Part shown: positions 1-64,000 of the stretch, in pieces | How the letters are laid out: every line of letters starts with the position of its first letter | Numbering within the stretch: the stretch's first letter is position 1 | Virus record (IMG/VR): IMGVR_UViG_3300009285_000507 | Span: 32,749-96,748 of that record | Reading direction: 5' to 3' (one strand) | DNA from: a virus | Taxonomy: Duplodnaviria > Heunggongvirae > Uroviricota > Caudoviricetes | DNA length: 64,000 nt | Program-made: the position numbers and the translations under genes | Notes under the pieces: generated by a model | The model's input: only the letters and a program-made list of their open reading frames with translations | Database searches by the model: none | What the model was told of the DNA's origin: nothing

Positions 1-2049
1 TCTTGTTGATCCAACAGGATTGTCTGTGAAGAACCTGTTTGCTCCTGAGGTAGCAGTTTCACCCTGTGTACCAAAGCGGATAACAAACTGCCAGTTCTCG
101 GTAATTGAATCACGCCACACACCGTACATCTTGTTGATTGACCTGTTATCAGGCATAATGTAGTTAACGCCATAGCGTAGGTTAACCTTGTTCAAGCGGT
201 CACGAATCTCTTTCTTGAACTCAAGAGTGCTACCACGCTCCTGCTGCTTGCTCTCTTTGAAGTGAAGCCGGAGAAGATACCCGTAACCACTGTTGGTGTT
301 TGAGGACTCACTGCGAGTCTCGTGGGTTACAAGGTACTTGTCAGAAGCATAATTGCTTGCCTGTGATCCCTTAACTCCACCAAGTACTGGAGAAGCCTGG
401 TCTCTGGCTTCAGGAGTTGCAAACCAAATCTCCTGAACGTTCTCACCTTTGGTGATATGATGATAAGCAAAGTACATCATACCAAGAGTTGGATCAAGTA
501 GCATAAGAACATAGGCTAGCCAATCAGGATGACGGCGTAGGAAGTCTGCCTTAACCTGTTTCAGCATGCTCTTAATGTATGTCTGCTTATCCTCACTTAG
601 AGTTGGCAGCATACTGTTGATTGCGTTGACAACATTGCGTGACATGTTAGTGTTAACCTTACGAGCTCTGTTGTACAGCTGGTACACAATCTGTACACGC
701 TCTTCAGGTGTCTTACCATTTAGTGTTGACAGATCAAAGTCCTGGGGTGCTTTGTCACGTGCAGCCCTGATCTCATTAACGTAGTCAGCAATGAGTTTCT
801 TGTTCTCTGGGGTAGCTGTGATAGCTTCCTCCAAGTGAATGTCAACCTTGATCTTGTCTGGGTTACCATTGAGGAACTTGACCCATGCATCCCATGTGAT
901 ACCATCAATCATCGCTGGGTGGGCCTGGGACTCAAATGAGCCACTTGGACGAACACCTGTGTACTCTACTGGTTCTGGTGTCCACATCTCTTCAGCAGCC
1001 GCTGCAGCTGAAGCAGGGGCACTCTCTGGAGGTGCTGACTCACCTTGCGTGGTCTCAGTAATACCTGCCTTAATATTAGCAGCTATCTCAGGTGTCATTC
1101 CACGGGCAGAGGTTGGGGTGATCTTGTTGTCTTGAAGCTCACCAAAGATAAGAGCAGACATCTTGGTTGGATCTTCAAACCTGCTAACAAAGTCCTCACC
1201 CATGAACTCCTGATTGTGTTTGTCACAGAAAGTACTTGGAACTCTGTGGAACTTCTTAGCAGGTGTCAAGTACTTAAAGATAGCCAACTTGGTAGCCGGT
1301 AGTCCACAACGATGTGATGCCTTTGTTGGGTCAGGGAAGTCACAGTAGCACTTGTCAGCCTGTGCATTGTACCATTCACACATATAGCTTGTGAACTTCC
1401 TGCCAACAAAGCGTGACTCTGGAACGTACTTAACATTACCAAGGAATAGCTTTAGAGCCTGAAGGAATATCTTTGCTTCTTCACTAGCTGGCTCTGTGTT
1501 AGCATCACCAGTTACCAGTGAAGGTGCACTCTCAGCTGGGGCCTGTGCTGGTACTGCAGCAACTGCTGACTCAGGTGTGACAATGCCAGCCTCTTTATCT
1601 GTCTGAATGATATCCTTGCGTAGCTCTGATGCCATGCCACGCAAGTACTTAGGATCAATAGCAATCCTGGCTGTAGCTGGATTGTAGTTATCCTTGTCTA
1701 CCTTTATAACTTCAAAGTTTTTACGTGCTGCATATATTTTTAGGTTAGCAAGTTTATTAAACTCAAAGGAGACAATCTTACTGGTAGATGTATCAAAGTC
1801 ACCCTGCAGTACATGCTTGCCTTTGAGGATCTGTTTTAGTTTTGCATTATCTTCAGGAGTTGCACCAACATAGATGCCGTTGTGTTTCTCATCGTTTGCT
1901 TCTACTTCATCGTACTCCTTGATGTTTACAATGAACACAGGCTCCCTATCATACGGAAGTGGGGGAGCTGATTCTGGAGTACCTTGATTAAAATCGGCCT
2001 CCTCCGCTTCACGAATAAAGCGGAGGAGGGCACGTTCATGACTTCTCAT
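1..2049 (-). CDS. large hypothetical protein (>680 aa), C-terminus truncated by window edge
   Basis: Uninterrupted minus-strand reading frame from ATG at 2049 (AAGGTGG Shine-Dalgarno about 8 nt upstream) to the window start. Hand translation begins MRSHERALLRFIREAEEADFNQGTPESAPPLPYDREPVFIVNI. No Walker A or polymerase motif recognised, so function unknown. Confidence 0.5.
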   Translation of the reverse strand, partial: MRSHERALLRFIREAEEADFNQGTPESAPPLPYDREPVFIVNIKEYDEVEANDEKHNGIYVGATPEDNAKLKQILKGKHVLQGDFDTSTSKIVSFEFNKLANLKIYAARKNFEVIKVDKDNYNPATARIAIDPKYLRGMASELRKDIIQTDKEAGIVTPESAVAAVPAQAPAESAPSLVTGDANTEPASEEAKIFLQALKLFLGNVKYVPESRFVGRKFTSYMCEWYNAQADKCYCDFPDPTKASHRCGLPATKLAIFKYLTPAKKFHRVPSTFCDKHNQEFMGEDFVSRFEDPTKMSALIFGELQDNKITPTSARGMTPEIAANIKAGITETTQGESAPPESAPASAAAAAEEMWTPEPVEYTGVRPSGSFESQAHPAMIDGITWDAWVKFLNGNPDKIKVDIHLEEAITATPENKKLIADYVNEIRAARDKAPQDFDLSTLNGKTPEERVQIVYQLYNRARKVNTNMSRNVVNAINSMLPTLSEDKQTYIKSMLKQVKADFLRRHPDWLAYVLMLLDPTLGMMYFAYHHITKGENVQEIWFATPEARDQASPVLGGVKGSQASNYASDKYLVTHETRSESSNTNSGYGYLLRLHFKESKQQERGSTLEFKKEIRDRLNKVNLRYGVNYIMPDNRSINKMYGVWRDSITENWQFVIRFGTQGETATSGANRFFTDNPVGSTR

Positions 2050-2072
2050 GCTTGTACCACCTTACTGCTTAG

Positions 2073-2513
2073 TTAACCTATGATCCATGCGTTGTTTGTA
2101 AATGTAGCTGCTACTGGAACATATGAATCACCTGAACGACTGTACAGTGCATTTGAGGAATAGATCATTGCTGTAGCATCTGCAACAGGTGCAGAGAACT
2201 GGGCAACAATCTTTACTGCAGTGCCTAGTGAGTATGTCACAGCTGAAAGAGTTGCATTAGCTGAGAAGTCACTGGTCATATCAGTGGCATCATTAACCGA
2301 TACATATGTCTGGCCTGAAAGAGTATAGAGGGGCTGTGACACATTACAAGTAAGTGTGTCTGAGTTATAGGTGTTGATATATAGCTGAGGAGCTCCCATA
2401 AGATCTTCTAGGATTTCCAAGCCACTCTCAATCAAAGCAACTGAGGCAGCAGGGAAGTAATTCAAAAGAGCTAGTTCACTTCTCACATAGGCAACAGCTT
2501 CATCTAGACGCAT
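2073..2513 (-). CDS. hypothetical protein (146 aa)
   Basis: ORF in minus-strand gene array, tightly packed with neighbours; no recognisable motif. Confidence 0.45.
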   Translation of the reverse strand: MRLDEAVAYVRSELALLNYFPAASVALIESGLEILEDLMGAPQLYINTYNSDTLTCNVSQPLYTLSGQTYVSVNDATDMTSDFSANATLSAVTYSLGTAVKIVAQFSAPVADATAMIYSSNALYSRSGDSYVPVAATFTNNAWIIG

Positions 2514-2525
2514 TGGCAGTCTCCT

Positions 2526-2765
2526 TTAATAAGTATTACTACCTTTACGTGTATAAGAAAACAGTTGCTTTAACCGTTCTTCCTTCAATTTGCAACCACT
2601 TATTGCATCAAGGATATCATAATATAGAGCAAAGTATGCACGACCATACTGATTGACTGTGAACCTACAGAGCACTCTATGCATCCAATCATTGACAGCT
2701 ATAGGAACAAAGAAGATAACTTTTAGGATAAAGTTAGCCACCGTAGTCTCCTGTGAGTACGACAT
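2526..2765 (-). CDS. hypothetical small protein (79 aa)
   Basis: ORF in the same orientation as its neighbours; overlaps the next ORF by about 30 nt. Confidence 0.3.
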   Translation of the reverse strand: MSYSQETTVANFILKVIFFVPIAVNDWMHRVLCRFTVNQYGRAYFALYYDILDAISGCKLKEERLKQLFSYTRKGSNTY

Positions 2766-2955
2766 AACCTACTGATATAACTGAAAGAATACAAGCCATT
2801 GTGATAGCTGTGAGAACCAACGACATACCCACCAATGCCATGTAATCTAAGAATTCCTTTAGGTCAAACTTATCTGAGTGTTTCAATGGTAACCCCCAAC
2901 TCTCTGGCTTTAGCAAGACACACAGAGCAAGGATCAATAGGGAGAGTCTCCCCAT
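2734..2955 (-). CDS. small hydrophobic/membrane protein (73 aa)
   Basis: Two hydrophobic stretches (LLILALCVLL and LVLTAITMACILSVISVGYVVL). Confidence 0.3.
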   Translation of the reverse strand: MGRLSLLILALCVLLKPESWGLPLKHSDKFDLKEFLDYMALVGMSLVLTAITMACILSVISVGYVVLTGDYGG

Positions 2956-3226
2956 TGAGATTCATACGACATATAATAATTCTCCGCAAAGACTTGGGTG
3001 AGTTACGCATAACGTTAAGCTCTGCATGCATACCACCACCCTTGCGGGAGAACCTAGGATGGTTAAACTTAATACATATAGGCTTGTTCCTATAATCTAA
3101 ACCGATGGCCGCTATAGAGTAATGACATGAACTTTTTAGTGCTTTCTTTTTGAGCCTTGTAACAATGTCATCAACCTTCATCCTATCCTCTCCTTGTAGA
3201 TATAATCTATCTTCAGTCTCGCACAA
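2870..3226 (-). CDS. hypothetical Cys-containing protein (118 aa)
   Basis: ORF in gene array; scattered Cys/His residues, no firm motif. Confidence 0.4.
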   Translation of the reverse strand: MCETEDRLYLQGEDRMKVDDIVTRLKKKALKSSCHYSIAAIGLDYRNKPICIKFNHPRFSRKGGGMHAELNVMRNSPKSLRRIIICRMNLNGETLPIDPCSVCLAKARELGVTIETLR

Positions 3227-3366
3227 ATCTCCATGACTTCCTCAATGTGCTCTCCTAGACTGTCCAACCTACTACCAGGTATTAACTGGAGTTCCTCAAG
3301 AAACCTCTCCAGCTGATCCTGGTACTGAAACCTCAGGACTATCCCATCCTCCTGCTCTTTTAACAT
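3178..3366 (-). CDS. hypothetical small protein (62 aa)
   Basis: Short ORF in a co-oriented array. Confidence 0.3.
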   Translation of the reverse strand: MLKEQEDGIVLRFQYQDQLERFLEELQLIPGSRLDSLGEHIEEVMEICARLKIDYIYKERIG

Positions 3367-3602
3367 TAGCTTCGGCTGTGTGTAAAGATAAGATCCTTAA
3401 GTCCCCTCTGTGCATCCATCATGCACTTGGCGTTAACCATTGCATCACCATTGATGTACTCCATAATCAAGCTGCGACACATCTCATCAACATCCTCAAA
3501 TAGAAATGTAGCTTTCTTACCTTTGAAGATTACATCAACAATCTTGCGACCCTTTGCTTTTAGATAGCTGGCTTCTGACAAGTCACCTGTCTTGTATACC
3601 AC
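3366..3602 (-). CDS. hypothetical protein (78 aa)
   Basis: ORF in co-oriented array; its stop abuts the next start. Confidence 0.4.
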   Translation of the reverse strand: MVYKTGDLSEASYLKAKGRKIVDVIFKGKKATFLFEDVDEMCRSLIMEYINGDAMVNAKCMMDAQRGLKDLIFTHSRS

Positions 3603-3934
3603 GTGGACATCTCCTTTATCCCCATCATCTGAATTCCATATCTGATCTTCACTATGCTCTCAATGAAAGACATAAGGAAGCATGCTGCATAGTAGAACCC
3701 CAGGAATGATACTCTAAAGATAGACACTATAATTATATTGAACACACAGACAAAAGCCATGATAGCATAACCTATTATCATGTAAGAGAATATAAGCATC
3801 CTCTTCTCAAAGTGATAACACAGATCACGGATGGACATACGCAGAGTAACATGAACACTGTTGTTATACCAGTTGTCTAAACCGAGTATAACAAGTGACT
3901 TATAAACTAACCAATAGGCCAGTTTGAGTAACAT
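3560..3934 (-). CDS. multi-pass membrane protein, putative holin-like
   Basis: 124 aa with 3-4 hydrophobic segments, immediately downstream of the amidase gene on the minus strand. Confidence 0.4.
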   Translation of the reverse strand: MLLKLAYWLVYKSLVILGLDNWYNNSVHVTLRMSIRDLCYHFEKRMLIFSYMIIGYAIMAFVCVFNIIIVSIFRVSFLGFYYAACFLMSFIESIVKIRYGIQMMGIKEMSTWYTRQVTCQKPAI

Positions 3935-3976
3935 TATCCATCTCCTCTATGTGCTGTCTACTACTATTATACCACA

Positions 3977-4576
3977 CTATTTGGCTTGTTTCAAGGAATC
4001 CTTTGCTGAACCCTCATTTAGTTTCTTTAGATAATTAAGGGTGCCAGTAACAATGGCTTTAGCTTCTAGCAGTAGATCTTCCTTGGAGTCAATAGCCTGA
4101 ACATCTTTTGCGTTGTCAACGTAGGCGAACTCAGTGATAATGGCTGGCATGTGTGTGTCACGGATGACAGCAAAGTAATCTCCGTTGCGGCCTTCTTTGT
4201 CATAGATGCCATGTGTGCCATGTGGGTTCTGAAGCTTGTTGAACTCAGTGCTTATTGACTTGGCTAGGTCAAGACCTTTGCCGTGATAGATCGAGTGAAT
4301 GATCTCATAGCCGTCACCACCGCCAGCATTATGATGGATCGAGATGAAGTAGTCAGCCTTGAAAGCATTGGCTAGCTTGCAGCGGTCATTCAAGGAGATA
4401 ATTGATGCATCGCTTCTACGTGTCATGCCAACTGTGTGCCCTGCTTCAGTTAGTAGACGCTCAGCTTCAAGGGATACAGTTAGATTAGCTGCAGCTTCCT
4501 TGATAAACTTGACTGCACCTGGATCACTGCCAGCCTGTACTCCGCTATGCCCTGCGTCTAACCATATACGTGCCAT
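3977..4576 (-). CDS. N-acetylmuramoyl-L-alanine amidase (Amidase_3-type endolysin)
   Basis: N-terminal LDAGHSGVQAGSDPGAV matches the xDxGHGGxDPGA zinc-site motif of Amidase_3. SIHHNAGGG is also present. Length 199 aa. Confidence 0.8.
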   Translation of the reverse strand: MARIWLDAGHSGVQAGSDPGAVKFIKEAAANLTVSLEAERLLTEAGHTVGMTRRSDASIISLNDRCKLANAFKADYFISIHHNAGGGDGYEIIHSIYHGKGLDLAKSISTEFNKLQNPHGTHGIYDKEGRNGDYFAVIRDTHMPAIITEFAYVDNAKDVQAIDSKEDLLLEAKAIVTGTLNYLKKLNEGSAKDSLKQAK

Positions 4577-4615
4577 GTGGTTATCTCCTTGAAGTCTAGA
4601 TAACCAAGTGTATAA

Positions 4616-4969
4616 CTAAGGTGTCTTATGATGCTCTTTGTCGTGGCACTCAACGCAGAGTACCTCGAGCGCAGCAGGATTGCACAATATCTCCTTGAAT
4701 ATATGATCAATAACAGCATCCCAGTTGCATATCCCTTTGGTATGGTGCACGTTTATCTTAACTTCTTTGCCTTTGGCAACTGACCCCTTCTTTGAACAAC
4801 GCTGACATGTGTTGTGCTCACGCTTAACTGCACTTGCTCTTTCCCTGCTGCGGAGCCACAGCTGACGGAGCGCGGCGCGGACACGTGAACGTGGTGTCGT
4901 TGGTAGTTTCTTACCCATTAGCTTTCTCCTTGGCAACCTGTTCCTCCATCTTCCTAATGCAACATCCAC
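4616..4969 (-). CDS. HNH endonuclease
   Basis: CQRCSKKG...VHHTKGICNWDAVIDH...CVECHDKEHH gives paired Cys plus HH/N/H spacing typical of phage HNH nucleases. The true start may be an internal Met. Confidence 0.7.
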   Translation of the reverse strand: MDVALGRWRNRLPRRKLMGKKLPTTPRSRVRAALRQLWLRSRERASAVKREHNTCQRCSKKGSVAKGKEVKINVHHTKGICNWDAVIDHIFKEILCNPAALEVLCVECHDKEHHKTP

Positions 4970-5315
4970 AAAGTGTTATGCCAAGCTTCCTTGCGCTCCA
5001 CTTTAGTATGTTGAAGGAGTAAGCCTTTTTCTTGGAGTACTTCTTTTGGTAGTCCTTAATATAGTTTTTGTACTTTGGACTGTTTTTAAGTTTCTCCTGT
5101 GACTTTATAAAGGCTTCAGTTTTTCTGTACTCAGCCATGTACTTCCTTTGCGCTTCATTTACCTCGTCCTTGTTAGCTATCCTCCGCAGCTTTTCCCTAT
5201 GATTTCTGCACTTCCTGCAAATAGTCTCCTTGTAAACTTTGTTACCACTTTTTTTAAACCTAAATAACTCACTAGACAGCATGTTATCACAAGCCCCACA
5301 CTTAAATAGTTCCAC
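4911..5315 (-). CDS. basic Cys-rich (zinc-ribbon-like) protein, paralog A
   Basis: CGAC...CRKCRN followed by a K/Y-rich basic segment and C-terminal ILKWSARKLGITLC. Clear paralog of the adjacent ORF. Confidence 0.5.
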   Translation of the reverse strand: MELFKCGACDNMLSSELFRFKKSGNKVYKETICRKCRNHREKLRRIANKDEVNEAQRKYMAEYRKTEAFIKSQEKLKNSPKYKNYIKDYQKKYSKKKAYSFNILKWSARKLGITLCGCCIRKMEEQVAKEKANG

Positions 5316-5742
5316 CCATAGCCTCCGTCTTTTCCCTCTTAGCTATACGTGCTAGCTTGTCTAAGTCGAGGTTGCATAACTCCACACCAATTCTCTTGGC
5401 GCAGTACTTAATCATTGATACACTGTGCCTCTTGGTATAGTTATGCTTGAACTTAACTTTGTTTCCTTCTGCGTCCGTTGTTCCTTCCTCGTAATACTTA
5501 CGAGCAGCTTCTTTCATCTTTTTTAGATTAGCAGCTCGATACTTTTTTAGGTACTCTTTGATGCGCTCCGGATTTTTCTGTACACGCTCCCTGCTTTTCC
5601 TATTAAGACATCTCCTACACATCCTACCCCTTGTTTTATTCCTAGCCTTATAGTTACTTCTACGTTTAGGGAACTCTGTGTCTTCCTTCTCCTGTTTACA
5701 GTGAGGGCAATAAGTCATGATTACTCTCCGTCGTTCATCCAA
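5302..5742 (-). CDS. basic Cys-rich (zinc-ribbon-like) protein, paralog B
   Basis: CPHC...CRRCLN, a basic K/Y-rich middle and MIKYCAKRIGVELC tail parallel to paralog A. Confidence 0.5.
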   Translation of the reverse strand: MDERRRVIMTYCPHCKQEKEDTEFPKRRSNYKARNKTRGRMCRRCLNRKSRERVQKNPERIKEYLKKYRAANLKKMKEAARKYYEEGTTDAEGNKVKFKHNYTKRHSVSMIKYCAKRIGVELCNLDLDKLARIAKREKTEAMGGTI

Positions 5743-6461
5743 TAGTGCATATACTTGTCCGTCATCCAGTTCTCAACGAATTCATAGTCTGGCTCTGCTG
5801 GCAGCATTGTTGGGCATGTAGCAAGTTTGTTCTCATAGTCCAGGATAACCTCTGACACCTCACCGAGCTTAAGTGCTCCCTTTCTAATACCGCGTAGGAA
5901 CTTAGCATCAGGCTCAGCCATTGGCAGTGACAGCTTACCGCAAGATAACAGCTCCATCCCCTGTATACATAGACGAATGATATGGGATGCATATTTTGTG
6001 TCATAACCATACTTATCAACAAGCTCTGGTCTTGTTACATTGCGCTGGCCTCTTAGTCCCAGCATACGCTCGTGCTGCTGCCGTGCATAGCCCATAAACG
6101 GAGTCCTGATCTTTGCTGACACTATCTTACTGGCTAGGCCACGGAGCTCGTCACCCTCTGTTGTGCACTGGGTAATGAACTGTGTTGGGGCAAACAATGG
6201 AAGCAGTACTGACGGGTTACCGCCTAGAGCTAGGCGAAGGTACTTACGAAGCCCATAGGTTACACGGTCAACATCACCAGCCTCACTGCGAACACCCTCC
6301 GGCTTAGTACGCTCTACAATTGTACCCTTCCACTCAGCAAGGCCAATGAGCTTCTTCTTATCCTCAATGCAGACACCCATGTAGTCAGTGTCCTCAAGAC
6401 CATCATTGACAGCTATGCCATGAAGTGTTGAGCCAACTACTGTCTCAAGTATTGTAATCAT
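5721..6461 (-). CDS. Pol-beta superfamily nucleotidyltransferase (predicted)
   Basis: N-terminal GSTLHGIAVNDGLEDTDYMGVCIE fits the GS-x9-13-DxD nucleotidyltransferase signature. A roughly 150-aa helical C-terminal region follows. Confidence 0.55.
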   Translation of the reverse strand: MITILETVVGSTLHGIAVNDGLEDTDYMGVCIEDKKKLIGLAEWKGTIVERTKPEGVRSEAGDVDRVTYGLRKYLRLALGGNPSVLLPLFAPTQFITQCTTEGDELRGLASKIVSAKIRTPFMGYARQQHERMLGLRGQRNVTRPELVDKYGYDTKYASHIIRLCIQGMELLSCGKLSLPMAEPDAKFLRGIRKGALKLGEVSEVILDYENKLATCPTMLPAEPDYEFVENWMTDKYMHYWMNDGE

Positions 6462-6463
6462 AT

Positions 6464-6802
6464 CTATTCGCTCCCAATATGAGTATTGACAAACTTAACT
6501 AGATTACCATTATCAAAAGATGCTCTATATTCCACCCACCCATATCTATCTGTACCAGTGTAGAAGTCAATGTCTCCAGTGTAATCGCATGCACTCTCTA
6601 CGTAAACCTCAAGATCGTGATTCCACTTAGATATAAAAAGAGTCCTATCTGCACTTATTCTGTACGTATTCATATGACACTCTGTGCACTTTGTTTGAAA
6701 CTCACCTTTACACCTAGGATCTTTTACTACCCTTGAAAACTGTGGGCGAAGTGATCCTGGGACAGCATTAATATTAACCTTTACATAATCAAACATTCCC
6801 AT
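6464..6802 (-). CDS. hypothetical protein (112 aa)
   Basis: ORF immediately downstream of the DNA polymerase gene, same strand. Confidence 0.45.
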   Translation of the reverse strand: MGMFDYVKVNINAVPGSLRPQFSRVVKDPRCKGEFQTKCTECHMNTYRISADRTLFISKWNHDLEVYVESACDYTGDIDFYTGTDRYGWVEYRASFDNGNLVKFVNTHIGSE

Positions 6803-6805
6803 GGT

Positions 6806-8842
6806 CTAGATCTCCACCTCGTATTTGCCACAAAGGATAATCTTGTCGCCATCGAACTCAACTGGAACTCCATCGGCATAGCTTGTGCCAACCGTGAAGT
6901 CGGCAGTCATTGGCAGCTTCCAGCCCTTGACACTGATCTCCATGTTCTTCTTGACCATCTTTGCCAGCTCAAGGAAGCGGTTAGGATCAGCTGGCACGGA
7001 GAAGTTAAACTCGTCGTGCACACACAGAAGAAGCTTGATGTCTTCATTGGTCATGAGGACATTGTTGTGGATACGATGCAAGGCCAGCTTGGAGATGTCA
7101 GCTGCTGTACCCTGGATAGGCGAGTTAATAATGGTACGCATTGCATAACCACGCCTGTCCTCACTAGCCAAGTCCTCATGAACCCAACGCTGCCGTCCAA
7201 AGTATGTCTTGACGTACCCGCACTTCTTTGCCTTCACAACTTCTCCTGCGTTCCACTTCTTGATCTCAGGGTACACACTCCACCACTTGTCAACGATAAC
7301 CTGGGCCTCTTCACGTGAGATTCCAAGGTTAGACCCTACAGTGCCAGCCCCGCCACCATAAGCAACCGCAAAGTTAATGGTCTTAGCAATGGTACGATAC
7401 TTCTTCTTATCTGTTTCGTACTCCGCACCAAAGAGCATCTTTGCTGTCTCTTCATGGATGTCTAAACCATTCTGGATGAAGTCAACCATCTTGCAACCAG
7501 TTAGGTTTGCTATGAGGCGAATTTCTTGGGCAGCGAAGTCACCATGGAAGAACAGTTCTCCAGGTTTAGCTTTGATGGCATGGCGAATGGAGTTCTTAAG
7601 ACTCAGTGCCTCAAAGTCGTAGTCATCATCGTGACCTACATCCTTATAGCCATACCCGAAGATGGGACCACCCTTGATCAGCTTGTACCGTGTAGGAGGT
7701 GTCTTAGGCATGTTCTGGCAATTGATGCTGGCAAAGAAGCTATTGAGCTTGTCACCACCACCTGCAAGGCGACCAGTGGCAGCTTCAGTTACCTTGTAGT
7801 TAAAATACACCCCGCCATTGTGCTTCTCTGCTTCCTCAATGAACGTGTCAACGTAGGTTCCCATAAGCTTCTTGAGACCACGTACCTCAAGGATACTGGC
7901 AACGAACGGGTAGTCCTTCTGCAGCGGGACAAGTGCTGCCTCACCTGTTGACATTGAACCCTTGTCTGTAACCTGCCCAGTGTTGATCCCAAGCTTCTTG
8001 AATACCTCAATGAGCTGCTTGGTTGACCCAATATTAAACTTGGAGCCAGCTGACTCATAGATTGATTCTTCCAGACGTGCCATGCGGCTCTCAAGCTCAG
8101 GCTTGTAGCTCTTGAGCAGCTCAACGTCAACTGGGATGAGCCCCTCCTCCTCAACCATCAAAGGAAGCAGACAGGCATTGTCAAGGTCAACCACGGTCTT
8201 GAGCTGCTTCTCGTATAGACCCTTGAACATCTCCCAGATCTGGAACGTGGCAGCAGCATCCATGCTAGCGTAGGACACCACATCCTTTGAGTCAATGTAG
8301 GAGATATCATGTGAATCACCAACAACGTCCTCAAAGTTCTGAAACTTCCACTTGAGAATATTCTCCATACACCACTTGAGACCAAGACGTTTAACGTTTG
8401 TATCAGCGTTCCACACCAGGAGTTGTGTGTCGAAGTACTTAACCTTAAATGGATCAAGTCCGCTGGACTCCCTCAGTATACGCATGTCAAACCTTGCATT
8501 GAAGAACAGAACCTTTGAACTTGCATATAGCATCTTGTTAAAGAACTTGCTGAACTTATTGAAGTCAGTGAAGTTCTCACCGACCTTATGGGAGATCGGG
8601 ATGTAATATGCTTTGTCAAGAGTAAAGCATAGTGAGATGCCTACAAGGCCAGCAAGCTTATGATTAAGATCAGTGGTCTCTGTATCAATGGCAATGATAC
8701 GCTGAGCCTCAGGCAATGACATGTATTGCTTACACACAGCCTTAATGGAATCCTCATCCTTGAGCATAATATACTGGGTTTTATCTTGAGCAATGAGTGG
8801 CTTAAGATTCTTCAGGTACATCGGGGTGTACTTCGCAAACAT
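6806..8842 (-). CDS. DNA polymerase I family (Pol A) with 3'-5' exonuclease domain
   Basis: Exo I AIDTETTDL. Motif A DFAAQEIRL. Motif B RTIAKTINFAVAYGG. Motif C CVHDEF. Length 678 aa. Confidence 0.9.
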   Translation of the reverse strand: MFAKYTPMYLKNLKPLIAQDKTQYIMLKDEDSIKAVCKQYMSLPEAQRIIAIDTETTDLNHKLAGLVGISLCFTLDKAYYIPISHKVGENFTDFNKFSKFFNKMLYASSKVLFFNARFDMRILRESSGLDPFKVKYFDTQLLVWNADTNVKRLGLKWCMENILKWKFQNFEDVVGDSHDISYIDSKDVVSYASMDAAATFQIWEMFKGLYEKQLKTVVDLDNACLLPLMVEEEGLIPVDVELLKSYKPELESRMARLEESIYESAGSKFNIGSTKQLIEVFKKLGINTGQVTDKGSMSTGEAALVPLQKDYPFVASILEVRGLKKLMGTYVDTFIEEAEKHNGGVYFNYKVTEAATGRLAGGGDKLNSFFASINCQNMPKTPPTRYKLIKGGPIFGYGYKDVGHDDDYDFEALSLKNSIRHAIKAKPGELFFHGDFAAQEIRLIANLTGCKMVDFIQNGLDIHEETAKMLFGAEYETDKKKYRTIAKTINFAVAYGGGAGTVGSNLGISREEAQVIVDKWWSVYPEIKKWNAGEVVKAKKCGYVKTYFGRQRWVHEDLASEDRRGYAMRTIINSPIQGTAADISKLALHRIHNNVLMTNEDIKLLLCVHDEFNFSVPADPNRFLELAKMVKKNMEISVKGWKLPMTADFTVGTSYADGVPVEFDGDKIILCGKYEVEI

Positions 8843-9242
8843 GGATGCTCTTCTCCTTTATAAGCTTACAAGCTTGATTCATTGTAAGCTTCTTCAGCAA
8901 TACTTTCTTCTGTAAGTCCTTTATGAAATCCATATCCAGATCAACTTTGTCCAGCTTCTTCTCTTCTATTATTGTACCAAGTTTACCTGACTTCTTCAAC
9001 TGGAGGAATATATCTTTATCAGAGAACTCCATATGTCTAAGCATATCATAAGATCCGTAGACCCTGCGCTCAGCAAAGCAATACATGTTGTTAGCATCCT
9101 CGTAGAACTTCGCTGAGTTGTGGTTGTCATCATGGAAAGGGCACAGGAATACATTGTTACCATAAATCCTGACACCCAAGGATTCAAGTAGCTTCCTGGC
9201 AGAGAATACCTTGTCTACTATCTTTATGAGCCTAAGCTCCAT
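8802..9242 (-). CDS. stand-alone primase-type CHC2 zinc-finger protein
   Basis: CPFHDDNHNSAKF...YCFAE matches the DnaG/T7 gp4 CHC2 zinc-binding domain. Only 146 aa with no TOPRIM domain. Confidence 0.6.
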   Translation of the reverse strand: MELRLIKIVDKVFSARKLLESLGVRIYGNNVFLCPFHDDNHNSAKFYEDANNMYCFAERRVYGSYDMLRHMEFSDKDIFLQLKKSGKLGTIIEEKKLDKVDLDMDFIKDLQKKVLLKKLTMNQACKLIKEKSIHVCEVHPDVPEES

Positions 9243-9251
9243 GTCCTGTCC

Positions 9252-9426
9252 TCTACTTAATTATACCACGCATACCCTTGGTTGTTCTACGTCCCCTCTG
9301 TCTTTTCCATCCAGATATATGAGAAGTGTTATGCCATGTACCAAACAACTCTCCTGTCTCCATCTCGATAAATCTTAGTGCTCTCTCCTCGCTACGTGCT
9401 CTCTTACTCTTCTGCTGTCTTGACAT
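9252..9426 (-). CDS. small basic protein (58 aa), not in supplied ORF track
   Basis: Hand translation MSRQQKSKRARSEERALRFIEMETGELFGTWHNTSHISGWKRQRGRRTTKGMRGIIK. Sits between the primase-ZBD gene and tRNA-Trp. Confidence 0.25.
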
Positions 9427-9445
9427 AAACAGTTCCTTTTAAATG

Positions 9446-9518
9446 CGACTCGGCTGAGATTTGGACTCAGATTACCAGTGTTGGAGACTGGTGTGTTACC
9501 AGGTTACACTACCAAGTC
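9446..9518 (-). tRNA. tRNA-Trp (anticodon CCA)
   Basis: Reverse complement GACTTGGTAGTGTAACCTGGTAACACACCAGTCTCCAACACTGGTAATCTGAGTCCAAATCTCAGCCGAGTCG folds as a cloverleaf. Acceptor 7 bp with one GU. D stem GTGT/ACAC. Anticodon stem CCAGT/ACTGG with loop CTCCAAC. T stem CTGAG/CTCAG. Discriminator G. No CCA encoded. Confidence 0.7.
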
Positions 9519-9523
9519 ATTAT

Positions 9524-9775
9524 TTAACCACCTATCATTCTCTGCCATGACTCATCCAGCTCTCGTCTTACCTCTGATCTAATAGATCTGCCATGCTTGT
9601 TGCAAGAACCAGTTGAGCATGTGCATAGTAAGTCATCGTCTAGCTTTAGCTCATACGCTTTACCAGACCACCCACAGTCACAACAGTTAACATCGTTCTC
9701 GTTTCTACAGTTAATAAAACCCATCAATGTAGTAATGTAATGACTACTTCCGCACTGAGGACATTTCTTACTCAT
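9524..9775 (-). CDS. zinc-ribbon protein (83 aa)
   Basis: CPQCGSS...CCDCGWSG...CTCSTGSC give multiple CxxC pairs. Confidence 0.45.
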   Translation of the reverse strand: MSKKCPQCGSSHYITTLMGFINCRNENDVNCCDCGWSGKAYELKLDDDLLCTCSTGSCNKHGRSIRSEVRRELDESWQRMIGG

Positions 9776-9993
9776 TGAGCAATACTTTCATAGTTAACCC
9801 TAGCAAAAGTAGTCTCTCCTGTAGTATTGTTTCTTAGCTTTTTAACCCAATAAATTTCATTAACCTTAGTGTCCTTAAATTGTCTAATCCAACCGTATAA
9901 TGCTTTCTTGTTTGTTAGCACACAGTTGTCTCTAAGCTCTACCATTGAAATACAATCATCCATCATTTCAACATTGTATTCAGTGTAGTCCAT
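9772..9993 (-). CDS. hypothetical protein (73 aa)
   Basis: ORF between the two tRNAs; start overlaps the stop of the downstream gene. Confidence 0.4.
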   Translation of the reverse strand: MDYTEYNVEMMDDCISMVELRDNCVLTNKKALYGWIRQFKDTKVNEIYWVKKLRNNTTGETTFARVNYESIAQ

Positions 9994-10013
9994 AAGAATC
10001 TCCTAGTAAATTA

Positions 10014-10101
10014 TGGTGGACGATGATGGATTTGAACCACCGAGTTTAGCGCAAGGCACCTGATTTACAGTCAGGCGGCATCACCACTAGCCGAATCGTC
10101 C
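10014..10101 (-). tRNA. tRNA-Tyr (anticodon GTA), type II with long variable arm, CCA encoded
   Basis: Reverse complement GGACGATTCGGCTAGTGGTGATGCCGCCTGACTGTAAATCAGGTGCCTTGCGCTAAACTCGGTGGTTCAAATCCATCATCGTCCACCA. Acceptor GGACGAT/ATCGTCC. Anticodon stem CCTGA/TCAGG with loop CTGTAAA, as in bacterial tRNA-Tyr. T loop TTCAAAT. Confidence 0.75.
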
Positions 10102-10275
10102 TTAATCTGCATCAGTGTAAGCTACTTTAAAACCCCTGACAGGACTCATTTCAACATACTCGTCCCAGCACTTGGTGTGAAATGCCACAACATGTCCCTG
10201 AGCATTTTTCTTACGCAAACGTCCTTTAGGCTGGAAGCACACAGGGCACACATCAGCCTTAATCTTCTTTGGCAT
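10102..10275 (-). CDS. small zinc-binding protein (about 58 aa from ATG at 10275)
   Basis: MPKKIKADVCPVCFQ...HTKCWDEY; AGGAGA Shine-Dalgarno 6 nt upstream of the ATG at 10275. The track ORF 10102..10335 extends further upstream without an SD. Confidence 0.4.
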   Translation of the reverse strand: MPKKIKADVCPVCFQPKGRLRKKNAQGHVVAFHTKCWDEYVEMSPVRGFKVAYTDAD

Positions 10276-10285
10276 ACTCTGTCTC

Positions 10286-10792
10286 CTAAGGTTCAAGTAC
10301 GACTTTAAATCTAACCAACGCCGCTTCAAGAGCAATCATCCCTTTGTTACCGAAGTAGGGGATCTTAGCCAGCTCTGCTCTCCCCAGTTTAACTGCATCA
10401 CCAATTGTGGCAATCCCTGACTTCATCAAACGTGACTTGTTCTGAGCATTAATATCAACAGCTGTAATGGGTGTAACCATAACATCAATCTCACCCTGCT
10501 CATTAGGAACGCTCTCCATAATGGCAATCTTCTGCCGCAATGAACTAACCTCTTCCTGGAGCTTCTCGTAGTTCTCCAGAACTGCTAGGCGTTCCTTAAT
10601 ACGCGTCTCAACACTGTTCATGCGCTCGCCACTACGCTCGCTAAGCATGACACTGCTACCAAGCTTCATCTGATGTTCCTTGAAGTACCCAGAGTTTCGC
10701 TGACTCAGAAGCCCTAGGTACATAAGCATTTCTGCTACATTAAGACCAACCAGCTTCTCAATGTCCATCTTGAACTCATAGTGAAATTTCAT
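10286..10792 (-). CDS. hypothetical protein (168 aa), first gene of minus-strand operon
   Basis: ORF starting 20 nt downstream of a TACAAT -10 element on the minus strand; coiled-coil-like middle section. Confidence 0.5.
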   Translation of the reverse strand: MKFHYEFKMDIEKLVGLNVAEMLMYLGLLSQRNSGYFKEHQMKLGSSVMLSERSGERMNSVETRIKERLAVLENYEKLQEEVSSLRQKIAIMESVPNEQGEIDVMVTPITAVDINAQNKSRLMKSGIATIGDAVKLGRAELAKIPYFGNKGMIALEAALVRFKVVLEP

Positions 10793-10812
10793 TTGACTCT
10801 CCTGTTATTAAC

Positions 10813-10841
10813 ATTGTACTCCAGAGTATATCAGAAATAAA
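10813..10841 (-). promoter_or_regulatory. candidate promoter for minus-strand operon (-10 TACAAT)
   Basis: Minus-strand sequence GGAGTACAATGT resembles the recurring TAGTACAATGT motif, 21 nt upstream of the ATG at 10792. Confidence 0.35.
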
Positions 10842-10847
10842 GCAGAA

Positions 10848-10876
10848 TAGAAAACAAAGTGTGGTTGTGGTATAAT
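10848..10876 (+). promoter_or_regulatory. candidate promoter TAGAAA-N17-TGGTATAAT (extended -10)
   Basis: TATAAT at 10871-10876 preceded by TGG. TAGAAA sits at the -35 position. The ATG of the first plus-strand gene is at 10896, with a GAGGAT Shine-Dalgarno. Confidence 0.55.
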
Positions 10877-10895
10877 ATGTATAGAGGATAGGACT

Positions 10896-12095
10896 ATGAT
10901 CAAGACGCTTAGCACAACTGAAATTGAGACAATTGCGAGGCTCAATAATGTTGACCTAAGCCAGTGCCAGTCAATGCATGATAAGCTGTCCTGCGTTGTT
11001 ACAGATGAGCTGAACAGCCATCCAGAGCTAAGCTCCTACAAGAAGTACGCCCATCTGACTAGCCCAATGCTGTGCTACTCCTATTATGAGATGAACAAGA
11101 AATGCCAAGATGGTGTCTATGAGGATACTTGGGCATTTGAGTACAACATGGATGGACTACGTGGCTTTTTAGTGTATGACAGAGAAGGATTTAGTTTATT
11201 ACTCAGAGATAGAATAGGTAACGTATCTCTCCTACGTGAGACGGTAAATCCCAGGCTACCTTTGTTGCATAACCAACGCATCAAAGGTCTAGTGCTTGAT
11301 GTCAGAGTTGAGGTTGAGCTTATTGACCCATCAGAGATGGACAACAGGGTTAAAGGTACGTTCTCTGACATGTCTGAGTACACCAAGTTTATGCTTACAT
11401 GTGCTCCACGTAAAGTACGGTCCAAGGTAAATATACTTGACACACTCGTAGTTAATAGATCCTTGATAGCTAACAAGCCCTACATAGAGAGAACCCGCTA
11501 TACTGATGCTGTGTACAAGGATATGTGTCACTCACTTATACCGTGTATGGTTAGTAAGCGTTGCACCAAAAAAGAAGAAAAGTTATCCTTTGTATCAAAG
11601 GCGCACAGTTTAGGTTATAATGGTATCATAGCAAAGCAGTTATACAAATCGTACCTGAGCGACAACACTCGTAACAAGGGTGTCTGTGTTAAAAGAAAGC
11701 TCAGCTTCTCAGACATAACTGGAAGTGGTGTACTTGGTTACATTGATTCCCCTCTATATAATAAACATCATCACGTTAACGGCCTAAGAATCTATACGAA
11801 TGTATCAAATGGTGTACTGAAAAAAGATCAGTTTCTATGCACCCTAAAAGTTGGCAGAGAGCTAAGACATCTGTTCCAGGTTGAGACAAGTCACAAATGG
11901 TATGATTTCAACTGTGACTTAAAGGGATCAGTGATAGAGCTTGATGGCACCAAGTTCAAGACCAACGGTGAACTAGCGGATCCAGTATTTATCCGCATTG
12001 ATGAAGACAAGGTAAAGTCTGACTGCATCATAAATCAAAACTTCATGGATAGGTACAGAGATGAGCGACGAAAAAACTATAGACTACAAAGCTGA
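10896..12095 (+). CDS. ATP-dependent ligase/nucleotidyltransferase-like protein with substituted catalytic residues
   Basis: EYNMDGLRG resembles ligase motif I KxDGxR but has Asn in place of Lys. GLVLDVRVEV is motif III-like. YNGIIAK is motif IV-like with Asn for Glu. CVKRK is motif V-like. Length 399 aa. Confidence 0.4.
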   Translation: MIKTLSTTEIETIARLNNVDLSQCQSMHDKLSCVVTDELNSHPELSSYKKYAHLTSPMLCYSYYEMNKKCQDGVYEDTWAFEYNMDGLRGFLVYDREGFSLLLRDRIGNVSLLRETVNPRLPLLHNQRIKGLVLDVRVEVELIDPSEMDNRVKGTFSDMSEYTKFMLTCAPRKVRSKVNILDTLVVNRSLIANKPYIERTRYTDAVYKDMCHSLIPCMVSKRCTKKEEKLSFVSKAHSLGYNGIIAKQLYKSYLSDNTRNKGVCVKRKLSFSDITGSGVLGYIDSPLYNKHHHVNGLRIYTNVSNGVLKKDQFLCTLKVGRELRHLFQVETSHKWYDFNCDLKGSVIELDGTKFKTNGELADPVFIRIDEDKVKSDCIINQNFMDRYRDERRKNYRLQS

Positions 12096-12205
12096 GTCTG
12101 CTCCACCAGTGTCCTGCTCAAAGGTTGAGTATGCTACTACTAAGCTCATCATGAGTGCGAACAGAGCACCCTTTCAGAAGAGACTGCTGGAGCTAGTTGT
12201 AGGCA

Positions 12206-12898
12206 ATGATTGAGCTTATAAAGGTATCCAATAAGTCTTTCATACCCTACCTGTACCCAAAGTGTCTACTAGCGTACACATTAGCAGACATTTCGTGTCA
12301 TGATACTGTACTAAACTACACTCCTAACATGGGTTACATAATGTCAATTATCAAGGACAACAGGGACAGAGAAAGCAATCTTATCATAATATGTAATGAT
12401 GGTGTGTCTTCTGGGTATGTAGATCTAGACTCAAGAGACATCATGATCAACTATATCAAGACAAAGCTGGGTATGGCCATACATAAGAAGTACACAAAGA
12501 AGTTTGAGCTGATCAAAAATTTAGATAATAAGACCTACGAGAGGTTCATCAAGGAATCATTAGTACTTAAGAAATGGAAAATAGAACTACTTGAAACAAA
12601 GGATGAGATCTTCTCTTTGTTTGACACGTACACCAAGTCCAAAGAGGAGTTCATATCTAGCTATCTATCATGTAGTTATAAGTTTGGTGCAGCGTACTCT
12701 CTAGCATCACTATTAACGTTTCTAGAGAAGGCAGCAAAGTACAAAGACATAAAGCAAGACATGCGTGGAAGATATAGAAAATCTGTGCGCAAAGCCTCAG
12801 GACGTATGAAGAAACCGAAGGACTTTGCAAACAACCTTATACACTTAAATAGCGAGATACCGCTTGAACTAAAGGTGATACTCGCATATCTGCAATAG
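12206..12898 (+). CDS. hypothetical protein (230 aa)
   Basis: ORF following the ligase-like gene; no motif recognised. Confidence 0.45.
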   Translation: MIELIKVSNKSFIPYLYPKCLLAYTLADISCHDTVLNYTPNMGYIMSIIKDNRDRESNLIIICNDGVSSGYVDLDSRDIMINYIKTKLGMAIHKKYTKKFELIKNLDNKTYERFIKESLVLKKWKIELLETKDEIFSLFDTYTKSKEEFISSYLSCSYKFGAAYSLASLLTFLEKAAKYKDIKQDMRGRYRKSVRKASGRMKKPKDFANNLIHLNSEIPLELKVILAYLQ

Positions 12899-13223
12899 AC
12901 TACCTGGTGCGCATGCCGTGCGGCCAGGGTTAAGAAAGAGGGTGGTTAACAAGGGAGCAGCAAACAACTAAAACCAGAAGGGGTCAGATGTGGGGCTGTG
13001 TACATGTTCTAATGGAGTGGCTTATCCTGACTGGGGCGAAGTAACCGATCAACACCTGAGAGTACTTCAAACCACATGAGGTTATCAATGATCCCAAAGG
13101 ACACGATAATCTCGAGCTACCTGTAACTATGTATTTACCTCACGCGACCATACTACTAGTTAACATTTACAATAAAGGTTGGCTAAGGCATTAGTCACTT
13201 CTTATTGGGTAGGCAGACGACGA

Positions 13224-13267
13224 CTATAATAGTAATAATAATAATTATAGCTATAGATAATAACAAG
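13224..13267. repeat. 44-bp AT-rich direct repeat, copy 1
   Basis: CTATAATAGTAATAATAATAATTATAGCTATAGATAATAACAAG. Near-identical second copy 217 bp downstream, inside a 690-bp ORF-free region. Confidence 0.7.
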
Positions 13268-13440
13268 ATAGAATGAATGATTAGGTACAATATGGACTGT
13301 ACCGCGTATGGATCCGCAGTGGTCCACAAACGAGCCGGTGGGGTAATCTCACCAAGAGAAAGTTAAGGAGGGCATCAAAGGTTAGTTGAAGTAGATCAGA
13401 ATACTAGTTACTATATATATTATTCTTTCTACTTACTAAA

Positions 13441-13486
13441 CTATAATAGTAATAATAAAAAATAAAGCTAAAGATAATAACAAGCG
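13441..13486. repeat. 44-bp AT-rich direct repeat, copy 2
   Basis: CTATAATAGTAATAATAAAAAATAAAGCTAAAGATAATAACAAG. Confidence 0.7.
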
Positions 13487-13591
13487 CAGTTTTTTAACTC
13501 TACTTTGTTGTTATCTAAGACTAAGTTGCTCTCCTTCAAAGTGTTACAGTAGATAACCCTTTGATGCGAACTAAAAAACAGGGGTGGGAAT

Positions 13592-14278
13592 ATGAAACTA
13601 GCGGTAGAGTTGGATATTGCCAGCGGAGATTGTGTGTCCGCTTGTAAGGAAGTTGGCGCAACTGTATGTGTCCATGAAATCAAAGCATGTGATCATAGCC
13701 TGAAGAACCCTTCAGTACTGAATGAACTAAAAAAGAAAATACTCAGTTTGGGGCAGAATGGTATCGAGGTTGTATTTAGTGCCTCAGACTATGACCTTGT
13801 TTGCGACTCACGTAAGGAACCACATCACCTAGCCAATGTGCGCTCAGCACTGTGTGCAGCTAAGTACTGTGGGATCCGAACGTTCATCCTTGCTGCAGAC
13901 AATAACATTACTGATGATATTGGGTACAAGTCACTATATGCTAATATCTCCAGGGTGATGCGTGACGTACCATTGTTTCTTCATATCAAGGCATCCGGTA
14001 GCACAGACCCAAGCTTGCTGTTCCGGCACATGCAGCCTATCATTGAATTCAAGTCAGCTGGTATTATGGTAGATGCTGCTGTTAAGTCTAATGTACCTAT
14101 TATTGGAAGCTGCTCGGCAGTGTGTATACCTTACTCGTTTAACCCCAGTAAGCTAGCTAAAGAGGACCTCCACGAGCTTTGTACAAGTCTTAGCTATTAC
14201 AATGGTTGTCTCATCTTCAGTGGTAAGCATAAGAATCCAGTGTCAAGGGCTTTAAAGCTGAAGGAGTTAGTGGTATAA
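13592..14278 (+). CDS. hypothetical protein (228 aa)
   Basis: ORF with GTGGGAATATG start context after the long non-coding region; alternating beta/alpha character, no firm motif. Confidence 0.45.
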   Translation: MKLAVELDIASGDCVSACKEVGATVCVHEIKACDHSLKNPSVLNELKKKILSLGQNGIEVVFSASDYDLVCDSRKEPHHLANVRSALCAAKYCGIRTFILAADNNITDDIGYKSLYANISRVMRDVPLFLHIKASGSTDPSLLFRHMQPIIEFKSAGIMVDAAVKSNVPIIGSCSAVCIPYSFNPSKLAKEDLHELCTSLSYYNGCLIFSGKHKNPVSRALKLKELVV

Positions 14279-14285
14279 TGTATGT

Positions 14286-14678
14286 ATGGAAGAGAACGAT
14301 CTATTAGAGATTTACGCTAGGGTTGAAGAATACCTGGAATCGGTTCACGAGACTGATCCGATTCCAGAGTTGACTGCCTTCAACACCTTGATGAACTCGC
14401 CTGCATCCTTGCGGGAAGAGTTGCACAAGTATGGAGACATACTTATCAAGCTACAGAACAAGTTTGCTGAGCTTCGCTACAATTCCTATGGGTGCAGGGA
14501 GATGATGGTTACTCCCCCTGATCTCCCTAAGGTAGTTACCTCTACGTTTAGACATAGAATGGATCAGTACCTCAGCTTGTTTCAGATGCTGGAGGATACT
14601 ATTCGTATGAAGATGAAGACAGCCAATGAGGTTGTGGAAGTTCTACGTAGTATAAACTCAAGCACAAGGTTAGGCTAA
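14286..14678 (+). CDS. hypothetical protein (130 aa)
   Basis: ORF; TGGTATAAT overlaps the upstream stop only 6 nt before the ATG. Confidence 0.45.
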   Translation: MEENDLLEIYARVEEYLESVHETDPIPELTAFNTLMNSPASLREELHKYGDILIKLQNKFAELRYNSYGCREMMVTPPDLPKVVTSTFRHRMDQYLSLFQMLEDTIRMKMKTANEVVEVLRSINSSTRLG

Positions 14679-15028
14679 TGGGCAGGGTTGGTCGTGTTGG
14701 TGAGAAGCAGTCTCTGCTTCGTACACAGATAGTAGAGGGTGTGCGTCACCTTACAGGTCTGAACATTACTGGTGACACAGCATACGCCATTATAGGACTT
14801 GTTGTTGCTTGCCTCATTGACGCAACCATTAATAGCCCAAATCACAAGTTGCCTTTAAATGGTATTGGTGAATGTATCATACGTGCTGCTAAGCATAAAT
14901 ATGTGCCACATGGAAACAACAGGTGGCGTGATATGGGTATTCCATTTATGCCTAAGTTCTCATTGTTGTTAAACGATGTGGTCAAAGAAGCTATGGTCAA
15001 AAAGATGTTTACCTTGAAAGGAGAATAG
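14678..15028 (+). CDS. hypothetical protein (116 aa)
   Basis: ORF with ATG overlapping the previous stop (TAATGG). Confidence 0.45.
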   Translation: MGRVGRVGEKQSLLRTQIVEGVRHLTGLNITGDTAYAIIGLVVACLIDATINSPNHKLPLNGIGECIIRAAKHKYVPHGNNRWRDMGIPFMPKFSLLLNDVVKEAMVKKMFTLKGE

Positions 15029-15031
15029 AGT

Positions 15032-16081
15032 ATGGCAGAAGAAAGTTATGAGGACATTTTTGGTTCAAGTGATGAGGTGGAGGAGAAGCCAGCTCCTAAG
15101 GCAGTTAAGAAAGCTGCTCCGGTAAAGGCTGCTCCTAAGGAAGAAGTTGTTGAAGAAGAGGAGGAAGAGCAGGATGCTTTTGTCGCTGCAGCTACAAAGA
15201 AGCCAGCTGCTCCTGCACCTAAGGCTAAGCCTGTGGTGTCTGATGATGTAGAGGATCTGAACTTCCTTGGCGCACAGACTAACGAGGCACATGATCTGTC
15301 CGCTGGCCAGGGTCCTTTGTACAAGTTCATGCAGTGGGTTGAGCCAGATCCTAAGGCTGCTATGGGTTCGTTTCAGAATCTAGGAGGTTTCTTTCTGCCT
15401 GAGGAACAGTTCCCCTTCGGCTTTACTCCATCACGTAAGCTCAATAAGATCACGTTCGACAATGGTAGCAGTCAGGTTGGTCTAGGCTTCCCGAAGATTA
15501 TGGTGTCAATCATTGGCTACCGTCTTGACTGGTTCTCAAAGGGTGGGGACAAGCGCACCTTCTACAAGAGCTACGACGAGGGTATCAAGGATGCTGGTAA
15601 GAAGAATCTCCGTGGTCGTACCCGCTATGTCGTTCTTGTTAAGAACGAGGATCTGTGGAAGTATGGTCCTTTGATGATCACTGTATCAGGCATTAAGGGT
15701 CGTACACTGCAGTCGGCTGTGAGTAGCTATGACACAAATCTTCGTCGTACACTTGAGCGCAAGTTTAGCCGCAAGTTTGCACCATACTGTTTCTGGTGCC
15801 CACTGAAGCCAGGTGAGCGTGTCAAGATCTCTGAGGAGTACAACAAGTATGCAACCTCACCGGCATTGGCATTGCCTGAGAAGTTTGACGCTGTGGAGAT
15901 TGGTAAGAAAGCATTTGTTGGCAAGGAAGTAATTGAGGCTTGTGAGGGTTATTGGGATGAGGTTCAGGAGTGGTCCAAGGCTAGTACAAGCGGTGACCAT
16001 GGCGAGCCACAGATGGCCCTTGCTGAAGAGGTTGTAAAGGAAGAAGCACCCAAGAAGCTTGAAGAGTTCTTTGAGGAATAA
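15032..16081 (+). CDS. DNA-binding protein candidate with AKP-rich N-terminus and acidic aromatic C-tail (possible SSB-like)
   Basis: N-terminal KPAPKAVKKAAPVKAAPKEE histone-H1-like low complexity. C-terminus EEAPKKLEEFFEE resembles the acidic tails of phage SSBs. Sits among recombination genes. Confidence 0.35.
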   Translation: MAEESYEDIFGSSDEVEEKPAPKAVKKAAPVKAAPKEEVVEEEEEEQDAFVAAATKKPAAPAPKAKPVVSDDVEDLNFLGAQTNEAHDLSAGQGPLYKFMQWVEPDPKAAMGSFQNLGGFFLPEEQFPFGFTPSRKLNKITFDNGSSQVGLGFPKIMVSIIGYRLDWFSKGGDKRTFYKSYDEGIKDAGKKNLRGRTRYVVLVKNEDLWKYGPLMITVSGIKGRTLQSAVSSYDTNLRRTLERKFSRKFAPYCFWCPLKPGERVKISEEYNKYATSPALALPEKFDAVEIGKKAFVGKEVIEACEGYWDEVQEWSKASTSGDHGEPQMALAEEVVKEEAPKKLEEFFEE

Positions 16082-16111
16082 AACGGTACTACTGTACCAA
16101 AGGAGAATACA

Positions 16112-16399
16112 ATGGCAGAAAATGTTCAGAAGCGTACATTAGCAGACGCAGTTGCAGAGAAGCTAAGTGCAGACAAGTCTCAGACTCTGGCGGTTATTGA
16201 TTGCTTCATGGAACTTATGATGGAGCATCTAAAAGAAGGCAACACCCTGGAGTTCCGTAACTTTGGTGTATTCAAAGTAAAGAAGTATGAGGCTCGTAAG
16301 GGTCGTAACCCCAAGACTGGTGAATCAGTTGAGATCCCAGCACGTTCAAAGGTTTCATTCCGTCCAGGTAAAGTCATGAAAGAGATGTTCACCAAGTAA
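16112..16399 (+). CDS. HU/IHF-family histone-like DNA-binding protein
   Basis: 95 aa. RNFGVFKVKKYEARKGRNPKTGESVEIPARSKVSFRPGK matches the HU arm (GRNPxTGExxxIPA). Confidence 0.85.
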   Translation: MAENVQKRTLADAVAEKLSADKSQTLAVIDCFMELMMEHLKEGNTLEFRNFGVFKVKKYEARKGRNPKTGESVEIPARSKVSFRPGKVMKEMFTK

Positions 16400-16408
16400 G
16401 GAGATACT

Positions 16409-17407
16409 ATGGCAAAGAAGAGTGCTGACACTATTAGTAAGAGTGGGGCTGATATCTACAAGAAGATGGCTGCTAAGTACCCATCCCGTCTACAGTGCAG
16501 ACGTATTCCTTTGACGGACAAGGCACTGAATGATGGCTTCGGTGGTGGTTACCCAATGGCCAAGCAGGTTATGTTATACAGCCGTGAGGGTGTTGGTAAA
16601 ACAAACGTAGCCCTTGCCATCTGTAAGGCATATTGTGACGCTGGTTATGCTGTGGTCTACATGGACTTCGAGAACTCTCTAGTTGAGTCATTGATTGAGA
16701 ATTTCGGTCTTACTCAGTATGAGGGTACCCTGTTCTTTCTTCACCAGGATGTCCATACTTACACGGACTTCCAGAACATGGCAGATGCATATCTGGACAT
16801 GGAGAATCTTGGACTCATTGTTATTGATAGCGAATCTGACATTGTACCGGATCAGGTTTGCGACGGTGACATCCAGGATATCCAGCCAGGTTTGAAGTCA
16901 CGGCTGACATCAAATATTCAGATGAAGTACAACAGTCAGTGGCGTAGTCGTGACATTGGTATCCTGTGGATCCAGCAGATGCGGGCCAAGTTTAACTTTG
17001 GCTTCGCTCCTCCTGGGGCTCGTACAGAGGAAGCAGCTGGGGCAAAGTCACTGAAGTTCGCTCTTGATGTTCAGGTAGAACTACGTGTTAAGAAGCAGCT
17101 ATCACACGCAGATACAACTGTGTATGGTGCAGACATTTCATTCATCTTTGACAAGAACAAGACGGCACCACGTAAGAAGGTTGAGTCAACTATTATCTAT
17201 GGTCATGGCTTTGATCCACTTGCGTCACTGACAGCTGCACTGACTGAGTTCGGGTACTTGAAGCAGGACGAAAAGCTTTACGAGCTGCACTGCTTGCTTG
17301 AAGACAAGATCATTAAGTTTAAGAGTAGGACTGCTTTGTACAAGTACTTTAATGACAACATGAACAAGATTCTAGATCTGCTGAAAGAGAAGCACGGAGT
17401 AGAGTAG
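16409..17407 (+). CDS. RecA/UvsX-family recombinase
   Basis: GGGYPMAKQVMLYSREGVGKT gives the Walker A in RecA context. VYMDFENSL parallels RecA AFIDAEHAL. Length 332 aa. Confidence 0.6.
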   Translation: MAKKSADTISKSGADIYKKMAAKYPSRLQCRRIPLTDKALNDGFGGGYPMAKQVMLYSREGVGKTNVALAICKAYCDAGYAVVYMDFENSLVESLIENFGLTQYEGTLFFLHQDVHTYTDFQNMADAYLDMENLGLIVIDSESDIVPDQVCDGDIQDIQPGLKSRLTSNIQMKYNSQWRSRDIGILWIQQMRAKFNFGFAPPGARTEEAAGAKSLKFALDVQVELRVKKQLSHADTTVYGADISFIFDKNKTAPRKKVESTIIYGHGFDPLASLTAALTEFGYLKQDEKLYELHCLLEDKIIKFKSRTALYKYFNDNMNKILDLLKEKHGVE

Positions 17408-18471
17408 TGCTTAAAGTATTCATCAAGGACTTTCAAATCATCGGTCAGACCAGGCTTGATATAGATGGTCTGACCTTTCTGGTTGGTTCTGGCGATAACG
17501 GTAAGTCCTCAGTTGTAAGAGCTATGCAGTATGGGATATACAACAAGCTCGGTGATGACTTCATTAGGCAGGGTGTTAACGGTTGCAGCGTAGCACTAAA
17601 GTTTAATGATGACTTTAAGTTCGCTTGGAAGAAGTCTAGGGGTAAGGGTGGAGAGTACCTTCTTCCAAGCGGTGAATACGGAAAGCTTGGGAAGTCTGAT
17701 TTTGAGGGTGTTGTTGAGGAAGGACTGCTCCCTCTAACCACAAGTGTGGGTGATTTCTACCTTAACTTCTGGAACCAGATGGAGCAGTTCCTTGTTGTAA
17801 ATCGCCCAGACACGCATAAGTTCGAGATACTCTCCAGTATATTCTCTGGAGAGAAATACCAGGAGATGCTCAAAAAGGTTGGGGATGATCTAAAGGCAGT
17901 TCAGAAAGCATGCTCTAATGAGTATATGAAGAAGGAGATGCTATCAGGGTATGTAGCTTCAAGCACTGATAAGCTGCAGTTGTTCTCTGATATTGATAGC
18001 ATAAAAAATGAGGTAAGCAAGCTCTCTATGTCTGTAGACAGACTTGACACAATGAGTAGCTTATTGGAAAGACACACTACTACTGAGGGTAAGCTTTCCT
18101 CAATGACTGACACGGCTGCAACATGTACAAAGATAGTTAGTTTCTTTGTTAAGAAGCAGGGTGTTGTAGTTGAGGATATTGACGAGTTAAAGAATATTGA
18201 TTCAAAGTATAGATTGGTACTTAAAGCCAGGGATCTTAGAAACTCCATTAAAAGGCTGGAGGAATACTGTAGTGCTGCGAGTGTGAAGCTGGTTGTGAGC
18301 AAGTCAGATGTGGATAAATGTGCACAGATGGAATCATTACTACAACTAAGAAAAGTAAAGCTAGTCACTATATCAGCGATGTCTTCCAAGTTAGAGGATA
18401 CTTTGTTTAAACTCAAAGAGGAAGAAGCTGTTAAGAGCGAATTTGACACATGTCCATTCTGCGGAAAATAG
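17407..18471 (+). CDS. sbcC: SbcC/Rad50-like ATPase, N-terminal half ending at a CxxC zinc hook
   Basis: FLVGSGDNGKSSVVRAM is a Walker A in the Rad50/SbcC N-lobe context. A long coiled-coil region follows. The ORF terminates with CPFCGK, the hook motif. Confidence 0.6.
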   Translation: MLKVFIKDFQIIGQTRLDIDGLTFLVGSGDNGKSSVVRAMQYGIYNKLGDDFIRQGVNGCSVALKFNDDFKFAWKKSRGKGGEYLLPSGEYGKLGKSDFEGVVEEGLLPLTTSVGDFYLNFWNQMEQFLVVNRPDTHKFEILSSIFSGEKYQEMLKKVGDDLKAVQKACSNEYMKKEMLSGYVASSTDKLQLFSDIDSIKNEVSKLSMSVDRLDTMSSLLERHTTTEGKLSSMTDTAATCTKIVSFFVKKQGVVVEDIDELKNIDSKYRLVLKARDLRNSIKRLEEYCSAASVKLVVSKSDVDKCAQMESLLQLRKVKLVTISAMSSKLEDTLFKLKEEEAVKSEFDTCPFCGK

Positions 18472-18486
18472 ATTAGGAGCTATAAA

Positions 18487-18750
18487 ATGAATTTACAGGA
18501 ACGCTACCTAAGGTGCAGTGAGAACATCGAGGAGCTAAAGCGTAAGTCTGTTGAGTACGAGACACGCAAGAAGTCTCTTGAGGCAGAGCTGAAAGACATT
18601 GATGCTGAGATTAACAGTATTGGCTTATCCCCAGAGACACTCCAGAAGCAGTACGAGGATCTTAAGAAAAAGATTGAGGCTAGGATGGCAGTTCTTGAGG
18701 AGAACCTCAAACAGGCTGCTGCCAAGATAGCCGGTGAAGAGGAAGACTAA
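18487..18750 (+). CDS. coiled-coil protein (87 aa)
   Basis: Own AGGAG Shine-Dalgarno; heptad-rich sequence between the two SbcC halves. Confidence 0.45.
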   Translation: MNLQERYLRCSENIEELKRKSVEYETRKKSLEAELKDIDAEINSIGLSPETLQKQYEDLKKKIEARMAVLEENLKQAAAKIAGEEED

Positions 18751-19142
18751 TGGTTGTCAGAAGAAAGTTCGAGTCACTTAAGGACGCAATAGCAAGTGTA
18801 AAGTGTCCTTCCCAGAAGTTTGTTAAGCTAAACATCTGGTGCAGTAACAAGGGCCTTGATCTATTTCTTACCAAGACTGACGATGGGATGTGTGTTGTGC
18901 AGGTGTTAACTCGTGAGGAGTTCAAGCGGATCATCTTCATGAAGAAGATAAACATGCTTGACTATGATTTAAACACTACTATAACAAGTATTGCTGACAA
19001 CATAGAGATGAACTACAGCTATTACATTAGGGTTGTTAGCAGGGCCAAGGCTGACTTTATAGCCTCAACTGCTTTCCCTGTGGTTGTGTTCTTCAGTGGA
19101 AATGTTGCGAAGTACAGTGAGGGCTCAATCTATGTTGAGTAA
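18750..19142 (+). CDS. hypothetical protein (130 aa) inserted between SbcC halves
   Basis: Translationally coupled to the upstream gene (TAATGG). Not coiled-coil, no motif. Confidence 0.4.
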   Translation: MVVRRKFESLKDAIASVKCPSQKFVKLNIWCSNKGLDLFLTKTDDGMCVVQVLTREEFKRIIFMKKINMLDYDLNTTITSIADNIEMNYSYYIRVVSRAKADFIASTAFPVVVFFSGNVAKYSEGSIYVE

Positions 19143-19791
19143 GCGTCTCCAGGCTATATCTGATTCAGTGAACAGATTGGATGGGGAGAGAGATTCCTTA
19201 GTTAAGTCGATTGAATCATTCGTTGAGTCCATTGCTGAATGTGACAGCAACATAAGCACACTTGAGACAGACCTTAAAGTACTTGGCACAAGCATGGAGA
19301 TACTAAAAGAGTTCATCAGTATCCTATCAACATATGGTTTAAGCCAGTACACTGAGTTGATTAACCGTGGTCTAAAGACTATCTTTGTAGACAGAAACTA
19401 CGAGTTCAAGATCGAGATTGACAACAGGGGTAGAACAAAGAAAGCAACCATGCTTTCACGAAGGGAAATTGATGGGGAGTGGTGTGACTGGAGAAACATT
19501 GACCACGCGAACGGTGGAACACTACGTGCTATAATTGACCTAATAACAAGGGTTTATCTAATTAGCTCAATGGGCCGTAGGCGGTTCATAGTGTTTGATG
19601 AGTCACTGTCTCAGATGTCTGAGGAGTACGTTCCCAATGTAATTAGCTTCCTTGAGGTTCTCTCAAAGGAGATGGGTTTCGACATACTGTTCCTTAGCCA
19701 GGATCCAAGATACATAGGGCATGCTAACAGAGCGTACAAGATGTCCTGGGGTAACGCAGTTCTACTAGAGACAGAGGCTAGCAATGGATAA
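19084..19791 (+). CDS. sbcC: SbcC/Rad50-like ATPase, C-terminal half
   Basis: Coiled-coil. GGTLRAII is signature-like. Walker B IVFDESLSQM. H-loop LSQDPRYIGHANRAY. The in-frame ATG at 19132 (MLSKRL) is a plausible true start. Confidence 0.6.
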   Translation: MCSSVEMLRSTVRAQSMLSKRLQAISDSVNRLDGERDSLVKSIESFVESIAECDSNISTLETDLKVLGTSMEILKEFISILSTYGLSQYTELINRGLKTIFVDRNYEFKIEIDNRGRTKKATMLSRREIDGEWCDWRNIDHANGGTLRAIIDLITRVYLISSMGRRRFIVFDESLSQMSEEYVPNVISFLEVLSKEMGFDILFLSQDPRYIGHANRAYKMSWGNAVLLETEASNG

Positions 19792-20701
19792 AATAGCCAT
19801 TATTGGTGACCTTCATATAGATCAGAAAGCCCCTGCATCGCGCAAGGATGACTATACACGAACGTTGTTCTCAAAGCTGGACCAAGTATACTCCATAGCT
19901 CATACGAACAACTGCAGTGCCATTGTGTGCACTGGTGACGTATTCAACAGGAAGACCATATCCATCCCATTCCTTGTTGAGGTTATTGATTTCTTCAAGA
20001 AACATGCAGACGAGGATAAAGATCTACTATTCTATTCTGTGGCTGGTAATCACGACCTATACTATGGGAGAGCAGACTCCCTATTTAAGACACCACTAGG
20101 TGTTCTGTTCTCCTCAGGTGCCATTAAACACGGTGTCATCACCACAACTTATGGTAGTACGATATCCTGTATTGACTATGACAGAGCACCACAAGACAAG
20201 ATTACTCTTGAATCAGACATTACAGCTATGCACAAGTACATGCATAGTGACTACAAGAGTGATGAAGATTACGTTGATTACAAAGCCATAGAGGGTTGTG
20301 GTGTTATAGCGTGTGGTCATGATCACAATAGCTATGAACCAGTAAGTCATAAAGGTAAGATACTTGTTCGTCCTGGGTCTCTCATGAGGTGCACCAGCAG
20401 TATTGAGGACCAGCAGAGGGAGATAGTAGTTGATATTATTGGGGTTGAAAATAAGGGATCCAGAGTAGTATCATATATAGACAGGGTTAGATTAGATATT
20501 GAGCCTTGCGAGAACATATACTCAGAGCAGAAGTTGGCAAGCAAGGAGTACAAGAAGGGTCTTATCTCGTTCATTGAGGATATGAAGAAGGCACCCAGCA
20601 AGAGGGGTGACTCCGTTAAGATACTGAAGGATCTGTGCAAAGGAAACAAGGTTCTATATGATACCTGTTCTGAGTATCTGAGAACATACAGTATCATATA
20701 A
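19784..20701 (+). CDS. sbcD: SbcD/Mre11 nuclease (calcineurin-like phosphoesterase)
   Basis: Motifs IIGDLHID, TGDVFN, GNHD and GHDH in canonical order. Length 305 aa. Confidence 0.85.
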   Translation: MDKIAIIGDLHIDQKAPASRKDDYTRTLFSKLDQVYSIAHTNNCSAIVCTGDVFNRKTISIPFLVEVIDFFKKHADEDKDLLFYSVAGNHDLYYGRADSLFKTPLGVLFSSGAIKHGVITTTYGSTISCIDYDRAPQDKITLESDITAMHKYMHSDYKSDEDYVDYKAIEGCGVIACGHDHNSYEPVSHKGKILVRPGSLMRCTSSIEDQQREIVVDIIGVENKGSRVVSYIDRVRLDIEPCENIYSEQKLASKEYKKGLISFIEDMKKAPSKRGDSVKILKDLCKGNKVLYDTCSEYLRTYSII

Positions 20702-20712
20702 CAGGAGAGGAC

Positions 20713-21396
20713 ATGGTTTCAGATGAAGAAGCCAAGAAGTACTGGGGGAAATCTCGTCCAGTACAGGATTTCAATAGTAACTTTAATGAGGCACACTACT
20801 GGGTGGAGTACCTGAAAGCTAGGAAGAACAGGTGCATCAGGGTTGGTGTGGATAAGCTTGATGGGTTCTCAACAGACTCAAGAGACTACCCATTGTTCAT
20901 TATACCCATGTTCTTTATGAATGAGCATATTGGTTTTCAGCTGCGTTCAATAAAGACGGACAGGAGAATGATAGTAAAGAGCTGTGGCTTCATCTGTTAC
21001 ACACCTGACAGGTTGAGAGCTACACTCATGAAAGGAAATGTAGCAAGAATTCCTTACATGGTTCTGTCAGAAGGTCCTATGGATTCTGAGGTTATAGAGG
21101 AGCAGGTTACGTACTCTATGGCTTGTTGTGGTTCACTGCCATCCAGGAATCTTCTGAAGGCACTTTCAGTGTTCACAAGTAAGATTATTTTTATCCCTGA
21201 TAATGATGAAACTGGTAGAGAGCAGGGGGAAAGATTTGAAAAGTATGTTAGTAAGGTGGTAGAATACAGTAGGGTTGGGGTTATCTACCCTGATAAAAGA
21301 GTTAAGGACTTTGGTGACTTGGCACGTAGAAAGTATATTGGAATACGAAGAGAGCTACTAGACAGTCTTCAAACTAAACTGGAGGTATTGATATGA
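20713..21396 (+). CDS. DnaG-type primase catalytic (TOPRIM) domain protein
   Basis: MVLSEGPMDS supplies the TOPRIM Glu. FIPDNDETGREQGERF supplies the DxD. Length 227 aa. No Zn finger and no helicase domain. Confidence 0.6.
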   Translation: MVSDEEAKKYWGKSRPVQDFNSNFNEAHYWVEYLKARKNRCIRVGVDKLDGFSTDSRDYPLFIIPMFFMNEHIGFQLRSIKTDRRMIVKSCGFICYTPDRLRATLMKGNVARIPYMVLSEGPMDSEVIEEQVTYSMACCGSLPSRNLLKALSVFTSKIIFIPDNDETGREQGERFEKYVSKVVEYSRVGVIYPDKRVKDFGDLARRKYIGIRRELLDSLQTKLEVLI

Positions 21397-21641
21397 GCAA
21401 TGCAGAGAGTGCACCTATTGAGGTAGAGACAGAGGAGCTTGTGAAATTCATCAAGGATAACGCTGATGATATTCGTAAGCATATGGTAAGCAAGGAACTT
21501 AGTAAGATTAACTGCAAGAAGTGCAATGCAACTGGTGTGTATGGCTACTCTAAGGGTAAGCCAATTGTGTGCAGTTGTGTGTACAAGGTTTACAAGAGTC
21601 TCAACCCAGTTATTGAGCCGGTTATTGAGGCAAAGATCTAG
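21393..21641 (+). CDS. small zinc-ribbon protein (82 aa)
   Basis: CKKCNATG...CSCV; overlaps neighbours by 4 nt on each side. Confidence 0.45.
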   Translation: MSNAESAPIEVETEELVKFIKDNADDIRKHMVSKELSKINCKKCNATGVYGYSKGKPIVCSCVYKVYKSLNPVIEPVIEAKI

Positions 21642-22706
21642 GTGAAGTTAGCCGACAGGATTCAACCTCTAGCTTTCAGTAGTATTCGTGGCCAGTCAAA
21701 TGCCATAGGATTACTGAAAGCTATTCTGTCTGATCCGTCGTCTGCTCCACGGAGTATCATTATTCACGGTGGTCCTGGCTATGGCAAGACCACCATTGCT
21801 AGGATATTTGCAAGAGCACTGAACTGCACAAATGGAACATCAAACGACTGTTGTTCTGTGTGTGAGTCTTGCTCAAGTAGTATTGACAGTGCACCATATT
21901 ACAAGGACTTTAACCCCATGTTTAGCGTTAATGCTTTGGCTAACATGGTGTCAGGTGCGCCTGAAGGATCTAAGAGGGTTATAGTTATAGACTGTCTTAA
22001 TAGATCTGTCAACCAGGATCACGTAGTTCGTATGCTGGATGAGTACTACTCAAAGGTATTCTTTGTGTTCACATCCAATGATATTAGTTGTTTGCATGAC
22101 CGTATAAGAGCAAGGTCAGTTGAGATATGTCTTGACAAGCCCACTCTGAAAGACGTGTGTCTAGTTCTAAAGGGGGCTAATGTTACAGACATCACAGGGG
22201 TTGCTCCTAGTAACGATCTTATCTTCAAGATTGCCTGTGCATCGAATGGGGACTACAATAAGGCCATAACCTCACTATGCATGTTCACGGTTACAGGAGA
22301 CATAGCACAACTGAGAAATAGCTTGACTGATAATGAGCACCTTATTGTTGATCTGATGTCCAAGTATGAGGACGAGGTTGAATATAGTAATGCACTAGCA
22401 CACTTGACCGCGTTATCCCTTGACATGCTGCGTGATAACTTCTTTAGCGTTGTACTAAAGATGGTCAACAACAAGGTTGGGGTTGGTTCACAACCTGATT
22501 ATATCAAGTCATTTGTGGAATCACACAATAAAATTATATTCGATTTAGTTAAGTTCAGTGGCAAGGACTGGGTTGTAAATTCATTCGCTAACCATATGTC
22601 TTTTGTTAGTGTTATGTGGGCCTTGCGTGAGCTACTTCTGTCATCAAAGTCTACGAGCAGTTCAGTAGTTAGCATGGATAAGTTTAAGAAAAAGATAGAA
22701 AGCTAG
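21642..22706 (+). CDS. AAA+ clamp-loader subunit (DnaX gamma/tau-like)
   Basis: HGGPGYGKTTIARIFARALNC followed by the zinc module CCSVCESC, as in DnaX. VIVIDCL is the Walker B. SNDISCLHDRIRARS is SRC-like. GTG start. Confidence 0.7.
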   Translation: MKLADRIQPLAFSSIRGQSNAIGLLKAILSDPSSAPRSIIIHGGPGYGKTTIARIFARALNCTNGTSNDCCSVCESCSSSIDSAPYYKDFNPMFSVNALANMVSGAPEGSKRVIVIDCLNRSVNQDHVVRMLDEYYSKVFFVFTSNDISCLHDRIRARSVEICLDKPTLKDVCLVLKGANVTDITGVAPSNDLIFKIACASNGDYNKAITSLCMFTVTGDIAQLRNSLTDNEHLIVDLMSKYEDEVEYSNALAHLTALSLDMLRDNFFSVVLKMVNNKVGVGSQPDYIKSFVESHNKIIFDLVKFSGKDWVVNSFANHMSFVSVMWALRELLLSSKSTSSSVVSMDKFKKKIES

Positions 22707-22724
22707 CGTTTATTGTGGTATAAT
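22696..22724 (+). promoter_or_regulatory. candidate promoter TAGAAA-N17-TGGTATAAT
   Basis: Same bipartite arrangement as at 10848; 31 nt upstream of the ATG at 22756. Confidence 0.5.
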
Positions 22725-22755
22725 ATAGGTATACTACAGGTGTGGGGTATACTTA

Positions 22756-23208
22756 ATGATAAGTGTAGATTCATTTATCTCCTATGCTAGGGGAGATAAA
22801 TTTGATGAGAAAGATTTTTATCTAAATCTAAACAAGTTGGTCAGTGTTGTCATTAATCGCTACTTTAGGTATTACCAAGACAGAGAAGAGCTGGAAGCAA
22901 TAGCAAACCTGGAAGTTATCAAACTGCTAAAAGATGAAGCGTTTGATGAGAGTAACAAAGTCCTAAACTATTTATTCACAGGCATTCGTAACAGACTAAC
23001 AAATTTCCTATATAATCTAAATACTAAGTTTCCATTGATAGTTGAGGATGAAGCAACCCTTGATGTATCAGATGAGACTTTTGACTTCCATGATGTTGCT
23101 CTTCCAAGTGATGAGTACAACGATTCATGGATAGACAAGAAATTTGGTAAAAACATAGATCACTATAAAGGTATCTATTTGTTTAGATTCTTCCAGAGGA
23201 ATGGGTGA
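22756..23208 (+). CDS. sigma factor, region-2-like (gp55-like candidate)
   Basis: VVINRYFRYYQDREELEAIANLEVIKLLKDEAFDESNKVLNYLFTGIRNRLTNFL follows the sigma-70 region 2.1-2.4 pattern. Length 150 aa. Confidence 0.5.
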   Translation: MISVDSFISYARGDKFDEKDFYLNLNKLVSVVINRYFRYYQDREELEAIANLEVIKLLKDEAFDESNKVLNYLFTGIRNRLTNFLYNLNTKFPLIVEDEATLDVSDETFDFHDVALPSDEYNDSWIDKKFGKNIDHYKGIYLFRFFQRNG

Positions 23209-23647
23209 TATGGCAAAGAAAGCCAAGAAGGAAGTTATACAAAAGATTGATAAGGTTGACTTTATAGAGAGCTACGGGGATACAGTTGACTTCATGACTG
23301 CTCGTTACCTGTCATCACGTAGAAAGACAAAGACATTCCTTGAGCTATACGTTCTTCTTGGAGCTGACTTCTTTACGTTCATGTCAATCTTCGCTGGTAA
23401 ATCAATTAAGTTCCCTAAGCTTAGCGTTGTTCGTAAGATGCAGCGTGATCTTAATGTATGCTTTGACTATGGCAAGATGACACTGGAGGACATGACAAAA
23501 AAGTATGGCTTGCGCAAGGCGGCTGTATTGAGCATAAAGAGAAAGATTGATAGAAACTTAGCATCATATGACATTCTAGATGAGGAGATCGAAGATGGCA
23601 GATTCCAAGAGTCCTATAGAACTTACAAAAAATTTACTAGGTCCTGA
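23201..23647 (+). CDS. sigma region-4-like HTH protein (possible second half of split sigma or gp33-like partner)
   Basis: TLEDMTKKYGLRKAAVLSIKRKIDRNL resembles the sigma region 4.2 HTH. Overlaps the previous gene by 8 nt. Confidence 0.4.
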   Translation: MGDMAKKAKKEVIQKIDKVDFIESYGDTVDFMTARYLSSRRKTKTFLELYVLLGADFFTFMSIFAGKSIKFPKLSVVRKMQRDLNVCFDYGKMTLEDMTKKYGLRKAAVLSIKRKIDRNLASYDILDEEIEDGRFQESYRTYKKFTRS

Positions 23648-24140
23648 TTTCTTTGAGACCATCACTAAGATGGCGGCATCACAGGGCACAGATGTAAACA
23701 GGGAAGTAGAGAAGAGCACTGGTCAACTCAACCTGGCACTGTCGCACATCATCATCAGCAGACTACCGATCCTCCAGAAGATGATTGACTTCCTAAACAG
23801 GACAGAGACCCGTCTATTTAGTGATGAGGTGTTTGAGCTCAGTACCATGAAGTTCTTCAATGCTGAAGGTGAGCAGATTGATGTGTTCAATAGTGAGGGG
23901 CGCAAGCTTGACACAATCTATGATCTAAAGATGCTACGTGACTTCTATGAGAAGGTTAACAAGGACTTCCTCAACATCCTCGAGTTCATACGTAAGTACA
24001 CCAGCAAGATTCCATTAGAGTCTGGTAATGAGCTTACAGAGCGCGAGAAGGATATCATGCGTGTTCTGTCACAGCTATCAGATGAAGAGCTTGCTGAGAT
24101 CAGCCGCATTGTTTATGAAAGGCAGTCAAAGAAGAAATGA
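23595..24140 (+). CDS. putative terminase small subunit
   Basis: About 180-aa protein immediately upstream of and overlapping terL. Assignment is positional only. Confidence 0.3.
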   Translation: MADSKSPIELTKNLLGPDFFETITKMAASQGTDVNREVEKSTGQLNLALSHIIISRLPILQKMIDFLNRTETRLFSDEVFELSTMKFFNAEGEQIDVFNSEGRKLDTIYDLKMLRDFYEKVNKDFLNILEFIRKYTSKIPLESGNELTEREKDIMRVLSQLSDEELAEISRIVYERQSKKK

Positions 24141-26098
24141 GTGACAAGTTATCCGATGCCCTCTCTGGCCTTTTAAAGGTAGAGAGGAAGCATCGTGAGG
24201 TCAAGGATGACCCTGAGCAGATACGAGAAGTAGTTCCTATTGAGGACTGGCTATCCCCGTACTATATTGGTAGCCATGCAGATAAGCTCTATCCTTTCTG
24301 GCAGGAACACATGAGGGAGTTCAGAAAATCCAAATGTTCTGAGCTGCTCATCGACGGCAGTTTGGGTGCAGGAAAAAGTACTTTTGGTTATATTGTGTTT
24401 TTACGAAGGATATACGAGCTCTCTTGTTACAAGTACCCCCAAAGACTTTTTAAGGTGCCAGATTCATCACGACTATTCTTTGGGTACATAGCCGTGACAT
24501 CTGCTCAGACGAAGCTATCAGGGTTCTCTGACTTGATGGCAATCATTGATGATGCTCCATACTTCAGAAATGACTACAAGAGAAACATGGACATAACATC
24601 AGCCGCACAGTTCCCCAATGGTGTTAACCTTGTTCATGGTTCTGACTCTGTATCAGTTCTAGGTACAAACCTTCTAGGGTGCTTTTGCGATGAGGTAAAC
24701 TTCTGGAAGGAAGGTGGCGGTGGTAAAGCCGGTGATCTTGAAAAGGCCCGTCGTATCTATAGGGACACCACTGACAGAAGACGTAACCGTTTCATGAAGC
24801 ATGGTGTAGATCCTGGTATATCAATTCTTGTATCTTCGTCAACTAATGATTCATCATTCACAGATGACCGCAGAGAAAAAGCTAAGCCTGGAACATGTTA
24901 CTTTGTCAACGTAAAGATCTGGGATGTAAAGCCTAATGATTACTCCAAAGAAATGTTCTGCGTGTTTGCTGGTGATGAAGACAGAGTTCCAGCTGTAATT
25001 GAGGATACAAAAAACCTTAATGATATCCTTGTGTCCTACGGCTATGATACTATGGCTGAGGATACTAAGTCACTGGCAGATAATGTAGATAACCTTGAGG
25101 GTAGTCTTAAGCATAAGTTCCTATTCATTCCAGTTGACTTCAAGAATGACTTCCTTGATGATCCAGTAAGATCACTGCAGAACATTGGTGGTGTGTCTGT
25201 AACATCTGTGTCAAAGTTGTTCACGGATATCAAGGCATTCAATAATTGTATTGATCCTATCCGTGAGCACCCTTTCATAGCCCAGGAGATTGTTGTATCT
25301 ACCTCTGATTACAAAGAGATAGAGGGTTACTTTATACCAGAGAAGATCTGTAACTGCCCAGACAACGCAGCTAACTCCAAGGCTAAGATCTATTCACCGA
25401 AGTATTTCCCAGGTGCTAAGAGAGTTATCCATGTTGACTTGTCTGCTACTGGGGATCCAACTGGTATAGCTATGGGTTGTGTGTCAAACTTTAAACAAGT
25501 TAGAGGTGGTGACTTTTCACTACCTGTTATACACATTGACTTTATGCTACGTATTCAACCACCAAAAGCACCTGCAAGAATTGACTATGAGAAGATTAAG
25601 TCCTTCATTATGGCTCTCAAGGAGAAGTTTAACTTTGAGATCAACAGCGTATCGTTCGACCAAAACCAATCTGAAAGCATGCTGCAGTTCTTTGAGAAGG
25701 CCATAGGTGATAGCAAGCGGATCAGTATGGATAGAAGTGACACAGTGTGGATGGATGCATGCGAACTTATGTATTCCACTAGAATTTCCTTTTACTTATA
25801 TAGTATATTCAGGACTGAGTGGTTTAACTTAATCCACGACAGGACCCGTGGCGACGTTGATCACCCTATTAAAAATGGGGATGGGTCAGACGGAACCAAG
25901 GACGTAAGTGACGCAGTAGTTGGTGTTATAACAAATCTACTTCAAAGGGAGATGCTAGAAAGATCTTCTGTTGACAATCTAATGGGCATAAGTAAACTTG
26001 GGGACACAAGTGACGCATGGGTATCTCCGAGCATTGGTATTAACCCGTTTCAAAGTAAGGACAAAGCTAGGGCTAAGGCCAGTAGCTTATTTTTCTAG
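24137..26098 (+). CDS. terL: terminase large subunit
   Basis: Walker A LIDGSLGAGKST. Walker B region GCFCDEVNFW. C-terminal nuclease-like VIHVDLSATGDPTGIAMG. Length 653 aa. Confidence 0.75.
   Translation: MSDKLSDALSGLLKVERKHREVKDDPEQIREVVPIEDWLSPYYIGSHADKLYPFWQEHMREFRKSKCSELLIDGSLGAGKSTFGYIVFLRRIYELSCYKYPQRLFKVPDSSRLFFGYIAVTSAQTKLSGFSDLMAIIDDAPYFRNDYKRNMDITSAAQFPNGVNLVHGSDSVSVLGTNLLGCFCDEVNFWKEGGGGKAGDLEKARRIYRDTTDRRRNRFMKHGVDPGISILVSSSTNDSSFTDDRREKAKPGTCYFVNVKIWDVKPNDYSKEMFCVFAGDEDRVPAVIEDTKNLNDILVSYGYDTMAEDTKSLADNVDNLEGSLKHKFLFIPVDFKNDFLDDPVRSLQNIGGVSVTSVSKLFTDIKAFNNCIDPIREHPFIAQEIVVSTSDYKEIEGYFIPEKICNCPDNAANSKAKIYSPKYFPGAKRVIHVDLSATGDPTGIAMGCVSNFKQVRGGDFSLPVIHIDFMLRIQPPKAPARIDYEKIKSFIMALKEKFNFEINSVSFDQNQSESMLQFFEKAIGDSKRISMDRSDTVWMDACELMYSTRISFYLYSIFRTEWFNLIHDRTRGDVDHPIKNGDGSDGTKDVSDAVVGVITNLLQREMLERSSVDNLMGISKLGDTSDAWVSPSIGINPFQSKDKARAKASSLFF
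25790..25806 (+). promoter_or_regulatory. late-promoter-like motif inside terL (CCTTTTACTTATATAGT)
   Basis: Near-identical to the intergenic motif at 56771 (CCTTTTTACTTATACATT). Confidence 0.3.
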
Positions 26099-26109
26099 TG
26101 AGGTAAAAG

Positions 26110-26418
26110 ATGATCACTCCAATTTCTCCTATAGTAGAACAGTCAGCAACTCTAGCTGCTGATAACCCACTGACTAGCTTACATGTAATCAATAAGTGTC
26201 AACAGTATCAGGTGTCATGTGTTGCGGGCACCGTTGTTGTTCACTTTGTTTATTCAACTGACAGTGGTGTTACCTATACTGGTGAGGCACTTCCCTCACT
26301 TACACTCACCGCCGGTCAGACATACTCAAGGAACAATGGTTTCTCAGATTACCCTTGTTCTCTTTACATAGACGGAGCTGCTGGAAGCACTTATACAGTT
26401 CTTATTGAGTACATCTAG
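26110..26418 (+). CDS. hypothetical protein (102 aa)
   Basis: ORF with AGGTAAAAGATG start context, directly after terL. Confidence 0.45.
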   Translation: MITPISPIVEQSATLAADNPLTSLHVINKCQQYQVSCVAGTVVVHFVYSTDSGVTYTGEALPSLTLTAGQTYSRNNGFSDYPCSLYIDGAAGSTYTVLIEYI

Positions 26419-26432
26419 GAGGAGACTAGCAA

Positions 26433-26819
26433 ATGCCTATTACAACATCAGTTGATATTCAGATGAACAGTGTGAATATCAATGTTAAGGATCTAGAAGA
26501 TCTCACTACACTTAACAATCAGTACACACTAACAGCTAACGCTTTGCTGAATAGTGTTAACAACGAGACAGCTGTTATCATTGACCTTCTTGATGGTCCT
26601 GGCTCAGCTTCAGAGGGTGCAAGTGCTAATGTAGTTACCGATGCTGACATTGATGGCACCAATTATTGCCAGGGTAGTCAGGGAAACGTCAAGAATATAG
26701 TTGAGGTTACTAACCCAGCCGGAACAGTGAATGAGTACATCACTACTTTCTTCTACCAGAATGCTACATATCCTTATGTAATGACTTCTTATAACAAGAT
26801 TCCTTACGCACCAGCTTAA
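26433..26819 (+). CDS. hypothetical protein (128 aa)
   Basis: ORF with AGGAGACTAGCAAATG start context. Confidence 0.45.
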   Translation: MPITTSVDIQMNSVNINVKDLEDLTTLNNQYTLTANALLNSVNNETAVIIDLLDGPGSASEGASANVVTDADIDGTNYCQGSQGNVKNIVEVTNPAGTVNEYITTFFYQNATYPYVMTSYNKIPYAPA

Positions 26820-26834
26820 CTACAGGAGATACTA

Positions 26835-27902
26835 ATGGGATTACTTTCAACTTATGACATCATACAGGATAGCAAGATTAATTTTTGCTTTCCTTTTGTA
26901 AAGAATCTCACCTCGAATATCTCAGCAAACGCTAACACTGGTGATATTTGGGTATCCCATAACCTGTTTGTTTTGGGGGACATCTCAGCAAATGGAATTC
27001 AGGGAACACTAGGTTCATTTGTTGTTACAGATTTTACCATTAACGGTGACGCAAGCTTTAATGGCAGTGTTGCATTTGCTGATCCTATTGTTGGTGGCAT
27101 CTCTGTTGAAGGCGAAGGTCTTCCAATAGCGACGTTCTCAAGACCTTCAGAGAGCACTTCTCTTTTCTACTCGGCCATTGGTAACATCAATCAGTCACGT
27201 ATAAGTTCAACAGGGTCAATAGTTTTCTTTAACAACGACCCAACTGGTGATGGTACAGATGGTGTTCAGATTATGCAGCTCAGCAGCAATGGAGTTAACA
27301 GTGGCGACAAAGGTACTGTTAACATTTATGGTGAGCTCGTTGTTGATGACATTAACAAGGATGGTCTAGTACTTAATGTAGGTACAGGATGCTTCTTCAA
27401 TGGAGCTAACGGTGGTACTGGTGACATCGCAAAGTTTACACGTACAGATGAGAATACCTCGGTTATCATCTCTGCTGTGAGTAACGTTGACTCACGTATT
27501 AGCTCAACAAAGAAACTAAAGCTTGTTGTAGCTGCTACAGATGGCATTACAGGTACCACAGCAATTGAGATGAGTGGTAATACAATCACCTTTAATGGTG
27601 ATGTTCTGTTTACTAATGGTCTTGATCTGGGTGACGTTACTTTTAACAATGCTTTAGTTGATAATGACCTTACAGTTTCGGGTTCATTTAGTGCACCAGG
27701 AGTACCACACTTTTTCAGCCAGACATATAATAGTGCAAGCTCCTACCTAGTTGTTCATTCAGTTAATAACATGGTACCAATCGTTCAGATATACTCAGCC
27801 AACAAACAGTATGGTGCTGACAGCATTGATGTTGTAGATGCTAATTCAGTAACTGTTAGCTTCAATGCTTCTTATGATGTAACGATTTCAGTGGTAGGGT
27901 AG
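26835..27902 (+). CDS. tail fiber-like protein (355 aa), paralog of the next gene at its C-terminus
   Basis: G/T/N/S-rich beta-type sequence. C-terminal SVTVSFNASYDVTISVVG parallels the ...NTVNCYVTVVG end of the 798-aa fiber. Confidence 0.45.
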   Translation: MGLLSTYDIIQDSKINFCFPFVKNLTSNISANANTGDIWVSHNLFVLGDISANGIQGTLGSFVVTDFTINGDASFNGSVAFADPIVGGISVEGEGLPIATFSRPSESTSLFYSAIGNINQSRISSTGSIVFFNNDPTGDGTDGVQIMQLSSNGVNSGDKGTVNIYGELVVDDINKDGLVLNVGTGCFFNGANGGTGDIAKFTRTDENTSVIISAVSNVDSRISSTKKLKLVVAATDGITGTTAIEMSGNTITFNGDVLFTNGLDLGDVTFNNALVDNDLTVSGSFSAPGVPHFFSQTYNSASSYLVVHSVNNMVPIVQIYSANKQYGADSIDVVDANSVTVSFNASYDVTISVVG

Positions 27903-27912
27903 GAGAATATAA

Positions 27913-30309
27913 ATGTCACGTATACTTGGTAATATTACTGCTAATGATTCTGTATTCAATAACTTAACAGCTACCAACACTGTTAACCTTGCTACAGTTA
28001 TTATGCAAGATGTGTCGGTTAATGGAAGACTTGTTGCTGCTGATTTATATGTTGCAGGTGACGTTGTAACAGTAAACAGTATTGAGATTAGTGGTAATCT
28101 ACATGCAAGCGGTAACACTGTTCTCGGTGATGAGCCTTTTGATACACTAACAGTTAATGGAAACTCCTACTTTGCTGATACAGTTAACATTATTGGTTTA
28201 CTTGATGTCCATACCATTAGCCACAATGGTGGTGTAACATTTAACACTCCTATCAATGCTGTTGATATGGTAATTGAAGCCGGTAACATTGATGCAAGTG
28301 CAGTTGACAATCTTACTCTTCAGGGTTCAAACGGAGTAAAGATTGAGATTGTTGGTGGGGATGACCTAATTAACCTTGTATCACCTCTGGTAAGTATAAA
28401 CTCAACGCTTGACGTTGCTACTATTAGTCATAGCGGTAATATTGACATTGGTGGTACATCAACCGTGTCAATTATTACTCTGTCAAACAACGCTGGTTCT
28501 GTTATTAAGTTGTGGGATGACAGTGGTATTGAGTTAAATGCTGCTAGTTATATTGACCTAAACTCACCTTTCGTAAACATTACAGCAAATGGTACACTAG
28601 ACGTAGCCACCATTGCTCATACAGGTAACATCCTTATCGGCAGCGGCGACGGCTACACCATTGACATGAACTATGACTCAGATAGCTTCGCAGTTTCTTA
28701 CCCCTACATTAACCTTAATGCAGAGATTGTTACTGTCACCACAAATGGTGTTCTCGATGTAGCCACTATTAGCCATCTGACAAGCGAGATGCAAATTTCA
28801 GCTAACCTTCAGATTACAGGAGATAATGGTAATGTTCGTATCACTGATGAAGGCATTATCCTATCATCAAATGTAGCTACAACTACCTCTATTATTGGTG
28901 GTGCACTTGACGTAGCTACTGTTAGCCATAACAGTACCATTAATCTGACAGCGGCAAACTTCAATCTAAATGCAGTGTCAGCAGAGCCAACATCACTAGC
29001 TCTTGGTGATGATGGCTGGGCTAATATTTCAGCTAAGAACGGTATCAACTTTGACGTTGCCTCAGGTTCTATTGAGGTTAATATTACTGAAGACCTAATT
29101 GAACTCAGTGGTAACACTGCTATTGCTGGCACTCTTGATGTAACCACTGTATCACACAATGGGCAGATAGGGATAACAGCCACAGAGGTTCAAATATGGG
29201 GTAACGTAGGGGCACAGAACAACACAGACGAGTGGAGAGTTTACAAGATTCTAATGGGTGGTGGTGGAGATACCCTACAAGTAGGCGAGGGTAACACAGC
29301 ACTTCTGTTTGATCTTGGTACAAATACTGTGACACTAACCGCAAATGGTACCCTGGATGTAACCACAATATCACATAGTGGTGGTACCAATGTAGTAACA
29401 GGTATAACACTAAATCAGGGTATGCAGATAGAGGGTACAGGCAATGGCTATGGATTTCAGTTTGGCGCAAATGACAATGCCATTCTATTTACAGACCCAG
29501 GAATCATAACGCTAAGGGCAGAGGATAGTATTGAGTTGTTTAGTGATGTTCTAATATCTGCTAACAAGTCCTTGGACGTAGCTACCATCTCCCACCTATC
29601 AAGCGAGATGCAGATTTCAGCTAACTTGCAAATCACTGCCGATAACGCAAATGTTCGCTTCACTGATGAGGGGATTGTTCTTTCTTCTAACTCCGCTACG
29701 AGTACTTCGATTATAGGTGGCGCACTTGATGTAGCCACAATTAGCCACCTAACAAGTGAGATGCAGATTTCAGCCAACATTCAGATTACAGGTGACAATG
29801 GCAATGTACGCATCACCGATGAAGGTATTATTCTATCGTCCAACTCTGCTACTTCAACTTCTATTATTGGTGGTGCTTTAGATGTAGCTACTATCAGTCA
29901 CTTATCGGGAGAGATGCAGATTTCCGCTAACCTGCAAATCACGGCTGATAATGCAAATGTGAGGTTCACAGATGAGGGTATTATATTCTCGTCCAATGCA
30001 GCTACAACCACCTCTATTATTGGTGGTGCACTGGATGTAGCTACCGTGTCACACAACGGTGGAACTACGTTTAACACTGGGGTAATGATTGAGGGGGCAA
30101 GAGTTTCACGCACCTATGAATCACCTAACCTCACAGCCAATACATTCTACACTGTTAACCATGCTCTTGCTGTAGCGTATCCCCAGGTAACAGTTATCTC
30201 AAACAATGAAGTTGTAATTCCTTGGAAGGTTAGTTACAACGATACAAACAATGTAGTGGTTGATTTCAGTGGTAACACTGTTAATTGCTATGTGACAGTG
30301 GTAGGGTAG
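27913..30309 (+). CDS. tail fiber/receptor-binding protein with tandem roughly 50-aa repeats (798 aa)
   Basis: At least four near-identical copies of LDVATISHLTSEMQISANLQITGDNGNVRITDEGIILSSNSATSTSIIGGA plus degenerate LDVxTxSHxG units. Confidence 0.55.
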   Translation: MSRILGNITANDSVFNNLTATNTVNLATVIMQDVSVNGRLVAADLYVAGDVVTVNSIEISGNLHASGNTVLGDEPFDTLTVNGNSYFADTVNIIGLLDVHTISHNGGVTFNTPINAVDMVIEAGNIDASAVDNLTLQGSNGVKIEIVGGDDLINLVSPLVSINSTLDVATISHSGNIDIGGTSTVSIITLSNNAGSVIKLWDDSGIELNAASYIDLNSPFVNITANGTLDVATIAHTGNILIGSGDGYTIDMNYDSDSFAVSYPYINLNAEIVTVTTNGVLDVATISHLTSEMQISANLQITGDNGNVRITDEGIILSSNVATTTSIIGGALDVATVSHNSTINLTAANFNLNAVSAEPTSLALGDDGWANISAKNGINFDVASGSIEVNITEDLIELSGNTAIAGTLDVTTVSHNGQIGITATEVQIWGNVGAQNNTDEWRVYKILMGGGGDTLQVGEGNTALLFDLGTNTVTLTANGTLDVTTISHSGGTNVVTGITLNQGMQIEGTGNGYGFQFGANDNAILFTDPGIITLRAEDSIELFSDVLISANKSLDVATISHLSSEMQISANLQITADNANVRFTDEGIVLSSNSATSTSIIGGALDVATISHLTSEMQISANIQITGDNGNVRITDEGIILSSNSATSTSIIGGALDVATISHLSGEMQISANLQITADNANVRFTDEGIIFSSNAATTTSIIGGALDVATVSHNGGTTFNTGVMIEGARVSRTYESPNLTANTFYTVNHALAVAYPQVTVISNNEVVIPWKVSYNDTNNVVVDFSGNTVNCYVTVVG
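28741..30060 (+). repeat. tandem roughly 150-bp coding repeats within the fiber gene
   Basis: Near-identical DNA blocks at about 28755, 29575, 29725 and 29875. Further degenerate copies lie between 28180 and 29400. Confidence 0.7.
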
Positions 30310-30449
30310 TTATATGCGCTCCATAGGTGATATAACTCTGTCAGACACTAAGAGTGTTGATGGTCTGTTATAGTGGAGAACACACCACCTTATATAGTTG
30401 GTGAGATGGTGAGCACAGTAATAGAAGTGATAGCGGAGGTAAAACAATA

Positions 30450-32066
30450 ATGGAATATTTTGGTCAGCATAAATTCGATGATAAGGTGTCAGCCAATACC
30501 TACGAGAACCTGTCGAGTACTCTTATTGGCGTTAATGGGTCTAAGATAACTGACACTCAATCGTCATTGACAAACTACAACGGCATAGACAACAACACAG
30601 CGGTATCCCTTGCGTATGACTCGGCTAATATGGTTGTTACCATGTCTGCTAACGGTGCATCGGCGTATGTGGCAGGGGTAAAGTATCCACTGCCTACTCA
30701 GACCTTTAACCATGTTGATGTCACCGACTCATACTTCTTGCAGGTACTTAGCAGTGGAGCAGTTACATTTAACACAGCATCTTGGAATTTAGTAGACGAT
30801 GCCCCGATAGCAGCAGTGTACTATAATGCCACTACAGGCAAGGGAATCCTAATGGATGAGAGACACCCTGCTTCAAGTGGTATGAGCAATGCAACTCACC
30901 TGTACGAGCACACTCACGAGGGTACACGGGTTACAAGCGGGTTTGCTATTTCAAGCTACACCGTCAACTCAAATGTCCTTGTTGATGTTCAACCAACAGT
31001 GGGCACAGGGGTTATTGCAGACGAAGACCTGTACACTACTATCCCCGCTGTGTCAGCTAATACTTCCTATAACTGTTGGTATCGCAGTGGGGCAGATGTG
31101 ACTGGCGAGTGGGATTGGCAAGACAGTAACACTCCATTTATCAACAACACAACCAACCCGTTCTATAATCAGTTGTCGGGTGGTAATTGGACAAACACAG
31201 AAATCAGCACAATCAATAGTTGGTTCAACGTGTGGGTATGTGCAGTACCTACAATAGACAATAAACACAAGATGGTATTTATCCAAGGACAGGTTCTCCA
31301 CACATCAAGCGCAACTGCGTCAGCAGCTTCATTTGCCACAGCTATCTCATGGGGGGCACATGTACCATTTAGAGAACTTGCCCCACTATATCAGATTGTC
31401 TGCAAGCGTGGAACAGTGGCAGGTACTTCGTTCTACACTGTAATTGAGTCTGTTAATCGTCTGATTGGTACAAGGTCAGTGCTTAGTGGTATTGTTTCAG
31501 CCACGTCACACTCTGCGCTATCTAACCGTACAGATGCTAACTCACACCCTGCGACAGCGATTGCGCCAGACACTACTAATTTCAGTAAGCGTTTGTCAAC
31601 AGCAGACACCACTGTACAAGCAGCATTAGACACGCTAGATGATTCACCAATGACAAGAGCGTTCGTACTTAGAGACGTAAATACAACTGTTACTACATCT
31701 GTTGACGGTTACCCTGCGTACAAGACAGGAACAACAACTCAAATAAGAGTCCCATTAATTAACGTTTGGGGTTCAGAGACAGTAGTTGCTGCTATGGGAA
31801 ACTCTTGTTTTGGCTTGAAGACAGATAACGCAGGAGTACCTGCATATGGTAGAATTAAGATTATTGTTAATGGAGTTTCTTACTACAGTGGGGATATATC
31901 AACTAATGCTACGGATTACGTTGACCTAACACCTACAGTGAACATAAGTGTTAACGACATTGTGAACGGTAATGTCACAGCTTCAACTGAGGTATGTATT
32001 GGTACTACCGGAAACACAGCGTCAATCATTCCTGGCAAGGTTTGTATAAACATTAAATACATTTAG
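30450..32066 (+). CDS. structural protein, possible tail spike/receptor-binding protein (538 aa)
   Basis: S/T/N/G-rich beta-type composition downstream of the fibers. No enzymatic motif recognised. Confidence 0.4.
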   Translation: MEYFGQHKFDDKVSANTYENLSSTLIGVNGSKITDTQSSLTNYNGIDNNTAVSLAYDSANMVVTMSANGASAYVAGVKYPLPTQTFNHVDVTDSYFLQVLSSGAVTFNTASWNLVDDAPIAAVYYNATTGKGILMDERHPASSGMSNATHLYEHTHEGTRVTSGFAISSYTVNSNVLVDVQPTVGTGVIADEDLYTTIPAVSANTSYNCWYRSGADVTGEWDWQDSNTPFINNTTNPFYNQLSGGNWTNTEISTINSWFNVWVCAVPTIDNKHKMVFIQGQVLHTSSATASAASFATAISWGAHVPFRELAPLYQIVCKRGTVAGTSFYTVIESVNRLIGTRSVLSGIVSATSHSALSNRTDANSHPATAIAPDTTNFSKRLSTADTTVQAALDTLDDSPMTRAFVLRDVNTTVTTSVDGYPAYKTGTTTQIRVPLINVWGSETVVAAMGNSCFGLKTDNAGVPAYGRIKIIVNGVSYYSGDISTNATDYVDLTPTVNISVNDIVNGNVTASTEVCIGTTGNTASIIPGKVCINIKYI

Positions 32067-32078
32067 TGGAGCAGACAT

Positions 32079-32255
32079 ATGAGAGAAGAACGAAAATTCA
32101 ACAATAGCTCGTGGGTTATATCCGAGGAACTTCACACCGCTATAAAGGAACTAACAGGAGTGTCATTACTCGCTGTTACCTGTGAGCTTGGCTATTCCCT
32201 TGTTGATGGGGACTTTACCGCAGAGCAATGGTTACAAATTGACACCTTGTTTTAG
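32079..32255 (+). CDS. small protein (58 aa), not in ORF track
   Basis: MREERKFNNSSWVISEELHTAIKELTGVSLLAVTCELGYSLVDGDFTAEQWLQIDTLF. GGAG 8 nt upstream. Confidence 0.3.
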   Translation: MREERKFNNSSWVISEELHTAIKELTGVSLLAVTCELGYSLVDGDFTAEQWLQIDTLF

Positions 32256-32256
32256 A

Positions 32257-32270
32257 ATTACTTATATACT
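32257..32270 (+). promoter_or_regulatory. late-promoter-like motif ATTACTTATATACT
   Basis: Recurring motif family; 32 nt upstream of the ATG at 32302. Confidence 0.35.
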
Positions 32271-32301
32271 CAGGCAATAACTACAGCACGAGGGAACAAC
32301 A

Positions 32302-32643
32302 ATGGCACCTGATGATCAAGAGATGAACGCGGTGAAGTCCCAGGTTAACAACATCGAGAACACTGTAGGTAATATCTCGCAGGATATCAGGGAGATACGT
32401 GAGATGGCGCACTCCTTTGCCAAGGAAGTAAGAGAAGCTATCTCAACTCTAGTTGGTATGCAGACAGAGATTAAGAACCTAACTGAGAGAGTAAATAAAA
32501 GAGATGCACATTGCGAGAAGTACAACCCAGAGTTCATTGCAGTACAGCAGCAGGTATCCTGGCATAACAAACTCCTTATGATTTTAGGCACAACCACAAT
32601 AGGTGCCATTGCTGCTGCATTATACAAACTAATCTTAAAGTAA
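32302..32643 (+). CDS. coiled-coil protein with C-terminal transmembrane helix (XhlA-like or holin-like candidate)
   Basis: Roughly 85-aa heptad region followed by LLMILGTTTIGAIAAALYKLIL. Confidence 0.4.
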   Translation: MAPDDQEMNAVKSQVNNIENTVGNISQDIREIREMAHSFAKEVREAISTLVGMQTEIKNLTERVNKRDAHCEKYNPEFIAVQQQVSWHNKLLMILGTTTIGAIAAALYKLILK

Positions 32644-32646
32644 CAC

Positions 32647-32675
32647 TTTAAAAAATACCTCCTACCTAGTATAAT
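32647..32675 (+). promoter_or_regulatory. candidate promoter (TTTAAA-N17-TAGTATAAT)
   Basis: TATAAT at 32670-32675, 28 nt upstream of the ATG at 32704. Confidence 0.4.
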
Positions 32676-32703
32676 ATAAGTGTAAGTAAAAACCACATAG
32701 GAG

Positions 32704-35016
32704 ATGCATGTGCGTAAGATTCTAATCATTGGCGATTCTCCGGCTCAACACACAGGGTTCTCAAACCAGATCAGACTAATTGCAAACGGGTTCATTAACA
32801 ATGGTAGCGAGGTTGTGTCCATTGGGTTCAATGCAAAGGACCAAGGTATCTCAATGTTCCAGCCACATTGGAAGCTATATGGTGTGAAGGGTACAAGTGA
32901 GTACCACGAGATCTATCACATCATTCTTGTTGAGCAGCCAGATGTAATTATTTCAGTTGCTGAGTTTAGCTGGACAATGGATATTGCAAAGCTGCCTGAG
33001 AAGTGGCGTAACCGTTGTATTCACTGGGTGGCGGTTGACTGCGAGCCAATCAATGAGCCTGCAGTTCATAGCCAGATCTGGTTCCGTAAGCATCTTGTAT
33101 TCATGGCTGATTATGGCAAGAGAATATATAGCACGTATTTAGATAAACATCCTAATGAGCACACTGTTTCAACTATTTATCTGGGTGTTGATACTGAAGT
33201 GTTCAAGCCTGTAGCAGACAAGAAGGAGCTTAAGAAGAAGGGTGGCTTCGAGGACAAGTTTGTAGCACTATTTGTTTCGCGTAACCAGTGGAGAAAGCGT
33301 CCTGATCTTCTTATTCGTGCGTGGGCTAAGTTCGTAAAAGACAAGAAGGATGCAGTTCTTATTATGCACACTGACGTGAGTACTGTGTCAACTAATCTTC
33401 AGACAGGGTACAACCTTCCTTACCTGATTGAACGTTTTGGTGTGAAGGACTCATGTGGTCTATCAAGTAAGCTGCAGTGCTCCACAGAAGAACTGGTCAG
33501 CCTAATGAACATGGCAGATGTACATTGTTTGCCATCAGCGTCAGAAGGATTCGGAGTAACACTGATTGAGACAATGGCATGTGGTGTTGTCAATATCACT
33601 ACCAAGAGCTCAACTATGCCTGAGATCATTGACAACCATGGAGTTCTTATTGATCCAATTGCCTTTGACATCCAGCCAGACCTTGGTGTTGATCGTCCAT
33701 TGATGGACACGGACAAAGCAGCTGAAGCACTCGAGGTGATGTACCAGACATGGAAGAACAATGTTTCCATTGAAGAAGAAAAGACTGCGATGCGTGAGTA
33801 CATCATTGCAAAGTATAGTGCACCAGTAATTCAGAAGCAGTGGGTTGATTTGGTTGAGAATATAGTTTGTGTAGAAAATGAGCCAAGAGGGTGTTTTATT
33901 GGTAGTACGGCTCGTAGCATTCTTATCCAGGGTAATGATAGCCCAACATTCTCTTACGGAGTAGTGTGCAGGGCACTAGCTGAGGAGTTCAGCAAACGTG
34001 GGTATGTTGTAGAGCACACTAACTTCACAGTGGATCACTGGAACCAGAACAAGGAGCTAGCACGTACAGCATGCTACAATAGCTATGCACACCGTAACTT
34101 TGATTACCACCTGAGAGTATCCTATCCACTAGACAGTAAGCTTATGGTTGGTCGGACAAATGTAAATCTTGTTCCTTATGAATGGCAGAACCTTCCTAAG
34201 TCGTGGGTCCAGGAATCATGGAACCCAGGTTTGCACTATGTTATGCCTTTGTCCAAGCATGAGGAGTTTGTATTCACTGGCTCAGGTGTTCCAAAAGAAA
34301 AGGTTAAAGGCATGGGTCTGGGGTACAACCAGTCAGTGTTCAACACTGATGCCACGCCACATGATTTCTCTGACATCAAGAAAGATACATTTGTAATCCT
34401 TATGCTTGGTAGTCTAATGTCAGTTGATAGCCGCAAGGGTGTTAGCTATGTTCTGGATGCATATACAAAAGCATTTAGCAAGTCAGACAATGTTGCCCTT
34501 GTTATCAAGACACTGCAGGCTCCTAACATGCCTAACTTTGTGCAGCAGGTTCGGCAGCACATGCAGGGCAAGGAGAATTATCCGCGCATTACTGTGATGG
34601 ATTCATTCATGCCACAGGAAGCTATCGCTGGGTTGTACAAGAGGGCCAATGTAGTAGTTAGTCCCAACCGTGGAGAAGGGTTCAACCTATGCGCTCTTGA
34701 GGCTATGGCTGTAGGTACACCAGCTATTATCACAGCCGGTGGTGGTAGTATGGATTTCACTTCAAAGGATACAAGTTACTTGGTAACCTGCAGCACAGTT
34801 GCTTGTGGAGCTCCAGCATACATTGATGCAAAGGATACAGACAATGGCTGGTTCAATCTTCAGCCAAGTATGGACTCACTTGTAGCTCATATGCGTAACT
34901 CGTATGATGATCGTGAGACACTGAAGAAGAAGTCAGAGGCTGGTATTAAGAAGGCTCAGATGTTTACATGGGGTGCTGCAGTCAGAGCCTTCGAACTTAT
35001 GGTTGGTGCTGCATAA
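32704..35016 (+). CDS. tandem GT4-family (GT-B fold) glycosyltransferase, 770 aa
   Basis: Two complete units, each ending in the GT4 E-x7-E region (SEGFGVTLIETMACGV and GEGFNLCALEAMAVGTP). Each has a preceding Rossmann-like half (FVALFVSRNQWRKRPDLL and FVILMLGSLMSVDSRKG). Confidence 0.7.
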   Translation: MHVRKILIIGDSPAQHTGFSNQIRLIANGFINNGSEVVSIGFNAKDQGISMFQPHWKLYGVKGTSEYHEIYHIILVEQPDVIISVAEFSWTMDIAKLPEKWRNRCIHWVAVDCEPINEPAVHSQIWFRKHLVFMADYGKRIYSTYLDKHPNEHTVSTIYLGVDTEVFKPVADKKELKKKGGFEDKFVALFVSRNQWRKRPDLLIRAWAKFVKDKKDAVLIMHTDVSTVSTNLQTGYNLPYLIERFGVKDSCGLSSKLQCSTEELVSLMNMADVHCLPSASEGFGVTLIETMACGVVNITTKSSTMPEIIDNHGVLIDPIAFDIQPDLGVDRPLMDTDKAAEALEVMYQTWKNNVSIEEEKTAMREYIIAKYSAPVIQKQWVDLVENIVCVENEPRGCFIGSTARSILIQGNDSPTFSYGVVCRALAEEFSKRGYVVEHTNFTVDHWNQNKELARTACYNSYAHRNFDYHLRVSYPLDSKLMVGRTNVNLVPYEWQNLPKSWVQESWNPGLHYVMPLSKHEEFVFTGSGVPKEKVKGMGLGYNQSVFNTDATPHDFSDIKKDTFVILMLGSLMSVDSRKGVSYVLDAYTKAFSKSDNVALVIKTLQAPNMPNFVQQVRQHMQGKENYPRITVMDSFMPQEAIAGLYKRANVVVSPNRGEGFNLCALEAMAVGTPAIITAGGGSMDFTSKDTSYLVTCSTVACGAPAYIDAKDTDNGWFNLQPSMDSLVAHMRNSYDDRETLKKKSEAGIKKAQMFTWGAAVRAFELMVGAA

Positions 35017-35020
35017 CTTT

Positions 35021-35034
35021 TTAGTTATACATTG
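35021..35034 (+). promoter_or_regulatory. late-promoter-like motif TTAGTTATACATTG
   Basis: Variant of the recurring motif, 25 nt upstream of the ATG at 35059. Confidence 0.3.
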
Positions 35035-35058
35035 AGCAAAGGGTTAGAGGTGTGCTCA

Positions 35059-35313
35059 ATGAAAAAGACAATCTGTGATAAGTGTTTTAAGCTTTTGACT
35101 AAGAACGATTTAGATAATAAGCTGGTATACTTAGGTGATCTGGAACTTTGTTCAGAGTGCAGTAAAGAGCTGCACTCCATCATAAAGATGCTGTATAGCT
35201 CGTTTTCATTTAATAGAAAGAGAGCCATGGATAACGCAGTTAGAGATTTCATGTCAGATGAGGACAAGAAGCCATCTGCATGGAGCATAATTAAATCCTG
35301 GTTCACATGGTAG
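35059..35313 (+). CDS. small zinc-finger protein (84 aa from ATG at 35059)
   Basis: CDKCFKLL...CSECSKEL. GAGG Shine-Dalgarno. The track ORF starts at a TTG at 35032. Confidence 0.4.
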   Translation: MKKTICDKCFKLLTKNDLDNKLVYLGDLELCSECSKELHSIIKMLYSSFSFNRKRAMDNAVRDFMSDEDKKPSAWSIIKSWFTW

Positions 35314-35570
35314 ACATGAAATTTAAGGACAAAATTCTTCACGCCTTGGTAAGCTTCATAATCTGCTGGGTCCTGCTGTATGGACAATCACTCAGTTCAG
35401 TGTTGTTTGTGTGCGCTGTAGCTCTGGGTATTGGCGCAGCAAAGGAAATGTGGGATCACTATAACCCACCACACTGCTGTGATTTATGGGATTTATTTGC
35501 AGATCTTGCTGGCATTATGTTATTCTTGGTATCAATTTATTTGTATACTATTCTAGGAGGTGTTAAATGA
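35307..35570 (+). CDS. small membrane protein, holin-like (87 aa)
   Basis: Two to three hydrophobic helices (LVSFIICWVLLYG, VLFVCAVALGIGAA, LAGIMLFLVSIYLYTIL). Confidence 0.4.
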   Translation: MVDMKFKDKILHALVSFIICWVLLYGQSLSSVLFVCAVALGIGAAKEMWDHYNPPHCCDLWDLFADLAGIMLFLVSIYLYTILGGVK

Positions 35571-35977
35571 CACCAGAAATTAAGGCAGCATTAGTAAATG
35601 CATTGACCCAAGCAGATCTTTGGCAGTATGTGTTTGGCGTTCTTGCAGTAGTTGGTGCCCCAGTTTGGGCAGCTTTTAAGATGTGGGCAGCAAAGAAGAC
35701 AGAGGCACTCCGTAAGAAGAACGATCTGTATGAGGAAGCCTACAAGCTAGTAGAGGTTGCAGTTGAGCAGGTGTACGTTGAAACTGTTCGTGCGTTGAAG
35801 GCAAAGAAGGGCAAGCTTAAAAAGAAGGATATCCTTGAAGCACGTGACGAGGCAACTAAGATTGCAATCAATCTGGGCAAGACAAAGGGTATGGATATTC
35901 TAGCTATTCTTGGTAAAGAGTACATGCCTGTTATCATTGCAAAGATTGTAACTTATGCTAAGCCATCAAAGGGCTAG
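35567..35977 (+). CDS. membrane-anchored protein with charged helical C-domain (136 aa)
   Basis: N-terminal TM YVFGVLAVVGAPVWAAF followed by a K/E-rich helix. Could be i-spanin-like. Confidence 0.35.
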   Translation: MTPEIKAALVNALTQADLWQYVFGVLAVVGAPVWAAFKMWAAKKTEALRKKNDLYEEAYKLVEVAVEQVYVETVRALKAKKGKLKKKDILEARDEATKIAINLGKTKGMDILAILGKEYMPVIIAKIVTYAKPSKG

Positions 35978-35986
35978 GAGGAACGT

Positions 35987-36442
35987 ATGAAGAAACTGTT
36001 GGGTTTGGTTCTACTCTGTGCTATTCTAGCTGCTCCAGGATGTGTTGGTACAAAGTACTATATTCAGGATGGTCAGGTAACAAACAAGTTTCTGCAGGTT
36101 AGCACTAATACCATGATGACCACACGTGCTACATGGTATAATACCCAAGATGCATTTGCTAAAGCAAAGATTGCTGGTATGATGACAGATGCACAGTGGA
36201 ACAGTTGGAGTTCAGTTGATGCTAAGTTCAGAGCATCTCAGAATGCATTAACAGAGGTATTAAAGGTTTACGCTGGGATGTTACAGCAGCTTGCTACGGC
36301 AGATCAGGCTGGAGATGCAGCATCAGTATCACAGATTGAAAGTAAGATGTCAGCTAAGGAAGCTCTTATTAATTCAGCACTTGCAAACATCACAGGTATT
36401 CTTGTTGAAGGGCAGAATCTTCTTACTGCCGTCCAACAGTAA
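35987..36442 (+). CDS. secreted protein or lipoprotein (151 aa)
   Basis: Signal peptide MKKLLGLVLLCAILAAPGCVG with Cys at the end of the h-region (imperfect lipobox). Confidence 0.45.
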   Translation: MKKLLGLVLLCAILAAPGCVGTKYYIQDGQVTNKFLQVSTNTMMTTRATWYNTQDAFAKAKIAGMMTDAQWNSWSSVDAKFRASQNALTEVLKVYAGMLQQLATADQAGDAASVSQIESKMSAKEALINSALANITGILVEGQNLLTAVQQ

Positions 36443-36455
36443 AAGGAGATAGAAC

Positions 36456-36644
36456 ATGTCTACTAAGATTGATCCTGAACTAGTTAAGTTGATTCTTCAG
36501 TTAGCAAGTGATGTTATCCCCAATATCCTTGACGCAATTAACCGTGGGGAAACAAAGTTTGTTCTTCCTTTAGACCAGTACGATGCAAAGCTAAAGATTA
36601 CACGTACAGCAGAGGATGCCCTAAAGGAACAGGAGGGCAAATAG
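36456..36644 (+). CDS. hypothetical small protein (62 aa)
   Basis: ORF with GGAGATAGAACATG start context. Confidence 0.35.
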   Translation: MSTKIDPELVKLILQLASDVIPNILDAINRGETKFVLPLDQYDAKLKITRTAEDALKEQEGK

Positions 36645-36645
36645 T

Positions 36646-36819
36646 ATGAACTGTTGTGGTAACAACGAAGGTTGGTGCAGGAAGGATACGTGCGCTTGTG
36701 ACAAACATGTATGTGCATTGTTCGAAGACACAAGAACACCTGGAGTAAAGCGTTGTACTGAGTGTGGCAAGCTATATAGTACAGAGTCAAACCAATCCGT
36801 CAGCGTGAAGCTAGGGTAA
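36646..36819 (+). CDS. small Cys-rich protein (57 aa), not in ORF track
   Basis: MNCCGNNEGWCRKDTCACDKHVCALFEDTRTPGVKRCTECGKLYSTESNQSVSVKLG. Stop embedded in the terminator stem. Confidence 0.3.
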   Translation: MNCCGNNEGWCRKDTCACDKHVCALFEDTRTPGVKRCTECGKLYSTESNQSVSVKLG

Positions 36820-36838
36820 CCCCCTAGCTTCTTTTTTT
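36807..36838 (+). terminator. rho-independent terminator
   Basis: GAAGCTAGGG-TAAC-CCCCTAGCTTC followed by TTTTTTT. Confidence 0.7.
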
Positions 36839-36840
36839 CC

Positions 36841-36856
36841 CTTACTTATACATATG
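36841..36856 (+). promoter_or_regulatory. late-promoter-like motif CTTACTTATACATATG
   Basis: Immediately after the terminator; 27 nt upstream of the ATG at 36883. Confidence 0.4.
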
Positions 36857-36882
36857 TTGTGTAGTTACATCAGGAGACATAA

Positions 36883-37701
36883 ATGGCACGATCCCCTAAA
36901 GATATGATACTTGGTCTTATTGCTATTGGTGCAGCTGACTCAGACAAAGGTAATGATATCAAGAATTTAGCCTTCGCTGATTACAATCAAGAGACAGATG
37001 TACTAACCCTGCAGGATGGTAACTTTGCTCCTGTGGAGGATCTTCCTTCAGGTCAGAGGCAGGTTGGCAAGAAGGAACTAAGACTAACAAATCCAACCTT
37101 AACCAATGGTATTCTTCCAGTTAAGATTGACGCATGTGATGTTTCATTAGTAATATCTAATGCTGTTCTAGCCTCATTCCAGAACTTTCCTCAAGAGATC
37201 AACGGTAACTTCACACTGAACAACTGTGTCATTAAGTCCTTTGCTGGATTCCCAACAAAGGTGTCTGGTGATATCAAACTGAACAGTGTATACATTATGG
37301 CTAAGGACTTCACTGGTTTTGCACAGCCAACTGGTAAGGGCCTAATTGAGATTATTGTAACACCAAACATGCAGCGGGAGTTCACTCTAGCTGGTATGCC
37401 GCAGAGACTTGACAGCAGCTTGACACTAACCAACATGAAGTTCAAGAAGGGTAGTGTGTCAGGCGGCGTTGCTGAACGTCCAGTTGGAATTATCGAGGGT
37501 GACCTAACATTGAATAACTGTGGTCTTACCAGTGCTATTGGTTTGCCTATGCGCATTGGTGGTAATCTAAATGCAACAGGTAGTAACTCTATTGATATGA
37601 AGGACATAAGTGAAGCTGGCATTTCTGTTATAGGCCAGGAGAGCAAGCTTGTTAAGTCAGGGATAATAGAAGATACCTCAGCTAAAGAATGGGATCTATA
37701 A
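36883..37701 (+). CDS. leucine-rich-repeat-like protein (272 aa)
   Basis: Repeated roughly 22-24-aa units such as GNFTLNNCVIKSFAGFPTKVSGDIKLN and GDLTLNNCGLTSAIGLPMRIGGNLN, resembling BspA-type LRRs. Confidence 0.45.
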   Translation: MARSPKDMILGLIAIGAADSDKGNDIKNLAFADYNQETDVLTLQDGNFAPVEDLPSGQRQVGKKELRLTNPTLTNGILPVKIDACDVSLVISNAVLASFQNFPQEINGNFTLNNCVIKSFAGFPTKVSGDIKLNSVYIMAKDFTGFAQPTGKGLIEIIVTPNMQREFTLAGMPQRLDSSLTLTNMKFKKGSVSGGVAERPVGIIEGDLTLNNCGLTSAIGLPMRIGGNLNATGSNSIDMKDISEAGISVIGQESKLVKSGIIEDTSAKEWDL

Positions 37702-37704
37702 GAT

Positions 37705-39567
37705 ATGGAACCTAAGAGTCCAGTAGTTCGCCGTAAAAAGAAAGTTAAAGTCGAGGCACTTCCAGCACTAGTTCCTAAGAACGAATACTTTGGAACTGGT
37801 GGTAATGAGGCTCTAGCCAAAGCTGCTGACGTACAGGATGGTGAGTACTTACAGGTACAGACATCCAACAAGATGTTCCAGTTCTATCAGGACTACGTAA
37901 AGCCAGCAGCTTCACGTGACCAAGTATACGTGCAGATTGAAGATATGTCCTATGACTCAATCGTTAACTCAGTCCTTGAGCTGTATGCTGAGGATGCCTT
38001 TGGTGATGTTCTAGAGGGTAAGGATAATCATATTTGGTGCTCATGCCTTAACAGTAAGGTTCGTGATATCGTTGATGAGTTCCTTGAGTCCTCAGGTATT
38101 CTTGAGCGTGTATGGTCTATCACGTTCCAACATATTAAGTATGGTGACCACTTCGTTAAGGTTGATGGCGAACGTGGTCATGGTGTTACAAATTTAGATT
38201 ACGACATCCATCCAAAACTTATTAAGAGATATGAAAAGAATGGTAGCCTATTCGCATTCTCGTCAGCTGCATTCAGCCAGGATCATAATGAGGTAACTTA
38301 TTTTACTCCATGGCAGTTTGCACATTTCCGTAATGGTACTCAGAGACTTCGTGAGCGTCTGTTCTACGGAAGCATCAAAGAAGGAACCTATGGTGATCCT
38401 CTGCTAAGCCAGTCAATCCTCACATGGCGCAAGCTTAACATGATGGAAGACTCAATGGTGCTGTACCGCAATGCCAAGATCAGTCGTCCAATGATTGTAA
38501 AGATCAACATGGATGCAGTTCCAAAGGCTCAGCAGCGCGAGTACTTTGACAGAGTTATTAATCGCTTTGAGTACACATCCAGCTTCTCTCCTAATGAGAG
38601 TATCTATCAGCAGCAGGCTAAAGCATTGTCAGCTTCTGAGCCCATTTATATTCCTATGTCTAAGGATGGTGGGGATATAACTCATGAAGACTGGAGCGAA
38701 GATCCCTCAGTTTCAGGCATTATTGACATTGAATATATGCGCAACAAGCTCTATGGGAGTTTCAAAGTACCACCTCCGTTCATTGGCATCACTGCTGATA
38801 TGGGTGGACTTAACTCTGATAATTTGTACATGATGTCTATGCGTTATGCACGTACAGTACGGCGTATTAAGATGCAGGTACTGTGGGGTATTAAACGTAT
38901 ATGCCGTATCCATTTAGCTTATCGTGATCCACTACTACTTCGTCATGACTTTGACCTAAACACTGCATCAGTTACCACAGCGGAAGATCTGTCACGGGCA
39001 GAGACAACCAAGACAATCATTGGGTTCCTCTCTGAGTTTGCTCGGTTGCTTGAAGGCGTTGGGGTTGAGTATGATCGTTACAAGTTTGCTAAGTGGGCAA
39101 TCAAGCATCTTAACCTAAATGACTTTGATGTAAATGATATCCTTAAGAAGGTTGAGACTGAGCTTGGTGCAGCACCACAGGGTACACCAATGGGTGGTGC
39201 TCTAGGAGGCGTAGGTGGCGGTATTGACCTAGGTGCACCAGCACCTGTCCCAGGACCAGAGGCAGGCCCAGCTGCTCCAGGAGCGTCACCTATGACCCCT
39301 GGTGCTATGCCTCCAGAGGGTATCCCGCTTGATCAGTTCCTAGCACAGAAGGAAAAGACACTAGGTGAGATCAAGATGGAGAAGAAGACCAAGCTAACCA
39401 AGTTGTTTGGTGAGCTAACCCCAACTGATAACAAGGATGTAACGGCGGCTACGCCAGATAAATATGAAGACAAAGGTAAGGGCAAGTATGACTTCAAGGA
39501 AGTTAGAAAGTTTGTACGAGTTTCAGATAGTAAAGGAAAGAGTAAAGAGGTACAAAGCAAAGAGTAG
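37705..39567 (+). CDS. putative portal protein (620 aa)
   Basis: Large protein immediately upstream of the protease/scaffold and capsid genes. Gly/Pro-rich flexible C-terminal region. Assignment is positional and by size, not by motif. Confidence 0.45.
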   Translation: MEPKSPVVRRKKKVKVEALPALVPKNEYFGTGGNEALAKAADVQDGEYLQVQTSNKMFQFYQDYVKPAASRDQVYVQIEDMSYDSIVNSVLELYAEDAFGDVLEGKDNHIWCSCLNSKVRDIVDEFLESSGILERVWSITFQHIKYGDHFVKVDGERGHGVTNLDYDIHPKLIKRYEKNGSLFAFSSAAFSQDHNEVTYFTPWQFAHFRNGTQRLRERLFYGSIKEGTYGDPLLSQSILTWRKLNMMEDSMVLYRNAKISRPMIVKINMDAVPKAQQREYFDRVINRFEYTSSFSPNESIYQQQAKALSASEPIYIPMSKDGGDITHEDWSEDPSVSGIIDIEYMRNKLYGSFKVPPPFIGITADMGGLNSDNLYMMSMRYARTVRRIKMQVLWGIKRICRIHLAYRDPLLLRHDFDLNTASVTTAEDLSRAETTKTIIGFLSEFARLLEGVGVEYDRYKFAKWAIKHLNLNDFDVNDILKKVETELGAAPQGTPMGGALGGVGGGIDLGAPAPVPGPEAGPAAPGASPMTPGAMPPEGIPLDQFLAQKEKTLGEIKMEKKTKLTKLFGELTPTDNKDVTAATPDKYEDKGKGKYDFKEVRKFVRVSDSKGKSKEVQSKE

Positions 39568-39958
39568 TAGCGAAGACCTTTCCTATCTGAAGAACCTTAT
39601 TCAAACAAATGAATCCTTCGTCCTAGATAATCTTAACTTATTCAAGACAGAGGATTTGTGTGTCCTTCAGGAGGCACTATTCCTATCCCACTTTAGGGAG
39701 TACTCCAAGGACAAACCATTCTTCCGTAACTTCCAGAGAGTGTTGTCTGGAAGCCTGCAGGAAGAGAGCATGAACAAGATAGTGTCTAGCGCAATGACAC
39801 ATCTGTTTATTGAATTTGAGAAGCTGGGAAATGTTAAGTCTATCTTCCAACGGTTTAATAATATACTCAGAAAAGTATGTGAGCAATCAGATTATGCATT
39901 TGCAATCGAAGGAATGAAATACATTTTAGGACTAGAGGTAACCAATAATGAGCGATAA
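39464..39958 (+). CDS. hypothetical protein (ORF overlaps 3' end of portal gene; true start probably internal)
   Basis: 164-aa ORF overlapping the portal gene by about 100 nt in another frame. Downstream in-frame Met codons exist. Confidence 0.3.
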   Translation: MKTKVRASMTSRKLESLYEFQIVKERVKRYKAKSSSEDLSYLKNLIQTNESFVLDNLNLFKTEDLCVLQEALFLSHFREYSKDKPFFRNFQRVLSGSLQEESMNKIVSSAMTHLFIEFEKLGNVKSIFQRFNNILRKVCEQSDYAFAIEGMKYILGLEVTNNER

Positions 39959-41420
39959 GAAAATGCTTACAGTAGCTTGTGAGAGTACTGGTGGCTTCAC
40001 AGCTGTTGCTGGCATTACCAGTAACCCAGCTATCATAGGCACTTATGAAGGTATCGTTCAGCAGATTGATACTGCCAACCAGAACAAGCGTCGGTACACT
40101 AAGAAGTTCTGGGACACATGGCTCAATCAGGAATCAACCAAAGAGAAGCTTGAAGGCAAGCTACTACTTGGTCAGTACTCACACCCACGTAACCTTGATG
40201 ATGGTTCATTCTTTGAGAACCTAACCTCACATGCAATCACAAGCCTTCGTGTTGAAGGCAACAACGTCATGGGTAAAGTTGAAGTATTCAATACCTCAGC
40301 TGGTCGTGACGTTAAAGTTCTTCTAGATGCAGGTGTTCGCCTAGGTGTTAGCTCACGTGCTCTTGCTGTATCAGAGTACAACGGTGAGTTCGAAGACATC
40401 AATGAAGGTGAGATCTTCGGTTGGGATTATGTCATTGATCCCTCAGTTAAGTGTGCAGTACTAAAGCCTATTGGCGAATCATTGGATATTAGAAAGGGTG
40501 CTAAGTCACTTATGGAAAGTATCGCTAAGTCTAACTCTGATGATTCCAAGGTTATTATGGAAGCACTTGGCTACAAGAAAGTTACAGAGGAAGCAGTTAA
40601 GGAAGTAGTAGCAGAGCCAGTAGTTGAGGCACCTAAAGAAGAGACCACCACTGAGAAGGAGATCAACCCAATGGAAAGCACAGAAGTCCAGGAACTACTT
40701 GAGAAGGCAGCAAAAGAAAAGGTTGATCTCCAGGAGCAGCTAGCTAAGGCTAATGAAGAGGTTGCATCCTTCACTGCTAAGATTGACACAGTGAAGAGCA
40801 ATTATCTAAAGATGCGTGAAAGCTTCATTAACACAGCCAAGGACCTACGCTCTAAGATTGCAGAGAGCTCAGTTAAGATGGAAGAGGTTAAGGCAGAGGC
40901 TGATCGTCAGGTCCAGCTAGCAGATGGCCTTGTTGGTCGTATGCGTGAGAAGCTCAACAGCACTGAGTCAACTGGCGAAGTCCTTACGGAGAAGTCAGTT
41001 GTGGCTATTGAGAAGATGCGTGATATGATCAATGACCAGAAGGCAAAGCTTGCTGCAGCAGATGAGATGAAGGCCCGCTACGAGTCAGCTATTACTCGTC
41101 TTACAGCTAAGGTTAAGGAACTACAGGGTACCAATGAAGAGGTAGAGGTTAAGCTGGCTGGTGAGGCAGTACTAAAGAATCTAGGCCAGACTAACAATGA
41201 TGAGTTCCGCAGCCTTGTTGAATCGTGCAAGTCAGTTAAGGAAGTCAAGATGGTTGAGCAGCGTTACACTGAGCTACACGAAACAATGAAGGAAGCACTA
41301 CCTACAGAGATGATTAAGGTTGAGAATATTCAGCGTGAGATCGAGGACGAGCTAGGCAAGCAGGTTGATCCTGAAGTTAATCGCCTGACAAATGTTATAA
41401 AGAAGTCAGCTCGGCGTTAA
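39948..41420 (+). CDS. putative prohead protease-scaffold fusion protein (490 aa)
   Basis: N-terminal roughly 200-aa globular domain followed by a roughly 250-aa charged coiled-coil (EVQELLEKAAKEKVDLQEQLAKANEE...). Sits between the portal and capsid genes. Confidence 0.4.
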   Translation: MSDKKMLTVACESTGGFTAVAGITSNPAIIGTYEGIVQQIDTANQNKRRYTKKFWDTWLNQESTKEKLEGKLLLGQYSHPRNLDDGSFFENLTSHAITSLRVEGNNVMGKVEVFNTSAGRDVKVLLDAGVRLGVSSRALAVSEYNGEFEDINEGEIFGWDYVIDPSVKCAVLKPIGESLDIRKGAKSLMESIAKSNSDDSKVIMEALGYKKVTEEAVKEVVAEPVVEAPKEETTTEKEINPMESTEVQELLEKAAKEKVDLQEQLAKANEEVASFTAKIDTVKSNYLKMRESFINTAKDLRSKIAESSVKMEEVKAEADRQVQLADGLVGRMREKLNSTESTGEVLTEKSVVAIEKMRDMINDQKAKLAAADEMKARYESAITRLTAKVKELQGTNEEVEVKLAGEAVLKNLGQTNNDEFRSLVESCKSVKEVKMVEQRYTELHETMKEALPTEMIKVENIQREIEDELGKQVDPEVNRLTNVIKKSARR

Positions 41421-41431
41421 CATTCTCTGAA

Positions 41432-41446
41432 TTACTTATATACCTA
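41432..41446 (+). promoter_or_regulatory. late-promoter-like motif ATTACTTATATACCT
   Basis: About 107 nt upstream of the capsid gene ATG. Confidence 0.35.
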
Positions 41447-41552
41447 TTTGGTTAGCAAAGTTCTTAAGTGTGAGACTTTCTACTTGAGGCAAGAGCGAAA
41501 CCACCTAGTTATAAAAAGCAGTGAAAACTAAAACCCAAAAGGGAGAACACAG

Positions 41553-43034
41553 ATGGCAAATCACACACAGCTAGTTGAGCAGGGTTGCAAAGCTGCCAAC
41601 AGCAAATTCAAGAAACACCTGGAAGCAGTCCAGAGCTTCTACAAGACAGCTCATGGCCGCAACCTACCTGAGAACGTTGAAGCAGTTCTAGGGCAGTGCC
41701 TCACCAATACCCAGGCTTACTTCGAAGGGATTGCAAAGAAACGCGGTTACCTAAAGACTGAAGGGCTAACCACTTCAGACCTAGGCACCTACATTCGTCA
41801 TGGTTTCGAGCTGATCAGCGCACTGATCCCAAGCTCAATCCTAGACGACATTGTTAGCGTTCAGCCTATGGATCGTAAGACTGGTCAGGTCTTCTGGCTA
41901 GACTACCAGTATGAAACAGGCCAGGGTATCATTCGCCCAGGCGACACAATGTTCCATGCACAGAAGGTTACTGGTCTCCGTAACAATGGTAATGCCTATA
42001 AGTACTTCAGCTCAGACATCGTTCAGGGCGAGCCTATTGCAGCCTTTGGTGCAATTGGTACCAACTATGAACACAGCTTCGAGCATTTCCCATTCAAGAC
42101 TGGGGCTACTGTTACTGTTGGTTACTGGGATGGTGCAGCTGTTCGTACCTTCACTGGCACTGCAGCAGCTAGTTCATTCACCATCACTGATGGCGTTGAC
42201 ACAGTAACAATCGTTCATGACAACACCCAGGCAATTGGTACCTTCAACGTTGGTGTTGCGTTCGTTCCTCAGACCAATGCACTAACAGTTGCAAGCTATG
42301 AGTTCGACTTCGAAAGTCGCCCAGCCAACACTGGCCGCGTGAAGCTCGCAATCCGTGAGGCAGTCGTGGTAGCACAGAAGCGTCAGCTAGCAATGAATTG
42401 GTTGCTTGACTCAGCATTCGAACTAGAGCAGCACTATGGCAAGAGCATTGACGACGAAGCAATCGCAATTCTCGCCGGTGAGCTCCGCGCCGAAATCGAC
42501 CAGCTAGTTCTGGACGACATTATGGCACAGGCTCCTGCATCAACTCTAGCCGGTGCAGACCGCTTCCTAGCAGCTAACCCAGTGTTCATCAGCGAAATGG
42601 AACGCGCCCAGGACTTCGTGAAGCATCTACAGCGCGAAAGTTCACAGATCTACAAGACCACACGGCGTATCCAGGGCACATGGCTGGGTGCAGGTAACGA
42701 AGTTTGCAACCTGATCATGTCAATGCCTAACACAATGTTCAAGGTTGAGAACAACGGCATGCAGCCACCTACAGGTCCACACAAGGTTGGTCGGTTGATG
42801 GATCGTTGGGACATCTACCGTAACCTAGCGTATGGTGACAATGAGTATGTCATGGGCGCAAAGGGTAACAGCTGGATCGAAGCCGGTTATGCATGGCTTC
42901 CATTCATTCCAATCATGGTCACTGATCCATATCCAGTAGGGAACATGGAATATGAACGTGGCGTGATCACAAAGAATGCCCAGACAATGCTGAACGACGG
43001 CTTCTTCGTGAAGAGCAGCATCCGGTGGGTGTAG
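41553..43034 (+). CDS. putative major capsid protein (493 aa)
   Basis: Follows the scaffold gene with a long leader, GGGAGAACACAGATG start context, and a strong terminator downstream. Shares an N-terminal motif (VSVQPMDRKTGQVFWLDYQY) with the ORF at 61705. Confidence 0.5.
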   Translation: MANHTQLVEQGCKAANSKFKKHLEAVQSFYKTAHGRNLPENVEAVLGQCLTNTQAYFEGIAKKRGYLKTEGLTTSDLGTYIRHGFELISALIPSSILDDIVSVQPMDRKTGQVFWLDYQYETGQGIIRPGDTMFHAQKVTGLRNNGNAYKYFSSDIVQGEPIAAFGAIGTNYEHSFEHFPFKTGATVTVGYWDGAAVRTFTGTAAASSFTITDGVDTVTIVHDNTQAIGTFNVGVAFVPQTNALTVASYEFDFESRPANTGRVKLAIREAVVVAQKRQLAMNWLLDSAFELEQHYGKSIDDEAIAILAGELRAEIDQLVLDDIMAQAPASTLAGADRFLAANPVFISEMERAQDFVKHLQRESSQIYKTTRRIQGTWLGAGNEVCNLIMSMPNTMFKVENNGMQPPTGPHKVGRLMDRWDIYRNLAYGDNEYVMGAKGNSWIEAGYAWLPFIPIMVTDPYPVGNMEYERGVITKNAQTMLNDGFFVKSSIRWV

Positions 43035-43062
43035 TAGTTAGTAAGTAACTTGATTCAAATAA

Positions 43063-43096
43063 AGGAGCTGGGCGTAAAAGCTCAGCTCCTTTTTTC
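43063..43096 (+). terminator. rho-independent terminator after capsid gene
   Basis: AGGAGCTG-GGCGTAAAAGCT-CAGCTCCT followed by TTTTTT. Confidence 0.75.
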
Positions 43097-43112
43097 ATAG
43101 GTAGGAGCCCTC

Positions 43113-43838
43113 ATGCTACTAAGCTATATAGTAGACTATTTAGATAATTACTTTCAACCGATTCCTACAATTGAACCTGGGACACCAGAGAGTTGTGTAG
43201 CCCATGCTTTAGATTATTTTAACTGTGAGTGTGGCGAGACACGCTGTGATGAGATCAGCCCAACAATAGGGCAGAACAGATCTGCTGTTATTGATATGAC
43301 AGATCTTAATGCTATCTCAGTTGTAGATGTTATTCCTCGTGTACCTAACATGGTCAGTGAAGTTGGCAGCGTTGACAGTATCACTGACCTTATTCTTTTA
43401 AACTGGACAGATAAGATGCTGACTGGTGGTGGCGGTCAGTACCGTGATATGCAGCAGCTAATCCTTACAAGACAGTTTCTGGCCCAGTATCGTCAGTACT
43501 TTGGGCTCAGGTTTGACTGGAGATTCTTCCAGGAGATTGGCAGACTAACAGTAAACCAGATGCCTTATGGCGCAGTGTCATTGTTTGTTACATACAAGAG
43601 AGAGATCCCTGCTCATCCATTCTCACCTAATTATCGTTTGCAGGATAGGTTTGCATTCCGTTGGATCAAAGAGTACTCACTAGCTTTGTTCCAGTTGAGG
43701 CAGGGCGAAATACTATCCAAGGCAACAGCGGTAGGTCTTGATGTACAGGGTGCAAGCATTAAGCAAGAAGGTCTAGCAAGTAAGGAACGCTTGGAGCAGC
43801 AGTTGGCTAAGGCCATTCCAATGCCTTCTATTAGGTAG
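43113..43838 (+). CDS. hypothetical structural protein (241 aa)
   Basis: ORF directly after the capsid terminator. Confidence 0.45.
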   Translation: MLLSYIVDYLDNYFQPIPTIEPGTPESCVAHALDYFNCECGETRCDEISPTIGQNRSAVIDMTDLNAISVVDVIPRVPNMVSEVGSVDSITDLILLNWTDKMLTGGGGQYRDMQQLILTRQFLAQYRQYFGLRFDWRFFQEIGRLTVNQMPYGAVSLFVTYKREIPAHPFSPNYRLQDRFAFRWIKEYSLALFQLRQGEILSKATAVGLDVQGASIKQEGLASKERLEQQLAKAIPMPSIR

Positions 43839-43848
43839 GATTAAACTA

Positions 43849-44109
43849 ATGTACCAAGTACACAATAAGAGTGACGAGGCAGTAGCAGTTAACACAGGAG
43901 TCAGCAGCATTGTGCTTCAGCCAAACTGTCAGATGACTACAACCTATGTAGGTAACATCCAGTACCTTCTTGGTGTCTGTGATATATTCCGTGACGGATC
44001 AAAGATTATGTCCTTCACAAATGAGACAGCTGAAGAAGTTATTAATAAACTAGAAGAGACTGAAGCACAGCCCACTAAGGCTGCTAAGAAAACCAAAAAG
44101 AAAAAGTAG
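43849..44109 (+). CDS. small protein with Lys-rich C-terminus (86 aa)
   Basis: Ends KAAKKTKKKK. Confidence 0.4.
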   Translation: MYQVHNKSDEAVAVNTGVSSIVLQPNCQMTTTYVGNIQYLLGVCDIFRDGSKIMSFTNETAEEVINKLEETEAQPTKAAKKTKKKK

Positions 44110-44121
44110 TGGAGGAACACA

Positions 44122-44976
44122 ATGTCTATTGAATTCAAGGGTTTAGAGTTCGTTGATGCCAAGGTTATCAAGAACAGTGACGGGACTATCTATGCCCCTA
44201 TCTGTAATACCTGTCGTCTAATCTCAGGCATCAGCAACAGTGTGCTCCTAGCTTTCAAGGAAGATGATGAACGCATTGACAAGTGCTCCGTTGACGGGTG
44301 CGATGGCTATGCTACGTCACTAGTAAATATTCCACCAGATACCATCAAGGGTATGCCAGACGGTATCAAGGTATCAACTGTGGAGAACTTTGAAGAGGAA
44401 CTCGATGACGAGTTTTATACTGCTATGTTTGAAGATAAGGATGATAATGATGACAAAGAAAAAGAAGGTAGTGACTCAGAAGATTTCAACAAAGAAACCA
44501 AAGAAGACTCAGAAGACGCTGATGACGAAGATAAAGATGACCGCCATGGAGATTCTGAACCTGATGAAGCTTCGGACAAAAAGAAAGTCCTTGAAGAAAG
44601 ATGGGAAGAAATCCTAGATCTTATCGAAGAGAAGGCTGATGAGCTCGCAGTTAACCTGCGCTCGAAGGCTGAAGAGATGCGCCAGATCATGCAGGAGTCA
44701 GAGAAGGAAGGCGAGGATATCATTGAGGAGATCCTTGCTCGCATTAAGGCAATTGATGTTAGCGACCTACCTCCTATCATTGAGGATCTCGAAACCGATC
44801 TTAACAAGGAAGTTAGGGCTGCAGAGAAGGACGCTGAAGAAGAGGGTACTGAAGACGAGAAGGAAGAGCTTGATGAGCTGGGTAACAACAACGATGTAAC
44901 CCAGGATGAAGCCATTCATACCCCTGATGAAGATAACCTTGATGACATTATCTCCCGTATCAAGAAGGGTCAGTAG
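44122..44976 (+). CDS. highly acidic protein (284 aa)
   Basis: Globular N-terminal 100 aa with Cys pairs, then long D/E/K low complexity (EDKDDNDDKEKEGSDSEDF...DADDEDKDD). Confidence 0.5.
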   Translation: MSIEFKGLEFVDAKVIKNSDGTIYAPICNTCRLISGISNSVLLAFKEDDERIDKCSVDGCDGYATSLVNIPPDTIKGMPDGIKVSTVENFEEELDDEFYTAMFEDKDDNDDKEKEGSDSEDFNKETKEDSEDADDEDKDDRHGDSEPDEASDKKKVLEERWEEILDLIEEKADELAVNLRSKAEEMRQIMQESEKEGEDIIEEILARIKAIDVSDLPPIIEDLETDLNKEVRAAEKDAEEEGTEDEKEELDELGNNNDVTQDEAIHTPDEDNLDDIISRIKKGQ

Positions 44977-44981
44977 TATAT

Positions 44982-45326
44982 ATGGCTCAGCCACAGGTTC
45001 AAGTAGTTCCCATTGACCAGCTCCAGAGTCTTCTGGGGCATGGTCAGCAGCAGTTCCCTCAGGATATAATGGATCAGGATATGGCAATGATGGGTGGTGC
45101 AGATGGTGTGCAGCCTATCATCATTGTTGTCAATGTATCCAACAGCACAGCATCAATCAAGGATCCAGCCATGCTGCAGATGGCTCAGGCTATGGGAATG
45201 GATGCTATGCCAGCTGCTGTAGATGTGGTTGATGATGAGAGCTGTGGTGAGGATCAAGGTATCCCAGTTAACATCGGTGGGGTCATGGTAACTGTTCCAA
45301 GTGATCTAGGTCTAAAGACGGTTTAG
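44982..45326 (+). CDS. hypothetical Met/Gln-rich protein (114 aa)
   Basis: ORF with start directly after the previous stop. Confidence 0.4.
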   Translation: MAQPQVQVVPIDQLQSLLGHGQQQFPQDIMDQDMAMMGGADGVQPIIIVVNVSNSTASIKDPAMLQMAQAMGMDAMPAAVDVVDDESCGEDQGIPVNIGGVMVTVPSDLGLKTV

Positions 45327-45336
45327 TTATATACTT
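45324..45336 (+). promoter_or_regulatory. late-promoter-like motif variant TAGTTATATACTT
   Basis: 30 nt upstream of the ATG at 45367. Confidence 0.25.
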
Positions 45337-45366
45337 CTGTAAGTAAGTATACTAAGAGGTACTTAA

Positions 45367-48300
45367 ATGTCTGAAACAAAAGATACTACAATTGCGCTTG
45401 AGGCAGCTCCTGGACTTTTTGAGTACAAGAAGTCTGTCATCTCCAATCTACTAAAGGATTTAGACTCAAGTGCCCTAGCCAAAGTAAGTGATAAGATCCT
45501 AGGTGCAGACCGTGTTGCTCGCTATGGCAAAGACAAGAACAAGCTAACAGCAGACATTGCAGCTTCAGTCATTGATGATCAGTCCTACAGCGAAGTATCC
45601 AATGCCCTTGTTGAAGCTGGGGTTCCAAAGGAGTACTTTGACTTCATTAATATCTCAACAGCCAAAGCCCAGGAGATCCCTGACCTGGTTAAGAAGCTGG
45701 CCATACTTAAGAAGCAGGTAAGAGATGCAGCCAGTTTGATCAGTGACGACAACCAGCTAGCTGAGCTGGCTGGCATTGTTGGCAATGCATCAGTAGCTGA
45801 TAAGATTGCGTTGAAGGGCAGGGAAGCACTGCTTGATTATATTCGTGATGAGATCGGCATTGAGAGGGTTGGAGAGGGCAAGACAGTTGCAGGTAAGCTC
45901 AATGCTTTCAAGTCAATTCTGAAATCACGGTATGGTCAGGACTTTGGTGCACTAAGACCTGAACCATCAGAGTCCAGTATTACAACAGCTAATGTATATC
46001 TAAATGATATTGAGCGCAACGAGTACTTCACCAAGCGTTTGCTTGATGCTATTGATACAAAGAACAACGACTACTACAAATACATTGATATCTATAAGAA
46101 GGGTAAGGAAGATAAGAAAGCAGCCAAGACAAAGGTCAAGGAGAAAGGTACATCACAGAAGCAGATTGATGACACCAGAACCCTTGAGGATCTTTATGTT
46201 GCTCAGCAGGCAGCTATTGAGACAGGTGAGAACCTTGATCCCAATGCTGACAAGACTGGGGCACAGAAGATCTCTGCATCAAGTGGTGACTTCTATACTC
46301 TTAACTGGAGATCATATAGTAAGAAGGTTGGTCGCCAGAGTCCAGTAACAACCCTCCACTTTGTGTACAAGTACTCAAAGGATGATGCTGTCAGCTCACG
46401 AGCTGGCGATAAGCTGTTTGATACCTACGAGGGAATGGACGCACAGAAGCTGTGGGATGCTTACGAGCAGGCTAACACTGAGCAGACCACCAATCGTGGT
46501 GTGGTTAAAGAACAGGTAGACCTGTTACATACATACAAAGATATTATCATTAGCCATAAAGAAGTTGATCAGAAGTTCATAGCCGCACTAAAGGTTTCTA
46601 TCCGGAAGCTTGCTGCAGCCAACAATGCTTTGTTAGAGTCAAGCATGAAAGTGTTTGAGATTGTCAGACAGATCTCCATGCGTATGGCTGTTGCTGCCCC
46701 TGGAACCTTTCCTATTCGCTGGTCAGCTGATGGTAAGAACCTTGAGTTGTCAGTTCCAAAGCAGGCTGGCGAGAAGGAAGATGAGTACCAGAAGCGTAAG
46801 AACACAGCATCACCAAAGGAAGTATTTGACTTCTTCAAGGATAAGTCTGTGGCTTCAAGCTTCCTTAACTATGACCAGAGCTTGTGCTTGAGTGATATGC
46901 AGGTTGCCACCAAGGCATTTGTTGAGGGTGACAAGAATGCACAGAAAGCATTTGAGATTCCCAATGAATCCTTTGGTGAGAGCGAAGAACTACTAGCCAC
47001 CAAGAAGGGCGTAGCTAAACACTTTGTCTCGTCAATCGGCAAGAAGATTGCCACTGACTTCAGCAATGCAGTCATCTCAAAGAACTCTGGTAAGATCCTC
47101 AGTATTGAGTTCAGCATTGGTGACAAGGTTCCAGATACCAAGAACCCAGCCAAAGCAAATGTGATGAAAGAGTTCGTGCAGAAAGAGGGTAAGCAGGTTA
47201 GAGATGCAGTTCCTGTTGAGACCCATAATGTTATTCTACGCAATATGTCTTTGTATCTAGTTGGGTACTACAATGATATTGTACGCAAGTACTCCGACTA
47301 TACACCATTCAGTGTAAGCTTGGCTCAGCGTAACATTGCCAGTGCAGTGCAGTCATCCAAGTCTGGTTCTTCAGATGCTGCACAGGCAAGGAAGATGATC
47401 GTTGACAGCCTGAGGATCAAGGGCAAAGCAGCTGATGTCCTTGTTACTAAGCTGCGCTTCATCCGTAAGCCTGGAGCTTGGTCAGTTGTATATCTGACTG
47501 ATAACAACACTGTTGTTGGTGTGCATGATGCCACATATAGCATCAGCGCAGTGTACACATGGTTCACCTGTATGGAAGCGTACATGCAGGGCAAGCCACT
47601 TAAGTACGAGAGTGTCAGCATCTTTGCTGAAGCCCGTGCCAAAGTAAAGAAGGATGTAGCTGATGATGTGCTAGACATGGGCGCAGACTTTAACACTGCT
47701 CTTAACAACCTACGCACAGCTAAGGATCAGTTCGTACAGGATGCCAATGAGATCCGTGATGCATACAGAAGGTTCGAGAGCACCCTTGACTACGAGCGTG
47801 TAGCCAATGCAACACTTGCAGCTGAGAAGGAATCATCAAAGGGTGCTGATATCAATGATGCTTTCAAGGATGCATTTAAGACAGCAGCAGGCACAGGAAC
47901 AAAATACCTAGGTGTATCTGAAACACCTGCAGGTGACGTGTACATCAGCGATATCTTCCCTGTGCTTGGCAAGTCTATGAAGAAAGATTTCTTTGTCTTT
48001 GACACACCAGAGGGCACAGTTAACCTTCTTGAGTATGGTCAGCCATATAGAGATTTCAGAAGCTCATTGAAGAACTTCCAGTTCACAACTGATGGTAAGA
48101 AGGAAACTGGTGAGCTACAGACTCAGACAGTTGTACAGGCTGCGGAACAGATTGATGCAGTGATTAGTGATTATCTAAAACGTGTAGGTAAGAAGGCCAG
48201 GGTTGCTACTTCCAAGGAAGAAGCCCGTCTGCTTGATCTACTCAACCAGCAGCTCGCTGGCTTGACTGGCCCAAAGAAGATGGACAACGCAATCAAGTTC

Positions 48301-49383
48301 TTCCTTGAGCTATCCTCTTCAACCTACGAGAGACTGTACCGTGTAACCAATCGCCTGTTAAGATCATTTGAAGTACTCTACAAGGAAGTAGAAAACATTA
48401 ACAAGATGGTATCAGACAAGCAGGTAGAGACCGAGAAGACCTTTGACTATGAGTATCTAAAGAGTGCATTGTCAAGTGGTGTTGAGGCCGATGAACTTCT
48501 TGCGTACAATTGGGGAGCAACTGAGGAAGTACCGTCAGGCACAACCCCCACTCTTACAGAGGAACTAAAGAAGGAGTTTATTATAGATGTTAGTAAGCTA
48601 CCTAGCTTTGACCTTACCTCGAGAGGGTTGCTTGAGAAGAGCCTGAAGGATCTAGGTCGTGTAGTTAACAGCTTCTTGTGGCAGACCAACGTAAACTACA
48701 AGAAGACTGGTGATGATACAGAGGAACCATTCAGTTATGTTGGTGATGTAAAGGGCAAAGAAGTTGACAACAAAGGCAACGTACTAACCACAGATGCACA
48801 AGGTAACCCAGTTCAGGCTGGGCACTTATCTGCTATGTTCGGACCAAGCAGATCACAGGCGACATTACGAGGAGAGAGCAAGATGAAGAAAGCAACAGAA
48901 GAGTTCAGCGGCATTGGCGGTTCACAGAGTATGGATTCTCCAGCAGGTGAGGTAGAGTCAAGCTTGGCTATGGATGTGCCTGCAGTTCCAGAGAGCGCAC
49001 CATCAGATGAGTTTGACAGCATGGACATTGGTGAGGATGCTTGGGATGAAGCTGGCTCAGCAGCCGACAAGCTTGCCGAAGTTGACACCAAGATCTCTGA
49101 GGCAGAGGCAGCTGGTGCAGATGCAGCTGACATTGCCAAGATGAAAGAGAAGCGTGATGGTCTTGCTGAAGATCTTGATGCACTGATCAGTGACGCAGAG
49201 GAAGCCACTGCAGATGCAGAGTCAGACAATGAAGAGGATGTTGACACTGACGTTGCTGATGCAGACACTGATGAACTAGAAGTGGAAGAGCCAGCTAAGG
49301 ATGAGCCAAAGAAGGAAGAGAGCTGCCAGGTTTGTAATGAGTCAGTTATCTTCCGTGCACTACAGTACAATACACGTCGGTAG
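45367..49383 (+). CDS. very large virion-associated protein (1338 aa), possibly an internal/ejection protein
   Basis: Single uninterrupted 4-kb ORF in the structural block. Mostly helical composition. Acidic D/E-rich C-terminal 150 aa. No catalytic motif recognised. Confidence 0.5.
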   Translation: MSETKDTTIALEAAPGLFEYKKSVISNLLKDLDSSALAKVSDKILGADRVARYGKDKNKLTADIAASVIDDQSYSEVSNALVEAGVPKEYFDFINISTAKAQEIPDLVKKLAILKKQVRDAASLISDDNQLAELAGIVGNASVADKIALKGREALLDYIRDEIGIERVGEGKTVAGKLNAFKSILKSRYGQDFGALRPEPSESSITTANVYLNDIERNEYFTKRLLDAIDTKNNDYYKYIDIYKKGKEDKKAAKTKVKEKGTSQKQIDDTRTLEDLYVAQQAAIETGENLDPNADKTGAQKISASSGDFYTLNWRSYSKKVGRQSPVTTLHFVYKYSKDDAVSSRAGDKLFDTYEGMDAQKLWDAYEQANTEQTTNRGVVKEQVDLLHTYKDIIISHKEVDQKFIAALKVSIRKLAAANNALLESSMKVFEIVRQISMRMAVAAPGTFPIRWSADGKNLELSVPKQAGEKEDEYQKRKNTASPKEVFDFFKDKSVASSFLNYDQSLCLSDMQVATKAFVEGDKNAQKAFEIPNESFGESEELLATKKGVAKHFVSSIGKKIATDFSNAVISKNSGKILSIEFSIGDKVPDTKNPAKANVMKEFVQKEGKQVRDAVPVETHNVILRNMSLYLVGYYNDIVRKYSDYTPFSVSLAQRNIASAVQSSKSGSSDAAQARKMIVDSLRIKGKAADVLVTKLRFIRKPGAWSVVYLTDNNTVVGVHDATYSISAVYTWFTCMEAYMQGKPLKYESVSIFAEARAKVKKDVADDVLDMGADFNTALNNLRTAKDQFVQDANEIRDAYRRFESTLDYERVANATLAAEKESSKGADINDAFKDAFKTAAGTGTKYLGVSETPAGDVYISDIFPVLGKSMKKDFFVFDTPEGTVNLLEYGQPYRDFRSSLKNFQFTTDGKKETGELQTQTVVQAAEQIDAVISDYLKRVGKKARVATSKEEARLLDLLNQQLAGLTGPKKMDNAIKFFLELSSSTYERLYRVTNRLLRSFEVLYKEVENINKMVSDKQVETEKTFDYEYLKSALSSGVEADELLAYNWGATEEVPSGTTPTLTEELKKEFIIDVSKLPSFDLTSRGLLEKSLKDLGRVVNSFLWQTNVNYKKTGDDTEEPFSYVGDVKGKEVDNKGNVLTTDAQGNPVQAGHLSAMFGPSRSQATLRGESKMKKATEEFSGIGGSQSMDSPAGEVESSLAMDVPAVPESAPSDEFDSMDIGEDAWDEAGSAADKLAEVDTKISEAEAAGADAADIAKMKEKRDGLAEDLDALISDAEEATADAESDNEEDVDTDVADADTDELEVEEPAKDEPKKEESCQVCNESVIFRALQYNTRR

Positions 49384-49395
49384 ATAGGTGTACAA

Positions 49396-50385
49396 ATGGG
49401 ACACAGTGCTATGCAAAGCTTAGTGCAGGACTTCAAGGTAGCTTGTGATGCACTTGAGGATTCAGGTACCAAAGAACTTCTACGTGCTGATGCTGACAAG
49501 ATCAGTGGGCACGTAGAAGGTGTGCTTCTTTGTGGGTACGCCTCTGAGTCAATTCGCTCAGAGGGTATCCGTGCAATTCTAGAGTGCGCATCAGATGCAC
49601 GGGACAGGGTTTCCAAGTTGTCATGCCCAGGTATCATGGATGTTATCTCTGTGCTTGAGAGTATCAATGATGCAGTGCTGATGGAAGCTGACTATAAGAG
49701 ACAGCGGTTTGCTGAAGTCCTTGGCAAGCTGCGTAACATTGTTGTGTCCTATGAATCATTGAAGGACGGGGTTGAAGACCCTGAGCTTATCAATGCCATT
49801 GATACCATGGTAGCACAGCTGGACTCCGCACTGCTTGATACTAACACAGCTATCAAGTCAGCCGCTACGGATGCTGAAGCCCTAACCAAGCTCAATGAGT
49901 TGTACACCACGTTCTCTAAGGTTACCCTACCTGAGAATGTAGCAGCCTTGATGTCATCCAAGCCAGAGTTTTCAGGCGTTCTCAAGTCAGCACTGGCAGA
50001 CATCCAGGCAAGTCTAACAGCTCTTGGCCAGGAACCAGTAAGCAACAAGGATGTCAAGAGCGTAGATGAGCCAGTGGCTACTGACAGGCTAAAGGGTGCA
50101 CTCAAGGCAGCTAAGGAGCTGTGCATTAGTATAGCCAGGAAGTACTCTGACAACGAAAGAATAGATGAGTTAAACAAAGAGATGTTCGGCTACATCCAGA
50201 AGCTTGAGAACGGCGATGATAACGCTGTGGACTTCATCCTAAGACTGGCTGATGCCATTCAAAAGAATGCTGCTGATGAGGACAAGAGCTTCATCAACAG
50301 CAAGATGATTGAGCTCAACAGAGTATCCAAGAAGTTTATTAAACAGCAGGGTCCAGCTAACAGCACACCAACTGCTAAAGGTTAG
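49396..50385 (+). CDS. hypothetical structural protein (329 aa)
   Basis: ORF directly after the giant gene. Confidence 0.45.
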   Translation: MGHSAMQSLVQDFKVACDALEDSGTKELLRADADKISGHVEGVLLCGYASESIRSEGIRAILECASDARDRVSKLSCPGIMDVISVLESINDAVLMEADYKRQRFAEVLGKLRNIVVSYESLKDGVEDPELINAIDTMVAQLDSALLDTNTAIKSAATDAEALTKLNELYTTFSKVTLPENVAALMSSKPEFSGVLKSALADIQASLTALGQEPVSNKDVKSVDEPVATDRLKGALKAAKELCISIARKYSDNERIDELNKEMFGYIQKLENGDDNAVDFILRLADAIQKNAADEDKSFINSKMIELNRVSKKFIKQQGPANSTPTAKG

Positions 50386-50393
50386 GTAGATAG

Positions 50394-51773
50394 ATGCGGC
50401 CTTTGGAGTTAGCAATAGAGTTCCCAGATACTAATAATAAAGAAGTGAAAGCTGCGCAGGATTCCCTTGAGAAATCTGCTGAGGATCTTCTGTCCTCAGC
50501 TCAAGCTGCGTCTACCAAGATATTAGATAAGATCCCTGAGGAATCAATACCCGACATTGAAGATGACTTCGAAGCATTGACTAATGTTGTTGGCAGTATC
50601 TTTGATTGGATCGGTAACGAAGACTGGGCTGACGATGTAGACGCAGAGGATGATGAGCACAATAAGACTGTGGAAGCTGAGTACGTAAAGGGAGTTAAGA
50701 CTGGCATTGATAAACTGGCCAGCATTGTGGAATCAATACTAGCCACCATTCGTTCAGAGGGTATTGAAGAGCCACTCTTTGATGATCTCATTGATAGTAC
50801 GCTGGCTCTATCTGGTTCATTATCTAAAGCTGGATTCAATACCCTACCCATAACCAGGAGACTGGTTGGTATTACCGAGACAACTGCTGACAAGCCTGCT
50901 GAGGATGTACCAGATGAAGCACCAGCTGAGGAACCTGTCGCACCCCCAGAGGACACAAGTTCATATGAGAAGCCTGTAGAGAAGCCTACTGCCAAGGGTG
51001 ACGTGCATACCCTTAACATGCAGAAGGAAGCTCTGCTTAACTATCTTGAGTCAGGCATCTCTGAGTCAAAGCTTAGGGCATTCCTTGCCGCCTTTACTGG
51101 TGAGAAGGAAGAAGACATTGAAGGTAATGAGGAGTCAGTGCTCAGAGAAGTTATGAATAGCATTGAAACCTTTGAGGATGTGGAGACAGCTGTGTACATT
51201 ATCAACACAGCATCTGGTACTAAGTACACCATCAATGATCTACTTGAGGCTGCAGCTGAAGACCAGGGTGAGGAAGATGTCAACGTACCTGATGAGGATG
51301 GCGAGGAAGCTGAGCCAGAGTCCGAGGTAGACGTTGAAGAACCTAGTGCTCCAGTTGAGGAGCCAGCTGAAGCCGACAAAGAACCTATTGAAGCTGATGT
51401 CACACCAGAGGATAAGCTAGTACTGCTTCAGGAACAGATAGACTTTGGTGTGGAACTTCTAGATAGGATACAACCTAATGGCAAGTCAGCACTGGTTAAC
51501 ACCAAGACAAGCACCAGTACACCACTGGGAAGCGGTGAGATATTCCTGCTTAAGAATAACTTTAGTGCCATTGACCTGTCTGAGTTCAAGGATGTCATTG
51601 ACTTAAGTAAAGATGACATGGCAATGAATAAGCTCTACAGGGCTATCATGCTTGTTGGATCACTGTCTGATCCCAAGATAGTTAAGTCACCAGATCTAAC
51701 AGATGAGGATAGAGTAAAGGCTAAGTCAGCTTACACTGCAGCTGTTCTTGTGTACACCACCTTAAAAAAGTAA
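50394..51773 (+). CDS. acidic Pro/Glu-rich protein (459 aa)
   Basis: Long PEDT/E-rich segments (VPDEAPAEEPVAPPEDTSSYEKP). Confidence 0.45.
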   Translation: MRPLELAIEFPDTNNKEVKAAQDSLEKSAEDLLSSAQAASTKILDKIPEESIPDIEDDFEALTNVVGSIFDWIGNEDWADDVDAEDDEHNKTVEAEYVKGVKTGIDKLASIVESILATIRSEGIEEPLFDDLIDSTLALSGSLSKAGFNTLPITRRLVGITETTADKPAEDVPDEAPAEEPVAPPEDTSSYEKPVEKPTAKGDVHTLNMQKEALLNYLESGISESKLRAFLAAFTGEKEEDIEGNEESVLREVMNSIETFEDVETAVYIINTASGTKYTINDLLEAAAEDQGEEDVNVPDEDGEEAEPESEVDVEEPSAPVEEPAEADKEPIEADVTPEDKLVLLQEQIDFGVELLDRIQPNGKSALVNTKTSTSTPLGSGEIFLLKNNFSAIDLSEFKDVIDLSKDDMAMNKLYRAIMLVGSLSDPKIVKSPDLTDEDRVKAKSAYTAAVLVYTTLKK

Positions 51774-51790
51774 TCTCCTAGTAGTATAAT
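51762..51790 (+). promoter_or_regulatory. candidate promoter (TTAAAA-N17-TAGTATAAT)
   Basis: TATAAT at 51785-51790. GAGGAG Shine-Dalgarno. ATG at 51813. Confidence 0.4.
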
Positions 51791-51812
51791 GTAAGAGGAC
51801 AGAGGAGATGGT

Positions 51813-52025
51813 ATGCAAGCTACGTTCTGTGATGACTGTGGTAAACTAATAGAAAACCCTGACAGGGGTAGTGTAGAAGTAGCAGTACAGCGTACAACAT
51901 TCCACCAGAAACTAAATGAAGAGAAGTTCATAGTGTGCCTTCAGTGTGGTGATAAAGTGTCCAAGCATTGGCTAAAGACCAGATCCAAGAATATGTTGCA
52001 GATTAAGAAGGAGCACAAAAAGTGA
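51813..52025 (+). CDS. zinc-ribbon protein (70 aa)
   Basis: CDDCGK...CLQCGDK. Confidence 0.4.
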   Translation: MQATFCDDCGKLIENPDRGSVEVAVQRTTFHQKLNEEKFIVCLQCGDKVSKHWLKTRSKNMLQIKKEHKK

Positions 52026-52753
52026 AGACCTTTTTACATTCAGGAGACATGGGGGACATTGTATATGCGCTTCCAACGATACGCGCAATGGGTGGTGGAG
52101 TACTGTATCTGGATACTAGCGGGGGTGGAAACGATCCGTTTGTTAACCGGCAGCTTGGATCTGGGTGGCACCTTAAGTTCAATGACACTTGTTATAACTT
52201 CCTTAAGCCGCTGATTGAAGCTCAGCCTTACATACATGGCGTAGAGAAGTATGTATCACAGAAGATCAATGTAAATCTAAATGGCTTTAGAACAAGGCTT
52301 AGGGCAGATAATCAAGAGAACCTAGCTCAGTCCCATCTTAAGTACTTCAATCTAGATCTATCTGATAAAGAGATTATACCTTGGATTGAGGTTCCTGATA
52401 GTGGTAGAGCTCCTGTCAGAGAGATAGTTGTTAACAGAAGTCTTAGATATCACACAGCCTATATCATGTGGGTAACCCTTGCTGGTATGTGTAGGGACAA
52501 GGCAGAGTTCGTAGGCACACCGTTTGAGCACGAGGTGTTCAGTAAGACCTTTGAGATTGACATCCCCTATTACCCCTGTGAGAACGCATTGGTGCTAGCT
52601 CAGAGGCTCAAGGACGCACGATATTTCATTGGTAACCAAAGTATGCCTATGTCAGTTCGCATCGGCCTAGGGCTTCCCTTTGCGCAGGAATCGTATATCA
52701 AGTGTCCCAACTGCATCTTTGATGGTATCTCAGGCCGCTACACATTTAACTAG
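52022..52753 (+). CDS. GT9-like glycosyltransferase (heptosyltransferase-like), 243 aa
   Basis: N-terminal HSGDMGDIVYALPTIRA resembles the GT9 SxGDxxxxxPxxxxL motif. C-terminal FIGNQSMPMSVRIGLGLP resembles GT9 GNDSGPMHLAAALGTP. Shorter than canonical GT9 enzymes. Confidence 0.45.
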   Translation: MKTFLHSGDMGDIVYALPTIRAMGGGVLYLDTSGGGNDPFVNRQLGSGWHLKFNDTCYNFLKPLIEAQPYIHGVEKYVSQKINVNLNGFRTRLRADNQENLAQSHLKYFNLDLSDKEIIPWIEVPDSGRAPVREIVVNRSLRYHTAYIMWVTLAGMCRDKAEFVGTPFEHEVFSKTFEIDIPYYPCENALVLAQRLKDARYFIGNQSMPMSVRIGLGLPFAQESYIKCPNCIFDGISGRYTFN

Positions 52754-52761
52754 GAGATTAC

Positions 52762-53427
52762 ATGAATACCGTATTGCTTACAGGTTACAGGGAAGACTTT
52801 GCATGGATGGGTGCACGTACCAAGCAGGGTAAAGAATGGTACGCTGAGAAGTACGGGCTATCATTTAAGTGTAACGTTGACTACCCAGAAGAGTTTGGTC
52901 TGCCATCTTGGCAGAAGCTACGTTTAATCAAGGAACTGTTTCAGCAAGGGTATGATGCTGTACTATGGCTTGATGCTGATGCAGTTATAACTAATCAGTT
53001 CATTGACATCATGACTCTGATTAAGACCCTGCATAACATTGACGGTCAGAAATGCTTGTATGCATCTACTGACTGGGGTAACCATCCTATTGACCAGCCC
53101 TACAGTAACTTCTCTATGGGTAACTTTGTGTGGATGAATACCACTAGAGGTAATGAACTGCTGGACCTTGCTAGCTCTTTGCTTAAGTACTCACGTGCAG
53201 TCTATGAGCAGGATCAAGGTGCAGTAAGGGAAGTGCTCAAGACTGTGCCACACACAAGGTACTATATTAATATTCTAAATCGTCGTATCCTAAATGCTGT
53301 GCCAGCTTTTGTTCAACCATTGGCTTTGGATCCATGGGCTGAGGGTGACTTCCTTGCACACCTTACTTCAGTGGACAAGGACTTAAGGGTTGCGGCACTG
53401 AGCAGACTGAACGTGCACAATGAGTAA
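52762..53427 (+). CDS. GT-A fold nucleotide-sugar transferase with DxD motif
   Basis: YDAVLWLDADAVI is a classic DxD in GT-A context. Length 221 aa. Confidence 0.5.
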   Translation: MNTVLLTGYREDFAWMGARTKQGKEWYAEKYGLSFKCNVDYPEEFGLPSWQKLRLIKELFQQGYDAVLWLDADAVITNQFIDIMTLIKTLHNIDGQKCLYASTDWGNHPIDQPYSNFSMGNFVWMNTTRGNELLDLASSLLKYSRAVYEQDQGAVREVLKTVPHTRYYINILNRRILNAVPAFVQPLALDPWAEGDFLAHLTSVDKDLRVAALSRLNVHNE

Positions 53428-54043
53428 CATTAACTTTGCTGAGCTAGGTGTGACAGACTTCGACATTGGTATGTCAATTGACACGAGGCATTTAGAGTGG
53501 ATGCACTACGTGTTGAGCAACCCTGTTGGTGGGCCATGGCTATCATCATTGGAGTCTGGCTCGTGGAAGGGTGTGTCGAGCTCTGTGTTCGTTGATGCAG
53601 CCAACAAGGGGCATATCCTTAGAGCTATGTTCGCTGACATTAACTTTCAGCCACAGGCAATAAAGGTTATTGGTGGGCATGAGATCTTCCATGGTAAGGG
53701 TGCTGATGCCATACGTATCAACCCACCCTTTGATGTTGTGTTCCTGGACAGCGACCATCGCCTTGCTCCAACCCAGGAGGAGTGGAAAGCTATCATAGCT
53801 AAGCCAGAACTACCTAGGCTATTGGTAGCTCATGACACCAACTCGGTTAACCTAAAGCTCGGTGGTTGCGAAGGACCAGCATGGTTGTACAACGTTATAG
53901 TTAATGACCCAAGTTATTACTGGGTACATGATTGTGAACAGCGGGACAACGAGAGAACAGATCGTGGTCTGTTCATGGCTACAAAGGATGAGAACATACT
54001 AGAGGTAATCATGGAGGGGTACAGAGCCACATGCTTTGCATAA
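53420..54043 (+). CDS. class I SAM-dependent methyltransferase (O-methyltransferase-like)
   Basis: SLESGSWKGVSSSVFVD is motif-I-like. FDVVFLDSDH resembles the D-x-V-F-I-D-A-D-K/H segment of CmcI/TylF-type O-methyltransferases. Confidence 0.45.
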   Translation: MSNINFAELGVTDFDIGMSIDTRHLEWMHYVLSNPVGGPWLSSLESGSWKGVSSSVFVDAANKGHILRAMFADINFQPQAIKVIGGHEIFHGKGADAIRINPPFDVVFLDSDHRLAPTQEEWKAIIAKPELPRLLVAHDTNSVNLKLGGCEGPAWLYNVIVNDPSYYWVHDCEQRDNERTDRGLFMATKDENILEVIMEGYRATCFA

Positions 54044-54747
54044 CATTCACTGCATTCAACAGAGTTGATTACTTTGTTGAGACTATGAATTCCTGGGCAG
54101 CAGTTAACAATCTTGATAAGGTAAAGATGATATTCAATATAGAGAAGACTGACAAGCTCAAGGAGATGATTGCTGTCCTTGATTCGTTCTGTCATAACTC
54201 TTCAGTGGGTGATGTAACAATCAATGTTAATGAGGGAGTCATTGGTTGTGCAAAGAACAGCTGGAATGCTTTGGAGCGTGGGTTTGAACATTCAGATAGT
54301 GTAGTACTGGCAGAGGAAGACTTCATTGTATCTAATGATATCATTGATATGTTCACTGCAGCTGATAAGTTGTTCAAGGATCAGAAGGATGTGATGGTTG
54401 TCAGTGGTAGGAATGAAACGGTGCAAGAGGATAACCCATATGCATTTAGAAAATTAGGATTGCTAACCTGCTGGGTATGGATGACATGGAAGGACAGATG
54501 GAATACGTATCTGCGTAACACATGGGACTTTGATTACTCAAGTGGTAAGGCTACAGGAACTCCAGGTGGTTGGGACTGGAACATACGAAGGATCATTGAG
54601 AGGAACAATATGTTCAATGTTGTTCCTGGTCACTCACGTAGTAACCATATAGGTATCAATGGTATACACAGTAATGCAAAGTCATTCACAACTAATGCCA
54701 CGTTTAAACCAGTGTTTGAGCTAAAGGAGTTCACGTATGAAGCATAG
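54031..54747 (+). CDS. GT2-like (GT-A fold) glycosyltransferase
   Basis: N-terminal ITFTAFNRVDYFVETMNS follows the GT2 opening pattern. Acidic EED at LAEEDFIV sits in the DxD position. Confidence 0.4.
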   Translation: MLCITFTAFNRVDYFVETMNSWAAVNNLDKVKMIFNIEKTDKLKEMIAVLDSFCHNSSVGDVTINVNEGVIGCAKNSWNALERGFEHSDSVVLAEEDFIVSNDIIDMFTAADKLFKDQKDVMVVSGRNETVQEDNPYAFRKLGLLTCWVWMTWKDRWNTYLRNTWDFDYSSGKATGTPGGWDWNIRRIIERNNMFNVVPGHSRSNHIGINGIHSNAKSFTTNATFKPVFELKEFTYEA

Positions 54748-55333
54748 TGTTGTTGGTAATTCAGGTAGGCTTGACTTCCTTGGGTACCCAATGTCACAGA
54801 ACGAGTATGCTCTTGAGGCTTTTGATATGCTCTTCAAGACTGTGAAGCCAGCTCGTGTCATTGAGCTAGGTGCTCTCAATGGTGGGCTCACTACATTCCT
54901 TGGTTTATACAGCCTAACAGCAGGTTGCTCTGTAATCTCCTACGACATTGCTAACTCATTGTTTGACAAGTCAGTACTGGATAAGCTCGGTGTTGATATG
55001 CGGTTCAAGGATATCTTTGCAAGTGATACACTAAAAGAGATCTCTGATATGATCAGGCAGGATGGCATCACAGTTCTACTATGCGACAATGGTAACAAGA
55101 TTGGTGAGTTCAATCACTTCTCCCAATTCCTTAAGGTTGGGGATATTATTATGGCTCATGACTATGCACCTGATATGACATTCTTTAATAAGGAGATGCG
55201 TGGTAAGGTGTGGCCTTGCTGCGAGATTACAGAGAATCATATAGAGGAATGTAGCCGGAGATACCTACTACGACCACTGCTTGCTGATCCATTCCTCCAG
55301 GCTGCATGGGTGTGTAAAGTTAAAGTAGCTTAG
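54737..55333 (+). CDS. class I SAM-dependent methyltransferase
   Basis: VIELGALNGGLTTFL is motif I. ITVLLCDNGNK is post-I acidic. Length 198 aa. Confidence 0.45.
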   Translation: MKHSVVGNSGRLDFLGYPMSQNEYALEAFDMLFKTVKPARVIELGALNGGLTTFLGLYSLTAGCSVISYDIANSLFDKSVLDKLGVDMRFKDIFASDTLKEISDMIRQDGITVLLCDNGNKIGEFNHFSQFLKVGDIIMAHDYAPDMTFFNKEMRGKVWPCCEITENHIEECSRRYLLRPLLADPFLQAAWVCKVKVA

Positions 55334-55392
55334 TAACTATTTTCTTATACACTACTGCGTGACATCTAAGGCTAGTACCTATTAAATTTAGA

Positions 55393-55408
55393 TATCACAG
55401 TGACGGAA
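55393..55408. promoter_or_regulatory. operator-like site TATCACAGTGACGGAA (copy 1)
   Basis: Contains the palindrome TCAC-A-GTGA. Identical 16-mer 85 bp downstream. Confidence 0.45.
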
Positions 55409-55477
55409 ACAGACAATTTAGATTTAGAAAACTGAAGTCATAAGTCTTTTAAATACGTGATACAAAATCCTGTTTAG

Positions 55478-55493
55478 TATCACAGTGACGGAA
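55478..55493. promoter_or_regulatory. operator-like site TATCACAGTGACGGAA (copy 2)
   Basis: Identical to copy 1; 35 nt upstream of the ATG at 55528. Confidence 0.45.
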
Positions 55494-55527
55494 TAAGAGC
55501 ACCTAAAAAATTTTCAGGAGTTGAAGC

Positions 55528-55887
55528 ATGGGAACACGGTTTAACATGAAGAACCTGGTAGAGATGCTTGAGAAGGATCGGGTTCCCCTTGAGTTCTTTA
55601 ACAACATTAAACGTGACATCACAGAGCTGCTTACAGTGTGCACCACATATAAAGAAGGTCCGGTTCGTGAACAGGCAGTGAAGACCTTGACAGAGATTGG
55701 CGAAGCCATCCAGCAGTTCGTTCAGGCTAACCCACAAGCTCAGCAGCAGACCCAGAGGCCAGAGGGTGGCACTCAGTCACCTCCAGGTAATCCTCCTTCA
55801 GTGGGGGCAGAGACTCCAACAGGCGGTATGGTTGGAGCTAACAGTCCAGGGTCAGCAGCAGTAACACCAGCTGGTATGGGAGCCTAG
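55528..55887 (+). CDS. hypothetical protein with Pro/Gly/Gln-rich C-terminus (119 aa)
   Basis: ORF with AGGAGTTGAAGCATG start context. Confidence 0.45.
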   Translation: MGTRFNMKNLVEMLEKDRVPLEFFNNIKRDITELLTVCTTYKEGPVREQAVKTLTEIGEAIQQFVQANPQAQQQTQRPEGGTQSPPGNPPSVGAETPTGGMVGANSPGSAAVTPAGMGA

Positions 55888-55900
55888 TTAGTAATTCAGC

Positions 55901-55929
55901 TTGACATTTATAAACAACTGTAGTATAAT
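55901..55929 (+). promoter_or_regulatory. consensus sigma-70-type promoter TTGACA-N17-TATAAT
   Basis: Perfect hexamers with 17-bp spacer. 27 nt upstream of the ATG at 55956, with GGAAAGGAGA as Shine-Dalgarno. Confidence 0.65.
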
Positions 55930-55955
55930 ATAATCATAGAGGAAAGGAGACGGAC

Positions 55956-56414
55956 ATGAAGACTCGTCTTATCGTTGCAGCGTTATCAGTATTCCTTCTG
56001 TACACACCCACCTTTGCTGATGAGATGCACAAGCTTACAAAGACTGACACCACCTACACCAAAGGTGTCCTGCGTGACATGGGCAGGGCTATTGGTCGAG
56101 AGGTACGTGACAGGGTTGAGCAGGAAGTACGTGGTCGTGTAGAGGACGCAATTGGTATTAGCCTACCTGAGCAAGCTAATGGTAACACCGAGAACAATGG
56201 TAATCATTATGGTTGGGATTATCAGTCACAGTATCAGATAGTCGGTGACAACCCAGCGTCCACAATCACTGAGGCTCCGCTTAACACACCGCATCAAGCA
56301 CTTAGTATTGACTGGCAAGCAGTGATCCGTGGTGAGCAGACCGTCATTGTAGAGGGTGATGGCAAGACCCATGTTAACACTGAGCGTGATTATCTAAACA
56401 GAAGTGACCGTTAG
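55956..56414 (+). CDS. secreted protein (152 aa)
   Basis: Signal peptide MKTRLIVAALSVFLLYTPTFA. Confidence 0.45.
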   Translation: MKTRLIVAALSVFLLYTPTFADEMHKLTKTDTTYTKGVLRDMGRAIGREVRDRVEQEVRGRVEDAIGISLPEQANGNTENNGNHYGWDYQSQYQIVGDNPASTITEAPLNTPHQALSIDWQAVIRGEQTVIVEGDGKTHVNTERDYLNRSDR

Positions 56415-56444
56415 AGTCACTAACAATACGGACAGGAGATAGTT

Positions 56445-56729
56445 ATGTCAGAAGATGAGAGCAAAGTAATCGGTGGAGATACACAGCCAACACCCATGGA
56501 GGAAGCTGCTGCAAGTGAGAAGCCAGCTGTTGATCGTTTCGTTCAGTACAACATGGCTAAGAAGGAAGCATATGTAGAGATCATTACCACTATCAATAAG
56601 TACATGAGCGAGTTCAATCTATCACCTGTGGACATTGCTGGCATGCTTAACTGGGTTGTGCTTGACCTACACATGAGCGCAGTACAGGATGCACATGAGA
56701 AGCAGCAGAGCCGCATCATCCGTCCGTAA
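56445..56729 (+). CDS. hypothetical protein (94 aa)
   Basis: ORF with CAGGAGATAGTTATG start context. Confidence 0.4.
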   Translation: MSEDESKVIGGDTQPTPMEEAAASEKPAVDRFVQYNMAKKEAYVEIITTINKYMSEFNLSPVDIAGMLNWVVLDLHMSAVQDAHEKQQSRIIRP

Positions 56730-56746
56730 CAACACTGAGTACACAG

Positions 56747-56778
56747 GGGAGGTGCCCATCAAGGCATCTCCCTTTTTA
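56747..56778 (+). terminator. rho-independent terminator
   Basis: GGGAGGTGCC-CATCAA-GGCATCTCCC (one G-U pair) followed by TTTTT. Confidence 0.65.
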
Positions 56779-56790
56779 CTTATACATTTA
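56776..56790 (+). promoter_or_regulatory. late-promoter-like motif TTACTTATACATTTA
   Basis: Directly after the terminator. Near-identical 35-nt block (TTTTACTTATACATT-ACA-CATAAC-AGTA-GAGG) repeated at 57766. Confidence 0.45.
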
Positions 56791-56809
56791 CATCATAACA
56801 AGTACAGAG

Positions 56810-57241
56810 GTGAGGACAATGATCAAGGACATTCGTGGGCTACTTAAGTCAGTCAAGGAAGCAGTGACCACACACTATACATCTGCGGATGACCCAGCTG
56901 CTGGTGGCTATGACCAGCACGGTAACTTCGTTGGCGGGGAAGGTAGCAAGAGCAATGCTTCCTATCCAACCAGTGAGGCAAGCCTTGATGAAACCATGGA
57001 TATGCTAGAGCGTAACGTGCCTTACGAGACCACTGCTGATGGGGTTATCTTTAAGGATCCAATGGGTGAGATGGAGCAGGGTATGCCAGTACCCACCACA
57101 GTAACCAAGGATCAGTTTGAACGTGCACAGCGGGCCCTTAACGATAAGAAGGCAGGGAACAAGCCAGTACCTGGAGCAGTTGATGTCAGTGTACAGAAGC
57201 CAACTAATGTCCCTGTTCCTGGTGCTACAAATCCAGAGTAG
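56810..57241 (+). CDS. hypothetical protein (143 aa)
   Basis: ORF with GAGGTGAGGACAATG start context. Confidence 0.4.
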   Translation: MRTMIKDIRGLLKSVKEAVTTHYTSADDPAAGGYDQHGNFVGGEGSKSNASYPTSEASLDETMDMLERNVPYETTADGVIFKDPMGEMEQGMPVPTTVTKDQFERAQRALNDKKAGNKPVPGAVDVSVQKPTNVPVPGATNPE

Positions 57242-57266
57242 AAGTTTGTGCTCGCCAGTAGTACAA
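57239..57266 (+). promoter_or_regulatory. candidate promoter (TAGAA-N17-TAGTACAAT)
   Basis: TACAAT at 57261-57266. ATG at 57285. Confidence 0.4.
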
Positions 57267-57284
57267 TATAGATAGGAGAACTAA

Positions 57285-57518
57285 ATGGAAACCTTAGAGA
57301 TCTATCCAATCGGAACACAGGTTAGCTTTGTCCTATGCCCTGAGCTCACTGGCTTTGTTGTGGGAGTAACTATAGGACGCAACAACGTTATCACCTATCA
57401 GGTATCATACTGGACTGATAACCCACGTGAAGGTATGTTCCGTGAGTTCGAGGTACAAGCTGCTGAGGTTGACGCTAAGACCTGTATTGGATTCAAGGAG
57501 TTAGATCTAGATGAGTGA
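57285..57518 (+). CDS. hypothetical small protein (77 aa)
   Basis: ORF with ATAGGAGAACTAAATG start context. Confidence 0.4.
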   Translation: METLEIYPIGTQVSFVLCPELTGFVVGVTIGRNNVITYQVSYWTDNPREGMFREFEVQAAEVDAKTCIGFKELDLDE

Positions 57519-57762
57519 TGTAATTAAGGAGCTCATCCTATCCATATGTCCTGGACAGACTGTGGTTATAGGTCGCAAGGACATAGAGGATAACTTCGTT
57601 GACGTGGTAGAGGGCAGGGGATTCTATATGTTTGACAGGGATAAGCAGGTGGTCAAGCAGCTAGAGATGGTTAAGCTTACAGAGTGCACATGTCACATTA
57701 AGTGCCACGCTGATAAGAGTATAGGACAGAGCTACCAGGATAAAGAATGGTGGTTTAAATAG
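57511..57762 (+). CDS. hypothetical small protein (83 aa)
   Basis: ORF overlapping the previous gene by 8 nt. Confidence 0.4.
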   Translation: MSDVIKELILSICPGQTVVIGRKDIEDNFVDVVEGRGFYMFDRDKQVVKQLEMVKLTECTCHIKCHADKSIGQSYQDKEWWFK

Positions 57763-57770
57763 GCAACCTT

Positions 57771-57785
57771 TTACTTATACATTAT
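57771..57785 (+). promoter_or_regulatory. late-promoter-like motif TTACTTATACATTAT
   Basis: Second copy of the 35-nt block seen at 56768. 26 nt upstream of the ATG at 57811. Confidence 0.45.
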
Positions 57786-57810
57786 CACATAACGAGTAAG
57801 AGGATACTAC

Positions 57811-58203
57811 ATGCAAGCTACTATTCAGTTGCTCAAGATGCTACGAGAAGATGTGGTTGACTTCACTGGTCCCAAGGACAGAGTAACAACTCCGACAGGC
57901 GATGGTCACACACAGGTTACCTTTGGGTCAGATGAGGTAGACGCACTCAACCAGCCAGTGAAGGCAGATAACTTTGCCCTGCATAAGCTGCCAGAGGTTG
58001 GCTCAAGGGCATCAGAAGTACTGAAGAGCATGACAGTACTAGCACACACCTTGTCACAGCTAAGCAAGTCAGATAGCAAGTCACTTGAGAAGTCCTTCGA
58101 GCACATCCAAGGACTACGTGATTCACTTACAGAGCTCGATACATTCCTAGCCAGCTATCAGACAGAGGTAGCCAACACAGCATCAGAGACTGGCAATGTC
58201 TAA
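57811..58203 (+). CDS. hypothetical protein (130 aa)
   Basis: ORF with AAGAGGATACTACATG start context. Confidence 0.4.
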   Translation: MQATIQLLKMLREDVVDFTGPKDRVTTPTGDGHTQVTFGSDEVDALNQPVKADNFALHKLPEVGSRASEVLKSMTVLAHTLSQLSKSDSKSLEKSFEHIQGLRDSLTELDTFLASYQTEVANTASETGNV

Positions 58204-58516
58204 AGAGCTTCTCATCCTCAAGTACTTGAAGGAGTCCATGGACTCCAACGCTATCAAGTATGACCCTGCTACCCACATGTACAACGGTGTCTACCTTAAG
58301 CCAGGGGACATTGTAGTTGATCGCAAGGTAGGTTCCGAGTACAGAGTAGATGCCATTGATGTAAACGTACCCACCACATTGGTGCTCCAAGAGTTAAACT
58401 CAGATGATCAGCCTACAGAGAATGCACCAGTAACAGTAAGTGTAGATCCCTCCTCGACCAACCCATTGTACCGAGAGTTGTTCCTGTTCGGTACCTCACC
58501 TAATAATAGATTCTAG
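58196..58516 (+). CDS. hypothetical protein (106 aa)
   Basis: ORF overlapping the previous gene by 8 nt. Confidence 0.4.
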   Translation: MSKELLILKYLKESMDSNAIKYDPATHMYNGVYLKPGDIVVDRKVGSEYRVDAIDVNVPTTLVLQELNSDDQPTENAPVTVSVDPSSTNPLYRELFLFGTSPNNRF

Positions 58517-58527
58517 CTTTAAATCTC

Positions 58528-58556
58528 TTCCAGCTAGTAGTACAATATTAACAAGA
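58528..58556 (+). promoter_or_regulatory. candidate promoter (TAGTACAAT -10)
   Basis: TACAAT at 58551-58556. ATG at 58574, with GAGGAG Shine-Dalgarno. Confidence 0.35.
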
Positions 58557-58573
58557 GCTAGAGGAGAATTCAC

Positions 58574-59083
58574 ATGGACTTTGAGAGTTTTGTAATCAAG
58601 TTCTTTGTCTACGGTTTTGGAACGCCCGTCGCTGGGCTGCTAGGTTACTGGGCATATGATAAGCACATCGCTACTCTATCTGGTGAGGAGCGTACTGATC
58701 TAATCAACAAGGCTGTGCTTGGGTTGATCAGTGTTGGCACTAAGGTTGGCTTGGTTAAGAAGACTGATAGCCTGCAGAAGATCATTGATAAGTATAGTGT
58801 TAACAAGTATCGTCAGAAGAGAGAAGAGCTTAAAAAGAATGGTGTTAACTGTGAGCACTTGGACTTCTTAAGTAGGGTGGTGAGAATTGAGAAAAATCTT
58901 AATCAAATTCACCACCACCCATCATACAAGGAACGTGTAGCTGATATCAGAAGGAGAGAGCTGGCTTCTGGAAGAAGGCAGTCAGGGCTTACACCATCTC
59001 TTTATGCACAGCTATATGATATGAGCAGTGATCCAAGTAACATTGAGTGTACTCATGTTGTGACTAAGAAGGTAGCAAAATGA
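58574..59083 (+). CDS. hypothetical protein with N-terminal TM segment (169 aa)
   Basis: FVYGFGTPVAGLLGYWAY hydrophobic N-terminus. Confidence 0.4.
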   Translation: MDFESFVIKFFVYGFGTPVAGLLGYWAYDKHIATLSGEERTDLINKAVLGLISVGTKVGLVKKTDSLQKIIDKYSVNKYRQKREELKKNGVNCEHLDFLSRVVRIEKNLNQIHHHPSYKERVADIRRRELASGRRQSGLTPSLYAQLYDMSSDPSNIECTHVVTKKVAK

Positions 59084-59118
59084 TATCACCCCGCAAGAGG
59101 GTAATAAAAGGAGAGGCA

Positions 59119-59904
59119 ATGGACTTTGTTAATTGGAAGGTTGTTGTAGGTGGTGTGTTGGTTGTTCTAGTTCTATGTGCTATCAGTGGTACGTTCGGTA
59201 TTGTAGGGGCTGGTGAGCGTGGTGTTACTACTACGTTCGGTGCAGTGTCCTCAGACGTAAAGGGTGAAGGTCTATACATTAAGATCCCGTTCGTGCAGGA
59301 AGTTATCATTGCTGACGTTCGTGTTCAGAAGAAGCAGACTGAAGCCTCTGCAGCATCCAAGGATCTTCAGATAGTGCATAGTGTTGTGGCTCTTAACTTT
59401 AACATTAAGCCTGAGGCAGTGGCAACTATCTACCAGCAGTTCGGTGTTGACTTCAAGGATCGTATGATTGACCCTGCCCTGCAGGAATCAGTGAAGTCAG
59501 TGACAGCACGTTATACAGCAGAGGAACTGGTTACCAAGCGTGAAGAGGTGCGCGAGGCTATCAAGGTTCTACTGCGTGAGAAGCTTGCCCCCATGGGTAT
59601 TGTAGTGGACGAGCTTAACATTGTTAACTTCGACTTCTCTCCCAGCTTCAATGCTGCCGTTGAGGCCAAGGTTACAGCAGAGCAGAATGCTCTAGCAGCA
59701 GAGAACAAGCTAGCGCAGGTTAGGTTTGAAGCTGATCAGGCCATTGCTGAAGCCAAGGGTAAGGCTGAGGCTATCCGTCTTACTGCCCAGGCCCTGGCTC
59801 AGAGCCCACAGGTTCTTCAGCTGCGTTGGATTGAGAGATGGAATGGTGCAATGCCTACCACGGTTCTAGGAAACAACACTACAGCAATGATTCAGGTTCC
59901 TTAA
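59119..59904 (+). CDS. SPFH/Band-7 (prohibitin/HflKC-like) domain protein
   Basis: N-terminal TM (VVVGGVLVVLVLCAISG). GERGVTTTFGAV...GEGLYIKIPFVQEV matches the SPFH core. Ala/Glu-rich coiled-coil tail. Start taken at MDFVNW (the track ORF starts at 59080). Confidence 0.65.
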   Translation: MDFVNWKVVVGGVLVVLVLCAISGTFGIVGAGERGVTTTFGAVSSDVKGEGLYIKIPFVQEVIIADVRVQKKQTEASAASKDLQIVHSVVALNFNIKPEAVATIYQQFGVDFKDRMIDPALQESVKSVTARYTAEELVTKREEVREAIKVLLREKLAPMGIVVDELNIVNFDFSPSFNAAVEAKVTAEQNALAAENKLAQVRFEADQAIAEAKGKAEAIRLTAQALAQSPQVLQLRWIERWNGAMPTTVLGNNTTAMIQVP

Positions 59905-60027
59905 CAGTTATACATGCGCTGATCCGTAGGGGTGTGGTGTTCAGACCACGCAGTAATAAACAGCCGCTAGCTATGAGGCCCACAGCTGAGCGAGTGAGTG
60001 GTTGATAATAGATGCCAGCGCATTTAT

Positions 60028-60098
60028 GGGCAGGTAGCTCAATGGATAGAGCACCACTGATCATGGGGTTGCGAGTTCAAGTCTCGCCACTCCCTCCA
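60028..60098 (+). ncRNA. tRNA-like element (degenerate; possible pseudo-tRNA or att-site remnant)
   Basis: Canonical 5' half GGGCAGG-TA-GCTC-AATGGATA-GAGC. Perfect T arm GCGAG-TTCAAGT-CTCGC followed by CACTCCC-T-CCA. The acceptor strands pair at only 4 of 7 positions. The anticodon arm is poorly paired and there is no room for a variable loop. Confidence 0.3.
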
Positions 60099-60115
60099 TT
60101 TTAAAGGAGTTACAC

Positions 60116-60670
60116 ATGAGACGTAATCCAATAAAGCTAGGGGACGGTGATGAGCTCCTAGCTGGTACCAACCACCTGTCCTTCATTGATAGGACATATG
60201 AGATCAAGGGTAACACAAAGCATTGGCAGTTCGTCACAAGGCGTACTGGTGTCAACGCTGTAATGATTGTGGCTACCATAGGTGACAACATTATTATCAC
60301 TAGGGAGTACAGGGCACCTCTTGGCGGCTACGAGTGGGGGTTCCCTGCAGGGCTCATAGATGATGGGGAGAGCGTTGAGGACGCAGCATACAGGGAGATC
60401 AAGGAAGAGACAGGGTTTTCACTCTTCGGTATAAATCGTGTAAGTCCTTTTGTGTATAACTCAGCTGGCCTTACAGATGAAGCTATAGCCATTGTATACT
60501 GTGAGGCACGTGGTGGTGTAGGAGAACCTGACCTACAGGACTCAGAGGACATAACTACTTATGTAGCAACTCGAGCAGAGGTTTCAGATCTACTTAAGGA
60601 TAGCAGTGCAATGATCAGTGCAAAGGCATGGATCATACTAGAACGGTTCGCTAGGGAGGGTAAGGTTTAA
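60116..60670 (+). CDS. Nudix hydrolase
   Basis: Nudix box GFPAGLIDDGESVEDAAYREIKEETGF (Gx5Ex7REUxEExGU). Length 184 aa. AAGGAG Shine-Dalgarno. Confidence 0.75.
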   Translation: MRRNPIKLGDGDELLAGTNHLSFIDRTYEIKGNTKHWQFVTRRTGVNAVMIVATIGDNIIITREYRAPLGGYEWGFPAGLIDDGESVEDAAYREIKEETGFSLFGINRVSPFVYNSAGLTDEAIAIVYCEARGGVGEPDLQDSEDITTYVATRAEVSDLLKDSSAMISAKAWIILERFAREGKV

Positions 60671-61098
60671 TGGCTAGTAGAGTTAAGAAGAGGACTAAGA
60701 AGGAACTACCTAAGCACACGTACTTCCTAAGCTGGATCTCTCCTTGTAGCAAGAAGGAGTTTGAGTACCATGGTCCTTGGTGGATCACTGGTATGGACTG
60801 TGACATGAATGACATTATGGTTGGGGCTATCAAGGCATCAAGCCCAGAGGAAGCTGTGGATGTAATGCGTAAGAGCTATGATAACGTACCGGAAACATTA
60901 CAGGTTAAGTTCTGCAACATGCTACCTGATGAGCAGTGCATCTTCTCCGACACATACAAGCGGGAGCAGTGTATGGTGTGGCCCATTGATTCCATTGAGG
61001 CAGAGCTGCGCAAGAAGAAGGCTATAGCTGAGAGAGAAGCTAATGATATGGATGACGAGCACAGGCATGGTAACAAGAACTATTATCCAGAAGACTAG
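60670..61098 (+). CDS. hypothetical protein (142 aa)
   Basis: ORF whose start overlaps the Nudix stop (TAATGG). Confidence 0.4.
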   Translation: MASRVKKRTKKELPKHTYFLSWISPCSKKEFEYHGPWWITGMDCDMNDIMVGAIKASSPEEAVDVMRKSYDNVPETLQVKFCNMLPDEQCIFSDTYKREQCMVWPIDSIEAELRKKKAIAEREANDMDDEHRHGNKNYYPED

Positions 61099-61124
61099 AA
61101 TATAAAGGAGATATGTAGTACAAT
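61096..61124 (+). promoter_or_regulatory. candidate promoter TAGAAT-N17-TAGTACAAT
   Basis: TACAAT at 61119-61124. GTG start at 61150. Confidence 0.4.
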
Positions 61125-61149
61125 GTAAGTATAGGACAGGAGAGATCCA

Positions 61150-61428
61150 GTGAGATCATTAACTATAGCAGACGTACATATGGGCTCAATACTTGGATGC
61201 GTACCTCGTGCAGTTACTAATGCTGATCACATGATCTCCTATGAGGGTATGTGCCGTATAGTGGTTTCATGTAGGCGTTTATGTGTAGACAAGGAACACA
61301 TGCACAATTATATTCCTCTCTTTAATCCTAGGTACATTCAACCCAATGTGTTCCCTGTAGGAAGTAGAGTGTTTGATATGATCCAGTCGTGGTCAACGGA
61401 GGTTAACAATAATGGACAACCAGTTTGA
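61150..61428 (+). CDS. hypothetical protein (92 aa)
   Basis: ORF with GTG start after GGACAGGAGAGATCCA. Confidence 0.35.
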   Translation: MRSLTIADVHMGSILGCVPRAVTNADHMISYEGMCRIVVSCRRLCVDKEHMHNYIPLFNPRYIQPNVFPVGSRVFDMIQSWSTEVNNNGQPV

Positions 61429-61702
61429 GAGCAACGAGCACCTTAACTCCATAGAATTATATAGGATGCAGATGGCTGCTATCAGTACAGCTGCAGAGTG
61501 CAACACCAGGAAGTCAGCTCTGCAGCAGAGGATCCCTTTCCATAGCCAGTACTACACCCCTGCGTATCGCTATGTATGCGAGGCAGTTGACAGGGAGATC
61601 AGTACAAGGGATCAATTGAACCTGGCACTCAAGGAGTTGTCCCGTGTGTCAAGGGAGCTTGGCTATGCCCAGGCTGAGATTGATCAGCTGAGAGCTAAGT
61701 AG
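61412..61702 (+). CDS. hypothetical protein (96 aa)
   Basis: ORF overlapping the previous gene by 17 nt. Confidence 0.4.
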   Translation: MDNQFESNEHLNSIELYRMQMAAISTAAECNTRKSALQQRIPFHSQYYTPAYRYVCEAVDREISTRDQLNLALKELSRVSRELGYAQAEIDQLRAK

Positions 61703-61704
61703 TA

Positions 61705-62115
61705 ATGTCCATTGTATCTAACGTTATAAGTACAGTAAACAACTATATAGAGTATACTGTTGAGAGAGTTACAGAAGCCGCTTTTGTCGGAGTATCCATG
61801 CTTACGCAAGCTCTAGGACCAAATACTAACAGAAGATACAGCCAGGAGTTCTGGAATAGTTGGTTGGAAGATGTTGTATCTGTCCAGCCTATGGATCGTA
61901 CTACTGGTCAGGTCTTCTGGATGGACTATAGGTATGGGTCTGATGATACTTACCTTGGTCAGCAGGGTAGCTTTCTCAATATATGGAATGGTCACACAAT
62001 GCAGCGTGTGTTCATCAATAAGATTGTTGGTGAGGATATAAAGTATAGGATTATAAGGCTTAATGAGTACGTGAACAAAGAGGATATGAGTAAGTACACT
62101 AAGCAGTTGAGGTAA
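61705..62115 (+). CDS. small protein sharing the N-terminal capsid motif and the C-terminal VNKEDM family motif (136 aa)
   Basis: VSVQPMDRTTGQVFWMDYRY matches VSVQPMDRKTGQVFWLDYQY in the 41553 gene. C-terminus RLNEYVNKEDMSKY. Confidence 0.45.
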   Translation: MSIVSNVISTVNNYIEYTVERVTEAAFVGVSMLTQALGPNTNRRYSQEFWNSWLEDVVSVQPMDRTTGQVFWMDYRYGSDDTYLGQQGSFLNIWNGHTMQRVFINKIVGEDIKYRIIRLNEYVNKEDMSKYTKQLR

Positions 62116-62120
62116 TAACT

Positions 62121-62417
62121 ATGGAGCGCATACTAGCAGGAGAAACTACCATTAGCTTTGAGTTACCCTTTATAGACAATGAACAACCATATATATCACC
62201 TTTTATTTTTACTGATATAACAGTACCACCAGAGCATATTCCATGCTCAATACTGAGTATAGATCAGGAGGATAACATAGGTACGTCTCTTGGTGTTAGG
62301 CTGTACTTCTATCCAAGGGAAATATTGAGAAGGAAGATTGAGAGACTTAACTCCTATGTAAATAAAGAGAATATACTTAAGTACGCGGATGCATTATTGA
62401 AAGGGCGGGTGGATTAA
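62121..62417 (+). CDS. small protein of the VNKE family (98 aa)
   Basis: C-terminus RLNSYVNKENILKYADALLKGRVD parallels the previous gene. Confidence 0.45.
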   Translation: MERILAGETTISFELPFIDNEQPYISPFIFTDITVPPEHIPCSILSIDQEDNIGTSLGVRLYFYPREILRRKIERLNSYVNKENILKYADALLKGRVD

Positions 62418-62816
62418 ATGGACTGGACAGGTGGAGACACAACTGGGGATACTTCTATTCATCAGCGGTACGCGTATACCATACATAGTGCTGATACTAT
62501 TGATTGGGGAGCTCTGGACACTCGTGTTATATATGAACCTTGGCATGCACGTAGCACAGTTAGCACTGGTTACGTTTATCAGGATCCCCAGCCACATGAT
62601 AATGTAGTGTTTACGATAGGTGGTGAGGAGATCCTTAAGATAGACAAGGATGGTATGCATTATAAGAACGTGCTCATAAGGGATGCAGGGGAAGCACATG
62701 CTGCATTCGTTAAGGCAATGGATTCCATGTATAGATACAATGTTAGCAGGGGTACATATACTCCAATGTACACAGGGCAGATACAATTCGTGGATGATCC
62801 TCCATCAACCCCTTGA
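62418..62816 (+). CDS. hypothetical protein (132 aa)
   Basis: ORF whose start abuts the previous stop. Confidence 0.4.
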   Translation: MDWTGGDTTGDTSIHQRYAYTIHSADTIDWGALDTRVIYEPWHARSTVSTGYVYQDPQPHDNVVFTIGGEEILKIDKDGMHYKNVLIRDAGEAHAAFVKAMDSMYRYNVSRGTYTPMYTGQIQFVDDPPSTP

Positions 62817-62841
62817 TTGTTAATCTAATCTATGGTATAAT
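62813..62841 (+). promoter_or_regulatory. candidate promoter TTGATT-N17-TGGTATAAT, with -10 only 6 nt from ATG (leaderless candidate)
   Basis: TATAAT at 62836-62841. ATG at 62848. No room for a Shine-Dalgarno. Confidence 0.4.
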
Positions 62842-62847
62842 ATAGAC

Positions 62848-63048
62848 ATGGAGATAGCTTTTAATATGACCTACGTTGGTAATGACTACCTCAGTGCTAG
62901 CTTCTCCACAGTTGTGGAGGTTTCGTATGGCACTGTCCCGTCTGTTAAGGACATAAGTGACATAATTACTTCGTACTTCCCATGCACAAACAAGGAAAAT
63001 ATGATAGAGAAGTTCATCTTTATGGGGCCTGATGGTACACCTCAATGA
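62848..63048 (+). CDS. hypothetical small protein (66 aa)
   Basis: ORF directly after the TGGTATAAT element. Confidence 0.35.
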   Translation: MEIAFNMTYVGNDYLSASFSTVVEVSYGTVPSVKDISDIITSYFPCTNKENMIEKFIFMGPDGTPQ

Positions 63049-63251
63049 TACTCATAACTGGTAAGAACGAGCACAAGATTATTGATGCTGTTGCTATAAG
63101 ACTTGGTCCTAATGGTCATCTACGTAATGTGCACAAAGAGGATATGAGTAACTACTTAAAGGTTGTGCTGAAGGATTCTTGTGATGATGCGGCAGAGGAG
63201 TTCAGTATGTACATATGGCCATCACCCTGGATCTGGAACAGGATATACTAA
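63045..63251 (+). CDS. small protein with HKEDMSNY motif (68 aa)
   Basis: GHLRNVHKEDMSNYLKV relates it to the VNKEDMSKY family. Confidence 0.4.
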   Translation: MILITGKNEHKIIDAVAIRLGPNGHLRNVHKEDMSNYLKVVLKDSCDDAAEEFSMYIWPSPWIWNRIY

Positions 63252-63523
63252 TGATACTGCTTGATAATGATTGGGATTCAGAAGACTTTGAGGATGACGT
63301 AGATGATGACTTTGAGGGTATTCCAGAGACCGCTGCATTACCTCCTGGAGTATGTAGTGCATTGCTTATCATGAAGACATTTGTCAATGGGGTACAGATA
63401 CCTATTTATAGTAGGCCAGCTAGTAATACCTATGTTATACACAAAGAGAGAATGCACTGTTATATAGACTTAGATATGATAAAGAAGGTAGCGAGGGATA
63501 GAGGAGATACATTGGTACCGTGA
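63215..63523 (+). CDS. acidic small protein (102 aa)
   Basis: D/E-rich N-terminus. C-terminal ERMHCYIDLDMIKKV resembles DMHIYVNVDVIKSL in the next small ORF. Confidence 0.4.
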   Translation: MAITLDLEQDILMILLDNDWDSEDFEDDVDDDFEGIPETAALPPGVCSALLIMKTFVNGVQIPIYSRPASNTYVIHKERMHCYIDLDMIKKVARDRGDTLVP

Positions 63524-64000
63524 TGATAAACCTGGGAAGGATTGAGTTATTCATAAGAGGGCTGCAATCCTTTGGTGTACATAAAGAGAATATGTGTGCA
63601 CATGATTCACTGCCCAACTGGGTTACACATTTCTATGAGGAGGTAGCCAATGAAATGGACAATCACTCAACTGCTTAGGTACCACATAGAGCATGTGCAG
63701 GGCTATAGATATGAGGTACCTGGTCCGATTATACCTAGGGATAAAGAAGATATGCATATATATGTTAATGTAGATGTAATAAAGAGTTTATATGAAGGAT
63801 CATTGATTGATGGCTAGTCTTATGGATACCTATTATGTAATTAAAGGGGAAGAACTCATAGAGCAATGTCAGAGATGGGGAGTGAACAAGGAACATATAG
63901 ACATAAGCATAGCCCAAGCTCAGTCACGTAGCTCCTTTATTGTTAACCCACGTAGAGTTCGTATTGTGTGGGATGATGAAGAGGGCCAGGTAGCTATATG

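Follow-up and report, generated by a model that had tools for sequence, protein, structure and literature searches.

Gene-free gap with a duplicated AT-rich module in the replication region of a groundwater phage, tentatively read as a promoter-plus-unwinding control region

Iteron origins, among them lambda ori and those of the plasmid and P4 type, have three to six close, helically phased repeats of 17-22 bp together with an adjacent or enclosing initiator gene, and their repeated boxes adjoin easily melted AT-rich DNA. In phage T7 an AT-rich stretch adjoins the primary origin. The primary origins of this phage consist of the tandem promoters phi1.1A and phi1.1B, and a promoter is essential in every T7 origin (PMC8373140). 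The minimal origins oriF (uvsY) and oriG (34) of phage T4 consist of a sigma70-like -10 element without a -35 element, followed by an A+T-rich unwinding element of ~40-50 bp (PMC3016281).

The locus described here is a gap without genes in a 64-kb stretch of phage DNA, which was analyzed as a whole and is referred to as the window. The gap contains a direct repeat, each copy of which (a module) has a -10-type hexamer without a -35 element followed by an A+T-rich stretch, as in T4 oriF and oriG, and the phage resembles T4 in having clamp-loader, UvsX-like and gp46/47-like genes nearby. Unlike T4, it has a family A polymerase, no MotA-box-like activator site is definable at the modules, and there are two tandem copies of the module with a spacing of 217 bp. 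With T7 the locus shares two tandem promoter-like elements that are intergenic, lie in the early/replication part of the genome and are associated with AT-rich DNA, whereas T7 has a single-subunit RNA polymerase and 23-bp promoters that recur genome-wide and the module is unique to its locus. The repeated boxes next to easily melted AT-rich DNA are a likeness to iteron origins, but neither a close, phased array nor an initiator gene is present. Like ordinary phage promoter and 5'-leader regions, the locus combines a -10 hexamer with AT-rich DNA at the presumed start and with a stable hairpin close to where the leader of the downstream gene is predicted to begin; it differs from them in that the module lacks the extended -10 (TGG or TAG) of this phage and lies unusually far from a gene.

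According to a greedy gene map, 0.95 of the 64-kb window is coding, and the gap is its longest stretch free of open reading frames (ORFs), with 693 bp against 199 bp for the runner-up. An initial annotation of this DNA had described the gap as an ORF-free block, and this was borne out: no ORF of at least 30 aa was found on the + strand (the longest had 29 aa), those on the - strand did not exceed a chance-sized 44 aa, and stop codons were abundant in all three + frames. The best small ORFs in the gap, of 18-29 aa, had no convincing ribosome-binding site. Six-frame translations of the gap showed no Pfam remnant, and comparisons with the genes that relatives carry in the same slot (tblastn) and with the remainder of the window (tblastx) yielded noise only, so that no residual protein similarity points to a pseudogene or decayed gene. 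Read-through from, or an N-terminal extension of, the flanking genes was rejected because of stop codons within 16 codons. A group I or group II intron splitting a gene was also rejected, since the upstream protein aligns with its homologs to the C-terminus and a separate ribosome-binding site precedes the downstream gene. The description of the block as AT-rich was correct for one part of it. The whole gap has a GC content of 39% as compared to 44% for the window, and this content is uneven, with 28% at 13400-13599 and 50% in the 5' 200 bp. The 5' 320 bp (12899-13220) are most likely an untranslated spacer with a 3' stem-loop. The gap is a real and cleanly delimited feature and most likely of an ordinary kind, a non-coding AT-rich control region in the replication module. 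The features of the locus are listed in the table.

Table. Coordinates of the gap, its elements and the flanking genes (positions in the window)
Feature	Position	Strand	Description
Upstream flanking gene	12206-12898	+	230 aa, clamp-loader-subunit-like (AlphaFold model and Foldseek)
Whole ORF-free gap	12899-13591		Flanked by the clamp-loader-subunit-like and the Endo IV-like gene
GC-rich stem-loop	12903-12928	+	11 bp, one bulge, triloop; 5 nt past the stop codon, no U-tract; -16 kcal/mol
Repeat copy 1	13223-13267	+	Box A 13223-13241 (TATAAT 13225-13230), variable centre 13242-13254, box B 13255-13267
Inter-repeat segment	13268-13439	+	172 nt; three short GC hairpins at 13284-13353, orphan AGGAGG; fold z -1.4, not significant
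Repeat copy 2	13440-13484	+	Box A 13440-13458 (TATAAT 13442-13447), box B 13472-13484
Inverted third copy of box B	13504-13516	-	Two mismatches; pairs with copy-2 box B (13472-13516)
Translation start of the downstream gene (G-rich ribosome-binding site AGGGGTGGG and ATG)	13579-13594	+	
Downstream flanking gene	13592-14278	+	228 aa, xylose-isomerase-like/Endo IV-like TIM barrel, low confidence (single-sequence model)

The initial annotation had noted two near-identical 44-bp repeats 217 bp apart. They are indeed present and slightly longer, 45 nt each, with 41 of 45 positions identical and a start-to-start distance of 217 bp. The longest exact repeat had 19 nt, as compared to a maximum of 13 nt in 200 shuffles of the gap, and within the window both the exact 19-mer and the 19-nt 3' half of the repeat occurred at these two sites only (0.02 expected). 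The repeat halves were also absent from ~18 kb of further genome of the same phage, so that ~82 kb of 139.5 kb were covered in all. Pattern scans of IMG/VR and JGI metagenomes for the module gave only chance 19-mer matches or none. When the two 217-bp units were aligned, similarity was sharply confined to the 45-mer and the flanks were unrelated; the segment 13268-13439 was dissimilar to the sequence after copy 2. The sharp borders and unrelated flanks of a non-random, window-unique repeat argue that the 45-mer itself is conserved and that it does not stem from a recent tandem duplication of 217 bp.

Each copy has three parts. Box A is an exact 19-nt sequence (ACTATAATAGTAATAATAA) that starts with the palindrome ACTAT-A-ATAGT and includes TATAAT, and box B is an exact 13-nt sequence (AGATAATAACAAG). 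The copies differ at four places (repeat positions 20, 23, 26 and 32), each with T in copy 1 and A in copy 2, and all of these lie in the central 13 nt. With the inverted copy, box B is present three times within 262 bp, two copies being direct and one inverted. The box B of copy 2 and the inverted copy form a 13-bp hairpin, which as + strand RNA has a folding energy of -13.9 kcal/mol (z -2.6; 2/200 shuffles); this hairpin is better on the + strand, where both mismatches become G-U wobbles, than on the - strand, where they are mismatches or bulges. Two known kinds of repeat were considered and rejected. The template/variable repeat pair of a diversity-generating retroelement was suggested by the position of all four differences at A in copy 2, but no reverse transcriptase is present, neither copy is coding, and such a pattern is to be expected when the sequence has 60% A. 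A CRISPR mini-array or solitary repeat units would need repeats of 23-47 nt with spacers of ~26-72 nt; the copies have a suitable length, but they are separated by 172 nt and contain only 16% GC.

Nearest-neighbour duplex stability was computed along the whole 64-kb window. The two least stable 50-bp duplexes were 13412-13461 (dG -47.1 kcal/mol) and 13224-13273 (-48.1), so that the repeat sites lay ~5 sd below the window mean of -66.5 (sd 3.9), and the next least stable 50-bp stretch had a value of -52.0. The least stable 100-bp and 200-bp duplexes of the window were 13381-13480 and 13378-13577, respectively. Copy 1 lies within the second least stable 50-bp duplex and copy 2 overlaps both the least stable 50-bp and the least stable 100-bp duplex. 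As the repeat sites are the stability minima of the window, they are the places where the double helix opens most easily in 64 kb. The 38 nt after each TATAAT contain six G/C, a composition that qualifies as an AT-rich unwinding element, and the melting minimum at the repeats looks like a DNA-unwinding element or a strong promoter region.

To place the TATAAT of the repeat among the promoters of this phage, two recurrent motifs have to be described. The extended -10 sequence TGGTATAAT occurred at seven sites, 3966 and 9260 on the - strand as well as 10868, 14271, 22716, 36134 and 62833. Six of the seven copies were located 6-40 nt upstream of a start codon and oriented with the local genes, and the copy at 36134 falls inside ORF 35987-36442. 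For TGNTATAAT, nine matches were found as compared to 2.9 expected, and no shuffle attained nine. TGGTATAAT probably represents the host-polymerase (early) promoter class of the phage. The second motif, (A/T)GTAGTAYAATRT, was intergenic and upstream of late-region genes on the + strand (51780, 55919, 57257, 58536 and 61114), which makes it a candidate late promoter class.

Both repeat copies contain a perfect TATAAT, in the contexts GACTATAAT and AACTATAAT. This hexamer is preceded by GAC or AAC and, unlike the two recognizable classes of the phage, has neither a -35 element nor a TGG or TAG extension; the extended -10 TGn of the TGGTATAAT class is thus missing. The distance from TATAAT to the next ATG is 367 nt for copy 1 and 150 nt for copy 2, whereas the other promoters are situated 6-40 nt upstream of genes. 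In DNA with 12-16% GC, TATAAT is not improbable by chance. No further copy of the module was found in ~82 kb of the 139.5-kb genome, which rules out a general promoter class. If the TATAAT of the repeat is a promoter, it is of a different class, which is probably factor-dependent. Upstream of the Endo IV-like gene neither recognizable promoter class is present, and the next TGGTATAAT overlaps the 3' end of this gene at 14271. Lacking a recognizable promoter, the gene has to rely on read-through from 10868 or on transcription that begins within the gap.

The placement of the gap between ligase and recombination genes, as given in the initial annotation, was confirmed, with the ligase at 10896-12095 (PF01068) and a RecA/UvsX-like gene at 16409-17407. 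Left of 10.8 kb the genes run leftward and include polymerase A, a primase-like zinc ribbon, tRNAs and an amidase. Rightward from 10.9 kb follow the ligase, a 50-aa ORF, the 230-aa ORF, the gap, the 228-aa ORF and two small proteins; next come a 349-aa acidic protein, HU, the RecA/UvsX-like protein, SbcC/SbcD-like proteins, a Toprim protein and a clamp-loader AAA+ protein, and then the structural genes. No gene of the window was identified as a phage RNA polymerase. The same proteins were found on ~24 groundwater-metagenome contigs, including contigs of 139,048-139,741 bp (PRJNA268031, PRJNA292723 and others), and the gene arrangement was the same on all 24 contigs read. As the proteins are identical and the contig end points differ, the phage has a circularly assembling genome of ~139.5 kb and is present in many samples.

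The 230-aa protein upstream of the gap had 26 distant full-length homologs, in which W124 and Y190 are invariant; the family, whose members have ~230 aa, had no Pfam, PHROG or NCBIfam model, and the alignment of the homologs proved too divergent to be used in locus scans. With this alignment as input, AlphaFold gave a model with a mean pLDDT of 86. Its best Foldseek matches were human RFC and E. coli gamma/delta', with T4 gp62 further down, at probabilities of 0.97-0.99 and low TM-scores. On the basis of this model, we read the protein with moderate confidence as a degenerate clamp-loader subunit. For the 228-aa protein downstream of the gap, a search of 5.8 billion proteins returned no protein other than itself. 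Its single-sequence model (pLDDT 59) had alternating beta and alpha elements, and the best-matching folds were 4ovx, 3tva and the ASFV AP endonuclease 6khy. The Pfam family PF01261 (AP_endonuc_2) was present in its positional counterparts on contigs L012 and L015, and the direct sequence match was suggestive only. In the predicted structures of the two flanking proteins, neither an initiator fold nor a transcription-factor fold was found. As a separate observation, the third-position AT skew of the ligase and the 230-aa ORF (10896-12898) was -0.06 and +0.13 as compared to a mean of -0.21 (sd 0.13, 51 + strand genes). The codon usage of the two genes was atypical for the phage; with two genes, too few for the purpose, the third-position skews are uninformative.

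The gap showed no similarity to any of 50,697 phage records (megablast and blastn). No close GenBank phage relative of the window was found by megablast, the DNA polymerase A was at most 30% identical to any record, and the flanking and neighboring proteins revealed no close relatives in IMG/VR and JGI. Apart from the phage itself, the search of 5.8 billion proteins retrieved one syntenic contig of 6 kb and one weak RecA-family match (30% identity). The synteny of this contig (L012, 6.1 kb) with the window starts at the Endo IV-like gene and continues to the right, with six genes at 29-42% amino acid identity, and a different gene ends 8 bp before its Endo IV-like gene. Homologs of the 230-aa gene were present on six other contigs, five of which include downstream DNA. 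There, the next gene follows after 2 bp (L013), 2 bp (L014), 4 bp (L015), 100 bp (L016) and 47 bp (L017), and on L015 five genes are located between the two anchor genes (274 aa, UDG, NUDIX, 63 aa and 58 aa). Since the downstream gene is 2-100 bp away in five relatives and five genes occupy the slot on L015, the slot is variable and its 693-bp non-coding filling is lineage-specific; neither the relatives nor the public collections searched contained a homologous non-coding region. A protein-coding gene at this position in related phages was one of two findings that the initial annotation had named as speaking against its proposal. It was formally obtained for five distant relatives, and it carries little weight because these share only 22-38% amino acid identity.

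In our preferred reading, to which we assign a rough probability of 0.4, the gap is a control region specific to this lineage and built around a duplicated module that unites promoter and unwinding element, in the manner of T4 oriF or T7 phi1.1A/B. In the broader sense, a regulatory region is the most likely category for the gap. A module would consist of the exact 19-nt box with its -10-type TATAAT in a small palindrome, ~13 nt of freely variable A/T and the exact 13-nt box. RNA polymerase would open the duplex at each module and start rightward transcription, probably aided by a factor of the phage or its host that recognizes the boxes. Module 2 would give rise to a leader of ~140 nt for the Endo IV-like gene, and possibly for genes beyond, which would begin with the 13-bp stem-loop, while module 1 may produce a non-coding leader of ~200 nt or be just a second start. 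Since a promoter with an A+T-rich unwinding element is the minimal design of T4 oriF and oriG, and tandem promoters make up the T7 primary origin, the modules could also prime DNA replication, which would proceed via an R-loop. Judged by these analogies, transcription initiation would be the more conservative function of the modules and R-loop priming of replication a possible second role. The analysis shows that genes are absent, that the repeat has its box structure and coincides with the melting minimum, that the hairpin is present and that the gap is lineage-specific, whereas promoter activity, factor binding and any origin function are inferred. It is doubtful that the modules represent a new kind of phage replication start, that is, tandem factor-dependent promoter-plus-unwinding elements with an R-loop-primed leading strand, in an orphan 139.5-kb groundwater phage that combines a family A polymerase with T4-like clamp-loader and UvsX/gp46-47-like recombination functions.

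An origin with iterons had been proposed in the initial annotation. A classical replication origin, at which an initiator would bind the repeated boxes (two direct, one inverted) and melt the adjacent AT-rich DNA, draws on the coincidence of the window's melting minimum with the repeats, the three box B copies within 262 bp and the position of the gap in the replication module, 2.1-2.8 kb from the strand switch and skew minimum. The adjacent AT-rich unwinding element of iteron origins is thus present, in the form of the least stable 50-, 100- and 200-bp duplexes. However, the gap contains no array of at least three closely spaced, helically phased direct repeats (~17-22 bp); the two full copies are 217 bp apart and the third copy of box B is partial and inverted. 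DnaA boxes (TTATNCACA, at most one mismatch) were absent from 12899-13591, and the window as a whole contained 75 as compared to 82 expected. Neither of the adjacent genes, clamp-loader-like and Endo IV-type TIM barrel, resembles an initiator gene, and distant relatives have no counterpart of the locus. The cumulative GC-skew minimum was located at ~10.7-10.8 kb, at the transcription strand switch and not in the gap. A minimum elsewhere was the other finding that the initial annotation had named against its proposal; it also weighs little, because the skew is confounded by gene orientation. Taken together, the iteron proposal does not hold, and we consider a classical origin unlikely at this locus. 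Alternatively, the gap may be a functionless leftover in a variable slot, made up of gene DNA that has decayed or been replaced and of which a short AT-rich part was duplicated by chance. The five genes in the slot on L015 and the gene within 2-100 bp on L013, L014, L016 and L017 are in line with this, as is the 5' 320 bp, which has a coding-like GC content and purine skew yet no ORF. Against it, no similarity is left to the genes of the relatives, to Pfam families or to other parts of the window, and the 24 contigs read agree in their gene arrangement. Moreover, a duplication that decayed neutrally would not be expected to retain sharp borders and two exact boxes around a variable centre. We regard a mere leftover as improbable.

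The possibility of a non-coding RNA had also been raised in the initial annotation. Small RNAs near replication genes occur in phages, and one or more RNA genes could reside here, for example an RNA of ~200 nt from module 1 that contains the three GC hairpins and the AGGAGG and acts as a regulator or decoy. A possible promoter is located in front of it (13225-13230), the three hairpins are compact, and the AGGAGG is exposed. The initial annotation was right that this AGGAGG (13366-13371) is not followed by a start codon; it is unremarkable, because the window contains 24 AGGAGG as compared to ~31 expected by chance. In a search with Rfam 15 at the gathering threshold, no covariance model matched in the gap, and the only matches elsewhere in the window were three tRNAs, one of which, a tRNA-like element at 60028-60095 (35 bits), was missed by ARAGORN. 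A permissive Rfam search of 12700-13800 (E up to 10) gave only noise at 15-23 bits as compared to cut-offs of 39-95, and ARAGORN found no tRNA or tmRNA in the gap. RNA folding of the whole region, of its halves and of 100-nt sliding windows on both strands resulted in ordinary z-scores, the lowest being -2.5, and the inter-repeat fold was likewise ordinary. The structure-prone 5' part that had been noted does contain the stem-loop at 12903-12928, but this is not unusual (z -1.6; ~50 other sites in the window are equally strong). It was rejected as a canonical terminator, since it is followed by GTTAAGAAAG without a U-tract and the terminator scan was empty; it is possibly a 3'-end stabilizer. 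The scan found no intrinsic terminator anywhere in the gap 12899-13591, and canonical U-tract terminators are present elsewhere in the window, at 36805-36840, 43060-43098, 56740-56781 and around 2000. No terminator thus closes the putative RNA, and homologs that could show covariation are lacking. With this evidence the RNA proposal is unsupported, and an RNA gene in the gap is very unlikely.

If the modules are promoter-plus-unwinding elements, as we prefer to read them, a transcription unit would begin at them, and possibly replication as well, in a phage lineage that has hardly any relatives; in the search of 5.8 billion proteins, the neighboring genes were shared by one 6-kb contig only. 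This would aid the annotation of the temporal programme of the lineage and provide a defined element of 45 bp. Taken by itself, an AT-rich control region without genes is nothing unexpected in the replication module of a phage, and the value of the analysis lies mainly in the correct annotation of the gap, which contains no gene and no known RNA and is not an iteron origin.

Three further observations were made outside the gap. About 2.1 kb past the right end of the window (contig L021, ~7075-7677), another ORF-free stretch of ~600 bp contains a G-rich tract and two strong hairpins, AACCCCGCC...GGCGGGGTT and ACAATGCCGTCAATG...CATTGACGGCATTGT, and had no Rfam match. ORF 27913-30309 (798 aa, function unassigned) contains four copies of a 183-nt coding repeat at 28746-30053, which are 72-80% identical and of which three are arranged in tandem with 153-nt spacing. 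Finally, a 70-nt direct repeat with 79% identity links 41844-41913, within the major-head-protein gene (41553-43034), to 61867-61936, within ORF 61705-62115, which suggests that the latter ORF may be a partial paralog of the capsid gene.

Follow-up and report, generated by a model that had tools for sequence, protein, structure and literature searches.

A Rad50/Mre11-type module of a tailed phage with its ATPase apparently divided among three polypeptides

The action of Rad50 and SMC proteins is usually explained via a continuous coiled-coil hairpin, which allows signalling between hook and head as well as a closed ring. In the DNA analysed here, a 64,000-nt stretch (the window) of the Caudoviricetes record IMGVR_UViG_3300009285_000507, a Rad50-like ATPase is spread over separate open reading frames (ORFs), which raises the question of whether such a locus encodes a working machine or the remains of a broken gene. 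We consider it probable (roughly 0.8) that the window encodes a functional Rad50/Mre11-type DNA-end-processing complex, consisting of a nuclease and an ATPase of three separately translated polypeptides.

Organization of the locus

The locus reads, 5' to 3', as a recA-like gene, the N piece, an 87-aa helical ORF (mid), a 130-aa ORF, the C piece, and a Mre11-like nuclease gene (Table 1), and the module lies between the RecA-like gene and a primase, within the phage replication/recombination block. The ORF set and order given by an earlier, sequence-only reading of this DNA hold base for base. The N piece begins with a GTG that overlaps the TAG stop of the recA-like gene, with GGAG 7 nt upstream; AGGAG lies 7 nt upstream of the mid start, giving this coiled-coil ORF its own Shine-Dalgarno site as claimed; and the start of the 130-aa ORF is coupled to the mid stop by a TAATG overlap. 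The C piece starts at ATG 19132, not TTG 19084, and overlaps the 130-aa ORF by 11 nt, while the Mre11-like ORF, directly downstream as had been said of SbcD/Mre11, overlaps the C-piece stop at ATGGATAA and is translationally coupled. Shine-Dalgarno sites or stop/start overlaps are present at every ORF, in line with the claim that each piece has its own start signals or is coupled to its neighbour.

Table 1 Features of the split Rad50/Mre11-type module and its recombinase neighbour (positions in the window)
Feature	Position (nt)	Strand	Evidence
RecA/UvsX-like recombinase	16409..17407	+	Pfam RecA 1.2e-24; PHROG UvsX-like 7.7e-29
Rad50-N piece, 354 aa	17407..18471	+	PHROG exonuclease 1e-14; family profile vs PDB Rad50 3aux 4e-12; AlphaFold and Foldseek
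CPFC zinc-hook motif of N piece	18451..18462	+	Sequence; family conservation
Mid subunit, 87 aa	18487..18750	+	Alignment with 5 phage homologues; HMM of bacterial mids
130-aa ORF at mid/C junction	18750..19142	+	No family match
Rad50-C piece, 219 aa	19132..19791	+	PHROG 'ATPase' 2e-12; family profile vs PDB 3qkr_B 1.1e-6; AlphaFold and Foldseek
Mre11/SbcD-like metallophosphoesterase, 305 aa	19784..20701	+	Pfam Metallophos 5.7e-14; PHROG SbcD-like 2e-11; NCBIfam sbcd 2.4e-5

The N piece comprises an ABC N-lobe, with Walker A GSGDNGKS (nt 17485-17508) and Q-loop Q124 (nt 17776-17778), followed by ascending helices that span about 195 aa and, at the C-terminus, a zinc-hook motif. Its sequence ends with DTCPFCGK followed directly by TAG, so that CPFC (aa 349-352) lies 2 residues from the end; the lobe and ascending coiled-coil do end exactly at CPFCGK, as first proposed. 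Among 138 aligned N pieces, G27 and K33 are invariant, and N120, F121 and Q124 as well as C349, P350 and C352 of the hook motif are at least 90% conserved. A C-x-x-C motif, nearly always CPxC, lies 0-33 aa from the C-terminus in 137 of 152 N-family sequences. As read from these sequences, the putative hook is located at a C-terminal free end throughout the family and not at the tip of an unbroken antiparallel coiled-coil formed by one polypeptide. The AlphaFold model of the N piece (pLDDT 87.9) has helices at 149-192, 194-289, and 299-344 and is not helical at residues 289-298, a break located about 56 aa ahead of the hook; across the N-piece family, Gly and Pro are enriched 55-65 aa before the hook.

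The C piece consists of a descending helix (aa 2-84, 83 residues) followed by an ABC C-lobe. The motifs named in the sequence-only reading were found in part: the signature-like GGTLRAII (NGGT of NGGTLRAII at nt 19510-19521) and Walker B (FIVFDE, nt 19585-19602) are there, but the supposed H-loop holds Gln in place of His (LSQDP, nt 19699-19701). In 119 aligned C pieces, the Walker B pair D156-E157 is invariant, and the window phage is the only one without the H-loop His; its signature is A-N-G-G-T versus S-R-G-G-G in the family. The phage is a divergent member of the split-Rad50 family, and these two substitutions mean that hydrolysis may be slow or altered.

Profile and structure searches agree on the Rad50-lobe similarity of both halves, on which the first reading had made its interpretation depend. 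Against PDB, the top match of the N-family profile is M. jannaschii Rad50 and that of the C-family profile is the P. furiosus Rad50 C segment (Table 1); by Foldseek, the N model hits the P. furiosus Rad50 N chain first (8e-6), and the C model (pLDDT 84.8) matches SMC and Rad50 C chains (4e-6 to 1e-5). The PHROG 'ATPase' profile matching the C piece is itself only 211 aa long. The bacterial homologues match NCBIfam Rad50 at 1.4e-16 (N) and 3.7e-7 (C), the latter aligned to positions 682-894 of 895.

The mid protein is predicted to be a helix, a conserved Gly turn (IGLSPETL), and a second helix. When the protein is aligned with 5 phage homologues, the Gly at position 46-47 is invariant. Of 371 window ORFs, mid alone is matched by an HMM built from 55 bacterial mids (E 3.7e-5, improving to E 9.8e-10 with phage mids added), and by sequence comparison mid is under strong purifying selection (dN/dS ~0.05 among bacterial orthologues). 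The 87-aa ORF is a predicted conserved third subunit of the ATPase. The earlier proposal of a genuine multi-subunit Rad50 is supported, with the ATPase in three pieces rather than two.

The 130-aa ORF has no match in Pfam, PHROG, NCBIfam or PADLOC and no endonuclease similarity. Insert ORFs at the mid/C junction of different loci were compared and proved unrelated to each other, and this junction has no insert in the phage locus L004 or in any of the bacterial loci. The ORF is probably a lineage-specific passenger at a variable junction and not part of the ATPase, as its earlier description as unrelated had implied.

The Mre11-like ORF keeps the motifs DLH, GDVFN, GNHD, and GHDH, with the catalytic motifs intact. 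Its product shows end-to-end homology to the bacterial operon nuclease described below (3e-16) and to the nuclease of the metagenomic phage locus L005 (6e-24), as well as to the N-terminal domain of gp8 of Bacillus phage 0305phi8-36 (3e-13).

Distribution of the split layout in phages and bacteria

A check of related phages for the same split, suggested with the first reading, found it in divergent metagenomic and cultured phages and in a bacterial chromosomal operon. The recurrent layout is an N piece with a terminal hook, a helical protein of about 82 aa, an optional unrelated insert, and a C piece of about 220 aa. It is present in the metagenomic phage loci L001, L003, L004, and L005, in Bacillus phage 0305phi8-36 (gp8/gp7/gp6/gp5), in the B. 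cereus prophage phBC6A51 (BC1852-BC1857), and in the 485-kb megaphage LR745208; relatives with the same split and the hook at the N-piece C-terminus are only 20-33% identical. Megablast of the region against phage genomes gave no match, back-translated IMG/VR scans with the N and C pieces gave no relatives, and a single-sequence search with the C piece returned only itself; its relatives were reached with a profile of six C pieces.

The bacterial operon encodes a Mre11-like protein (~330 aa), an N piece (~480 aa, CPTC), mid (~82 aa), and a C piece (~221 aa). Its hosts are alkaliphilic Bacillaceae and Thermoactinomycetaceae, and it was seen linked to recA in about 70 of the 80 species loci inspected, in a core region (recA-...-rny-ymdB-spoVS) and not a defence island. 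Likewise, recA lies upstream of the module in the phage loci L001, L004, and L007. A genome scan with bacterial C pieces as the query found 407 species genomes with a C-piece relative. The N profile matched 681 clusters at E<1e-30, the best 150 of which are all at most 475 aa long, and the best 120 C-profile matches are all 166-247 aa; no unsplit protein is among either set. These data show that the split is ancient and widespread, and that the window phage is one of a large family and not unique. Conservation of the same cut in many phages and hundreds of Bacillus-type bacteria argues for a working design, not a broken gene.

Stops and junctions between the pieces

Could the interruptions be errors, or marks of decay? 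A contig from an independent assembly (ENA ERZ27254805) matches with 100% identity across 7660 nt, and the exact C-piece protein occurs on at least 23 contigs, so the interruptions are not sequencing or assembly errors; the same stops are kept and no single ORF is restored. A pseudogene reading, with SbcC/Rad50 in decay and its frame interrupted by sequencing errors or by nonsense or frameshift mutations, would be consistent with the N, mid, and C pieces all lying in frame 1, with only TAG and five codons between N and mid. Decay does occur in some lineages, since the module is further fragmented in the relative L001/L002, which has an apparent frameshift inside Walker B. However, besides the identical assembly, every piece has its own Shine-Dalgarno site or start, relatives at 20-33% identity and over 400 bacterial species have the same break points, and mid is under purifying selection. 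At other loci, moreover, the pieces are in different frames or overlap, which makes the shared frame here coincidental. The pseudogene reading is effectively refuted, with a negligible chance of being correct.

Only one TAG separates N from mid within their shared frame, so read-through was also considered, as part of the broader possibility that TAG recoding, self-splicing of an intron, or trans-splicing by a split intein restores one polypeptide. In relatives, the module has been invaded by mobile elements: the Mre11-like gene of L004 contains a group I intron (59 bits, E 3e-14), and in L003 an HNH_3 endonuclease gene is located between N and mid. In the window, however, TAG is the commonest genuine stop, ending 35 of 77 tightly packed ORFs, and no suppressor tRNA was found; on this evidence, and on the differing frames at every other locus, recoding was rejected. 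The intron and intein explanations were likewise rejected, as Rfam gave no hit at E<=1 within 16000-21500 and there was no Pfam intein match. The N piece ends 2 aa past the hook, and mid and C start directly in helices, so that intein halves would have no space; numerous stops interrupt frame 1 between mid and C, and the bacterial junctions measure 8-11 nt and are in different frames. Restoration of a single chain is highly improbable.

Phage genes in pieces are known to arise from mobile-element insertion, as in T4 topoisomerase gp39/gp60 and in Aeromonas phage Aeh1 NrdA, split by mobE; these splits arose recently in restricted lineages, and close relatives are unsplit. The Rad50 module shares with them separately translated fragments, which here too would reassemble, and unrelated ORFs or elements at or near the junctions (HNH in L003, the intron in the L004 nuclease gene). 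In contrast, the Rad50 split is ancient, family-wide, and insert-free in the bacterial operons. This origin was rejected for the window, where there is no intron at the break, no family match of the 130-aa ORF, and no unsplit protein among the best 150 N-profile and best 120 C-profile matches.

The proposed machine and its significance

In the three-polypeptide complex that we favour, the ascending helices of the N piece would run antiparallel to mid in the part close to the hook and to the C-piece helix in the part close to the head, so that the two ABC lobes would meet although no covalent bond connects them. Two complexes would be joined through their C-terminal CPFC motifs, putatively zinc-binding, with one Zn2+ between them. 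By binding and hydrolysing ATP, the reconstituted head would gate the Mre11-like nuclease on DNA ends. This may feed the recombinase encoded next to the module and so support recombination-dependent replication and repair of the phage DNA; the 130-aa ORF would be a passenger at an insertion-tolerant junction. Such reassembly is feasible, since Rad50 N and C segments are separate chains in PDB 1f2t, 1ii8, 3qkr, and 9a9j.

We infer that mid may be the hook-proximal descending strand of the arm: it is encoded immediately after the hook in most loci, its Gly lies at about the same hook distance as the N-piece break and the family Gly/Pro enrichment, the hook-proximal 46-aa N-piece helix would be partnerless without it, and its NCBIfam matches fall in descending-arm regions of Rad50/SMC (E ~1e-3, weak and low-complexity). 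It is possible, though doubtful, that the complex is real and mid is instead an accessory or adaptor, such as a hook-end cap, a Mre11 bridge, or a kleisin/Nbs1-type partner. Its length is nearly constant (77-105 aa) with a hairpin-like helix-Gly-helix design, and other genes separate hook and mid in phBC6A51, L003, and LR745208. The length of the N-piece helices varies by more than 100 aa, a spread not expected from simple pairing with mid: mid plus the C-piece helix stays at about 150 aa while the N-piece helices run from about 195 aa in the window phage to about 310 aa in bacteria. With arm lengths so unbalanced, the longer members cannot have a simple antiparallel arm with 1:1 pairing.

It is also unlikely that the module is a Rad50-like SMC conflict system (Lamassu LmuB-like or OLD/Gabija-like) serving defence or counter-defence. 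PADLOC LmuB models weakly match the window N piece (4.7e-6) and a bacterial N piece (5e-19), and Lamassu is thought to derive from SbcCD (PMC12663957), but the best PDB and NCBIfam matches are to Rad50. The partner is a Mre11/SbcD-type phosphoesterase with intact catalytic motifs, no LmuA- or LmuC-like gene is present, and the setting is a replication/recombination block in the phage and the recA-rny core region in bacteria. Lamassu LmuB was rejected on these grounds.

Like Rad50-Mre11, SbcC-SbcD, and T4 gp46-gp47, the split Rad50/Mre11-type complex has an ABC head whose N-terminal lobe carries Walker A and whose C-terminal lobe carries Walker B and a signature-like motif, together with long helical arms, a CxxC hook motif, an adjacent calcineurin-fold nuclease, and linkage to a RecA-family recombinase. 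It differs in that the ATPase consists of three polypeptides and not one, the hook is at a free C-terminus and not at the apex of a continuous hairpin, the arms are unequal in length, and, in the window phage, the H-loop has Gln for His. In the engineered two-chain Rad50 (PDB 1F2T/1F2U, 1II8, 3QKR, 9A9J), separate N and C chains reassemble into the ATPase head, and the window N and C pieces match the A and B chains, respectively. Those chains are laboratory truncations without most of the arm and hook, whereas the phage division is natural, keeps arm and hook, and adds a third chain. The 0305phi8-36 gp8 protein, a homologue of the window N piece, was listed as a Mre11-Rad50 fusion in the Mimivirus R555 group, and one P-loop segment 'was not observed' in this Bacillus phage fusion (Yoshida, Claverie and Ogata 2011, PMC3175470). 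We located that segment in a gene of its own, gp5, and identified gp7 as mid, which explains the 'missing' ATPase segment; unlike in such fusions, the window nuclease is a separate protein.

In the literature outside the ABC-ATPase classification of Krishnan et al. 2020, no paper describing a split Rad50/SbcC was found. For the ~82-aa and ~220-aa proteins, no Pfam or NCBIfam model reaches its cut-off, and both merit family models in annotation pipelines. Entries of phBC6A51, 0305phi8-36, and hundreds of Bacillota now labelled 'Exonuclease SbcC', 'hypothetical protein', and 'chromosome segregation ATPase' become readable as one machine, and a putative four-gene repair operon adjoining recA comes into view in alkaliphilic Bacillaceae and Thermoactinomycetaceae.

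On about even odds, these modules, found in Bacillota and their phages, form a large and apparently undescribed class of Rad50 machines whose arm is closed non-covalently by an N subunit ending in the hook, a small helical subunit, and a C subunit, with a Mre11-like partner. The conserved cut at the hook and within the descending strand is a natural experiment on the need for arm continuity. If the proposal is true, Rad50 would not need covalent continuity through the hook in order to function, an arm with free ends could serve as an openable gate or permit subunit exchange, and the bacterial operon linked to recA would represent an uncharacterised system for double-strand-break repair.

Gene layout of the module and Rad50 similarity of its two lobes

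The sequence-only reading proposed that an SbcC/Rad50 homologue is split at the zinc hook into genes of its own, with SbcD/Mre11 next to them, and our map of the module matches it exactly, ORF by ORF. The pieces, listed in the table with their neighbours and relatives, are an N piece ending at the hook, a small helical protein (mid), a 130-aa insert and a C piece. The start of the C piece overlaps the final 11 nt of the 130-aa ORF, and a purine-rich Shine-Dalgarno (SD) sequence lies 6-8 nt upstream of every start in the module; these starts and the stop/start overlaps bear out the claim that each piece has its own start and SD or is translationally coupled.

Features of the window and of related loci (positions are those of the respective stretch)
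Locus	Feature	Position	Strand	Remarks
Window	RlaP-like nucleotidyltransferase	5721-6461	-	
Window	Family A DNA polymerase	6806-8842	-	with 3'-5' exonuclease
Window	tRNA-Trp(CCA) and tRNA-Tyr(GTA) genes	9445-9518 and 10014-10101	-	just inside leftward gene block
Window	ATP-dependent DNA ligase	10896-12095	+	
Window	HU-like protein	16112-16399	+	
Window	RecA/UvsX-like gene	16409-17407	+	TAG stop overlaps GTG start of N piece
Window	N piece, 354 aa	17407-18471	+	GTG start; P-loop GSGDNGKS; C-terminus ...DTCPFCGK-TAG
Window	mid, 87 aa, helical	18487-18750	+	AGGAG ahead; starts fifteen bases after N-piece end
Window	130-aa ORF	18750-19142	+	ATG overlaps TAA of mid
Window	C piece, 219 aa	19132-19791	+	ATG start; signature-like NGGTLRAII, Walker B FIVFDE
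Window	Mre11-like metallophosphoesterase, 305 aa	19784-20701	+	ATG overlaps C-piece stop; Mre11/SbcD motifs
Window	Portal, protease, major capsid genes	37.7-43 kb		
L007 (bacterial locus)	Operon Mre11-like / N / mid / C	5339-8666		four genes
L093 (LR745208.1 449500-461000)	N	1122-2489		then ~4.7 kb other ORFs
L093	mid	within 7232-7621		then 377-aa ORF
L093	C	8758-9393		
0305phi8-36	gp8			Mre11 domain fused to Rad50-N piece; ends ...CPTC + 20 aa
0305phi8-36	gp7			92 aa
0305phi8-36	gp6			238 aa
0305phi8-36	gp5			236 aa; 'ATPase'
B. cereus prophage phBC6A51	BC1852			'SbcC', 518 aa; CPLC near C-terminal end
phBC6A51	BC1853			insert
phBC6A51	BC1854			mid, 77 aa
phBC6A51	BC1855			'chromosome segregation ATPase', 211 aa
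phBC6A51	BC1857			'SbcD'

The tailed phage to which the window belongs is ~139 kb long, and no close relative of it was found among 50,697 phage records. Between 10792 and 10896 the genes change from - to + orientation and the cumulative GC skew reaches its minimum; the stretch at ~10800-10900 is a candidate origin of replication or divergent promoter region.

Taken singly, the window proteins had weak Pfam matches. In PHROGs, the N piece matched an 'exonuclease' family (1e-14) and the C piece an 'ATPase' family (2e-12), whose profile length of merely 211 residues was a first hint that stand-alone C pieces may exist in other genomes. Against the PDB, a profile of six N pieces matched M. jannaschii Rad50 best (4e-12), followed by other Rad50 entries and then SMC, RecN and RecF, with weak matches to Rad50 hook fragments. 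The top match for a profile of six C pieces was the separately expressed P. furiosus Rad50 C segment (1.1e-6), in an alignment spanning the arm base, signature, Walker B and H-loop, so that both proposed halves showed Rad50 lobe similarity. Their AlphaFold models, both of them confident, also have Rad50-like folds: the N piece (pLDDT 87.9, 138-sequence alignment) had Rad50 N chains as top PDB structure matches, and the C piece (pLDDT 84.8, 119-sequence alignment) had SMC and Rad50 C chains. In BFVD, the leading matches of the C-piece model were stand-alone viral proteins of 193-219 aa (TM 0.65-0.83).

Among the C-lobe motifs claimed earlier, the signature-like and Walker B motifs are present, but the H-loop residue (19699-19701, C-piece residue 190) is Gln (LSQDP) rather than His, the sole non-His among 119 aligned C pieces. 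The signature motif at 19507-19521 is degenerate, reading A-N-G-G-T versus S-R-G-G-G in the family. Judged from these residues, the window C piece may hydrolyse ATP slowly or in an altered manner.

Artefact, recoding and intron explanations

A split of this kind could also come from sequencing frameshifts, recoding or an intron. An independently assembled ENA contig matched the window at 100% identity across 7660 nt, with the stops unchanged and the same five genes called, and the exact C-piece protein was recorded on at least 23 contigs. Of 77 non-overlapping ORFs in the window, 35 end in TAG, which makes it the commonest genuine stop; the two tRNA genes in the table are the only ones found by ARAGORN, and an Rfam search of 16000-21500 gave zero matches even at E<=1. 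Recoding or artefact was rejected as the source of the split on these grounds. The identical independent assembly, together with the same split in divergent relatives, sustains the proposal of a genuine multi-subunit Rad50 over a frameshifted pseudogene.

The N, mid and C pieces all lie in frame 1, which is crowded with stops between mid and C. At 18469-18489, only TAG and five codons (IRSYK) separate the N piece from mid, and rare read-through of this TAG would result in an N-mid fusion. The shared frame of these two pieces is probably a coincidence, because the pieces overlap or sit in differing frames in every related locus.

Conservation in phages and in a recA-linked bacterial operon

The same split is present in four contigs of related metagenomic phages (L001, L003, L004 and L005), on which the layout comparison drew, and in Bacillus phage 0305phi8-36, the only cultured relative found by tblastn. 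All detectable N-piece homologues are 353-431 aa. In the four contigs, an N piece with a CPxC hook at its end is followed by an 82-105-aa helical ORF, zero or one unrelated small ORF and a 208-220-aa C piece, often with RecA ahead of the block and an Mre11-like gene behind it. The uncultured phage LR745208 (485 kb) has its N, mid and C genes dispersed across 8 kb and interspersed with other genes. In L001 (6001-8542), and equally in the related contig L002, the hook CPCCGQ lies on a separate 57-aa ORF, and the C piece is extended N-terminally by ~150 aa and apparently frameshifted directly after Walker B, a layout that represents either further fragmentation, decay or assembly error. In Microbacterium phage Magritte (L092 1-934), gene 2 encodes a C-piece homologue under the annotation 'exonuclease' and lies behind a 96-aa gene 1 at the extreme left end of the linear record; the N piece presumably sits at the opposite genome end.

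The 130-aa ORF, described earlier as unrelated to the pieces around it, indeed had zero family matches in any searched collection and no similarity to ORFs at the same junction in other loci. L004 and the bacterial loci have nothing at the mid/C junction, and the N/mid and mid/C junctions both gather unrelated genes. The 130-aa ORF is best seen as a passenger at a permissive site. L003 (7277-7967) has two ORFs between its hook-bearing N piece and mid, one with a KTSC domain and one HNH_3 homing-endonuclease-like, and the Mre11-like gene of L004 (exons ~8255-8487 and ~9074-9490) contains a group I intron at 8488-8758 (Rfam RF00028, 59.2 bits, E 3e-14).

The C-piece profile found 252 proteins, the best 120 of which were all 166-247 aa, with many matches from Bacillota genomes and ~210-kb phage-like contigs. 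The N-piece profile, searched against 1.84 billion cluster representatives, gave 681 clusters at E<1e-30, and the best 150 were all <=475 aa and matched end to end. A C-x-x-C, nearly always CPxC, lies 0-33 residues from the C-terminus in 137 of 152 N-family sequences, the rest being mostly truncated fragments. In the core chromosome of Halalkalibacter krulwichiae, the gene order is cinA - helicase - recA - Mre11-like (329 aa) - N (475 aa, ...CPTC+13) - mid (82 aa) - C (221 aa) - rny - ymdB - spoVS. A scan with one genome per species found a C-piece relative in 407 genomes, and about 70 of the 80 bacterial loci examined have the full Mre11-like / N(hook) / mid / C order, including Halalkalibacter, Alkalihalobacillus, Shouchella, Halalkalibacterium halodurans, Thermoactinomycetaceae and Tepidanaerobacter. 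In alkaliphilic Bacillaceae, this uncharacterised four-gene operon sits between recA, which immediately precedes it, and rny. Its mid and C proteins stayed below the cut-off of every Pfam and NCBIfam model.

The six phage mids align over their full length, centred on a helix-cap motif whose Gly is invariant (IGLSPETL, FGVKTEEE, LGVKPEDL). With an HMM of 55 bacterial mids, the 87-aa ORF was the single significant match among 371 window ORFs (E 3.7e-5; next best 0.85), and with five phage mids added it reached 9.8e-10 in an end-to-end alignment. The median dN/dS of bacterial mid genes is ~0.05. The 87-aa ORF is the predicted third subunit of the ATPase.

Proposed assembly and standing in the literature

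In the AlphaFold model of the N piece, the helices are interrupted by a non-helical stretch at residues 289-298, ~56 aa short of the hook, and resume in a helix of 46 residues; across the N family, Gly/Pro enrichment is seen 55-65 aa ahead of the hook. The mid Gly lies at position 46-47, after a post-hook tail of 6-32 aa. We infer that the break and this Gly form a matched discontinuity in an arm to which both strands belong, with mid as the predicted hook-proximal descending strand.

In the assembly we propose, N-piece helices would pair near the head with the C-piece helix (aa 2 to ~60) and near the hook with mid, reconstituting the ABC head, and two terminal CPFC motifs would bind one zinc. 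ATP-driven head engagement would then gate the Mre11-like nuclease at DNA ends, serving the neighbouring recombinase. Such split-head assembly is feasible, because it is routine to reconstitute the catalytic domains of Rad50 from N and C segments made as separate chains, as in the two-chain PDB entries matched here. The ascending helical region measures ~195 aa in the window and ~310 aa in bacteria, and mid plus the C helix stay near 150 aa, which leaves the bacterial N pieces with about 160 aa of excess ascending arm; longer N pieces must fold part of the arm back or pair it intermolecularly.

Full-text literature searches, with the main ABC-ATPase classification paper outside their coverage, returned no split, fragmented or bipartite Rad50/SbcC, and the three-piece arrangement had no mention in jumbo-phage or Lamassu papers. 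Yoshida, Claverie and Ogata listed gp8 of 0305phi8-36 as an Mre11-Rad50 fusion in which one P-loop segment 'was not observed', leaving it unlocated (PMC3175470); this segment is gp5. Overall, these results support the window module as a genuine Rad50/Mre11 machine of several subunits. It is a divergent member, from a phage, of a three-piece Rad50 variant that is widespread and conserved and apparently undescribed so far.

Follow-up and report, generated by a model that had tools for sequence, protein, structure and literature searches.

To our knowledge, the coupling of late transcription to the sliding clamp was long considered peculiar to phage T4. Phage Mu, whose proteins are unrelated to those of T4, was added as a second case in 2026, when it was shown that late transcription with MuC, a member of the Mor/C family, needs the beta clamp and a nick, that suppressors map to dnaX, and that Mor and MuC both act with sigma70 (Ho & Harshey 2026, PMC12867686). 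The protein players of the two clamp-dependent systems were described in 2026 as 'nothing alike'. Some phages of the T4 superfamily do without gp33, and in these gp55 has been proposed to have an accessory partner that does not resemble gp33 (PMC4621102). A cognate sliding clamp in the same virus as a clamp loader is the rule in the survey of Kazlauskas et al. 2016 (PMC4889955).

The locus described here belongs to an uncultivated groundwater phage with a genome of ~139.5 kb (140 kb), from which a stretch of 64,000 nucleotides (the window, positions 1-64000) and 10 kb on each side of it, ~84 kb in all, were inspected. We consider it probable that a block of three genes upstream of the large terminase gene constitutes the module for late transcription in a very distant and uncultivated member of the T4 superfamily, in which the products of ORF2 and ORF3 form one factor that would act by the mechanism outlined below. 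The combination of a gp55-like sigma domain, a Mor-type protein and a DnaX-type neighbour suggests a T4/Mu hybrid that would couple late transcription to replication. The three ORFs proposed in a sequence-only reading of this DNA are all present, and the block with its surroundings comprises the following features.

21642..22706, + strand: ORF1, gamma-type DnaX-like AAA+ clamp-loader subunit, 354 aa, domains I-III only
22696..22724, + strand: possible sigma70-type promoter of the host between ORF1 and ORF2 (TAGAAA, a spacer of 17 nt and TATAAT, the -10 being extended by TG to TGgTATAAT)
22756..23208, + strand: ORF2, sigma region-2 domain without region 4; C-terminal to it, a linker that varies and a hydrophobic terminal helix that is conserved (…HYKGIYLFRFFQRNG)
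23210..23647, + strand: ORF3, Mor/C-family helix-turn-helix protein, 145 aa (148 aa from the alternative start 23201)
23595..24140, + strand: ORF4, acidic protein, 181 aa (186 aa from 23580), in a conserved position between the Mor-like gene and the large terminase gene
24137..26098, + strand: large terminase (TerL), downstream end of the module, ~30% identity to TerL of Vibrio and Stenotrophomonas phages (tblastn, 2e-57)

Like the T4 late system, this phage has single-element candidate late promoters without a -35 element, a clamp-loader gene of its own, a second small protein that would complete the factor, and head genes of T4 type (gp20, gp21, gp23 and gp13). In contrast to T4, the second component is a Mor/C-type helix-turn-helix protein and not gp33, the loader is of the bacterial DnaX (gamma) type and not gp44/62, no match to gp45 was obtained by phmmer in the window, the polymerase is of family A instead of family B, the LDFL clamp-binding tail is absent, and the promoter is TTACTTATAYA and not TATAAATA. 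Also, the loader gene directly adjoins the sigma gene, which in T4 (gene 55) lies ~8 kb from genes 44, 62 and 45. With the Mor/MuC system of Mu the locus shares the helix-turn-helix family of ORF3, promoters with a -10-like element and no -35, and a genetic link to DnaX and a beta-type clamp, which in Mu consists of dnaX suppressors and here of a DnaX-like neighbour (PMC12867686). However, the Mu proteins use host sigma70, whereas the Mor-type domain is here paired or fused with a sigma2 domain of its own; the published clamp-binding motifs Qx[DE][LM]F and QPDLF are absent, no conserved upstream binding site was found, and Mu does not encode a clamp loader. Sinorhizobium phage PhiM9 and Rhizobium phage P10VF are similar in having T4-type structural genes with a late-transcription set that is incomplete or replaced, but they keep a recognisable gp55 and T4-type replication genes, and neither a Mor-type partner nor a linkage to DnaX has been reported for them (PMC4621102).

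ORF2 and ORF3 as a probable sigma-like factor

In its build the ORF2 product resembles T4 gp55, with a sigma region-2 domain and no region 4. It has the three-helix sigma2 fold and a sigma2-only architecture that is gp55-like in structure, with T4 gp55 as its nominal top structural neighbour, and the region-2, gp55-like nature ascribed to it from the letters alone was thereby borne out. ORF2 itself scores 16.9 bits against Pfam PF04542 (sigma-70 region 2), which is below the cut-off of 24; the same domain is matched by 42 of 62 ORF2 homologues at E<=0.01, with a best value of 2.3e-8. When the profile of the ORF2 family was compared with the PDB, 13 of 14 matches were sigma factors (best 5.8e-4), and the profile matches region 2 of the ECF sigma factors sigmaE and sigmaW. 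Alignment of the family (A1) with gp55 by hhalign is in the correct register with a probability of 7.4% and an E value of 0.0048, which does not amount to sequence homology, and gp55 as a phmmer query found no match in the window. Single-sequence phmmer searches of ORF2 and of ORF3 against the PDB returned noise only, and the single-sequence AlphaFold model of ORF2 (pLDDT 45) was unusable. A helix-turn-helix or region 4 is absent from ORF2, whose C-terminal 60 residues consist of a low-confidence linker and two short helices. At the extreme C-terminus of the family, after the variable linker, a hydrophobic motif is conserved (…CLILWKxxEYxL), which in ORF2 reads GIYLFRFFQRNG.

ORF3 had been read as a 148-aa frame overlapping ORF2 and carrying a helix-turn-helix similar to region 4.2. 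The frame exists; its overlap with ORF2 is doubtful, since the ATG at 23210, chosen as start in the public gene call, lies 2 nt past the ORF2 stop and is preceded at ~10 nt by a GAGGA. Similarly, the helix-turn-helix was confirmed, whereas its assignment to region 4.2 was not, as ORF3 is a Mor/C-type helix-turn-helix protein. Against Pfam Mor (PF08765) ORF3 reaches 20.1 bits (E 6.5e-4), below the cut-off of 24.9; six of the seven members of its family match this domain (best 3.9e-6), and the top PDB match of the family profile is Mu Mor (1rr7; E 0.0017, residues 52-118). A match to Sigma70_r4_2 was seen in only one family member and was marginal. No similarity to gp33, a comparison proposed in the sequence-only reading, was detected in the ORF3 family.

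In at least four lineages the sigma2 and Mor-like parts are fused (relatives P0046, P0054, P0053 and P0017), giving proteins of 247-291 aa with a sigma2 domain, a linker and a C-terminal helix-turn-helix, and ORF3 aligns directly to the C-terminal halves of these fusion proteins in phmmer comparisons. Most lineages encode the two domains as separate polypeptides. Because relatives carry both parts in a single polypeptide, the view that ORF2 and ORF3 are the two halves of one factor is well supported at the sequence level, and the earlier notion of a split factor is upheld by these fusions. The fused relatives resemble ECF (group 4) sigma factors in their order of sigma2, linker and C-terminal helix-turn-helix, but differ from them in that this helix-turn-helix is of Mor type, that the domains are mostly separate and that no -35 element was found.

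The DnaX-like gene and the conserved gene order

Identification of ORF1 as a clamp loader, also made in the sequence-only reading, proved correct. It scores 31.8 bits (E 1.7e-7) with Pfam DNA_pol3_delta2, above the curated cut-off of 27, and 3e-18 with PHROG clamp-loader families, and phmmer relates it to E. coli DnaX (6.5e-9) and T4 gp44 (2.6e-7). For the DnaX-like proteins of relatives the phmmer value against E. coli DnaX is as good as 4.5e-32. Both the P-loop GPGYGKTT and the segment CCSVCESC are found in ORF1, and its zinc module (C-x8-C-x2-C-x2-C) aligns with the cysteine ligands of the E. coli protein (alignment A3). With E. coli DnaX gamma it shares the AAA+ fold and P-loop, an identical spacing of the zinc cysteines, an arginine finger of the SRC type (IRARS, with R158 invariant in alignment A3) and a length corresponding to domains I-III. 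Unlike the E. coli protein, ORF1 has replaced the Walker-B glutamate (D-C in VIVIDC, not D-E) and the sensor-2 arginine (GDYNKA, not GxxR) and lacks the tau domains IV-V, it has neither a clamp nor a delta or delta-prime partner that could be found, and its gene always adjoins that of the late transcription factor. A gp62-like partner was not seen either. The Walker-B DE and the sensor-2 GHxR are retained in the related loci L003, L005, L006 and L025.

Relatives of ORF2 and ORF3 were recovered only by exhaustive HMMER scanning, word-indexed searches with either protein returning only self-matches. The related loci were found with A4, the trimmed core of alignment A1, and a scan based on ORF1 yielded no loci. 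Nucleotide and translated searches of 50,697 phage records with the region, ORF2, ORF3, P0046, P0003 and the clamp P0064 gave no match, and that collection includes no cultured representative of the clade. Among the loci whose upstream sequence is available, 15 of 15 have a DnaX-like gene ahead of the sigma2-like one, the proteins of the relatives being 25-40% identical, and the Mor-like part is fused or encoded by the next gene in 13 of 14 loci, after which TerL follows. Stop and start codons within the module often overlap, and the genes 5' of DnaX differ between loci. The three-gene module that had been conjectured is therefore corroborated by synteny across related loci. A related TerL is common to all loci, and SbcD, primase and portal genes stand in the same order in several; accordingly, the conserved adjacency may partly reflect the collinearity of genomes in one clade. 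The cultured Maribacter phage Molly, which has a related TerL and capsid, shows no such module in 32 kb around its terminase.

A positional family corresponding to ORF4 is present in L003, L005, L006, L013-L015 and L018. ORF4 has no Pfam or PHROG match and no similarity to T4 gp33; its designation as the small terminase is a guess from position, for which there is no PHROG support. The only polymerase seen is of family A with a 3'-5' exonuclease (6806-8842, - strand), in accordance with the earlier reading.

Candidate late promoters

The sequence-only reading had pointed to a recurring ACTTATA(T/C)A upstream of structural genes. This motif is real and could be extended. The core ACTTATAYA occurs in 7 copies, all on the + strand, where 1.39 are expected, and this number was reached in 1 of 100 shuffles. 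The extended form TTWSTTATAYA, i.e., TT(A/T)(C/G)TTATA(C/T)A, occurs in 11 copies as compared to 0.45 expected (0 of 100 shuffles). All 11 are co-oriented with late genes and stand before capsid, portal-operon and endolysin genes, and the replication block contains none.

25792..25802, + strand: TTACTTATATA, within the 3' end of TerL, upstream of ORF 26110
26389..26397, + strand: ACTTATACA, core only without TT, 44 nt upstream of ORF 26433
32258..32268, + strand: TTACTTATATA, 44 nt upstream of ORF 32302, which is followed by a glycosyltransferase gene
35021..35031, + strand: TTAGTTATACA, intergenic, 3' of the glycosyltransferase gene
36842..36852, + strand: TTACTTATACA, right after a terminator-like hairpin, 41 nt upstream of ORF 36883 (portal operon)
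41432..41442, + strand: TTACTTATATA, 121 nt upstream of the gp23-like major capsid gene
45323..45333, + strand: TTAGTTATATA, 44 nt upstream of a 1338-aa ORF
55341..55351, + strand: TTTCTTATACA, intergenic, upstream of ORF 55528
56776..56786, + strand: TTACTTATACA, after a terminator-like hairpin, 34 nt upstream of ORF 56810
57771..57781, + strand: TTACTTATACA, 40 nt upstream of ORF 57811
4609..4619, - strand: TTAGTTATACA, 43 nt upstream of the amidase (endolysin) start at 4576
2550..2560, - strand: TTTCTTATACA, upstream of ORF 2513-2073

No -35-like or other upstream element was detected at the 11 sites, the region from -45 to -1 upstream of the 11-bp block carrying zero information. The candidate late promoters are single elements without a -35, as in T4, and the suggestion that the motif serves as a late promoter is a plausible one. 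We infer that ORF2 recognises it. In the AT-rich loci of relatives only scattered intragenic copies were seen, and the motif is not shared with them. The host-type promoter at 22696..22724 is a putative one, based on one match to the consensus; in the region as a whole a consensus scan gave no more such matches than chance would.

The sliding clamp and a possible coupling to replication

No sliding clamp was found in ~84 of the 139.5 kb, whether with Pfam, with unfiltered phmmer searches using T4 gp45 and E. coli DnaN, or with the HMM of the relatives' clamps (A5), which had no match in the window. The sequence-only reading had suggested a search for a sliding-clamp gene elsewhere in the genome and had named the lack of one as an argument against its proposal; in these ~84 kb none turned up, and the syntenic slot is empty:

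20701..20713, + strand: SbcD-primase junction, empty, judged by gene order in comparison with L019, L006 and L005

In these three collinear relatives a divergent DnaN-like clamp gene, together with a radical-SAM gene, occupies the junction. The DnaN-like assignment of the relatives' clamps rests on matches of 12 of the 21 members of family A5 to Pfam DNA_pol3_beta; neither a comparison of the A5 profile with the PDB nor an hhalign alignment to E. coli DnaN reached significance. Three ORFs of 349, 228 and 230 aa (at 15032, 13592 and 12206, respectively) were considered as clamps and discarded on sequence grounds, having no Pfam, PHROG, gp45, DnaN or A5 signal; the 349-aa product has a low-complexity charged N-terminus unlike a clamp. 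A 402-aa ORF upstream of DnaX in L018 was likewise rejected on Pfam evidence. Clamp-binding motifs of the MuC type, the QL[SD]LF type and the T4 LDFL type were absent from 65 sigma2-like or fused and 6 Mor-like proteins, the regular expressions giving no matches above those in shuffled sequences. Specifically, none of the 6 Mor-like ORFs and none of the 65 sigma2-like or fused proteins contains the Mor/C motifs Qx[DE][LM]F or QPDLF, and the T4-type epitope LDF[LF] (SLDFLYEAND in T4) is missing from all 65 members of the ORF2 family.

In the mechanism that we propose, ORF2 and ORF3 would be made from the transcript of the replication genes, from the host-type extended -10 promoter just 5' of ORF2, or from both. 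ORF2 would bind host core RNA polymerase and recognise the single-element promoter TT(A/T)(C/G)TTATA(C/T)A that precedes head, neck, tail and lysis genes, and ORF3 would take the place held elsewhere by region 4 or gp33. It is conceivable, and we say so tentatively on the basis of analogy with gp55/gp33 and gp45 in T4 and with MuC and host DnaN in Mu, that a beta-type sliding clamp activates this factor. The DnaX-like protein, whose gene is invariably the upstream neighbour, would serve to load this clamp or to recruit it, and late transcription would require nicked, replicating DNA. The clamp of this phage would be that of the host, as in phage Mu, or would come from the unseen 55 kb. Such a link, although unproven, is made plausible by MuC, also of the Mor/C family, which needs the host beta clamp (PMC12867686). 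More doubtful is a broader view in which this clade may connect the T4 and Mu systems. The Mor-type domain would then be a clamp-tethering substitute for gp33, the phage would have lost its own clamp and would have a hydrolysis-deficient DnaX-like subunit, host beta clamp and loader would be captured such that late genes fire only on replicating DNA, and the loader would serve transcription and not the family A polymerase. The last point had been raised in the sequence-only reading; it is weakened by the ~84 kb without a clamp gene, by the empty slot and by the two catalytic residues missing from ORF1.

Considerable weight, if short of an even chance, has to be given to the explanation that the two-piece late sigma-like factor is real and the clamp loader is unrelated to transcription. 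ORF1 would then be the last gene of the replication block, replicative or vestigial, and would stand beside the late regulators because the genomes of the clade are collinear and their late and packaging module directly follows the replication module. This is what the homologous TerL in all loci and the common order of SbcD, primase and portal genes in several of them would lead one to expect; in the same direction point the fact that relatives encode their clamp amid genes for replication and recombination (SbcD, primase) instead of beside the sigma-like gene, the failure to find clamp-binding motifs, 84 kb of sequence without a clamp, the degenerate catalytic residues of ORF1 and the candidate promoter that separates it from ORF2. 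However, an adjacency kept in 15 of 15 loci at 25-40% protein identity, with differing genes 5' of DnaX and frequently overlapping stop and start codons, is less readily explained in this way, and phage Molly has a related TerL and capsid but, over the 32 kb in which these are encoded, no such module. Moreover, the sole polymerase seen is of family A, a type for which we know of no dependence on a clamp loader. Finally, the beta clamp was shown to be necessary for a Mor/C protein (PMC12867686).

Since Mor and MuC have sigma70 as their partner (PMC12867686) and ORF2 and ORF3 are separate in most lineages, ORF3 might be an ordinary Mor/C activator working with the host primary sigma factor, and ORF2 an independent sigma- or anti-sigma-like protein for another class of genes. 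We regard this as very unlikely in view of the fusions in at least four lineages, the co-occurrence of the two parts in 13 of 14 loci, the lack of a conserved upstream activator site at the late promoters and a motif unlike the -10/-35 pattern of sigma70; the pairing or fusion of the Mor-type part with a dedicated sigma2 domain argues for a partner other than host sigma70. The location of ORF2 and ORF3 directly upstream of the large terminase gene would suit DNA-packaging proteins with a helix-turn-helix like that of small terminases, in which an N-terminal helix-turn-helix is common. Yet ORF2 has a sigma2 fold with a sigma-family sequence signal, ORF3 is Mor-like and the usual TerS position is taken by ORF4, and a packaging function is exceedingly improbable and was rejected on the grounds of fold and family.

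Under the reading preferred here, a late-transcription module with ORF2 and ORF3 as one factor, gp55-like and Mor/C-type domains would be combined in a single factor that is genetically tied to a DnaX-type loader across a clade of uncultivated phages. If the link to the clamp were true, clamp-activated transcription would be widespread and evolutionarily connected, the T4-superfamily phages without gp33 would have a natural answer to its replacement, and the Mor/C fold would be a general adaptor between clamp and polymerase. Even without the clamp step, a sigma factor in which region 4 is replaced by a Mor-type helix-turn-helix, and which exists in split and fused forms, represents an undescribed architecture, and this architecture comes with a defined candidate promoter.

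Two halves of one factor beside a DnaX-like gene

The three ORFs on which the sequence-only reading was built are all present, and the gene for the large terminase (TerL) is the next one after them and one further small ORF:

21642-22706 (+): ORF1, DnaX-like clamp loader
22756-23208 (+): ORF2, sigma-70 region 2 (sigma2)-like
23210-23647 (+): ORF3, Mor-like
23595-24140 (+): ORF4, small acidic ORF
24137-26098: TerL

By itself, ORF2 matched Sigma70_r2 below threshold (E 0.0056), and a word-indexed database held no relatives of it. When 1.84 billion representatives were scanned exhaustively with HMMER, a family of 62 proteins (P-numbers) emerged, 42 of which match Sigma70_r2 (best 2.3e-8) and 20-25 of which match phage sigma-factor PHROGs, and 13 of the 14 PDB matches of the family profile were sigma factors. 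The AlphaFold model obtained with the family alignment was confident (pLDDT >94 for residues 1-91) and Foldseek searches against PDB and viral models returned the same kind of neighbours, although with weak E-values for this short helical domain. The sigma region 2 nature of ORF2 is thus well supported.

ORF3 had been taken for a region 4.2-like protein. However, it matches Pfam Mor (E 6.5e-4), as do 6 of the 7 members of its family (best 3.9e-6), which was put together from syntenic ORFs at related loci plus the C-terminal halves of fusion proteins; Sigma70_r4_2 gave a marginal match in only one of the seven. In the PDB, the family profile matched Mor of phage Mu best, across the linker strand and the HTH, which indicates a protein of the Mor/C type, and no similarity to T4 gp33 was detected. 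Also, ORF3 likely starts at 23210, 2 nt past the ORF2 stop, and not at the overlapping position 23201.

Four longer ORF2-family members (P0046, P0054, P0053 and P0017; 247-288 aa) combine both parts in one protein, a sigma2 domain and, after it, a Mor-type domain, and ORF3 aligns directly with their C-terminal halves. These fusions are the strongest evidence for a split factor, an idea that stands with regard to two halves of one factor but not with regard to a region 4 identity of the second half.

Loci of related phages (L-numbers) were gathered by exact-protein look-up and by scans of viral, metagenome and genome collections for the sigma2 core motif. A DnaX-like gene lies upstream of the sigma2-like gene in all 15 distinct loci having upstream sequence, directly adjacent in 13 and with one or two ORFs inserted in L008 and L013, and in many loci the stop and start codons of this pair overlap. 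The Mor-like part is fused to the sigma2-like part or located immediately 3' of it in 13 of 14 loci, a methyltransferase-like ORF being inserted before it in L019, and the downstream genes are the small acidic ORF and then TerL. Protein identities between lineages amount to only about 25-40%. Together, the gamma-type DnaX-like gene and the genes of the sigma region 2 and Mor/C-type HTH proteins make up a conserved module, in which the two proteins are halves of one factor. In the literature searched, we came across no account of sigma2 fused to Mor or of DnaX linked to a sigma gene.

Between the Mor-like gene and TerL, these phages encode a small, strongly acidic protein of no known family. 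In relatives (L013:10950-11621, L014:10934-11569, L015:1657-2304, L018:10894-11598), it carries an N-terminal motif, D(L/V)LD(M/I)L, and a C-terminal helix that is conserved, …DKL..LLS.(I/L)P.EKL…; ORF4 is without the N-terminal part. Inteins, some with LAGLIDADG endonucleases, occur in relatives in the DnaX-like gene (two lineages), the large terminase and a radical-SAM gene (intein-bearing genes: L013:5306-8500, L019:16778-20113, L005:3408-7292, L013:11632-15006, L015:2446-7143). In L013, an IS605 OrfB/TnpB-type gene (3833-4951) lies just upstream of the DnaX-like gene. The full DnaX-sigma2-Mor-TerL module of L018 resides on SKHL01000030.1, a 92.6-kb contig of a Limnochordia (Bacillota) MAG, and was the only match among 185,579 species genomes; the contig may come from a phage that was mis-binned, or may hint at the host of some of these phages.

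A single-element motif at the late genes

The recurring ACTTATA(T/C)A noted upstream of structural genes is real, with 7 copies in the window, all on the + strand, and can be extended to TT(A/T)(C/G)TTATA(C/T)A, which occurs 11 times versus 0.45 expected (0 of 100 shuffles above 3). All 11 copies point the same way as the genes around them and mostly lie 32-44 nt ahead of a start codon. Copies on the + strand stand before the portal operon, before the gene for the gp23-like capsid protein, before the glycosyltransferase region and before a 1338-aa ORF, those on the minus strand precede the endolysin, and the replication block has none. The 45 nt upstream of the element contain no information at all, a single-element layout as in T4 and Mu late promoters (PMC12867686). 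The late genes are marked by a single-element motif that is strong and consistent in strand; the related loci do not share it.

G+C-rich, terminator-like hairpins followed by T-runs (about 36808-36838 and about 56746-56777, +) are located immediately upstream of two of the copies, and this terminator-then-promoter order suggests insulated late transcription units. In the ORF1-ORF2 gap, a perfect extended -10 (TGgTATAAT), a single consensus match, may supply ORF2 and ORF3 with a host-type promoter. Inside the late region, a gene at 32704-35016 (+) codes for a 770-aa protein that has two glycosyltransferase domains (PHROG 2170, 5e-57); the motif copy at 32258, ahead of ORF 32302, lies upstream of this gene.

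Clamp loader, sliding clamp and a possible coupling to replication

The assignment of ORF1 as a DnaX-like clamp loader was borne out by a Pfam DNA_pol3_delta2 match above the curated cut-off and by PHROG clamp-loader families. The protein (354 aa) is nearer to E. coli DnaX (6.5e-9) than to T4 gp44 (2.6e-7), orthologues in related phages reaching up to 4.5e-32 against DnaX, and its length fits gamma domains I-III only. P-loop, Zn module and arginine finger are retained. Unlike all relatives examined, which keep DE and GHxR, ORF1 has a Walker B of VIVID-C, with D-C replacing D-E (Glu to Cys; residues about 117-118), and a sensor-2 of GDYNKA instead of GxxR (Arg to Asn; residues about 203-208). 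Neither a delta or delta-prime nor a gp62-like subunit was detected alongside ORF1.

Viral clamp loaders were found to be accompanied always by a cognate clamp (Kazlauskas et al., PMC4889955). In relatives, a family of 398-432 aa encoded between SbcD and primase is a divergent DnaN-like clamp, as 12 of 21 members match Pfam DNA_pol3_beta (best 3.2e-6) and one the central domain; profile-to-PDB and hhalign tests of this family were not significant. The window is collinear with clamp-bearing loci, yet the slot is empty and the end of SbcD (20701) abuts the start of the primase gene (20713). A sliding-clamp gene elsewhere in the genome had been proposed as a check, and none was found in the window plus 10 kb either side, within a genome of ~139.5 kb: unfiltered phmmer with E. 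coli DnaN or T4 gp45 as query gave nothing clamp-like, and neither did an HMM built from the clamp family of the relatives nor the precomputed Pfam annotations.

Split sigma2-like proteins (P0003-P0063; window 23164-23205) end in a conserved hydrophobic motif preceded by a variable linker, which reads …CL(I/V)(I/L)WKxxE(F/Y)xL in most of them and H(Y/F)xG(I/L)xL(F/L)(R/Q/K)(F/E)(F/Y) in the subgroup of the window (P0001, P0004, P0010, P0032). The clamp-binding epitope of gp55 occupies the same C-terminal place, and the motif might serve to dock the protein to its Mor-like partner or to a clamp; published clamp-binding motifs are absent from the sigma2-like and Mor-like proteins.

Ho and Harshey (PNAS 2026, PMC12867686) showed that the late activator of Mu, the Mor/C-family protein MuC, binds the beta clamp of the host, that MuC late transcription in vitro requires the clamp and a nick, and that suppressors of MuC toxicity map to dnaX; in their words, the proteins with which T4 and Mu achieve an analogous logic are "nothing alike". 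For T4-superfamily phages without gp33, an unrelated accessory factor has been proposed (Johnson et al., PMC4621102). No other paper treating a phage Mor together with gp55 was found in the literature searched. A T4-like regulatory logic is plausible because the head genes of the window are T4-type. ORF2 and ORF3 probably redirect host RNA polymerase to the TT(A/T)(C/G)TTATA(C/T)A motif. It is possible but rather doubtful that this factor would be activated by a sliding clamp of the beta type together with the DnaX-like protein, coupling late transcription to replication.

The main rival explanation for the clamp step sees the clamp loader as a neighbour, replicative or decaying, that genome collinearity keeps adjacent. 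Part of the conservation of the module may indeed be plain collinearity, because a related terminase is common to all these phages, and the altered Walker B and sensor-2 of ORF1, together with the missing clamp gene, suggest a loader that, in the lineage of the window, is degenerating or has taken on another role. The cultured Maribacter phage Molly, with related TerL and capsid, has no module in the 32 kb that include both genes. At the same time, the genes upstream of DnaX vary by locus (primase, radical-SAM enzymes, unknown ORFs, TnpB element), and only the DnaX-like, sigma2-like and TerL families are universally shared across seven lineages. As a factor for late transcription, the module would combine components of the T4 and Mu versions and is worth biochemical testing.

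Genome setting

The window belongs to a phage genome that has been repeatedly assembled from metagenomes, one record carrying a groundwater label, and has no nucleotide-level relatives among 50,697 phage records. Its polymerase and head genes (the latter from precomputed Pfam matches) are:

6806-8842 (-): family A DNA polymerase with proofreading domain
37705-39567 (+): Portal_T4
39948-41420 (+): Peptidase_S77 prohead protease
41553-43034 (+): Gp23 major capsid
43113-43838 (+): Phage_T4_gp13 neck protein

The head module (37705-43838) is T4-type, but the replication genes, with a family A polymerase and a DnaX-type loader, are not. The nearest cultured capsids, of Listeria LIS04, Maribacter Molly and Bacillus SP-15, are only about 27% identical.

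Primase seems to be divided between two genes of opposite strand, about 11 kb from each other: the ORF adjoining the polymerase (8802-9242 -) has a DnaG-type CHC2 zinc ribbon, and the one adjoining the clamp loader (20713-21396 +) has a Toprim domain. Similarly, an SbcC-like nuclease ATPase is apparently split into an N-terminal ORF of 354 aa (17407-18471 +) and a C-terminal ORF of 219-235 aa (19084-19791 +), separated by two small ORFs (87 and 130 aa) and followed by SbcD at 19784-20701; L019 is split likewise. An HU/IHF-type DNA-binding protein (16112-16399 +, 95 aa, PF00216) is encoded just upstream of a RecA-like gene. Just upstream of both, where an SSB or helicase-loader-type gene might be expected, lies a 349-aa ORF (15032-16081 +) with a long N-terminal region that is acidic and lysine/alanine/proline-rich, for which no homologues were detected in Pfam or PHROGs. 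An RlaP-type nucleotidyltransferase (5721-6461 -; PF10127, 1e-24) adjoins the polymerase. Genes for tRNAs Trp-CCA and Tyr-GTA (9445-9518 and 10014-10101, -) are located between the divergent early and replication blocks, and beside them a 168-aa ORF (10286-10792 -) gave a weak match below cut-off to PF03118, the RNA polymerase alpha C-terminal domain (E 0.0046), which could reflect another RNA polymerase-directed protein or a chance match.
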